Positions 1 to 30,045 of a DNA stretch of 30,045 bases are shown in pieces. Each line of letters opens with the position of its first letter. Position 1 is the stretch's first letter. The stretch covers positions 1-30,045 of the forward strand of contig JBQTGV010000064.1 in NCBI GenBank assembly GCA_052390515.1. Direction: 5' to 3'. Position numbers and translations under genes: made by a program. The stretch is from Candidatus Eiseniibacteriota bacterium. GTDB lineage: Bacteria; ARS69. Under the pieces are notes generated by a model. The model ran no database searches. It saw only the letters and a program-made list of their open reading frames with translations, and had not been told where the DNA came from.

Positions 1-326
1 GCGATGCAGACGAGCGTCGCCTTCGTCCTCGGCGCGACCGGAAGGAAGAGCAGCAGGTGGGTCAGGGTCATGACCAGGACGCCCATGGCGAAGACGTGGA
101 AGTGCGCGGTCTCGGCGAGCGCGCCGAGCGGCCTCGGCGGGCGCCCGAACTCTTCCGAGGGATCGCCGAGGTAATGCGCCACGACCGACGCCGGATCCAG
201 CGTCATGCTGCGGAAGTAGAGCAGCCAGTTCGTTCCCCAGAAGAGCAGCACGAACACGAGGAAGAAGAGCAGGATGAGCCGGAGGAGATCGTTCCGGCTC
301 CACTCGCCGGTGACGACGAACCTCAA
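1..326 (-). CDS. Integral membrane protein with His motifs (partial, 3' end outside window), coupled to the FMN-binding protein gene
   Basis: Not in the ORF track; read by hand. TTG start at 326-324 overlaps the TGA of the upstream gene (TTGA). Translation (M)RFVVTGEWSRNDLLRLILLFFLVFVLLFWGTNWLLYFRSMTLDPASVVAHYLGDPSEEFGRPPRPLGALAETAHFHVFAMGVLVMTLTHLLLFLPVAPRTKATLVCI... is open to the window edge with clear TM segments. Confidence 0.8.
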   Translation of the reverse strand, partial: MRFVVTGEWSRNDLLRLILLFFLVFVLLFWGTNWLLYFRSMTLDPASVVAHYLGDPSEEFGRPPRPLGALAETAHFHVFAMGVLVMTLTHLLLFLPVAPRTKATLVCI

Positions 327-904
327 GGAATGGGTTCCGGCGGCGCGAGCGTTCCCGGCGCGAGCCTGACGCTCCACACCGCGAGCACGCGGCGGACTGC
401 CGCGGTCACCGCATTCGCGCTGAGCGTGCTCCCGGAGATCCCGTCGACGGAGCCGCCGGTGCGTAGGTGTTCCGTGAGCTCGTGGCCGGAGAAGGCAGCG
501 AGCCATCGGGTGCCGGGCTGGTACTCCGGAGGCTCGTGGAACGCGAGCAGGTGGGTTCCCCGGACCCGTCCCGACGGATCGACCACGACGAGGATCGTCT
601 CGGGCAGCGTTCGCACCGTGTGCGTATCCAGGAATGCCCAGCCGAGACACTGCTCGCCGGCCCAACCGGCGTAGGCCGTCACCAGGCGGGAGGGCGGCTC
701 GGCCCCGGCAAGATTCCGCACCCGCGCCGCCTCCTCGCCCGACAGGACGAGGTCCTGTGGTGTGACCCGGTCGGCCTCCGGGAAGGCCAGCCGGAGGGCC
801 GACTCGCGGCTGTGGAAGACCTCCGCTGCCGCCCCCTGATGCCATAGCAGGGCGGCCAGGGCGAAGGCGGCGGGCGCGGTGAACCAGCGGGTCAGGGAGG
901 CCAT
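323..904 (-). CDS. Exported FMN-binding domain protein (RnfG/NqrC-like flavinylation domain)
   Basis: Signal peptide (…HQGAAA/EV); C-terminal DGISGSTLSANAV matches the D-x-x-[ST]-G-A-[ST]-x-S flavinylation motif with A to S; AFHEPPEY core. Confidence 0.85.
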   Translation of the reverse strand: MASLTRWFTAPAAFALAALLWHQGAAAEVFHSRESALRLAFPEADRVTPQDLVLSGEEAARVRNLAGAEPPSRLVTAYAGWAGEQCLGWAFLDTHTVRTLPETILVVVDPSGRVRGTHLLAFHEPPEYQPGTRWLAAFSGHELTEHLRTGGSVDGISGSTLSANAVTAAVRRVLAVWSVRLAPGTLAPPEPIP

Positions 905-913
905 GGAACCAGC

Positions 914-942
914 AATCTAGGCGCCGGACACCTGCTGGTCAA
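914..942 (-). promoter_or_regulatory. Putative sigma70 promoter of the FMN-binding gene (near-leaderless)
   Basis: TTGACC (942-937), 17 nt, TAGATT (919-914); ATG only 9 nt further on; no SD. Confidence 0.6.
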
Positions 943-973
943 GGAGCCTGAACACTCTTGAGCACGCTTGCCC

Positions 974-2476
974 TCAGCGGAGGAGCACGACCGATTTCGT
1001 CTCCGTGCGTCCGCCGGAGACCGCCCGGACGAAGTACATGCCCGCGGGGACGCCGCTGCTGCGGGATGGATCGACCGTCCACGCCAGCGCGAGGACTCCG
1101 GCGCGCGAGAATCCCTCGTGGAGCCGGCGCACGAGACGGCCGCTCACGTCGTAGACGCAGACTTCGACCTCTCCGTCGCGGTCGAGCTGGAGGTCGAGAC
1201 GCGTGCTTCGCGTGAAGGGATTCGGGCGCGCCGGTCCGAGGCCGAACTTCCCGGGCTGCCCGGCCTCGATCGAATCGCTGGCGGGGTGTCGGAGGATCTT
1301 GAAGACCTCGCCGCCGAGGTCGATGATGTACAGCTCGCCGTTCGCGTCTTCGCCGAATCCCGAGATCGAGTTGATGGTCGCGTTCGGCGGATCGAGCGCC
1401 GTGGTCCAGTTCGTGGAGTCGACCATCGCCCCCCCCTCGAACGCGATGCTGAAGATCTGGTCCGAGCAGTAGTCGGCGAAGAAGTAGAGGCCCTGGATCG
1501 CGGGGATCTGCGATCCGCGATACACGTAGCCGCCCGTCACGGAGCACGCGGTGCCGTGGCCGTACTCGAGCACCGGATCGACGAGCCCGGCTCCGCAAGG
1601 AGCCTGCGTGCAGTCGAAGTGGTTCGCCTCGTTGAAACAGTGCAGTCCCTCCATCACGTCCCAGCCGTAGTTCTCCCCGCCGGAGGAGGCCGGAGTGAAG
1701 TTGATCTCCTCCCAGCAGTTCTGGCCGACGTCGGCGATCCACATGTCTTGCGTGTCTCGATCGAAGCTCCAGCGGTAGGGATTGCGCAGGCCCAGCGCCC
1801 AGATCTCGTCGCGGACGCTCGCGTTACCGACGAAGGGGTTCGTCGACGGGATAGCGTAGTTGTTGTTCGGGTCGGCCGGGAGCGCGTCCGGGCCGTCCAC
1901 GTCGAGCCGCAGCATCTTCCCGAGCAGGTTCATTCCGTTCTGCGCGCGGTCGGCCGGGTCCCCGGCGCTCCCGCCGTCTCCGAGGCCGAGGTACAGGTAA
2001 CCGTCCGCGCCGAACGCGATCTGACCGCCGTTGTGGTTCACGAAGGGTTGCGTCACGGTGAAAACGCGGAAGCCACTCGTATCATCGGCCAGGTCGGGAT
2101 TCGCGGAGACGTTGTAGCGGAAGATGGTGGAAGCCCCCGCGCCGGCACCCTCGGTGAAGTAGACGAAGAACCGGCCGTTGCTCGCGTAGTCAGGATGGAA
2201 CGCGAGACCGAGGAGACCCTGCTCGTTGAAGACATCCAGCACGATGCTCTGGATGTCCAGGAACGGCGTCGGCAGCAGCGTGCCGTCGTCGATGATGCGG
2301 ATGAGCCCCGGCCGCTCGAGGACGAAGAGTCTCGACGCGTCGTCCGGCGGGGTCGTGAGGTACACTGGGTTGTTGAGTCCGGACGCGATTCGCTGCGAGA
2401 TGATCTGAGCGGACGCGGGTGCCGTCACCAGCAGCCCCGCGACGACTGCGGCGGTGAGTTGGGCCACGCGGTGCAT
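974..2476 (-). CDS. Secreted PQQ-dependent glucose/sorbosone dehydrogenase family protein with a C-terminal FlgD/T9SS-like domain
   Basis: Start revised to ATG 2476 (GGAGA SD, signal peptide MHRVAQLTAAVVAGLLVTAPASA). Motifs EQGLLGLAFHPDY, NHNGGQIAFGADGYLY, GKMLRLD, GLRNPYRWSFD, SVTGGYVYRG. Tail PNPF…VYDVSGRLVRRL…GMYFVR. Confidence 0.9.
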   Translation of the reverse strand: MHRVAQLTAAVVAGLLVTAPASAQIISQRIASGLNNPVYLTTPPDDASRLFVLERPGLIRIIDDGTLLPTPFLDIQSIVLDVFNEQGLLGLAFHPDYASNGRFFVYFTEGAGAGASTIFRYNVSANPDLADDTSGFRVFTVTQPFVNHNGGQIAFGADGYLYLGLGDGGSAGDPADRAQNGMNLLGKMLRLDVDGPDALPADPNNNYAIPSTNPFVGNASVRDEIWALGLRNPYRWSFDRDTQDMWIADVGQNCWEEINFTPASSGGENYGWDVMEGLHCFNEANHFDCTQAPCGAGLVDPVLEYGHGTACSVTGGYVYRGSQIPAIQGLYFFADYCSDQIFSIAFEGGAMVDSTNWTTALDPPNATINSISGFGEDANGELYIIDLGGEVFKILRHPASDSIEAGQPGKFGLGPARPNPFTRSTRLDLQLDRDGEVEVCVYDVSGRLVRRLHEGFSRAGVLALAWTVDPSRSSGVPAGMYFVRAVSGGRTETKSVVLLR

Positions 2477-2638
2477 GTCGTCTCCGGTGCGTGGGGTACG
2501 GCGGAAGGGGGAAAGCCGGAGAGATTCTAGCCGAATCGACCAGCCTTCGCCCCCCGGGCCGTCTCGATTCCTCCATCTCGTTGCGGCGGCGACTCTTGGT
2601 GGCTCGCGAGGAGGGTGCGGTGCACGTAGCTCAAGAGA

Positions 2639-2654
2639 GTTAAGTAGACTTGAC
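2639..2654. promoter_or_regulatory. Imperfect palindrome, candidate repressor operator overlapping the porin -35
   Basis: GTTAAGT-AG-ACTTGAC; arms match 6/7; AT-rich patch in a GC-rich background. Confidence 0.5.
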
Positions 2655-2678
2655 ATGATACTCGGATCCCCGTAGGTT
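2650..2678 (+). promoter_or_regulatory. Sigma70 promoter of the porin gene
   Basis: Perfect TTGACA (2650-2655), 17 nt, TAGGTT (2673-2678); GGAGG SD at 2716-2720 before ATG 2727. Confidence 0.7.
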
Positions 2679-2726
2679 GCCCCCCGAGTCGAACGTGGAC
2701 GGCGAACCGAACACCGGAGGGACGAG

Positions 2727-4004
2727 ATGCGGAAGCAGGCATGGGTGATCTCCTTGGCGCTCGCGGCCGGCTTGGGCCAGGCGGAGCCAAGGTCGGCCCA
2801 AGCGGACCCGGCGGACGACGAGATCCGCGAGCGGCTCGAAGTGCTGACGGAGGAGGTGCGCGACCTGCGCGAGCAGCTAGCCATTCCCGCGACCGACGAG
2901 GAGCTGGAGAGCCGCCACGGGCTCGGGCCGGCGGCGAGCCGGGTGTACGGCCGGAACCCTGGGCTCTCCATCGGAGGTTACGGTGAGTTCCACTTCGCCC
3001 AGCCGACCGGCGACGCCTCGGACCGGCGCGCGGACTTCCTGCGCTTCATCACGTACTTCGGGTACAAGTTCTCGGAGAGCATCGTGATGAACACCGAGAT
3101 CGAGTTCGAGCACGCCACGACGTCACCGAACTTCGAGGGCCGCGTGGGCGAAGTCTCGGTCGAGTTCGGCTACGTCGACTTCCTGCTCGACGAGGCGGCG
3201 AACGTCCGCGCCGGCACCGTGCTCCTGCCGATGGGCTTCGTGAACCGGATTCACGAGCCCCCGTTCTTCCGCGGGAACGTCAGGCCTGAGGTGGAGACGC
3301 GGCTCATCCCGACGACTTGGCGGGAGCTCGGGGTCGGCCTTCATGGCGAGAGTGCCTCGCGCGTGCGTTACGAGGCATACGTGGTGAACGGCTTCGACGC
3401 GATGCGCTTCACCGCGAACGGCGTCCGCGACGGACGCCAAAGGGGCAACCGCCCCATCTGGGAGGACGTCGGCGGGGTGGTCTCCCTGGAGGTGACCGCC
3501 GCCCCGGGGCTTCGCCTCGGTGGATCGGGGTACTACGGGGAGGCGGACCAGAACCGGGACTTCGACGGGGGAGAGGTCTCCGCGACCGTGCGGATCGCCG
3601 AGGCTCACGCGGAGTTGCGGAGCGGTCGTTTCGAGGCACGCGGGCTCCTCGCCGGAGTGGCGCTCGGGGACGCCGGTGCATTGTCAGCGGAACTCGGCGA
3701 GGTGATTCCCGAGGCGCAGCGCGGGTGGTACGTGGAGGGTGCGTACGACGTGGCGCCCTGGCTCGGGCTCGCCCCTTCGACGAGGCTTCTCGCCTGGGCC
3801 CGCCGCGAGCAGTGGAACCTGCACGACGAGGTCCCGACGGGTCTCGCCGCCGACCCGGCGAGGGAAGGGGCAGCCACGGCGCTCGGGCTCGAGCTCTTCC
3901 CGCATCCTTCAGTCGTGGTCAAGGCGGACGTTACCATCGAGGAGCGCGAGTCGGACGACGAGACCGCGGACCCGCTCCGCGTCGGCATCGGCTTCGTGTT
4001 CTGA
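2727..4004 (+). CDS. Outer-membrane porin (OprO/P-like beta-barrel) with an N-terminal coiled coil
   Basis: Signal peptide; coiled coil IRERLEVLTEEVRDLREQ; GLSIGGYGE, NTEIEFEHA, VEFGYVDF, IPTTWRELG; C-terminal VGIGFVF (BAM signal ending in Phe). Confidence 0.85.
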   Translation: MRKQAWVISLALAAGLGQAEPRSAQADPADDEIRERLEVLTEEVRDLREQLAIPATDEELESRHGLGPAASRVYGRNPGLSIGGYGEFHFAQPTGDASDRRADFLRFITYFGYKFSESIVMNTEIEFEHATTSPNFEGRVGEVSVEFGYVDFLLDEAANVRAGTVLLPMGFVNRIHEPPFFRGNVRPEVETRLIPTTWRELGVGLHGESASRVRYEAYVVNGFDAMRFTANGVRDGRQRGNRPIWEDVGGVVSLEVTAAPGLRLGGSGYYGEADQNRDFDGGEVSATVRIAEAHAELRSGRFEARGLLAGVALGDAGALSAELGEVIPEAQRGWYVEGAYDVAPWLGLAPSTRLLAWARREQWNLHDEVPTGLAADPAREGAATALGLELFPHPSVVVKADVTIEERESDDETADPLRVGIGFVF

Positions 4005-4023
4005 CGTTCGCGCTGCAAAGAGA

Positions 4024-4052
4024 AGCCCCCCGGCCCGGGAGGACGGGGGGCT
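4024..4052. terminator. GC-rich hairpin between convergent genes, probable bidirectional intrinsic terminator
   Basis: AGCCCCCCG (4024-4032) pairs with CGGGGGGCT (4044-4052); followed by GTCGTTTCGTT on + and TCTCTTT on -. Confidence 0.65.
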
Positions 4053-4077
4053 GTCGTTTCGTTCGTCGAGCGTGCTG

Positions 4078-4632
4078 CTAGAAGTACAGGTGGAACCCGG
4101 CGTCGCCCAGGGACGCGCCATGGGAGTGGAAGTCCGTCGTGCTGTCTCCACCCTCGCCGCCGTCGTTGATCTGGGCGTGGATGCCGTGCCGGACGCTGAA
4201 GCTGAGGCACTCGAGGAGCCAGAGCTCCGCCTCGAACTCTGCGCCGATGGCGAAGTCCATCAGCGACTCGCCGTCCACGTCGATGTCACCGTCACCATCG
4301 GTGTCGATGTCCTCGAACGAGTGTGCGTCGAGCGCGAAGAACGGCCGGAAGTGGAGCCACACGTCGCTGCACTCCCAGACGAAGACCGGGATCCCGAATA
4401 GCAGATGGAACGCCGACGACAGATCTCCGGATCCGGACTCCACGTCGTAGATCCAGAACCCGGCCTCGGCGTCGATCGCGACCTTCTGACTGGCCCAGTA
4501 GCGGATCCCGATCGGCGTTTCGCTCAAGTCACTGGAACCCAGGGCGAGCTGACCCGCCGTCGGTCCGGCGAAGGCCGAACTCGCCGCGACGAGCATCGAG
4601 ATCGCGGCGATCAGAACAAGCGACTTCCGCAT
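4078..4632 (-). CDS. Small outer-membrane beta-barrel protein with an acidic DxDxDG loop
   Basis: Start revised to ATG 4632 (GGAGGA SD); signal peptide MRKSLVLIAAISMLVAASSAFA; amphipathic strands; C-terminal AGFHLYF. Confidence 0.8.
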   Translation of the reverse strand: MRKSLVLIAAISMLVAASSAFAGPTAGQLALGSSDLSETPIGIRYWASQKVAIDAEAGFWIYDVESGSGDLSSAFHLLFGIPVFVWECSDVWLHFRPFFALDAHSFEDIDTDGDGDIDVDGESLMDFAIGAEFEAELWLLECLSFSVRHGIHAQINDGGEGGDSTTDFHSHGASLGDAGFHLYF

Positions 4633-4824
4633 GGAAAGTATCCTCCGTCGATTCCCCACCGGGCCTCGGTCCCTCCGCTGCCCGAGCCGGAGCCGCCCCC
4701 TGCGGGCGCCCGGCCTTCACGTCCCCCTGGCCGCCCTCCCGGATTCGCGACGCCACCGCGCGGTCGGCGCCGCCCGGTGAGGATGGACCACCGAGGTGCC
4801 CCCGGATCCCTCCGGAGCGCCGCG

Positions 4825-4853
4825 AGGATCCCCGAATACGGGCGACCTGTAAA
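4825..4853 (-). promoter_or_regulatory. Possible sigma70 promoter for the 4078-4632 gene
   Basis: TTTACA (4853-4848), 17 nt, GATCCT (4830-4825); weak -10. Confidence 0.3.
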
Positions 4854-4860
4854 GGCTGAA

Positions 4861-4912
4861 GACCCGGCCGGAGGGCCGGGGAATCCCCCCGAGCCCCCGG
4901 AACGGCCGGGTC
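4861..4912 (-). terminator. Inverted repeat downstream of the PorT-like gene, possible terminator
   Basis: GACCCGGCCG (4861-4870) is the reverse complement of CGGCCGGGTC (4903-4912); followed on - by TTCAGCCTTT. Confidence 0.5.
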
Positions 4913-4936
4913 CGAGGAACCCGCCGCAGTCCGCCC

Positions 4937-5611
4937 TCAGCGGAACGCGAACGTGCCCAGAACGGTGAAGACGCCGTTCTTGATCTCGCCGTCCGACCCG
5001 CTGTCGTCCACGTTGGTCACCCCGAACGTGTAGCGGGCGTCGAATCCGAGGGTCTGCGCGCCTGCCCCGAGCGGGAACTCCATGCCGCCGCCGACCACGA
5101 GCCCCAGGTCGATCTTCTTGACCTCATCGGAGATGTCTTCGCTGAGGTCCACGGAGCTGCCGCCGGACTCTCCGGACGCGACCAAGTCGGCCGACAGGTT
5201 GATTGCGAGGGAAGGTCCCACCAGTAGGATCGGGCGAGCCGGAGCGCCCGGGGCGAAGCCGAAGCGGGCGAGAACCGGGACCTCCAGGTAGGTGGCCTCG
5301 ACCGCGACGGTTCCGTCGAGCTGGATCGTCTGCCCGTCGATGTCGAACGTGCCGGAGATGTCTTCCTCGTCGCCCTTCATCATGTACAGGACTTCCGGCT
5401 GGATGGAGATGAAGTCGTTCACGGGGAAGTGCGCGAAGCCCCCGAAGCCTGCCGCCTTCCGGGAGTCCTGCAACTCGTCGGCTTCGTCGTCGGCGCTCAG
5501 GTTGGCGATGTTCAATCCGCCCTTCACGCCGAAGTGCGCGTCGACGGCGAGCGCGGGGCCCGCCAGCAGCCCGACCGTCGCGACGACGACGGAAACCAGG
5601 ATCCGCACCAT
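4937..5611 (-). CDS. Outer-membrane beta-barrel porin-family protein (OMP_b-brl_2 / PorT-like)
   Basis: Signal peptide; FGVKGGLNIA, SIQPEVLYMMKG, YLEVPVLARF, GPSLAINL, FDARYTFG; AGGAGG SD. Confidence 0.85.
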   Translation of the reverse strand: MVRILVSVVVATVGLLAGPALAVDAHFGVKGGLNIANLSADDEADELQDSRKAAGFGGFAHFPVNDFISIQPEVLYMMKGDEEDISGTFDIDGQTIQLDGTVAVEATYLEVPVLARFGFAPGAPARPILLVGPSLAINLSADLVASGESGGSSVDLSEDISDEVKKIDLGLVVGGGMEFPLGAGAQTLGFDARYTFGVTNVDDSGSDGEIKNGVFTVLGTFAFR

Positions 5612-5833
5612 GGTAGCCTCCTCGGTTCAGGTTCAGCGGCTCGTCCAAGGTCGCGAGAGCCAGCGGCTCAGGGTATGACGCTCGTCGCGAGGCGTCGACG
5701 CAAATGGCGGCGGGGCGGCTGACCTTGGTCACCTGGCCGTGGGCTCCCGCCCGGCGGGGGGCACACCTTGGCGTCCGCTCCCGGCCCTCGCTCGACGGGT
5801 GGCGCGCCCCGACGCCGCCCGCCTCCGCCACCC

Positions 5834-7300
5834 CTACCCCGCGGCGACCACCACCGACTTGGTCTCCAGGTAGCACTCCAGCGCCTCGTTGCCGTGCTCG
5901 TGCCCGAGGCCGCTCTGCTTGAACCCGCCGAACGGCAGCTCGTCGTAGATCTTCGTGATCGAGTTGATCCAGGTGTACCCGGCCTCGATCCGCTCGGCTG
6001 CGGCGGTGGCCTGATCCAGGTCCTTGGTCCAGATGGACGATCCCAGTCCGAAGATCGTGTCATTGGCTCGCTCGATCGCCTCCTCGAGCGTCTTCACGCG
6101 GAAGAGCGGGACGGCCGGACCGAACACCTCCTCGGTGGCCATGCGCGAGTCCGGGGAGACGTCGGCCAGCACGGTGGGAAGGTAGAAGTGACCCTTCGCG
6201 TAGCGCTCGCCTTCGGGACGGCGGCCCCCGGCGAGCACCTTCGCTCCCTTGGCGACGGCGTCGGCCACCTGCGCCTCCACCTCGGCGCGCTGTGCCGCGG
6301 TGTGCAACGGCCCGAGGCGAACACCCTCGTCGCTGCCCGGACCGACGGTGAGCCGCTTCACCTTGGCCACGAGCTTCTCGGTGAACTCGTCGGCGATCTT
6401 CTCGAAAAGGAAGATGCGCTTGATGGCCAGACAGGCCTGCCCACAGTTGAAGAAGCGGCCGACCGACGCGGCGGAGACGGCGCCGTCCACGTCGGCGTCG
6501 TCGCACACGATCATCGGGTCCGAGCCGCCGAGCTCCAGCGTCACATGCTTGATCGTGGCCGCCGCGCCAGCCATCACGCGCCGGCCGGTCTCGGTCGCGC
6601 CGGTGAATCCGATCTTCGCGACGAGCGGGTGCGTGACCAGCGCTTCGCCGACCTTCGAGCCGGTGCCGAGCACCGTGTTCACGATGTTGGCGGGAAGCCC
6701 GGCCTCGTGCAGGAGCCGGATGATCCGCGTCGACGTGAGCGGCGTGGTCTGCGCCGGCTTGACCACCATCGTGTTGCCGGCCACGAGCGCCGGCGCCAGC
6801 TTGTTGCCCAGCAGGGAGAGCGGGAAGTTCCACGGGACGATGGCCGCGCAGACGCCGATCGGCCGCTTGATGATCAGGCCGTGGCGGTGCGGGTTCTCGT
6901 CCAGGTCGGGCACGTACCCGCCGCGCAGGTTCTTGGCGAGACCGGCGTAGTGCTCCAGCGTGTGGGCCAGCCGGTGCACTTCCATGCGCGCCTCGGCCAG
7001 CGGCTTGCCCTGCTCGGCGGTGAGCAGCGTGGCCAGCTCCTCGGCGTGGTCGACGAGCGCCTCCGCGCAGCGATAGACGATCCTGCCGCGCGCCGACGCC
7101 GGAGTCCGCCACCATCCCGGGAACGCGGCATGGGCTCCTCGCACGGCCCGATCCACGTCCTCCGCGGTCCCGTCGGGGGTCTGCCCCACGACGGCGCCGT
7201 TCGCCGGGTTCCGGATCTCCCGGACCTCGCCGCCGCGCGCGGGGGCGGCGGACTCGCCGCCGATGAAGAACTGCGTCATCTCGCCCAAAGCCTCCGCCAT
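5834..7300 (-). CDS. NAD(P)+-dependent aldehyde dehydrogenase (paralog 2, last gene of the operon)
   Basis: Start revised to ATG 7300 (AAGGAG SD). PWNFP, FTGATETG, LELGG (catalytic Glu), FNCGQAC (catalytic Cys), EEVFGP, PFGGFKQSG. Confidence 0.95.
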   Translation of the reverse strand: MAEALGEMTQFFIGGESAAPARGGEVREIRNPANGAVVGQTPDGTAEDVDRAVRGAHAAFPGWWRTPASARGRIVYRCAEALVDHAEELATLLTAEQGKPLAEARMEVHRLAHTLEHYAGLAKNLRGGYVPDLDENPHRHGLIIKRPIGVCAAIVPWNFPLSLLGNKLAPALVAGNTMVVKPAQTTPLTSTRIIRLLHEAGLPANIVNTVLGTGSKVGEALVTHPLVAKIGFTGATETGRRVMAGAAATIKHVTLELGGSDPMIVCDDADVDGAVSAASVGRFFNCGQACLAIKRIFLFEKIADEFTEKLVAKVKRLTVGPGSDEGVRLGPLHTAAQRAEVEAQVADAVAKGAKVLAGGRRPEGERYAKGHFYLPTVLADVSPDSRMATEEVFGPAVPLFRVKTLEEAIERANDTIFGLGSSIWTKDLDQATAAAERIEAGYTWINSITKIYDELPFGGFKQSGLGHEHGNEALECYLETKSVVVAAG

Positions 7301-7317
7301 CGTCTCGCTCCTTGCGG

Positions 7318-7854
7318 CTATCCCTGCTCGCCGACCGGCTTGCCCAGCCGATCGTAGAGCGACATGAGAAACTGATAATGATCCGCGGCCGTCTTGACGT
7401 GCTCGAGGGCCGCGCCCTCCACCATCTTCTTGGCCACCGCGGGGAGTCCCGCGGCGAGCGTCCACGGCGGGATCCGGTCGTTCTCCCGCACCACGCTCCC
7501 TGCGGCGACGAGCGCGCCCTCGCCGACCCGCGCTCCGTCCAGCACCGTCGCGTTCATTCCGATCAGGGCGAAGTCTTCGATCACGCAGCCTTCCAGCACG
7601 GCGGAGTGCCCGATGGTCACGTTCCGGCCGAGAATCGTCCCGTTCGGCTCGTTGCAGTGCATCACCGTGTTGTCCTGCACGCTCGACTTCTCTCCGATGC
7701 GGATGATGTTCTGGTCGGCGCGCAGCACGACACCGAACCAGACGTTGGCGTGCGCCTCGATCACCACCCGCCCGACGAGTGTGGCGTTCGGCGCGACGAA
7801 CGCGGTGGGGTGGATTTCCGGGGTCCAGCCGCGGACCGGGACGATGAGCGCCAT
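7318..7854 (-). CDS. Gamma-carbonic-anhydrase-like hexapeptide-repeat protein (PaaY/CaiE/YrdA family)
   Basis: PEIHPTAFVAPNATLVG, VWFGVVLRAD, SVQDNTVMH, TIGHSAVLEGC, LIGMNATVLDGA. Confidence 0.9.
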   Translation of the reverse strand: MALIVPVRGWTPEIHPTAFVAPNATLVGRVVIEAHANVWFGVVLRADQNIIRIGEKSSVQDNTVMHCNEPNGTILGRNVTIGHSAVLEGCVIEDFALIGMNATVLDGARVGEGALVAAGSVVRENDRIPPWTLAAGLPAVAKKMVEGAALEHVKTAADHYQFLMSLYDRLGKPVGEQG

Positions 7855-7855
7855 C

Positions 7856-8638
7856 CTACTCTCCGTGGAACCTCGGGTCTCGCTTCTCCCGGAACGCGCG
7901 CACCCCTTCGCGGTGATCCGACGTCTTCAGCGCGACGCTCTGCGCCAGCGCCTCCAGTGCGTGGCCGGCGTGCACGTCGACGTCTGCCGCGGCGTTGAGC
8001 AGCCGTTTGGTCAGCCCGAGCGCGAGCGGTGCGCGTTCCACCAGCATCCGGGCCCGCGCATACGTCTCGTCCATGAGCCGGTCCGCGGGGACGACGGCGT
8101 GGACGAGCCCGGCGGCGAACGCCTCCTCGGCCGAGGCCAGATCACCGGCGAAGTAGAGCTGCTTGGCGCGAGAGAGGCCGATCAGCTTCACCAGACGGGT
8201 CGCGCCGCCGTGTCCCGGCACGAGCCCCAGGCGATGCTCGCGGTAGCCGAGCCGCGCTCCCTCGGCGGCGAAGCGCAGGTCGCAGGCCAGGGCGAGCTGC
8301 AGCCCGGCTCCGGTGGCGGACCCGTGGATCGCGGCGATGACCGGCTTCTCCAGCATCTCCAGCTCGTCGAAGAACGCGGAGAGCCGGCGGCTCTTCGCCC
8401 GGAACGCGGCCGTATTCCACTCCCGATCGAAGTGCTCGACCGAGCCGCCCGAGCAGAACGCGCGGCCGGCTCCGGCGAAGACAACGACGCGGATGGCGGC
8501 GTCGTCCGCGAGACGGAGCCCGAGCTCGCCGAAATCCTCGCGCATGTCGTCGTCGATCGCGTTGAGCTGCTCGGGGCGATTCAGCGTGATCGTGGCGATC
8601 GAGTCGCGGACTTCGAAGAGGATCCGGCGGAAGCTCAT
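7856..8638 (-). CDS. Enoyl-CoA hydratase/isomerase (crotonase) with a single catalytic Glu
   Basis: Start ATG 8638 (ATGA overlap). TLNRPEQLNA, AFCSGG, ATGAGLQLALACD, REHRLGLVPGHGG, DHREGVRAFREKRDPRF. Confidence 0.92.
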   Translation of the reverse strand: MSFRRILFEVRDSIATITLNRPEQLNAIDDDMREDFGELGLRLADDAAIRVVVFAGAGRAFCSGGSVEHFDREWNTAAFRAKSRRLSAFFDELEMLEKPVIAAIHGSATGAGLQLALACDLRFAAEGARLGYREHRLGLVPGHGGATRLVKLIGLSRAKQLYFAGDLASAEEAFAAGLVHAVVPADRLMDETYARARMLVERAPLALGLTKRLLNAAADVDVHAGHALEALAQSVALKTSDHREGVRAFREKRDPRFHGE

Positions 8639-8844
8639 CCGCGCTCCGGGTTCTCGACCTCGGAGGGGCTCCGCCAGCGGATGCGGTGGAACGGGCTGCC
8701 GCACGTGCGGCAGATGTACGGCTCGGTCATGTGGAAGGCGCCGAACGCGCCGAAGCGCTCCGTGTCCAGGGAGCCGCAGTAGGGGCATGGGCCGCGCGCC
8801 CCTCGCTCGGCGATCCACCGTCGGTGCAGGGCCTCGCGATTCAC
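8635..8844 (-). CDS. Stand-alone Zn-ribbon protein resembling the PaaD C-terminal domain
   Basis: GTG start overlaps the PaaC-like stop (GTGA) and its stop overlaps the next ATG; 69 aa with CPYCGS…FG…CRTCGSPF, like the PaaD CPxCGS…FGSTACK…CxxCxEPF tail. Confidence 0.75.
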   Translation of the reverse strand: MNREALHRRWIAERGARGPCPYCGSLDTERFGAFGAFHMTEPYICRTCGSPFHRIRWRSPSEVENPERG

Positions 8845-9623
8845 TTCGAGCCGAGCCTCCGTGCCGCCGCATCCCATTGGCTCCATGGGACGAGCGGGGT
8901 TCCGAGGTCGGCGAGCCCCGCTCCGTCGAGCGTCCGGCGCACCTCGTGCAGGAAGCGCCGCCGCAGCGCGGCCGAGTCCTCGGCGGTGACCCCTTCGGCG
9001 CGCGCGGTGCGGAAGACCGGGTCGTCGTCCGGGCCGAACCACGCGACGGTCTCCGGCCAGATCCGCTTCAGGGCCGACTGCAGCTCGCCGCGGGAAGCGG
9101 GGTCCTGGGCGAGGACTTCGAGCCAGCCCTGCGCGTAGAGCCGGTGGTAGTGCTCCTCCTGCAGGACCTTCGCCGCGCGGTGGCGGAAGGGCTGGTACGC
9201 CGACGAGCGCAGCGACTCCACCACCGTACCGAGCGCCCGGCCGAAGAGCGCGCACGCCGCGATCAGGTCCGCCCAACGCGCGAAAGGCTCGTCCAGGAAG
9301 GAGACGTTGCGGAGGTCGGAGCGATCCTCCTCGCGGCGGAGCTCCGGGGGCGCGCCCGGGAACTGCCGGAGCAGCGGGTAGAGGCTGCGCGCGTGCCCGA
9401 GCTCGTCGGAGGTCATCGACGCCGCGGCGACGGACGCTTCGAGCGTCGGTCCAGCCGTCGACCACTCCGCGTAGCGCCGCCCGAGCTTGTACTTGTTGTC
9501 GCCGAGCGTGACGAGCAAGGCGAGGATGGCGTCGCGGCCCGCGGGGGTGAAAGCTTCCACCTGCGCGGACTCCGCCGTGGCGACGTCCTTGAGGTCCGCC
9601 TCGCGGTCCTTCATGAAGCTCAC
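8841..9623 (-). CDS. PaaC-like (PaaA_PaaC ferritin-like) structural subunit of an aryl-CoA epoxidase
   Basis: LGDNKYKLGRRYAEW…PTLEASVA…DELGHARSLY, LRSSAY, KVLQEEHYH…W; GTGA overlap with the upstream gene. Confidence 0.85.
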   Translation of the reverse strand: MSFMKDREADLKDVATAESAQVEAFTPAGRDAILALLVTLGDNKYKLGRRYAEWSTAGPTLEASVAAASMTSDELGHARSLYPLLRQFPGAPPELRREEDRSDLRNVSFLDEPFARWADLIAACALFGRALGTVVESLRSSAYQPFRHRAAKVLQEEHYHRLYAQGWLEVLAQDPASRGELQSALKRIWPETVAWFGPDDDPVFRTARAEGVTAEDSAALRRRFLHEVRRTLDGAGLADLGTPLVPWSQWDAAARRLGSK

Positions 9624-9811
9624 GCGCGGTTCTCCTCGATGGCCCAGCCGATCGCGCTGGCCGGGATGGCCACCAGCTCGAGCCAGTCCCCGCCGTGCTG
9701 CCGTTCCACTTCCGCTTCCACGCGCGCTCCCGCGGCGATGGTGACGACGCCGATGCGGGTGAGCGCGGCGTCTTCCCGCCGGCGCCCGAACACCTCGTAC
9801 TTCTCGTCCAT
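9620..9811 (-). CDS. PaaB-like small subunit (copy 2, divergent)
   Basis: 63 aa; YEVFGR…LTRIGVV…WLELVAIPASAI follows the PaaB WEVF.R…H.G.L.A…WVV…I pattern; tightly packed in the operon. Confidence 0.65.
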   Translation of the reverse strand: MDEKYEVFGRRREDAALTRIGVVTIAAGARVEAEVERQHGGDWLELVAIPASAIGWAIEENRA

Positions 9812-9816
9812 GAAGA

Positions 9817-10038
9817 TCAGCTCCGATCGATGACGGTGACGATATCCGAACGTCGCGCGACGATCATCTCGACCCAGGGGCTCTCCTGGTACATCTGGAA
9901 CGCGTAGGCGCGCGCCAGGCTCGGGCTCGGCGCGATCACGTCGCCGATCTGGTGCAGCTCCGTCTCATCGCGGGTGCGGGCGAACACGTCCCACACCTCG
10001 CCGCTGGGCTTCGCCTCGTTGTCCTTGCGAATCGACAT
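9817..10038 (-). CDS. PaaB-like small subunit (copy 1)
   Basis: Start ATG 10038 (or GTG 10041) overlapping the DUF59 stop; WDVFAR…LHQIGDVIAP…ARAYA…Y…WVEMIVARRSDI. Confidence 0.75.
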   Translation of the reverse strand: MSIRKDNEAKPSGEVWDVFARTRDETELHQIGDVIAPSPSLARAYAFQMYQESPWVEMIVARRSDIVTVIDRS

Positions 10039-10364
10039 CACACGATCCCCCAGGTGCTGAGCGCGGCGACACCGCGTTCGGTGAGGCGGCTCCTGTCCCA
10101 CGGCGGGTCCCACACGACTTCCACGTGCACCGCCTGCACGCCGGGCTCGCGCAGCAGGCGCTGCCTCACGTCGTCGATCAGGAACTCCATGGCCGGGCAG
10201 CCCATCGCCGTGAAGGTCATGCGGACCTCCACGCGGCCGCCGGGTCCGCTTTCCAGACCGTAGATCAGCCCCAGGTCGACGACGTCCAGCGGGAGCTCCG
10301 CGTCGGGCACGTCGTGCAGACAGGCGAGGAGCCGTTCGTCGCCGGCGGAGGGCGCCTCCGGCAT
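10038..10364 (-). CDS. DUF59/SufT (PaaD N-terminal-like) metal-cofactor assembly protein
   Basis: Start ATG 10364 (TGATG overlap). LHDVPDAELPLDVVDLGLIY, MTFTAMGCP, VVWDPPW; ends without a Zn ribbon (108 aa). Confidence 0.9.
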   Translation of the reverse strand: MPEAPSAGDERLLACLHDVPDAELPLDVVDLGLIYGLESGPGGRVEVRMTFTAMGCPAMEFLIDDVRQRLLREPGVQAVHVEVVWDPPWDRSRLTERGVAALSTWGIV

Positions 10365-11332
10365 CAGTGGATCTCCCGGGAGAGCATGTCCGCCACCTGG
10401 CGGTGTCCACGCTGCAGGAGCTCGACGAACTCGTCGTTCTTCGGACCGCGCGCGCGCCAGCGCTTCATGACCGAGGGGCTGCTCGAGCCGTCGTCCAGCC
10501 ACTCGATGGGGCCCTCGTCGAAGAGCCAGCGCTTCTCGCCGGCGTCGAACTCGCTGGGGAACGGATAGTCGATGACGTGCTCGCCCTTCGCCTCGTCCCA
10601 GTGCACCGGGACGTCGATCCCCAACGAGCGCAGGAACGGGATGGCCGTGGACATCCAGGTCTGGCGCAGCTGGTCGTTGCTCTGACCCTTGAAGCCGTAC
10701 TCGAGCTGCACCTTCTGGGTCTTCAGCGAATCGGGAAGCCCGAACCACTCCAGCGTGAGCGGCAGCATCCAGTCCACCGCCCGCTGCAGCCTCTCGTGCC
10801 CGTCGGCCGACTGGTTGATCTTCTTCATCCAGGTTTCGCCGTGGCGCAAGTGGAAGTTCTCCTCCTTGTCCACCTTCACGAGCGCCCGCTTCCACGGCGC
10901 GAACGTGGTGTTGTGGAACACGTCGGCCAGGAGCACGAACCCGGCGCGGTCGTACAGCGCGTTCGCCACGGCCAGCTCGACCCACGTGTCCAGGGGGACG
11001 TCGAACGCGTACGGGTACTTGAAGCTGTTCGCGTCCCGCTCGTAGATCAGTTGCTCCTTGTCGACACCCAGGTCCTCCATCAGCCGGTAGGCGATGTGCG
11101 CGTGTCCCAGCTCGTCCTGGATGATGCCCATCGCGGAGATGAAGGCATTGATGGTCGGCGCGTCCTTCGCGGCGTGGAGGTACGCCGGTGCGGAGACCAG
11201 CTCCGTGTCCGCGGACACGGTGAGGATGCGCAGCATGCCCTGCAGGTACTTCTCCGACATCTGGTCCCGCGACTCGATCAGCCGTCCCGAGGAGAGGCGG
11301 CTGACGACGTCCTGCTCGCTGACGAGAGACAT
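10364..11332 (-). CDS. Divergent PaaA-like diiron catalytic subunit of an aryl-CoA epoxidase/monooxygenase
   Basis: Full carboxylate-diiron ligand set ADTE / QDELGH / LYDRAG / KEENFH; AVDW…EWFG, SNDQLRQTW; AGGAG SD. Confidence 0.88.
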   Translation of the reverse strand: MSLVSEQDVVSRLSSGRLIESRDQMSEKYLQGMLRILTVSADTELVSAPAYLHAAKDAPTINAFISAMGIIQDELGHAHIAYRLMEDLGVDKEQLIYERDANSFKYPYAFDVPLDTWVELAVANALYDRAGFVLLADVFHNTTFAPWKRALVKVDKEENFHLRHGETWMKKINQSADGHERLQRAVDWMLPLTLEWFGLPDSLKTQKVQLEYGFKGQSNDQLRQTWMSTAIPFLRSLGIDVPVHWDEAKGEHVIDYPFPSEFDAGEKRWLFDEGPIEWLDDGSSSPSVMKRWRARGPKNDEFVELLQRGHRQVADMLSREIH

Positions 11333-11343
11333 TCGCTCCTCCG

Positions 11344-12126
11344 CTACCGCCCGGTGTAGACCGGCTGCCGCTTCTCGGCGAAAGCCGTGAAGCCCTCCTT
11401 GGAGTCGTCGCTGTCGAAGAGCGGCTCGATGAGCTCACGCTCCAGCTTCAGCGCGTCGGAAAGCGGCAGCTCGAGCCCTTCGTACACCGCCTGCTTGATC
11501 TTGGCGACGGCCAGCGTCGCGCCGGAGGCCAGCCGCCGCGCGTACTTCATGGTCTCCTCCTGGAACGAGCTCTCCGGGAAGAGCCGGTCGACGATCCCCA
11601 GCTCGTGCGCGCGGCGCGGACCCACGGGCTCGCCGGTGATCATGAGGTCGAGCGCCCTGGCGCGTCCGATCAGGCGGGGAAGACGCTGCGTGCCGCCGTT
11701 GCCGGGCAGCAGCCCCAGCGTCACTTCGGGCAGGCCGATGCGGAAGTCTCCGTCCGACGCGAAGCGCAGGTCGCAGGCCAGCGCCATCTCCAGCCCGCCG
11801 CCGAGCGCGTGACCGCTCACCGCCGCGATGAACACTTTGGGCGAATGCCCCATCTTGCGCAGCGTCTGATGAGCGAAGCGGATCATCTTCATGTTCGCCT
11901 TCGTCGAGTTGCCCTGGAACGCCTTGATGTCCGCTCCGGCGGAGAAGAACTTGTCGAGACCGCTGCGCAGCACGACCACCTTGATCGCGTCGTTGCCGTT
12001 CATCGACTCGATGGCCTGATCGAGCTCCTCCATGAACGCGAGGTCGTAGCTGTTCGCCTTCGGATGATTCAGCGTGATCGTTCCGACCGCGCCATCCTCG
12101 GCGGCGATCACTCTCGGTTCGGACAT
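11344..12126 (-). CDS. Enoyl-CoA hydratase/crotonase with both catalytic Glu; BoxC-like N-terminal signature
   Basis: Start revised to ATG 12126 (GGAG SD). KANSYDL, FFSAGADI, ALGGGLEMALACD, GLPEVTLGLLPGNGGTQRLPR, EGFTAFAEKR. Confidence 0.92.
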   Translation of the reverse strand: MSEPRVIAAEDGAVGTITLNHPKANSYDLAFMEELDQAIESMNGNDAIKVVVLRSGLDKFFSAGADIKAFQGNSTKANMKMIRFAHQTLRKMGHSPKVFIAAVSGHALGGGLEMALACDLRFASDGDFRIGLPEVTLGLLPGNGGTQRLPRLIGRARALDLMITGEPVGPRRAHELGIVDRLFPESSFQEETMKYARRLASGATLAVAKIKQAVYEGLELPLSDALKLERELIEPLFDSDDSKEGFTAFAEKRQPVYTGR

Positions 12127-12187
12127 GAACGGGACTCCCAAGGATGGCGGCGCAGCGGCCCCGGGCCGCGCGCCGCGTGGATGTCGG

Positions 12188-13672
12188 TCAGGCGAGGCCG
12201 CCGATGACGGCGCCCTTGCGCTCCTGGTAGTACTCCATCGCCTCGGGACCGTGCTCGTGGCCGATCCCCGACGCCTTCACCCCGCCGAAGGGCAGCTCGT
12301 CGTACCCGTAGTGGATCTGGTTCACCCAGGTGACGCCGGACTGGATTTCGCGGATGGCTTGGTTCGTCCAGGTGAGGTTCTGCGTCCAGATGGACGAGCC
12401 CAGCCCGTACTGGTTGTCGTTGGCCAGAGCGACGGCCTCGTCCAGATCCTTGACCTTGAACACGGGCAGCACCGGACCGAAGACCTCCTCCTGCACGAGA
12501 CGCGAATCGTGCGGTACGGCCGCGACGACCGCGGGCTGGAAGAAGTGCCCGTTCCCGAGCGAGGCATCCGACGGACGCTTGCCGCCGATGAGCACCTTCG
12601 CGCCGCGCTTCACCGCGTCGGCGAGCTGCGACTCGATCTCGTCGCGCTGCGCCGCGGTGTGCAGCGGTCCCATGCGGATCTTGGGCTTCTCCGGCCGCGT
12701 GGCCGGATCCCCCGGCTCGTAGGCCGCCACCTTCTCCAGGAGCCCCTTGAGGAACTCGTCGTGGATGGCCTCGTGCAGGTAGAGACGCTTCACCGCGAGG
12801 CAGGCCTGACCGCAGTTCCAGAACCGTCCGATGAGCGCACCCGAGACGGCCTTCTTGATGTCCGCGTCGGGCATCACGATCATCGGATCCGAGCCGCCGA
12901 GCTCCAGCGTGATGCGCTTGAACTGCGGTCCAGCGATCTCCATGACGCGACGTCCGGTCGCCGACTCGCCGGTGAAGGCGATGCGCCGCACGACCGGGTT
13001 CTCGAGCAGCTCTTCGCCGACCTCGCGGCCGGGCCCGGTGATGCAGTTCAGCACGCCCGGTGGCAGCCCGGCCTCGTTGAACAGCCCGATGATCCGCAGC
13101 GTGGTGAGCGGAGTGGAGCTCGCCGGCTTCACCACCACGGTGTTCCCGGCCGCCAGCGCCGGCCCGATCTTCGTGCCCATCAGCGTGATGGGGAAGTTCC
13201 ACGGGACGATCGCGCCGCACACCCCCACCGGCCGCTTGAGCACCAGCCCGTAGCTGTGCTTGCCCATGTCCGGCGGAAGGGGGACCATCGAGCCGCGGAT
13301 CTTGGAGGCGAGGCCGGCGTAGAACGTCATGCCGTGCAGGAAGTGATGGATCTCGCCCGCGGCCTCGAAGACCGGCTTGCCCTGCTCCCGGGACAGCAGC
13401 GCGGAGAGCTCCTTCTGCTGCTCACGGACCTTCTGGATGCCCTGCATCATCAGGGCGGCGCGCTCGTCCGGCGACGTGTCCGCCCACGCGGGAAACGCGT
13501 TCTCCGCGGCCTGGACGGCGGCACGTGCGTCGGCCCGGCTCCCCCGGGGCACGGAATCCACCACCGACCCGTCGAACGGGTTGAGGACGTCCTGGGTATC
13601 GCCGCTCCGGGCGGCGGTCCACTCGCCGTTCACGAACATCCCGGACACGCTGGGGCTGGCCACCTCGGTCAT
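12188..13672 (-). CDS. NAD(P)+-dependent aldehyde dehydrogenase (paralog 1, first gene of the operon)
   Basis: Start revised to ATG 13672 (GAGAGGGAG SD). PWNFP, FTGESATG, LELGG, WNCGQAC, EEVFGP, PFGGVKASG. Confidence 0.95.
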   Translation of the reverse strand: MTEVASPSVSGMFVNGEWTAARSGDTQDVLNPFDGSVVDSVPRGSRADARAAVQAAENAFPAWADTSPDERAALMMQGIQKVREQQKELSALLSREQGKPVFEAAGEIHHFLHGMTFYAGLASKIRGSMVPLPPDMGKHSYGLVLKRPVGVCGAIVPWNFPITLMGTKIGPALAAGNTVVVKPASSTPLTTLRIIGLFNEAGLPPGVLNCITGPGREVGEELLENPVVRRIAFTGESATGRRVMEIAGPQFKRITLELGGSDPMIVMPDADIKKAVSGALIGRFWNCGQACLAVKRLYLHEAIHDEFLKGLLEKVAAYEPGDPATRPEKPKIRMGPLHTAAQRDEIESQLADAVKRGAKVLIGGKRPSDASLGNGHFFQPAVVAAVPHDSRLVQEEVFGPVLPVFKVKDLDEAVALANDNQYGLGSSIWTQNLTWTNQAIREIQSGVTWVNQIHYGYDELPFGGVKASGIGHEHGPEAMEYYQERKGAVIGGLA

Positions 13673-13818
13673 TCGAAATCTCCCTCTCGAAGCTCGTGGC
13701 TCCACCCGCGGGCGCGCGACCGCGCGCCGCGCCCGGAGGAGCCTCGAGAAAGCCTTTCCGGATGCGGATGTGCGCGCTTCGGACCGGCGGCTGGAGGGCG
13801 CGCAACCAAAGACGGATC

Positions 13819-13848
13819 AATGTATTCGAGGCCCCGGAGGGCAGTCAA
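13819..13848 (-). promoter_or_regulatory. Sigma70 promoter of the aromatic catabolic operon
   Basis: TTGACT (13848-13843), 18 nt, TACATT (13824-13819), in an AT-richer patch upstream of the first ALDH. Confidence 0.65.
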
Positions 13849-13861
13849 GGGCGGACGGGCG

Positions 13862-14149
13862 CTACCGCGGAGGGACGTCCGGGGGGGCAGGCGCCAGGGC
13901 CCGATGGGACCCGTCGCAGAACGGCCTCTTGCCGCTCCGCCCGCACTGGCAGATGGCGTAACGCCGCGCTTCCGTGATTTCCACGACGTACGGTGTCTTC
14001 CCGGTCTGCTTGCGCTCGTGGCTCCCGTCGCAGAACGGCGGGGTGGCGGTCTCGCCGCAGGCGCAGAATTCCCTTCGCCCGGGTTCGAGGTCGCCCTTCC
14101 AGGGTCCTGAAGCGTACGGCACGTCGCCTCCCGGCCGCGAGTTTCGCAC
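13862..14149 (-). CDS. Tandem CDGSH [2Fe-2S] protein (CISD3/MiNT-like)
   Basis: Two C-x-C-x8-C-D-G-S-H motifs: CACGETATPPFCDGSH and CQCGRSGKRPFCDGSH. Start could instead be GTG 14122 (GGGAGG upstream). Confidence 0.9.
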   Translation of the reverse strand: MRNSRPGGDVPYASGPWKGDLEPGRREFCACGETATPPFCDGSHERKQTGKTPYVVEITEARRYAICQCGRSGKRPFCDGSHRALAPAPPDVPPR

Positions 14150-14202
14150 GCCCCCTCGGATAGCGCGAGCCCGGCACGGCGGATCCCGGTATCATCGCGC
14201 AC

Positions 14203-15063
14203 ATGAGCGGCGAAGTTCAGCGCGTGGCGGTTCTCGGCGCGGGCACCATGGGGCACGGCATCGCCCAGGTGGCCGCCCAGTCCGGCTTCGACGTGACCCT
14301 GTTCGACGTGGACCGCACGGTCCTCGAGCTCGGGCTCGAGCGGATCCGGGGGAACCTGGCGAAGGGCGTCGAGAAGGGCAAGGTCTCCGCCGCGGACCGG
14401 GACGAGGCGCTCGCGCGGATCCGCGGCGCGCTCGACCTGGGTGACGCGGCCGCCGCCGCCGACCTGGTGATCGAGGCCACGCCGGAGCGGATGGACCTCA
14501 AGGCGAAGCTCTTCGCCGAGCTCTCGCGGGTGACGGCTCCCGATGCCGTGCTCGCCACCAACACGTCGTCCCTCCCGGTGAGCGACATCGCCGCCGCCGC
14601 GACGGAGCCGGCGCGCGTGCTCGGCATGCACTTCTTCAATCCGCCCTACGTGCTCACGCTGCTCGAGATCGTGCGCGCGCGGCAGACGTCCGAAGCGACG
14701 CTCGACACGGCGAAGCGCGTCGCCGAGCGGATGGGGCGCGACGTGATCGTCGTGAAGGACTCGCCGGGGTTCGCCACGAGCCGGCTCGGCGTCGCGCTGG
14801 GCCTCGAAGCGATGCGCATGCTGGAGGACGGGGTTGCGTCGGCCGAGGACATCGACCGGGCGATGAAGCTGGGCTACCGGCATCCGATGGGACCGCTCGA
14901 GCTCACCGACCACGTGGGTCTGGACGTTCGCCTGGCGATCGCGGAGCACCTGCACCGTGAGGTGGGAGAGCAGTTCCGTCCGCCGGAGATCCTCCGCCGC
15001 CTGGTCTGCGAGGGGAAGCTCGGCAAGAAGACCGGCGTCGGATTCCACCGCTGGGACCGCTGA
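14203..15063 (+). CDS. 3-hydroxyacyl-CoA dehydrogenase (Hbd/PaaH-like, single module)
   Basis: GAGTMGHGIAQ, IEATPE, LATNTSSL, GMHFFNP, DSPGF, PMGPLELTDHVGLDV, GKLGKKTG. TATCAT -10 lies 7 nt upstream. Confidence 0.95.
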   Translation: MSGEVQRVAVLGAGTMGHGIAQVAAQSGFDVTLFDVDRTVLELGLERIRGNLAKGVEKGKVSAADRDEALARIRGALDLGDAAAAADLVIEATPERMDLKAKLFAELSRVTAPDAVLATNTSSLPVSDIAAAATEPARVLGMHFFNPPYVLTLLEIVRARQTSEATLDTAKRVAERMGRDVIVVKDSPGFATSRLGVALGLEAMRMLEDGVASAEDIDRAMKLGYRHPMGPLELTDHVGLDVRLAIAEHLHREVGEQFRPPEILRRLVCEGKLGKKTGVGFHRWDR

Positions 15064-15076
15064 CGTCGGCCCGACG

Positions 15077-16885
15077 ATGCGGTCGACGCTGCCGTTCGTC
15101 GTTCCCGCCGCCGCCTTCCTCGCACTGCATCTGATCGCGCGCGGTGGCGGCGTGCTGGCGCGATGGTGGGGGGTCGACGCGCTCGCCTACCTGCCGGGAG
15201 CGGCGTCCGCGTCCTTCGCTCTGGCGGCAGCCGCGCTCTTCGTCCCCGCGGCGCGCAACACGGTCATCCGTGCGGCCGCGACCGTCGGTGTGCGTCCCGT
15301 GATCGGTGCCGCTGCTCTCGGCGCCCTGGCCGCCGCCGTCTCCCTGGCGATGCCGGCCACGACGCACCTCCTCGGCGACGGTCTGTTGCACCTCGGCGAC
15401 CTCCAGCGGCTCGCCTCGTCGGGAGCGTCGTTCTCCGAGGTCTCGTGGGCGAACGAGAACGCGCCGCTAGCCAACTGGACGGTGTGGGCCCTGCACCGCG
15501 CCGGCGGCTGGTCGTCTCCGCTCACGACGTTCCGCGTGCTCGGTTTCGCCTGCGGCGTCGGCTACATTCTCGCGGCCGCGGGTGCGGCCTGGCGTCTCGC
15601 GCCGGATGGAGCGGGAAGAGCGCTCCTGCTCGGTACACTGCTCACCGCCGGGTACGTGCAGCTCTTCGCCGGGTACGTCGAGCTGTATGCACCGCTTCCC
15701 CCGCTCGTGCTGCTGTACGTCGCGGCGGGGGCGGTGCGAGCGGGATCGGTGCCGTGGATTCCGGCGATCCTGCTGGGCGTCCTCGTGCCCCTGCACTTCA
15801 CCACCGCGACGCTGTGGCCGTCGCTCGCGGTCCTCTGCCTGGCGGCAGCCCGTGCCGGAGTCGGGCGTGCTGCGGCGGCTGCGGCATGCGTCGCCCTGCC
15901 TGCCGTCGTCTCCGCGGCTCTGCTCACGGCCGTCGGCTTCGACGCCGGCGCGTGGCTCGCCGCTCCGCGGGGGGCGAACGTCCTGCCGCTCGCCGGAGAC
16001 CCGGGATTCCGCCAGGCGTACCGCCTGCTCGATCCTCCGCACTTCGTGGACGTGGCGAACCAGCTGCTGCTCGTGGCGCCCGCCGCCCTGCTCGCCCTGC
16101 CGCTGGCCGTCCGACGCGGGGAGCGCGACGCGGCCGGCCCGTTCCTCGGCACAGCAGCGCTCGTGCCGCTGCTGTTCACGTTCGTCGCCAACCCGGAGGT
16201 CGGCGCGTTCCGGGACTGGGACGCGCTCTCGTTCGCCGCCGTGCCGCTCACCGTGCTGGCGGCGCGCTCGGCTGCGCGCGCCGTCCCGGACCGTCTCCTC
16301 GCGCACGGCGTCGTCGTGATCTGCGGCGCCGCCGCACTGCACACGGTGGCATGGCTGGCGGTGAACGCGGGTGATCGCCCGGCCGAAGCGCGCTTCGCCG
16401 GGCTCCTGGAGGCGTGTCCGCTCTCCCGGCACGCGCTCGCCTACGGATCCGAGTCCCTGGGGAGCCTGCGCCTCGCCGCCGGCCGCGCCGAGGAGGCGTG
16501 CGCGTCGTTCGAGAGCGCAGCGCGCGCAGCACCGGACAACCCGCGCCACCATATCTCGGCGGGGAAGCTGCATCTCGCGCTCGGGCGGCCGGACCGCGCA
16601 CGGGAGCGCTTCGCCGCGGCGTTACGCCTGGATCCGTCGCGCGCCGAGGCGTGGTTCGGGATGGGAACGCTGGAGCTCGCTCGGCGCGACGCCGGTGCGG
16701 CGCTGGCCGCGTTCCGCGCCGCGACGGAGGCCGATCCCGCGTTCGCGCCGGCCTGGTTCAACCTGGGTGCCGTGCTCCGCGAGCGGGGGGAGCTCGACGC
16801 GTCCCGGGAGGCGCTTCGCCGCTACCTGCTGCTGGACCCGGCCGGCCGGCTTGCGGAGCAGGCTCGGGAGTGGGTGGCAGAGTAG
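15077..16885 (+). CDS. Polytopic membrane protein with C-terminal TPR repeats (GT-C/TMTC-like architecture)
   Basis: Start revised to ATG 15077. About a dozen hydrophobic segments with LLGDG, LFAGYVELY, LHF and RDWD; TPR tail (AEAWFGMG…, APAWFNLG…, YLLLDP). Confidence 0.75.
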   Translation: MRSTLPFVVPAAAFLALHLIARGGGVLARWWGVDALAYLPGAASASFALAAAALFVPAARNTVIRAAATVGVRPVIGAAALGALAAAVSLAMPATTHLLGDGLLHLGDLQRLASSGASFSEVSWANENAPLANWTVWALHRAGGWSSPLTTFRVLGFACGVGYILAAAGAAWRLAPDGAGRALLLGTLLTAGYVQLFAGYVELYAPLPPLVLLYVAAGAVRAGSVPWIPAILLGVLVPLHFTTATLWPSLAVLCLAAARAGVGRAAAAAACVALPAVVSAALLTAVGFDAGAWLAAPRGANVLPLAGDPGFRQAYRLLDPPHFVDVANQLLLVAPAALLALPLAVRRGERDAAGPFLGTAALVPLLFTFVANPEVGAFRDWDALSFAAVPLTVLAARSAARAVPDRLLAHGVVVICGAAALHTVAWLAVNAGDRPAEARFAGLLEACPLSRHALAYGSESLGSLRLAAGRAEEACASFESAARAAPDNPRHHISAGKLHLALGRPDRARERFAAALRLDPSRAEAWFGMGTLELARRDAGAALAAFRAATEADPAFAPAWFNLGAVLRERGELDASREALRRYLLLDPAGRLAEQAREWVAE

Positions 16886-16897
16886 GGTGGCGTCCCG

Positions 16898-19411
16898 CTA
16901 ACCACCCAGCCCGAGCGGTCCACGGAGCGCCTCGTACATCCCGTCGGCAAGCAAGCGGTGCCCGAGCGCGTTCGGGTGCATGTCCCAGGGTGCCACGCGC
17001 AGCACGTCGGGACTCGTGGTCCCGTACACGCCGGTGAGATCGAGCGTGACGAATCCCGCTTCTTCGGCCATGCGCACGAGGACGTCCACGTCCGGAGTTC
17101 GCCCCTGGCCGGCCTCCGCCGGAACGCAGATCCAGATGGGCAGGATGCCGTGCTCCCGGCAGAGGTCCGCGAGTCGACGGAGCGCCCACGCGTTGACCTC
17201 GCCTCCCAGCGGGCGCAGGCGGTTCTCGATCTCCGCGACGGGCATGCCCGCGGCCGCTCCGACGCGGTCGGCGAACTCGCGCAACGCCGGGTGCGGGAGC
17301 TCCACGCCCTCGTGGATCGTCACCGCCAGATGGTGGAGCACGCGGACCTCGTTCCGCGGATGGCCGACGTAGATCACGGCGTCGGGATGGAACGCGAGCG
17401 CCCGCTGCTCCAGCACGAACGGCGCGTGCAGGTCGCCCCATCCGCCCACGGCGAAGTTCAGGATCTCCCAGCTCCGGTGCGGGGCGCCGGCGTTCTCCCG
17501 GTTGAGCCGGTCTTCCAGCAGCGCCTCGAACGTCTCGCGGTCGGCCACGCCCGAGCCCATGCTGTGCGATCCGCCGAGCAGCGCGATGCGGTACGTGCCG
17601 GGCGGCGGGGAAGTCTCGTACTCCCGGTCGCGCATTCCGAAGCGGTTCGTCGTGAGCGGCGCGTCCTTGAAGATCATGTCCAGGGACGGTCGCAGCTCGT
17701 GCCCGAGGAAGTCCCCGGTGGAACGGACCGCGTCCGAGTCCTGGATGAGCTTCCAGTCCGTCGGCCGCTGCATGTAGACCTCCCAGAGCTCCGAGTTGAA
17801 GCGGTTCACCGCGGTGAGGTTCTCGTAGTAGCCGCGCTCCAGCAGGACCGCGTCGCGCTGGCTGAGCTTGTCGGAGCGGAGGTCCCGGATCACGTCGACC
17901 GCGCGCGGGCCGAGCGGGAAGTACACGGCCGGCTGGCCGACGACGAGGAGCGCGGCCATGGCCAGCGTGGATGCGGCCATCGCTCCGGCCGAGGGCGGCG
18001 GGGCATGGAGCCGGCTCGGCGGAGCCGCGCCGCGGCGAATCCAGAAGAACGCGAACAGCATCGCGGTCGCCAGGGCGAAGACCGCGAGCGCGACGAGCGC
18101 GCTCGTCGCGTCGAGCCGCGCACTGGTCCAGAGCGACATCCACTCCCCGACGGAGTCGCTGATCCACAGCGACCACAGCGTGCAGATCACCGCGAAGGTC
18201 AGCACGGTGGTCGCCGAGCGGACGGCGAGCGCCCGCGCGCCCGGCTTCCTCGCCGCCAAGCTCCGCGTCCGGCCGCGTCGGTTCTCGATCAGCGAGTTGA
18301 CCACGACGAGCGCCGCGAGCAGCGTCCAGAACAGGATGTCCGGAGCGGTGAACAGGTACGTGCCGCGGAGCCAGAACCACTGGTAGGCGTGCAGGAACCA
18401 GGTGACGACGAACGTCGTGAACGTCGCCAGCACGATCGCGGGAACGTCGCCCGCGGACTTCAGGCGGAAGAACAGCGGCATGAAGAAGAGCTTCTGCATG
18501 AAGTCCTTCCAGTAGATGTTGATGCGCCGCCAGAAGTCGCTGAAGCTGGACGCCAGGTAGTAGAGATGATGCGTCTCCGGCAGGTTGAAGCCGAAGAGCA
18601 GCAGCGTGCCGACGATCAGGTGGAATTGACCCGACACCTTGAGATACAGCAGGAAGTTGGCCAGCACGTAGCGGGCGAGTCCGGCGCCGCTCTCCACTTC
18701 CTCGGGTCCGATCACCAGCCAGTAGTTCACCCCACGGTACAGGATCAGGTGGACCATCCCGCGCAGCATCCAGCGCAGCCCGCGCTGGTAGATGCGGTAG
18801 GCGTTCTCGTTGTAGTACGTGACCGTGAAGCCGGCGTAGTCCACGGCAGGGAACAGCGGGAACGCGACGTTGGGCAGCAGGAAGAAATAGGCCAGCGCGC
18901 GCGAGGCGCTGAACGGCACCGTCCCGTGGCGGAGATCGTAGAGATACACGACGAGCCGGAACATGAACATGGACGCCAGCACCGGCACGACCACGCTGCC
19001 CCACTCCGTCGGCAGCGTCCCGGTGCGCACGGCGGCGAGCGCCGCGGCCGCTCCGGCGACGAGCAGGAGGCGCAGCCCGAACGGAACCGGAAGGTGGCAG
19101 AGCGCGATCAGCGCGATGCCGATCGCGAGGAGGATGCCGGCGTGCACCGGACCGAGCGCCGCGAGGATGCCCGCGGCCGAGAGCAGCACGAAGAAGCGGA
19201 GGCGCAGCGCGGCGGGCAAGAGGTGGTGCACGACGAACCCGACGAACGCGAGCGGCAGGATCTTGCCGGTGAGGATCGGGTTCTCCAGCTGGAACTGCTT
19301 CGCCACGGCGACGAGCAGGCCCAGCTGCAGCACCTGCGCGGAGAAGCGGGCGAGGCCGGCGCGTCCGCCGAGCGTCTCCGCGAACGCTCGCGAGATGGGT
19401 GGTCCGTTCAT
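16898..19411 (-). CDS. MBOAT family O-acyltransferase fused to a C-terminal SGNH-like domain
   Basis: MBOAT: SGQFHLIVG…FGFNLPET, FSDFWRRINIYWKDF, TWFLH. SGNH: RIALLGGSHSMG, ILNFAVGGW, DMHPNALGH. Confidence 0.85.
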   Translation of the reverse strand: MNGPPISRAFAETLGGRAGLARFSAQVLQLGLLVAVAKQFQLENPILTGKILPLAFVGFVVHHLLPAALRLRFFVLLSAAGILAALGPVHAGILLAIGIALIALCHLPVPFGLRLLLVAGAAAALAAVRTGTLPTEWGSVVVPVLASMFMFRLVVYLYDLRHGTVPFSASRALAYFFLLPNVAFPLFPAVDYAGFTVTYYNENAYRIYQRGLRWMLRGMVHLILYRGVNYWLVIGPEEVESGAGLARYVLANFLLYLKVSGQFHLIVGTLLLFGFNLPETHHLYYLASSFSDFWRRINIYWKDFMQKLFFMPLFFRLKSAGDVPAIVLATFTTFVVTWFLHAYQWFWLRGTYLFTAPDILFWTLLAALVVVNSLIENRRGRTRSLAARKPGARALAVRSATTVLTFAVICTLWSLWISDSVGEWMSLWTSARLDATSALVALAVFALATAMLFAFFWIRRGAAPPSRLHAPPPSAGAMAASTLAMAALLVVGQPAVYFPLGPRAVDVIRDLRSDKLSQRDAVLLERGYYENLTAVNRFNSELWEVYMQRPTDWKLIQDSDAVRSTGDFLGHELRPSLDMIFKDAPLTTNRFGMRDREYETSPPPGTYRIALLGGSHSMGSGVADRETFEALLEDRLNRENAGAPHRSWEILNFAVGGWGDLHAPFVLEQRALAFHPDAVIYVGHPRNEVRVLHHLAVTIHEGVELPHPALREFADRVGAAAGMPVAEIENRLRPLGGEVNAWALRRLADLCREHGILPIWICVPAEAGQGRTPDVDVLVRMAEEAGFVTLDLTGVYGTTSPDVLRVAPWDMHPNALGHRLLADGMYEALRGPLGLGG

Positions 19412-20167
19412 CTAGCGGGGTTCGGCGGGCTCGAAGAGCGGACTGCGCGCGATCCCCCACCGATGCGCGTACCACTGGCCGAAGGTGCGCAGCGTGAGCA
19501 GCGCGTACACGGTCGATCTCTTCAGATTGATGGAGCTGGCCTCGTCGAAGTAGCGCACCGGCACGGGGATGTCGCCGAGCTTGATCCCCAGGTTCACGCA
19601 CTGCACCAGGAACTGGGAGTCGAAGACGAAGTCGTCCGAGTTCCTGCGGTAGGGCACGCGCTCCAGCACGTCCCGCCGGTAGGCGCGGAACCCGGAGTGC
19701 CATTCGCCGAGGTTCTGTCCGGAGAGCAGGTTCTGGATGACGGTGAGCCCGCGGTTCGCGAAGTACTTCACCGGCGGCATGCCTCCCGCCAGGGCCTCTC
19801 CGCGGGTGCGGATCCGGTTCCCCAGGACGACGTCGCAGATGCCCAGCTTGAGGATCTCCACGGCCACCGGGATCGCGCGGACATCGTACTGGTAGTCGGC
19901 GTGGATCATGATCACGTAGTCGGCGCCGGCGGCGAGCGCCCGATCGTAGCAGGTCTTCTGGTTGCCTCCGTAGCCCTTGTTGCGGTCGTGCACGACCAGC
20001 GTGACCGGCAGGCGCCGGGCGATCTCCACGGTGTCGTCCTTGCTGCAGTCGTCGACGACGATGACCTCGTCGACCACGTCCCGGGGGATCTCCGACCAGC
20101 AGCGCTCGAGCGTCTTGGCGGCGTTGTACGCCGGCATGACGACGACGGTACGACCGGATCCTCGCAT
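19412..20167 (-). CDS. Glycosyltransferase family 2, DPM1/polyprenol-phosphate glycosyltransferase-like
   Basis: Start revised to ATG 20167. [46 protein letters not shown]; stop abuts the MBOAT ATG. Confidence 0.92.
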
Positions 20168-20173
20168 CGGGCG

Positions 20174-20202
20174 ATTCTCAAGGTTCGGTTCGGGGCTGGC
20201 AA
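20174..20202 (-). promoter_or_regulatory. Putative promoter giving a leaderless GT2-MBOAT transcript
   Basis: TTGCCA (20202-20197), 17 nt, GAGAAT (20179-20174), 6 nt, ATG. Confidence 0.5.
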
Positions 20203-20226
20203 GACGAGTCGGCGCGGTGTTCACGG

Positions 20227-21636
20227 TCAGTCCACGTATCCGAGCGAGCGGAGCTGATCCTCGAGGGCGGGATCGATGGAGGATCCCTCCGATGCGGGGA
20301 GCGCATGGAGCCTCTGCGCGACGAGCGCCCGCAGCACCTCGGTTCCCGGAGCGCTCGCGGACAGGTCGGCGTGCTGGTCCGGGTCGGAAGCGGTCTCGTA
20401 GAGCTCGACCTTGTCGGGTCCCTGGACGAGCCAGTCGGCGCCGGCGACGACCGCGGAGAGGACCGGTTCGGAGCGGCTCTCCCGGCCGGCTACCCGCCGC
20501 CCGTCCGCCCACGTGTAGTGGTGCTCCATGGCGAAGACCGGCGCGGCCGGCAGCGTGCCCTCGCCGCGCAGCAGCAGCGCGAGCGAGCGGCCGTCGAGTC
20601 CGTCCGGGACGTCGGCGCCGGCCAGCTCGAGGAGCGTGGGCGTCACGTCCACGAGGGAGACGAGATCGTCGAGGTCGCGGGCGACGATGCCCGGGCCGGA
20701 GAGCAGCAGCGGGACGCGGAGCACGTCGGCGTGGAGACGTCCGCCGTGATGGATCCGCCCGCGCTCCGGTTCGAAGCCTTCGCCGTGGTCGGAGACGAAC
20801 GCGACGTAGGCATCGTCGAGCAGACCCTTCGCCCTCAGGGCCGCGAGGAGCACGCCGAACCCGGCGTCCAGATGCCGCACCTCGGCACGGTACAGCTCCC
20901 GGAGGCGCGCCCAGTCCTCCGTCGAGCACGCCGCGTCTCCCTGGATGCATCGCCGGTAGGTGTCCACGGACTCGCCGGGGACGGGTGGGAGGTTCTTCAC
21001 CGTCCAGGGATGCACGCGGAAGTAGTCGTGCACGGAGTAAGTGTGCACGAAGAGGAAGAGAGGCCGGGCGCTCGCGTCGCGCGCTTCGAGATACGCAAGC
21101 GCGCAGTCGAAGAGCGAGAGGCCGCGCTCGCGGCTCGGCCGCCCGCCACGCGGCAGGTTCGCCGTCGTCGGGCTCTCGCCGTCGGTCTGGTCGTTGTAGA
21201 TGGAGAAACCGCGGGCGAAGCCGAACTCGGCGTCGATGTACCCCGCGTCGGTGAACGCCACCGTCTCCCAGCCCGCGGCGCGCAGGGACTCGGCGAGCAG
21301 CGTCACGTCCTGCGCGATCCGGCGCCGGGGGTCGGTCGCGCCGTGACGATCCGGGTAGAGACCGGTGAGCAGGGAGGCGTGTGCCGGCAGCGTCCACGAG
21401 GATGGGGAGACCGCGCGGCCGAAGCGCGCTGCACCGGCGGCGAACGCGTCGAGATTCGGGAGAGGGTCCGCCTCGGCCGAGAATGCTGAGAGCGCGGAGC
21501 GGTTCATGGTGTCGACGGAGACGAGGATGATGTGCGGCCGCGCGGCGGGGCGTGGAGCCGGGCTCTCGCCGGGAGCCGTGCAGCCGGCCGTCGAGAACAG
21601 CGCGAGCGCGATCCCGAGAGGGAGCCACCGGTTCAT
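20227..21636 (-). CDS. Sulfatase/alkaline-phosphatase-superfamily lipoprotein with Thr at the nucleophile position
   Basis: Start revised to ATG 21636; lipobox [46 protein letters not shown]-terminal LRSLGYVD. Confidence 0.88.
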
Positions 21637-21789
21637 CGGCGCAAGGCTCGCGCGATCCTCGAGGGTGTCCGGCTCGCGGCCGGGCGGGTACAATGTCGCT
21701 TCCTGTGTGTCGGCACGACGAGGGACCCTCATGACCGTGAACTCCCGTCCGGACGGATCGGGCGGGCATTCTCCGCTCTCGGCGGAGCG

Positions 21790-23379
21790 ATGACAAGAGC
21801 GCCGGGCGGTCGGAGCCGGCTTCCCGGGCCCGGCCCGTCGGCGGAGCGCGAGGGGCGTCCGTGGTCGCGCCGCGAGCGGCTCGCGCTCGGCGTTCTCGTG
21901 GCGCTGTGCCTCGCCACCCTGCCGCTCACCGTGCACCCCTGGTTCGACCCCACTCCCGACGCGTCCATCTACCTCGTCGCCACGCGCTCGATGCTGCTCG
22001 GCCTGGGCCACACGTACTACGGCGAGCCTCTGTGGCTCCGCCCGCCGGGGTTCCCGGTGCTCCTCGCGCCGATCGTCGCCGCCGGCGGAACGAGCTTCGC
22101 CGCGCTGCACGCGTTCGTGAGTCTCTTCGGGATTCTCGGCGTGGCGGCGCTCTTCGCCTTCCAGCGCGCGCGCCTGGGAGCGACGGCTGCGTGGCTCGTC
22201 GCTGCGTCGCTGTGGTTGCTGCCCGCCTACCAGAGGCTCTGCAACCAGGTCATGTCGGACGTGCCCGGCGTCGCGCTGCTGCTGGCCGTGTTCCTCATGG
22301 ACCGCTGGGCAGGAAGGCGCCCCGGGCTGCGGCGGGAGCTGCTGCTCGGCGCGTGCATCGGTCTCTTCGCCGCGGTGCGCACCGTGGTGCTGCTGGCTCT
22401 GCCGGCGATCCTCGTCTCGCGCGTGCTGGAGCGGCTGGCCACGGGATCCGGCGAAACGAGCTGGCCGAGGTTCGCGATGCAGCGGCTGGCGGCGGTGACC
22501 GCCGCGGCGTGGCTCGTGCAGCTGCCCTGGAGCGGCGCCGGCGATCCGCCGGACCCCACGCCGCCCGCGGACCAGACCGCGCGCCTCTCCTACTCCGTCG
22601 CCATGTGGCACCGCGACGAGGGCGATGCATCGTCCCCCCGGATCCCGCTGGGCGAGATCGTGCGGACGCGCGTGCCGGAGCGCACGGCGGACATCGCCGG
22701 GACGATGGGGAGCGCGCTCGAGACGGAGCACGCCTCGCCCGCGCGGCTCGTCCTCGCCACCGCGCTGGCCGCGGGCGCGCTGTGGGTGCTGCTCAAGCGG
22801 CGCGCCCCGGCCGACTTCTTCGTGCTCGGCTCGACCGCGCTCTTCGCCGTCTACTTCGGCTACAAGCCGCGGCTGCTTCTTCCGGTGTGGATCTTCGCCA
22901 TGCCGGCGCTCGTGGAGCTGCTGCAGGACGTGATCCGACGCGTGGCCGGCGCGCGGGTGGCCGGCGTGCTCGTCGCCGCGGCGATCTGCGCGTGGACCGC
23001 CGCGCACTTCGCCCCGCGAAAGGGCTGGGACGCGATCCGCCTCGAGCACGAACGGGTCCTTGCGGAGTGCGCGGAGATCGCGAGGCGGGTTCCGGAGGAC
23101 GCGAGGCTGGGCACGCCCGTCGCCTGGGACTTCGCCGTGGTGCTCGACCGGCCGGTTTTCAGCCTGCACTACCACGTGCGCCGGCGCGGTGACGCGGCCG
23201 CCGCCACGGAGGAGATGATCGCGAAGTACGATCTCGACGCCGTGTTCCTCGACCCGCGCGAGGCACGGGACAGGGACATCTGGCGCCACCTCCTGGACCG
23301 CTACGGCGACGGGACGGAGGACGGCGGATTCGAGCGCGCCGGACCCTGGGCCATCGTGCCGGTGGCGCGGGGCGGGTGA
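21790..23379 (+). CDS. GT-C fold (ArnT/PMT-like) integral membrane glycosyltransferase
   Basis: Start revised to ATG 21790 (GGAG SD). First loop PDASIY…[16 protein letters not shown], many TM helices, small soluble C-terminal domain. Confidence 0.75.
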
Positions 23380-23388
23380 CCGCCGCGG

Positions 23389-24831
23389 TCACTGTCCGGT
23401 GTAGCCCAGCGCCTCGAGCATCTCCACCGCCTCGGGCGGCAGCGCGTCGAGGTCGACCTCCTCGCCGGGTACGACCGCGCTCGGCCCCTCCTCGTACCAG
23501 ACGCGGAGCGCCTGCGACAGCTCGGCGACGACTTCCGGATGCTGCGCGGCGACGTTGACCGACTCGCCGGGATCGGTGCGAAGGTCGTACAGCTCGAACG
23601 CTGCGCCCTTCATCGCCGCGCGATCCTCCGCGGCGCGCACCTGCAGCAGCTTCCACGGACCGCGGCGGACTCCGATCTGCGTGGAGTCCCTCACGTAACC
23701 CGACTCGACGAACACGTGCGAGGGGAAGGGCGCGCCGGGCTCGCCTCGCAGCATCCCGGCGAGGCTCACGCCCTCGAACGTCTCCGGGATGCGCAAACCA
23801 GCGAGCTCGAGCAGCGTCCCGGAGACGTCCACCAGCCCCACCGGCTCCGGCACGATGCGCCGCCCCGCGGCGATGGACGGCGCGCGGAAGATCAGCGGGA
23901 CGTTCGCAGTCGGCTGATAGGCGAACCGGCCGTGCTCCAGGTAGTACTCGTGCTCGTCGAAGCTCTCGCCGTGGTCCGCGCTCAGCACGATCACGGCTCC
24001 CTCGAAGAGCCCCAGCCCCTCGAGCCCCGCGCGGAGCCGGCCGAGCTCGTCGTCGAAGTACAGCACCTCGCGTTCGTACTGTGCGACGTAGAAGCCGAGG
24101 TCGGTGACCGTTCCCTCGCCGCCCGGTCGGTCCTGTCGCTGGTACTCGGGGATCTTCTCGAGGTCGAGCTCGCGAGCCGGGCGGTCGCCGCGGAGCATCC
24201 CGGACCAGGGCGAGGGCGGGACGTAGGGGCCATGCGGATCCATGTAGTGCAGCCACAGGAAGAAGGGACGCTTCGGGTCGCGGCGCCCGAGCCAAGCGAG
24301 GCCCTGGTCCGTCACGGTACGTGCGTCAGTGTACTCCTTCACTCGACCGGGACGGTTGCGGTACGCGACGTCGCCCTGCTCCTTCTGCCAGCGTTCCTGC
24401 CAGGACTCCACGAAGTGATCGAAGCCCTGGTCGAAGCCGAGCTCGCGGCCCACGTTGAAATTGGCGACGACCGCGGCGGTCTGGTAGCCGGCGTCGCCGA
24501 ACACTTCGCCGAGCACCACGAGGCCGGGCGGCAGCTTGCGCTGCTGGTGGCGCATGCCGGTCGTGCGCGGGTGCGCGCCGGTCACGAGGCTCGCCATGCT
24601 GGGCCACGTCTTCGGCCACTGCACGGTGCAGTCGGTGAACAGCACGCCCTCGGCGGCCAGCCGATCCACGCTCGGCGAAGTCGGCAGGGATTGTCCGAAG
24701 CTGCCGAGCCGGTCCGGCCGCAGCGTATCCACGGTGATCAGCAGGACGTCCGGATGCCTCGAAGGCGGGGGCGAGCAGCCGAGCGCCGCGCCGAGGACGA
24801 GCGCGACCAGCGGCCCCCGGCGCACGCTCAC
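23389..24831 (-). CDS. Second sulfatase-fold lipoprotein with Thr at the nucleophile position
   Basis: GTG start overlaps the peptidase stop; lipobox ALGC. ITVDTLRPD, KTWPSMASLVTG, HYMDPHGPY, ADHGE, EHG; C-terminal LEALGY. Confidence 0.9.
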   Translation of the reverse strand: MSVRRGPLVALVLGAALGCSPPPSRHPDVLLITVDTLRPDRLGSFGQSLPTSPSVDRLAAEGVLFTDCTVQWPKTWPSMASLVTGAHPRTTGMRHQQRKLPPGLVVLGEVFGDAGYQTAAVVANFNVGRELGFDQGFDHFVESWQERWQKEQGDVAYRNRPGRVKEYTDARTVTDQGLAWLGRRDPKRPFFLWLHYMDPHGPYVPPSPWSGMLRGDRPARELDLEKIPEYQRQDRPGGEGTVTDLGFYVAQYEREVLYFDDELGRLRAGLEGLGLFEGAVIVLSADHGESFDEHEYYLEHGRFAYQPTANVPLIFRAPSIAAGRRIVPEPVGLVDVSGTLLELAGLRIPETFEGVSLAGMLRGEPGAPFPSHVFVESGYVRDSTQIGVRRGPWKLLQVRAAEDRAAMKGAAFELYDLRTDPGESVNVAAQHPEVVAELSQALRVWYEEGPSAVVPGEEVDLDALPPEAVEMLEALGYTGQ

Positions 24832-27035
24832 TCCCGCACCTGCTCGAGCGCGCGCTCGAGCACCTCGTCACGGCCCGCGGCGATGCCGGCGACGGTCGGC
24901 TGCACCGCCACGGTCGGGAGGATGCCGACGCCGTGGTGGCGCAGGCCGCCGTGCTTGAGGACGCGCAGCCCGGTGAACCAGATCTCGTAGCCTCCGGGCA
25001 ACGCCGCGTTGCAGACGTTTCCGTTCGTACCCGCCGTCGCCTCGCCGACGAGGTCGCCGAGGCGGAACGCCTCCACGATCCCCATGCACGACTCGGCGAA
25101 GCTGATCGCTCGGCCGTCGATCAGGAAAGCCTTGCGGCCGGAGAGAAACGGCGCCTCGGGAGGGATCACCCAGCTCCTCTCCTGCAGGAACTCGACACCG
25201 GCACGGTCCGGCCGGCGCAGGACCGGGACGTGCCACTCCGGGCTCGTGAGCGTGTCAGTGGAGAGGTGCGAGAAGAAGAGGTCCCGGTCGAGGTTGCCGG
25301 GGTATCCACGGAAGTCGAACACGAGCCCGCGGGCCGCGGCCAGACTCGGCAACGCCTCGCGGTAGGCGGCGCCGTCGAAGCGCGTCGTGTCCACGTACCA
25401 GATGCCCGCCTCCAGCTCGGCGACGGCCTGCGGCCGTGGCGGCGGGGGAAGCTCGTCGGTCGGGGCCTTGGGACGCAGCTCCACGGCGAAGGGCTCGGCG
25501 TCCCCGACTCCGTGACGCACCGAGAGCGTGCGGGGCGCCGACGACGTGCAGCGGACGATCTCGGTCAACAGGCGTACGCGGGTCCACTGCGGCGTCGCGG
25601 CGGAGAGCTCCTCCGCCTTCCGCCGCGCGAGCTCCCGGACCGGCACTCCGTCCACCTCCAGGAGGATGTCTCCCGGCGCGAGGCCCGACCCTTCGCGGGC
25701 CGCAACGACGACGAGGTCCTCTGCGACCCAGGCCAGCTGGACCGGGAGCAGCAGACCGCGCGCCTCCACCTCGTGCTGCACGCGCGCATGGCCGTCGTCG
25801 AGCGCGGCGACCATCCGCCGCAGCGTCGCCAGGAAGGCGGGCTCGTCCTCGTCCAGGGCGGCCGCGGACAGCGCGTGCCGAAGCTCCGCGAGCCAGTCCC
25901 CGTCGATCACGTCGAAGTACGGATAGAAGTGCTGCGGGATGTTCCAGCCGACCACGACGGCGCCGAGGCGGCTGGCGCGGTCCCGCGCGTGCGGCGTGCG
26001 GCCGGCGTCGAGCCAGTGGCGTGGCTCGGCGGAAGCCCGCGGCAACGTGCCGTGCTCGTCGGCCAGCAGCATGAGCGGCACCCGGGCGCTCACGCCGCCC
26101 CCGAGGTCCACGAGCGGAGTGTCGCGAGGGATGGTGTAGCTCGGATCGGACGGCGCCACCTCGACCCGGGAGCTGCGGAAGTAGCCGTGGTGCAACCGGG
26201 CACGCTGTCGCGCACCGGCCGGCGCGTCCGCCGCTTGCCCGCCGGGATCCGTTCCCGTCGGGAAGACGGACACGGACGGCGCGATCGGATGGAAGATCTC
26301 TTCCAGGATCCGGGCGAGCGCCGAGGCGTCGCCGGCGGACTCGACCGCGGCGGCTCCACCCACCGCGATGCGGTCCCAGTCCGCGACCGACGCCTCGTCG
26401 GAGGGGTGGAAGTAGCGCACCATGCCGAAGAGACGCGCGAAGGCGACGACATTGGCCAGGCCGCGCTCGGTCAGCGGGCTCGGAGGCGAAGCTTCGACCG
26501 ACTGCGGAGCATCGCCCACCACCTCCAGCTGGGCGCGATCGGCCACCAGCGTCCCCGCTCCGATCAGCAGGATCCCCAGGTGCACCTTGAACGCGTCGCG
26601 GGCCACGTCCCCGACGATCTCGTACTCGCCCCAGGTCCTCGACGTGATCGGACGGCTCTCCATGTTGTCGAAGAACCCGACGCTGCCGTCCTCGCGGTCG
26701 ACGCGGAACCAGAGCTGCGCGCGTGCCTCGCCCTCCACGCGGACCGACATGCGGAAGCGGAGCCGGTGCCCTCGCAGCCGCTGGGCGTCAAGCGTCTGGA
26801 ACACGTTGCCGAACGACGGCGGACTGCCTTCCCCGACCCAGGCCAGACGCAGACAACGTTCGCCCTCGATGGTGCCCTCGCTGAGGAGCGACGCGTCGTA
26901 ACCCTGCCGGGCGTGGTACCAGCCCGCGGGCGCACTGCCGTCGCGCTGCTCGAAACCACCGTTCCTGAGCTCTTGCGAGGCCGCCGGCCCGGCGAGGAGG
27001 AAGCCGCACAGGGCGAGAGCGAGGCGCCGGATCAT
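24828..27035 (-). CDS. Secreted S41 family peptidase with an N-terminal carbohydrate-binding-like domain and a PDZ-like region
   Basis: Start revised to ATG 27035 (ATGA overlap with sdhB). Signal peptide; NGGFE…W…FDNM jelly-roll; RYFHPSD, HFYPYF, LDDGH, FDFRGYP, AISFAE (catalytic Ser), GTNGN, GVGILP. Confidence 0.88.
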
Positions 27036-27781
27036 GAGCCGCGGCGGAAGGTCGCGCGGAGCCACTCGCGGTTCAGCTCCGTGATCACGTGGCGGGAGAT
27101 GCTCTTGGGGCACACGGCCTCGCACTCGTAGTGGTTCGAGCAGTTGCCGAAGCGCTCCTCGTCCATGCGCGCGACCATCCCGAGCACGCGCCGCTCGCGC
27201 TCCGGCTGCCCCTGCGGGAGATGCAGGAACTGCGAGACCTTCGCGCCGACGTACAGCATGGCCGAAGCGTTCGGGCAGGCGGCCACGCACGCGCCGCAGC
27301 CGATGCACGTGGCCGCGTCGAAGGCCCGATCCGCCTCCTCCTTCGGGATCAGCACCGTGTTCGCGTCGGGCGCACCGCCGGTGTTCACCGAGATGAAGCC
27401 CCCGGCCTGCTGGATGCGGTCGAACGCGGAGCGGTCCACGACGAGATCGCGGATCACGGGGAAAGCGCGCGCACGCCACGGCTCGACGACGATCGTCGCT
27501 CCGTCGCGGAAGTGGCGCAGGTGGAGCTGGCAGGCCGTCGTGCCGCGGCGCGGGCCGTGCGGAACGCCGTCGATCACCATGGAGCACATCCCGCAGATCC
27601 CCTCCCGGCAGTCGTGATCGAACGCGACCGGCTCCTCGCCGCCGGCCAGCAGGATCTCGTTCAGGGAGTCGAGCATCTCCAGGAAGGACTCGTCCGGGCT
27701 GACGTCGTCGACCTCGTAATCCACGAAGCGTCCGGCGCTCCTCGCGTCCTTCTGTCTCCAGATCCTGAGAGTGACCTTCAT
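27032..27781 (-). CDS. sdhB: Succinate dehydrogenase/fumarate reductase iron-sulfur subunit
   Basis: [12 protein letters not shown] [2Fe-2S], [25 protein letters not shown]. Confidence 0.97.
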
Positions 27782-27794
27782 CGCACGACCCCGC

Positions 27795-29711
<1,917 letters not shown>

Positions 29712-29712
29712 G

Positions 29713-30045
29713 TCACGAACCTCCCGAGCGCACGACCCCGAGCAGAACGGCGATGGGGATGACCGCGTTCCCCGCGGCCACCGCGACCGCCAGTCCCTGC
29801 GCGGTCCGGCGCACCAGAGGCTCCCACCGCGGGCTCGCGGCGCCGAGGGTCTGCACGCAGCTGGCGACGCCGTGGCTCAGGTGGAACCCGAGGAGGACGT
29901 TGGCCACCACATAGGAGGCGGCCACCGGCAAGGAGGAGAAGCCGAGCACCACCATGCGATGCACGTCGTGGCGCCCCTGCAGATCGTGCAGCGCGAAATG
30001 CTGCGGGTGGGTCACGCCGAAGGTGAAGTGCAGCAGGTGGTAGAC
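29713..30045 (-). CDS. sdhC: Succinate dehydrogenase cytochrome b subunit (partial, 5' end outside window)
   Basis: Frame open from the window edge: [10 protein letters not shown]…[17 protein letters not shown], with heme His motifs of a single-subunit anchor; directly upstream of sdhA. Confidence 0.93.

What the first reader, a model, noticed from the sequence alone, without database searches (positions are those of the whole stretch)
5834..15063. Candidate uncharacterised Paa/Box hybrid aryl-CoA ring-epoxidation pathway
Seen: an 11-gene coupled operon ALDH-crotonase-PaaA'-DUF59-PaaB'-PaaB''-PaaC'-Zn ribbon-crotonase-PaaY'-ALDH plus a divergent hydroxyacyl-CoA dehydrogenase. Known: the phenylacetate route uses PaaABC(D)E, PaaG and PaaZ (MaoC-ALDH); the benzoate route uses BoxAB, BoxC and BoxD. 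Here the PaaA-like subunit keeps the diiron ligands but lacks the canonical HSE…NWITRAP…AKVQDEAGH context and has ADTE (BoxB has GDTE, from recall). No MaoC domain, PaaE, CoA ligase or thiolase is in the window, and ring opening seems to fall to crotonases plus stand-alone ALDHs. Inference: a multi-subunit Paa-type oxygenase acting on benzoyl-CoA or another aryl-CoA, followed by Box-like chemistry.
Basis: partly seen in the sequence, partly recalled or inferred. Interest (0 to 1): 0.78.

Follow-up and report, generated by a model that had tools for sequence, protein, structure and literature searches.

The report
Second type of Paa-like oxygenase operon
A conserved twelve-gene operon encodes a distinct cousin of the phenylacetyl-CoA ring epoxidase that in other microbes sits beside benzoate-type CoA ligases, so it probably degrades benzoate-like acids by a route that has not been tested.

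Summary
Window 5834-15063 carries a tightly coupled minus-strand operon: ALDH, crotonase, PaaA-like, DUF59, two PaaB-like genes, PaaC-like, PaaD-type Zn ribbon, crotonase, PaaY-like, ALDH. A divergent 3-hydroxyacyl-CoA dehydrogenase faces it.

The A subunit is PaaA-fold and keeps all six iron ligands. It scores 125 bits against the PaaA equivalog (cut-off 280), lacks the canonical Lys68/Glu49 bridge, and falls in a sister superclade to canonical PaaA. BoxB is not detectably related.

This cluster type, with gene order A-DUF59-B-(B)-C-Zn, is widespread: at least 551 matches in one-genome-per-species contigs, across several bacterial phyla and haloarchaea.

- No locus carries PaaE, PaaI or PaaZ.
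- 8 of 80 loci, and Thermus thermophilus plasmids, carry a benzoate-CoA-ligase-family gene in or beside the operon. 2-3 of 80 carry a distant PaaK-like gene.
- T. thermophilus also has a canonical chromosomal paa cluster (in strain HB8).
- In the window's phylum, the cluster and a benzoate-type ligase co-occur in 7 of 9 genomes and are both absent from the other 2. That ligase lies among tryptophan-to-anthranilate genes. PaaK is absent from all 9.

Best reading (about 0.5): an uncharacterised Paa-type oxygenase for benzoyl-CoA-type substrates. The substrate is inferred, not shown.

The parts
13862..14149 (-). CDGSH-type Fe-S protein of 95 aa with two CDGSH motifs. It is the first gene of the operon and a candidate electron carrier.
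   Evidence: PF09360, 70.3 bits, two stretches. GC3 0.82-0.88. Homologues stand at the same place in L005, L006 and L013, which is 3 of 80 loci.
12188..13672 (-). Aldehyde dehydrogenase 1 (494 aa).
   Evidence: PF00171, 537 bits. No NCBIfam equivalog reaches its cut-off. 51% identical to ALDH2. Found in 32 of 80 loci.
11344..12126 (-). Crotonase 1 (260 aa), hydratase type with both catalytic Glu.
   Evidence: PF00378, 209 bits. 'GGGxE...LPE' is kept in 37 of 37 aligned orthologues. The nearest solved chain is 2PPY, a Geobacillus kaustophilus enoyl-CoA hydratase, at 257 bits.
10364..11332 (-). PaaA-like diiron oxygenase subunit A' (322 aa).
   Evidence: PF05138, 200 bits. TIGR02156 125 bits against a cut-off of 280. 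Ligands E44, E74, H77, D128, E158 and H161 are kept; Lys68/Glu49 of E. coli are I70/Y51 here. Model TM 0.73-0.78 to PaaA chains. Sister superclade to canonical PaaA.
10038..10364 (-). DUF59 / SufT-like protein (108 aa), equivalent to the N-terminal half of PaaD.
   Evidence: PF01883, 51 bits. NF041868 83 bits and TIGR02159 55 bits, both below cut-off. Follows A' in 79 of 80 loci.
9817..10038 (-). PaaB-like protein 1 (73 aa).
   Evidence: PF06243, 18.6 bits, below cut-off. Its profile finds the PaaB chains 3EGR and 4IIT_B as the two best PDB hits, E 0.001 and 0.0045. Found in 71 of 80 loci.
9620..9811 (-). PaaB-like protein 2 (63 aa), a paralogue of PaaB-like 1.
   Evidence: hhalign against the PaaB1 profile: 97.6% probability, E 2.9e-12. 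Heterodimer model ipSAE 0.84 against a best control of 0.02. Two small ORFs are also annotated between DUF59 and paaC_2 in T. thermophilus pTF24b.
8841..9623 (-). PaaC-like subunit C' (260 aa).
   Evidence: PF05138, 137 bits. TIGR02158 97 bits against a cut-off of 133. Groups with the PaaC rows in the tree. Keeps both ExxH motifs, but Lys replaces the first Glu ligand.
8635..8886 (-). PaaD-type zinc ribbon (83 aa as called; the start is uncertain), equivalent to the C-terminal part of PaaD.
   Evidence: PF23451, 37 bits. TIGR02159 positions 104-143. NF041869 21.7 bits. Found in 36 of 80 loci at 50% coverage or more.
7856..8638 (-). Crotonase 2 (260 aa), with a single conserved catalytic Glu.
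   Evidence: PF00378, 190 bits. Second-best solved relatives are T. thermophilus PaaG chains at 177 bits, but PaaG Asp136 is Gly here. The Glu164-equivalent of enoyl-CoA hydratase (ECH) is kept in 27 of 28 orthologues.
7318..7854 (-). PaaY-like protein of the gamma-carbonic-anhydrase / left-handed beta-helix family (178 aa).
   Evidence: Hexapep, 66 bits. TIGR02287 116 bits against 319; NF050158 149 bits against 250. 36% identical to E. coli PaaY. Found in 21 of 80 loci.
5834..7300 (-). Aldehyde dehydrogenase 2 (488 aa).
   Evidence: PF00171, 555 bits. No equivalog reaches its cut-off. Found in 16 of 80 loci.
14203..15063 (+). Divergent 3-hydroxyacyl-CoA dehydrogenase (286 aa).
   Evidence: PF02737 217 bits plus PF00725 103 bits. 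40% identical to residues 1-283 of E. coli PaaH. The same divergent position is seen in L004, L005 and L007.

Best explanation
The operon encodes a second, uncharacterised type of Paa-like multicomponent diiron oxygenase. Its parts are a catalytic A', a structural C', a PaaB-like heterodimer, and a PaaD split into DUF59 and a Zn ribbon.

The proposed substrate is the CoA thioester of benzoate or a ring-substituted benzoate, not phenylacetyl-CoA. In this lineage the likely feed is anthranilate or benzoate, activated by the benzoate-CoA-ligase-family enzyme at contig C13. That ligase sits among tryptophan 2,3-dioxygenase, a kynureninase-like gene and a creatininase-family amidohydrolase.

The proposed steps are these.
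1. A' oxygenates (probably epoxidises) the aromatic ring, using electrons from a small Fe-S protein: CDGSH here, a 2Fe-2S ferredoxin in haloarchaea. No PaaE exists.
2. The two crotonases open and process the ring hydrolytically.
3. The two paralogous ALDHs oxidise the resulting aldehyde group or groups.
4. The dehydrogenase, plus thiolases encoded elsewhere, finish a beta-oxidation-like route towards 3-oxoadipyl-CoA, succinyl-CoA and acetyl-CoA.

Shown here: gene content, conserved ligands, separate clade, conserved synteny, and the ligase associations. Inferred: the substrate, epoxidation rather than hydroxylation, the role of each crotonase and ALDH, and the electron donor.
For: 1. It is a separate enzyme type.
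- TIGR02156 scores 125 bits against a cut-off of 280.
- The window protein is 28% identical to E. coli PaaA, but 60-95% identical to its own clade members.
- The tree places it in an 18-row superclade (98/91), apart from the group holding the 15-row canonical clade (100/100).
- The Lys68/Glu49 bridge that marks canonical PaaA (PMC4498308, passages) is Ile/Leu/Val/Ala/Ser and mostly Tyr in all 18 superclade rows, while the iron ligands stay.

2. The two types coexist.
- T. thermophilus HB8 has a chromosomal PaaR-A-B-C-D-PaaZ cluster with PaaK and PaaI (PMC6651687, Table 5).
- 7 T. thermophilus plasmid records carry the A' type at 60% identity; in 4 of them the gene is annotated 'paaA_2'.
- Haloarchaeal plasmids show both kinds: canonical paaABCDE in Haloferax and the A' type in Haloterrigena and Halalkalicoccus.

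3. Ligase linkage.
- A TIGR02262 benzoate-CoA-ligase-family gene (663 bits against a cut-off of 375) lies in or beside the operon in 8 of 80 loci. By record title these are Anaerolineae, Acidobacteria, a Chloroflexia MAG, Rubrobacter (two loci) and Deinococcus, plus two untitled MAGs.
- T. thermophilus pHB5018c and pTF24b read ABC transporter, ALDH, 'benzoate-CoA ligase family protein' (591 bits), thiolase.
- The nearest solved chains of the L022 ligase are an anthranilate-CoA ligase (4WV3) and benzoate-CoA ligases (2V7B, 4EAT).
- Aryl-CoA ligases are usually encoded beside their pathway genes (PMC8388817, passages).

4. The window's own lineage.
- The phylum has 9 genomes. The A' cluster is in 7, an over-cut-off TIGR02262 ligase is in the same 7, and both are absent from the same 2.
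- PaaK-like matches: 0 of 9 at E 1e-20.
- The own genome has no PaaK, PaaE, PaaI or PaaX, no BoxB, and only this one PF05138 pair.
- The own ligase (503 bits) is flanked by Trp 2,3-dioxygenase (PF03301, 356 bits), a kynureninase-like gene (KYNU_C plus Aminotran_5) and a creatininase-family gene. The ligase, creatininase-family gene and SDR recur in two sister genomes, one with the kynureninase-like gene beside it and the other with the dioxygenase.

5. Crotonase 2 lacks the PaaG catalytic Asp. Locus L014 carries separate PaaF-, PaaG- and PaaH-like genes (46-47% to E. coli) in addition to crotonases 1 and 2.

6. Small Fe-S genes stand next to A' in two remote lineages: CDGSH here and in 3 relatives, a 2Fe-2S ferredoxin in two haloarchaea.

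7. The PaaB1-PaaB2 model scores 0.84 against a best control of 0.02.
- That mark was reached by 58 of 80 solved complexes and 2 of 110 mismatched pairs.
- The runs agree in at least 98% of contacts, and the partner's pLDDT is at least 90.
- PaaB dimers are solved, so the pass may reflect likeness rather than this pair binding.
Against: - No biochemical or genetic datum exists for any member that I could find.
- The ligase is adjacent in only 8 of 80 loci, or 4 of the 36 loci with at least 8 kb on both sides. 2 of 80 (plus a partial third, L025) carry a PaaK-family gene instead, 31-34% identical to E. coli PaaK and scoring 270-298 bits.
- Of 10 cluster-bearing genomes tested genome-wide, 3 (G014, G017, G018) have no TIGR02262 match at E 1e-90. 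G017 holds only 1.3 Mb.
- 4 of 11 genomes (G003, G004, G015, G016) hold PaaK-like genes of 373-598 bits elsewhere.
- The haloarchaeal ligases score 370 bits, just under the cut-off of 375.
- PaaY-like, PaaI-family and MaoC-domain genes in the Thermus and haloarchaeal islands are classic paa accessories.
- The fold and nearest relatives are PaaA, and Phe108, which orients phenylacetyl in E. coli, is kept.
- The co-occurrence within the phylum rests on 9 related genomes and at most two independent events.
- The own ligase is on another contig and might serve biosynthesis.
Confidence: 0.5

Rival explanations
1. It is simply a diverged phenylacetate pathway. A'C'B acts as a phenylacetyl-CoA 1,2-epoxidase, crotonase 2 as the isomerase, crotonase 1 as a crotonase-type oxepin-CoA hydrolase, one ALDH as the semialdehyde dehydrogenase, and the other as a phenylacetaldehyde dehydrogenase. 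Activation is by some non-PaaK ligase.
For: - Every database name given by a source is PaaA or phenylacetic acid catabolic protein.
- The best fold and sequence relatives are PaaA chains.
- Phe108 of E. coli PaaA is kept.
- PaaZ-less phenylacetate pathways with a stand-alone ALDH and a crotonase-type hydrolase are known (PMC9007349, passages).
- A PaaY-like gene is in the operon, and PaaI and MaoC genes are in the Thermus island.
- PaaK-family genes stand beside the cluster in L020 and L050.
- Both ALDHs score about 390-410 bits on the StyD models, though below the cut-offs of 800-850.
Against: - No PaaK-like gene in 9 of 9 genomes of the phylum.
- Benzoate-type ligases are adjacent four times as often as PaaK-like ones: 8 against 2 of 80.
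- T. thermophilus (strain HB8) has a canonical chromosomal paa cluster with PaaK, so the plasmid island would be redundant in a strain carrying both (PMC6651687).
- Crotonase 2 lacks the PaaG Asp136.
- L014 has a separate PaaG-like gene.
- The Lys bridge is absent from the whole clade.
- PaaK-clade ligases at about 30% identity also activate naphthoate and phenanthroate, so the PaaK-like neighbours need not mean phenylacetate (PMC8388817, passages).
Confidence: 0.25
2. The oxygenase acts on another thioester, or performs another reaction. Examples are hydroxylation with a 1,2-shift, as reported for the Paa-like AntHIJKL on anthraniloyl-carrier protein, or attack on a hydroxy-, alicyclic or hetero-aromatic acyl-CoA. 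In that case the ring-cleavage scheme above is wrong in kind.
For: - The accessory genes vary between lineages: Amidohydro_2 in 13 of 80 loci, family-I CoA transferases in 5, an SRPBCC protein in 5, and two UbiD decarboxylases in each of two haloarchaeal islands.
- Ktedonobacterial loci have crotonases but no ALDH.
- Three cluster-bearing genomes have neither ligase type.
- A Paa-like oxygenase acting on an anthraniloyl thioester is in print (titles and abstracts seen in the listing; the mechanism is recalled).
Against: - Two crotonases, two ALDHs, a 3-hydroxyacyl-CoA dehydrogenase and, in Rubrobacter and Thermus, a thiolase 53-55% identical to E. coli PaaJ (Rubrobacter loci) fit ring cleavage and beta-oxidation better than a single hydroxylation.
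- The only recurrent ligase family is the benzoate/anthranilate one.
Confidence: 0.2
3. The cluster is a decaying or chance arrangement without present function.
For: None found. The PaaC-like gene of the window has Gly at the Asp126-equivalent position where 21 of its 23 PaaC-type relatives in that table have Asp.
Against: - All 13 reading frames are open with GC3 of 0.85-0.98.
- The A subunit is 60-95% identical across phyla.
- Gene order is conserved in 79 of 80 loci.
Confidence: 0.02

Closest known systems
PaaABC(D)E phenylacetyl-CoA 1,2-epoxidase of E. coli, Klebsiella and Thermus (chromosomal)
   Same: - Ferritin-like A and C subunits of PF05138.
- A small PaaB bridging subunit.
- A DUF59 / Zn-ribbon PaaD function.
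- Six iron ligands.
- A-subunit fold (TM 0.73-0.78).
- A CoA-thioester catabolic setting with crotonases, an ALDH, a PaaH-like dehydrogenase and a PaaY-like protein.
   Different: - 28% identity, and below the equivalog cut-offs for A, B, C and D.
- A sister superclade in the tree.
- No Lys68/Glu49 bridge.
- Gene order A-D-B-B-C-Zn instead of A-B-C-D.
- Two PaaB paralogues.
- No PaaE, PaaK, PaaI, PaaX or PaaZ in the genome.
- The neighbouring ligase in relatives is of the benzoate family.
Box pathway (BoxAB benzoyl-CoA 2,3-epoxidase, BoxC, BoxD)
   Same: The logic is shared: an aryl-CoA ligase of the benzoate family, a diiron ring oxygenase, a crotonase-superfamily ring-processing enzyme, an aldehyde dehydrogenase, and a lower route to 3-oxoadipyl-CoA (PMC4498308, passages).
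   Different: - No homology to BoxB. There is no TIGR03225 match in the genome, none among PDB hits at E up to 1, and none among the first 50 fold matches.
- The oxygenase is multi-subunit rather than monomeric.
- The crotonases are 260 aa with a single domain, not the two-domain BoxC.
- There are two ALDHs.
- No BoxA-type reductase was searched for or seen.
PaaZ-less phenylacetate variants (PacL-type ALDH plus crotonase-type oxepin-CoA hydrolase, NF046063)
   Same: A stand-alone ALDH and a crotonase replace the fused MaoC-ALDH PaaZ (PMC9007349, passages).
   Different: - Both crotonases score only 150-154 bits on NF046063, against a cut-off of 300.
- Crotonase 1 keeps both ECH glutamates, whereas the Paraburkholderia enzyme is reported to lack them (PMC9007349).
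- Those organisms have canonical PaaABCDE and PaaK.
AntHIJKL of antimycin biosynthesis (a Paa-like oxygenase acting on anthraniloyl-S-carrier protein)
   Same: It is a precedent for a Paa-type multicomponent oxygenase acting on a benzoyl-type (anthraniloyl) thioester supplied from tryptophan through a tryptophan dioxygenase. Only the listing was seen; the details are recalled.
   Different: It is biosynthetic, bound to a carrier protein, and yields a hydroxylated product by a 1,2-shift. No Ant sequence was available here, so its place in the tree is unknown.
2-Aminobenzoyl-CoA monooxygenase/reductase route (Azoarcus, Arthrobacter pAL1)
   Same: An aerobic CoA-dependent route for anthranilate that starts with an anthranilate-CoA ligase (PMC3534580 and PMC8388817, passages).
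   Different: That oxygenase is a flavoprotein, not a diiron Paa-like complex.

Membership tests
Canonical phenylacetyl-CoA epoxidase PaaABCDE | The A subunit reaches the NCBIfam equivalog TIGR02156 cut-off (280 bits). | tested here: not met
   125 bits. The C, B and D subunits are also below their cut-offs: 97 against 133, 18 against 85, and 55 against 108.
Canonical phenylacetyl-CoA epoxidase PaaABCDE | Six diiron ligands (E42, E72, H75, D126, E155, H158 in E. coli). | tested here: met
   E44, E74, H77, D128, E158 and H161 align.
Canonical phenylacetyl-CoA epoxidase PaaABCDE | The 'lysine bridge': Lys68 with Glu49 (PMC4498308). | tested here: not met
   I70 and Y51 in the window. Lys68 is absent from all 18 superclade rows and present in 13 of 13 canonical rows.
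Canonical phenylacetyl-CoA epoxidase PaaABCDE | The A subunit nests inside the clade that holds E. coli PaaA. | tested here: not met
   It falls in a sister superclade, with support 98/91 and 98/92.
Canonical phenylacetyl-CoA epoxidase PaaABCDE | A PaaE reductase (FNR-like with a 2Fe-2S domain) in the cluster or genome. | tested here: not met
   tblastn with E. coli PaaE gave 0 hits in the genome and 0 of 80 loci at E 1e-5.
Canonical phenylacetyl-CoA epoxidase PaaABCDE | The phenylacetate-CoA ligase PaaK accompanies the cluster. | tested here: not met
   Best genome match 23.9 bits. 0 of 9 genomes in the phylum. PaaK-like neighbours in 2 of 80 loci, plus 1 partial.
Canonical phenylacetyl-CoA epoxidase PaaABCDE | A PaaG isomerase with its catalytic Asp136. 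| tested here: not met
   Crotonase 2 has Gly at that position. Crotonase 1 is of the ECH type.
Canonical phenylacetyl-CoA epoxidase PaaABCDE | Epoxidation of phenylacetyl-CoA. | not testable with these tools
   Needs an enzyme assay.
PF05138 PaaA_PaaC ferritin-like family | Pfam gathering score (28.5 bits) and a PaaA-like fold. | tested here: met
   200 bits for A' and 137 bits for C'. Foldseek TM 0.73-0.78 to PaaA chains (model pLDDT 74.6).
Box pathway (BoxAB/C/D) | A BoxB homologue (TIGR03225). | tested here: not met
   No match in the genome at E 0.001; the first look found no candidate. No BoxB chain among the PDB sequence or fold hits.
Box pathway (BoxAB/C/D) | BoxC, a crotonase of about 550 aa with two domains. 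| tested here: not met
   Both crotonases are 260 aa with one PF00378 domain. BoxC's architecture is taken from PMC4498308.
Box pathway (BoxAB/C/D) | A benzoate-CoA-ligase-family enzyme linked to the pathway. | tested here: inconclusive
   Present in the genome on another contig (503 bits). In or beside the operon in 8 of 80 relatives and on Thermus plasmids. Absent from 3 of 10 cluster-bearing genomes.
AntHIJKL-type Paa-like oxygenases | Closer kinship to AntH than to PaaA. | not tested
   No Ant sequence was obtainable from the tools.

The most novel reading that the evidence does not exclude
This cluster type is the long-missing non-proteobacterial route of aerobic, CoA-dependent benzoate and anthranilate degradation. 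It would be a third ring-epoxidising 'hybrid' pathway beside Paa and Box.

- It is built on a Paa-fold oxygenase that lacks the lysine bridge and draws electrons from free small Fe-S proteins.
- It is spread over at least 551 species-level genomes, from Thermus and Deinococcus to Chloroflexota, Rubrobacter and haloarchaea.
- In the window's phylum it completes tryptophan catabolism through anthraniloyl-CoA.
- It might also explain the aerobic benzoyl-CoA metabolism reported for Bacillus stearothermophilus. Only the title of Zaar et al. 2001 was seen, in a reference list; its content is recalled.
Probability: 0.35. Interest if true: 0.85.

Novelty: new variant of a known kind. Interest (0 to 1): 0.7.

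Why it matters
Genome annotation currently files thousands of these genes as phenylacetate-CoA oxygenase. One search found 4312 relatives at E 0.001 or better. Of the 120 listed, 51 carry a source name, all of them PaaA or phenylacetic acid catabolic protein.

If the enzyme in fact attacks benzoyl-type CoA esters, three things follow.
- Predictions of aromatic-compound turnover in soils, sediments, hot springs and salterns would be wrong for whole phyla.
- A second, evolutionarily independent benzoyl-CoA ring oxygenase would exist beside BoxB.
- The natural absence of the lysine bridge would give a comparison for how PaaA-type diiron sites are tuned.

The question is directly testable. The complete island, with transporter, ligase, oxygenase, crotonases, ALDHs and thiolase, lies on plasmids of the genetically tractable Thermus thermophilus.

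Tried and rejected
- **Kinship with BoxB, rejected.** No hit in the phmmer search of PDB at E up to 1, none with TIGR03225 on the genome, and none among the first 50 fold matches.
- **A second, canonical paa cluster or PaaK in the genome, not found**.
- **Crotonase 2 as a PaaG orthologue, rejected.** The catalytic residue differs.
- **Crotonases as the NF046063 alternative oxepin-CoA hydrolase.** Both are far below the cut-off.
- **Kynurenine-pathway genes beside the cluster in other phyla.** None in 80 loci; only one creatininase-like hit, in L023. The anthranilate idea is therefore specific to the window's phylum.
- **3-Hydroxyanthranilate dioxygenase (PF06052).** No match, but no control genome rang either, so this is uninformative.
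- **Rieske oxygenase.** One alpha subunit lies at the end of the 8.7-kb contig C173, without usable context. An anthranilate dioxygenase is therefore not excluded.
- **A universal genome-wide benzoate-type ligase in cluster-bearing genomes, not met.** 3 of 10 genomes lack one.
- **Literature.** Eight full-text searches found no paper describing a Paa-type oxygenase for benzoyl-CoA, or this clade. Subscription journals are mostly outside that library.
- **Papers not held.** Zaar et al. 2001 and Gescher et al. 2002 were unavailable.
- **Earlier findings of this scan.** Three look-ups showed nothing.

Full report
**Observation.** The window is 66-75% G+C, so raw ORF lists are noisy. Third-position G+C picks out one frame per stretch. 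On the minus strand between 14149 and 5834 lie twelve open frames whose starts and stops overlap or lie 1-61 bases apart, apart from a 190-base gap after the first:
- a CDGSH protein
- ALDH1
- crotonase 1
- a PaaA-like protein
- DUF59
- two small PaaB-like proteins
- a PaaC-like protein
- a PaaD-type zinc ribbon
- crotonase 2
- a PaaY-like left-handed beta-helix protein
- ALDH2

A 3-hydroxyacyl-CoA dehydrogenase diverges from the first gene across 54 bases. Pfam and NCBIfam confirm each assignment. The flanks are unrelated: an outer-membrane barrel, a glucose/sorbosone dehydrogenase, a TPR membrane protein, sulfatases and succinate dehydrogenase. The CDGSH gene at 13862-14149, with two complete motifs and 70 bits, was missed.

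**Anatomy of the oxygenase.**
- *A subunit.* The PaaA-like protein aligns over 250 residues with the solved E. coli and Klebsiella PaaA chains (E 1e-24). It keeps all six iron ligands.
- *PaaB pair.* PaaB-like 1 matches PF06243 only weakly. A ten-sequence profile of it finds the two solved PaaB chains as its best PDB hits. PaaB-like 2 has no family hit, but its profile matches that of PaaB-like 1 at 97.6% probability.
- *Heterodimer model.* It scored 0.84 against a best control of 0.02.
  - The mark was reached by 58 of 80 solved complexes and 2 of 110 mismatched pairs.
  - The runs agree in at least 98% of contacts, and the partner's pLDDT is at least 90.
  - PaaB homodimers are solved, so the pass may reflect that likeness.
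- *Split PaaD.* DUF59 and the Zn ribbon together correspond to the two halves of E. coli PaaD (TIGR02159 positions 1-88 and 104-143). The same split exists in the canonical haloarchaeal cluster, where NCBI names the 56-aa ribbon 'PaaE'.
- *C subunit.* The PaaC-like protein keeps both ExxH motifs but has Lys for the first Glu ligand.

**Not a canonical PaaA, and not a BoxB.**
- The A subunit scores 125 bits on the PaaA equivalog model, against a cut-off of 280. It is 28% identical to E. coli PaaA.
- A search of 1.84 billion cluster representatives found 901 relatives at E 0.001 or better.
- I built a tree of 46 rows. I dropped 17 rows for being fragmentary, apparently chimeric or aligning over only part of their length with low scores. 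PaaC rows served as outgroup. The A-type rows split into an 18-row superclade holding the window (98/91) and a 20-row group (98/92). That second group contains the 15-row canonical clade with E. coli PaaA (100/100) and a third group of 5 rows.
- The 'lysine bridge' of canonical PaaA, Lys68 with Glu49 (PMC4498308, passages), is Ile70 and Tyr51 in the window. It is absent from all 18 superclade rows and present (Lys68) in 13 of 13 canonical rows.
- An AlphaFold model (pLDDT 74.6) matches PaaA chains best (TM 0.73-0.78), then PaaC. No BoxB chain is among the first 50 matches.
- BoxB is also absent from the PDB sequence hits at E up to 1. The BoxB model finds nothing in the genome.

**Distribution and synteny.**
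- The clade is very conserved: 65-95% identity among the 120 best of 4312 relatives.
Of these, 551 were confirmed.
- By record title, the 80 loci kept include Gemmatimonadota-labelled MAGs (80-84%), Anaerolineae, KSB1, Ktedonobacteria including cultured Thermogemmatispora and Ktedonosporobacter, Rubrobacter, Deinococcus and Acidobacteria.
- Counts over the 80 loci:

| Feature | Loci of 80 |
|---|---|
| DUF59 follows A' (the 80th contig ends there) | 79 |
| PaaB-like 1 | 71 |
| PaaC-like | 74 |
| ALDH1-crotonase 1 directly upstream | 26 |
| All seven flanking enzyme genes | 9 |
| PaaE, PaaI or PaaZ | 0 |

- More distant members (38-50%) occur in Bacillus, Paenibacillus, Dormibacteraeota and haloarchaea.

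**Which ligase goes with it.**
- I clustered the unassigned neighbour ORFs and scanned representatives. This gave a TetR regulator (19-20 loci), an Amidohydro_2 protein (13), Liv-type ABC transporter parts, family-I CoA transferases, thiolases, and a 520-aa AMP-binding enzyme.
- That enzyme scores 663 bits on the benzoate-CoA ligase family model TIGR02262 (cut-off 375). Its nearest solved relatives are an anthranilate-CoA ligase and benzoate-CoA ligases.
- Such a ligase lies in or beside the operon in 8 of 80 loci, mostly co-directional and abutting operon genes: L022, L027, L060, L067, L069, L071, L073, L082.
- A PaaK-family gene lies upstream in L020 and L050, with a fragment in L025. It is only 31-34% identical to E. 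coli PaaK and scores 270-298 bits against cut-offs of 646-700. According to a review, PaaK-clade ligases at about 30% identity also include naphthoate and phenanthroate ligases (PMC8388817, passages).

**Cultured carriers.**
- *Thermus thermophilus.* Seven plasmid records hold an A' gene at 60% identity, named 'paaA_2' in four.
- *pHB5018c.* The island reads A'-DUF59-small ORF-C'-crotonase-(PaaY-like), then TetR, crotonase and ALDH divergently. It continues with an ABC transporter, ALDH, 'benzoate-CoA ligase family protein' (591 bits), thiolase, amidohydrolase, a MaoC-domain protein, a PaaI-family thioesterase, an SDR and a hydrolase. Every window enzyme has an orthologue there at 37-60% identity.
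- *pTF24b.* It shows two small ORFs between DUF59 and paaC_2.
- *The canonical Thermus cluster.* T. thermophilus HB8 has a chromosomal PaaR-PaaA-B-C-D-PaaZ operon with PaaK and PaaI (PMC6651687, Table 5). The two types therefore exist within one species.
- *Haloarchaea.* Haloterrigena and Halalkalicoccus plasmids hold the A' type next to a 2Fe-2S ferredoxin, an ABC transporter and a ligase whose best family is TIGR02262, at 370 bits, just under the cut-off. A Haloferax plasmid holds the canonical paaABCDE.

**The window's own lineage.**
- The genome (4.27 Mb, 95% complete) has only this one PF05138 pair. It has no PaaK (best 23.9 bits) and no PaaE, PaaI or PaaX.
- Its single over-cut-off TIGR02262 ligase (503 bits) is at C13:574-2112. 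It sits between a creatininase-family gene and, on the other strand, a kynureninase-like gene and tryptophan 2,3-dioxygenase.
- Two sister genomes share the ligase, the creatininase-family gene and an SDR; one has the kynureninase-like gene beside them and the other the dioxygenase.
- The phylum as held has 9 genomes, all of one family. The A' cluster is in 7, the ligase is in the same 7, and both are missing from the same 2. PaaK-like genes are in none. These genomes are kin, so this amounts to at most two independent events.
- Outside the phylum the picture is less tidy. Of ten cluster-bearing genomes tested for the ligase, seven have one and three do not, one of those being only 1.3 Mb. Four of eleven hold PaaK-like genes of 373-598 bits elsewhere.

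**Downstream enzymes.**
- Crotonase 1 keeps both hydratase glutamates in 37 of 37 orthologues. Its nearest solved relative is a Geobacillus kaustophilus hydratase.
- Crotonase 2 resembles T. thermophilus PaaG (177 bits) but has Gly for the catalytic Asp136. It keeps only the second ECH glutamate, in 27 of 28 orthologues, and the first site varies.
- L014 holds separate PaaF-, PaaG- and PaaH-like genes besides crotonases 1 and 2.
- The two ALDHs are 51% identical paralogues, and no equivalog model reaches its cut-off for either.
- Thiolases beside the Rubrobacter clusters are 53-55% identical to E. coli PaaJ.

**Mechanism proposed.**
- *Shown:* an intact, conserved PaaA-fold diiron oxygenase set with its own clade and signature, and a recurrent benzoate-family ligase, transporter, crotonases, ALDHs, dehydrogenase and thiolase.
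- *Inferred:*
  1. The ligase makes benzoyl-CoA or a substituted benzoyl-CoA, with anthraniloyl-CoA from tryptophan as the candidate in this phylum.
  2. A'C'B1B2, reduced through a free small Fe-S protein (CDGSH here, 2Fe-2S ferredoxin in haloarchaea), epoxidises the ring.
  3. The crotonases hydrolyse and process the ring.
  4. The ALDHs oxidise the aldehyde or aldehydes.
  5. Beta-oxidation-like steps lead to 3-oxoadipyl-CoA.
- *Speculation:* two ALDHs plus a second crotonase could mean that the C2 formyl group is oxidised and lost as CO2, rather than as formate as with BoxC.

**Rivals.**
- *A diverged phenylacetate pathway (0.25).* It is favoured by fold, names, the conserved Phe108, and the PaaY, PaaI and MaoC accessories. 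It is disfavoured by the ligase data, the coexistence with canonical clusters, and the non-PaaG crotonase.
- *A different thioester or a hydroxylating 1,2-shift reaction (0.2).* The varied accessories keep it open: Amidohydro_2, UbiD decarboxylases and CoA transferases.
- *Decay or chance.* Excluded by the conservation.

**Literature.** Eight searches of the open-access library found no description of this clade, or of a Paa-type benzoyl-CoA oxygenase. A 2026 survey of the paa pathway was read as abstract and passages (PMC13186573). It treats PaaA and PaaC as markers of phenylacetate potential and reports 'incomplete' archaeal configurations. Its supplementary trees could not be seen. The aerobic benzoyl-CoA metabolism of Bacillus stearothermophilus (Zaar et al. 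2001) is known to me only by its title in a reference list and by recall.

**Verdict.** The thing is real, ancient and widespread, mis-filed by annotation as PaaA, and most likely serves benzoate-type rather than phenylacetate catabolism. It is a new variant of a known kind, the CoA-dependent ring-epoxidising pathways. Interest 0.7.

Noticed in passing
G000 contig C13:1-5260 (locus L084): A compact tryptophan-to-anthranilate gene set surrounds the genome's only over-cut-off benzoate-CoA-ligase-family gene: a creatininase-family amidohydrolase (a possible formamidase), the ligase, a kynureninase-like gene and tryptophan 2,3-dioxygenase. An MqnA-like gene follows. The ligase, creatininase-family gene and SDR recur in two sister genomes (L092, L093), one with the kynureninase-like gene and the other with the dioxygenase.
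   Followed up: partly
window 8841-9623 and the PaaC-like genes of related loci: Unlike E. coli PaaC, the C' subunits of this cluster type keep both ExxH motifs and usually the Asp. A conserved Lys replaces the first Glu ligand. The window's own copy has Gly at the Asp position. It is unclear whether C' binds metal.
   Followed up: partly
L096 (Haloterrigena pHTUR01) and L097 (Halalkalicoccus plasmid 1): Two adjacent UbiD-family decarboxylase genes and an MBL-fold hydrolase lie a few kb downstream of the A' cluster in both haloarchaea. In Haloterrigena a formate dehydrogenase alpha subunit and a NuoF-like gene lie about 8 kb away.
   Followed up: no
L094, L095, L098 (Thermus thermophilus plasmids): The whole island is bracketed and interrupted by IS3, IS256 and other transposase genes. 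In pTF24b a transposase sits inside the ABC transporter genes. This suggests recent mobility.
   Followed up: no
window 9817-10038: PaaB-like 1 gives a weak match (25 bits, cut-off 57) to TIGR04031, the 'Htur_1727 family rSAM-partnered candidate RiPP'. That family may be related to PaaB-like proteins.
   Followed up: no
L008-L012: In these related MAG loci an SRPBCC / polyketide-cyclase-like gene and an M28 peptidase gene are inserted between ALDH1 and crotonase 1.
   Followed up: no
window 974-2971 and 16898-27587: The flanks hold a glucose/sorbosone dehydrogenase with a weak Por-secretion-tail match, a GDSL-like lipase, a GT2 glycosyltransferase, two sulfatases and an S41 peptidase. All are unrelated to the operon.
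   Followed up: no
G000 contig C173:7608-8144: The genome's single Rieske ring-hydroxylating alpha subunit match (110 bits) lies at the end of a short contig, so its partners and substrate are unknown.
   Followed up: partly
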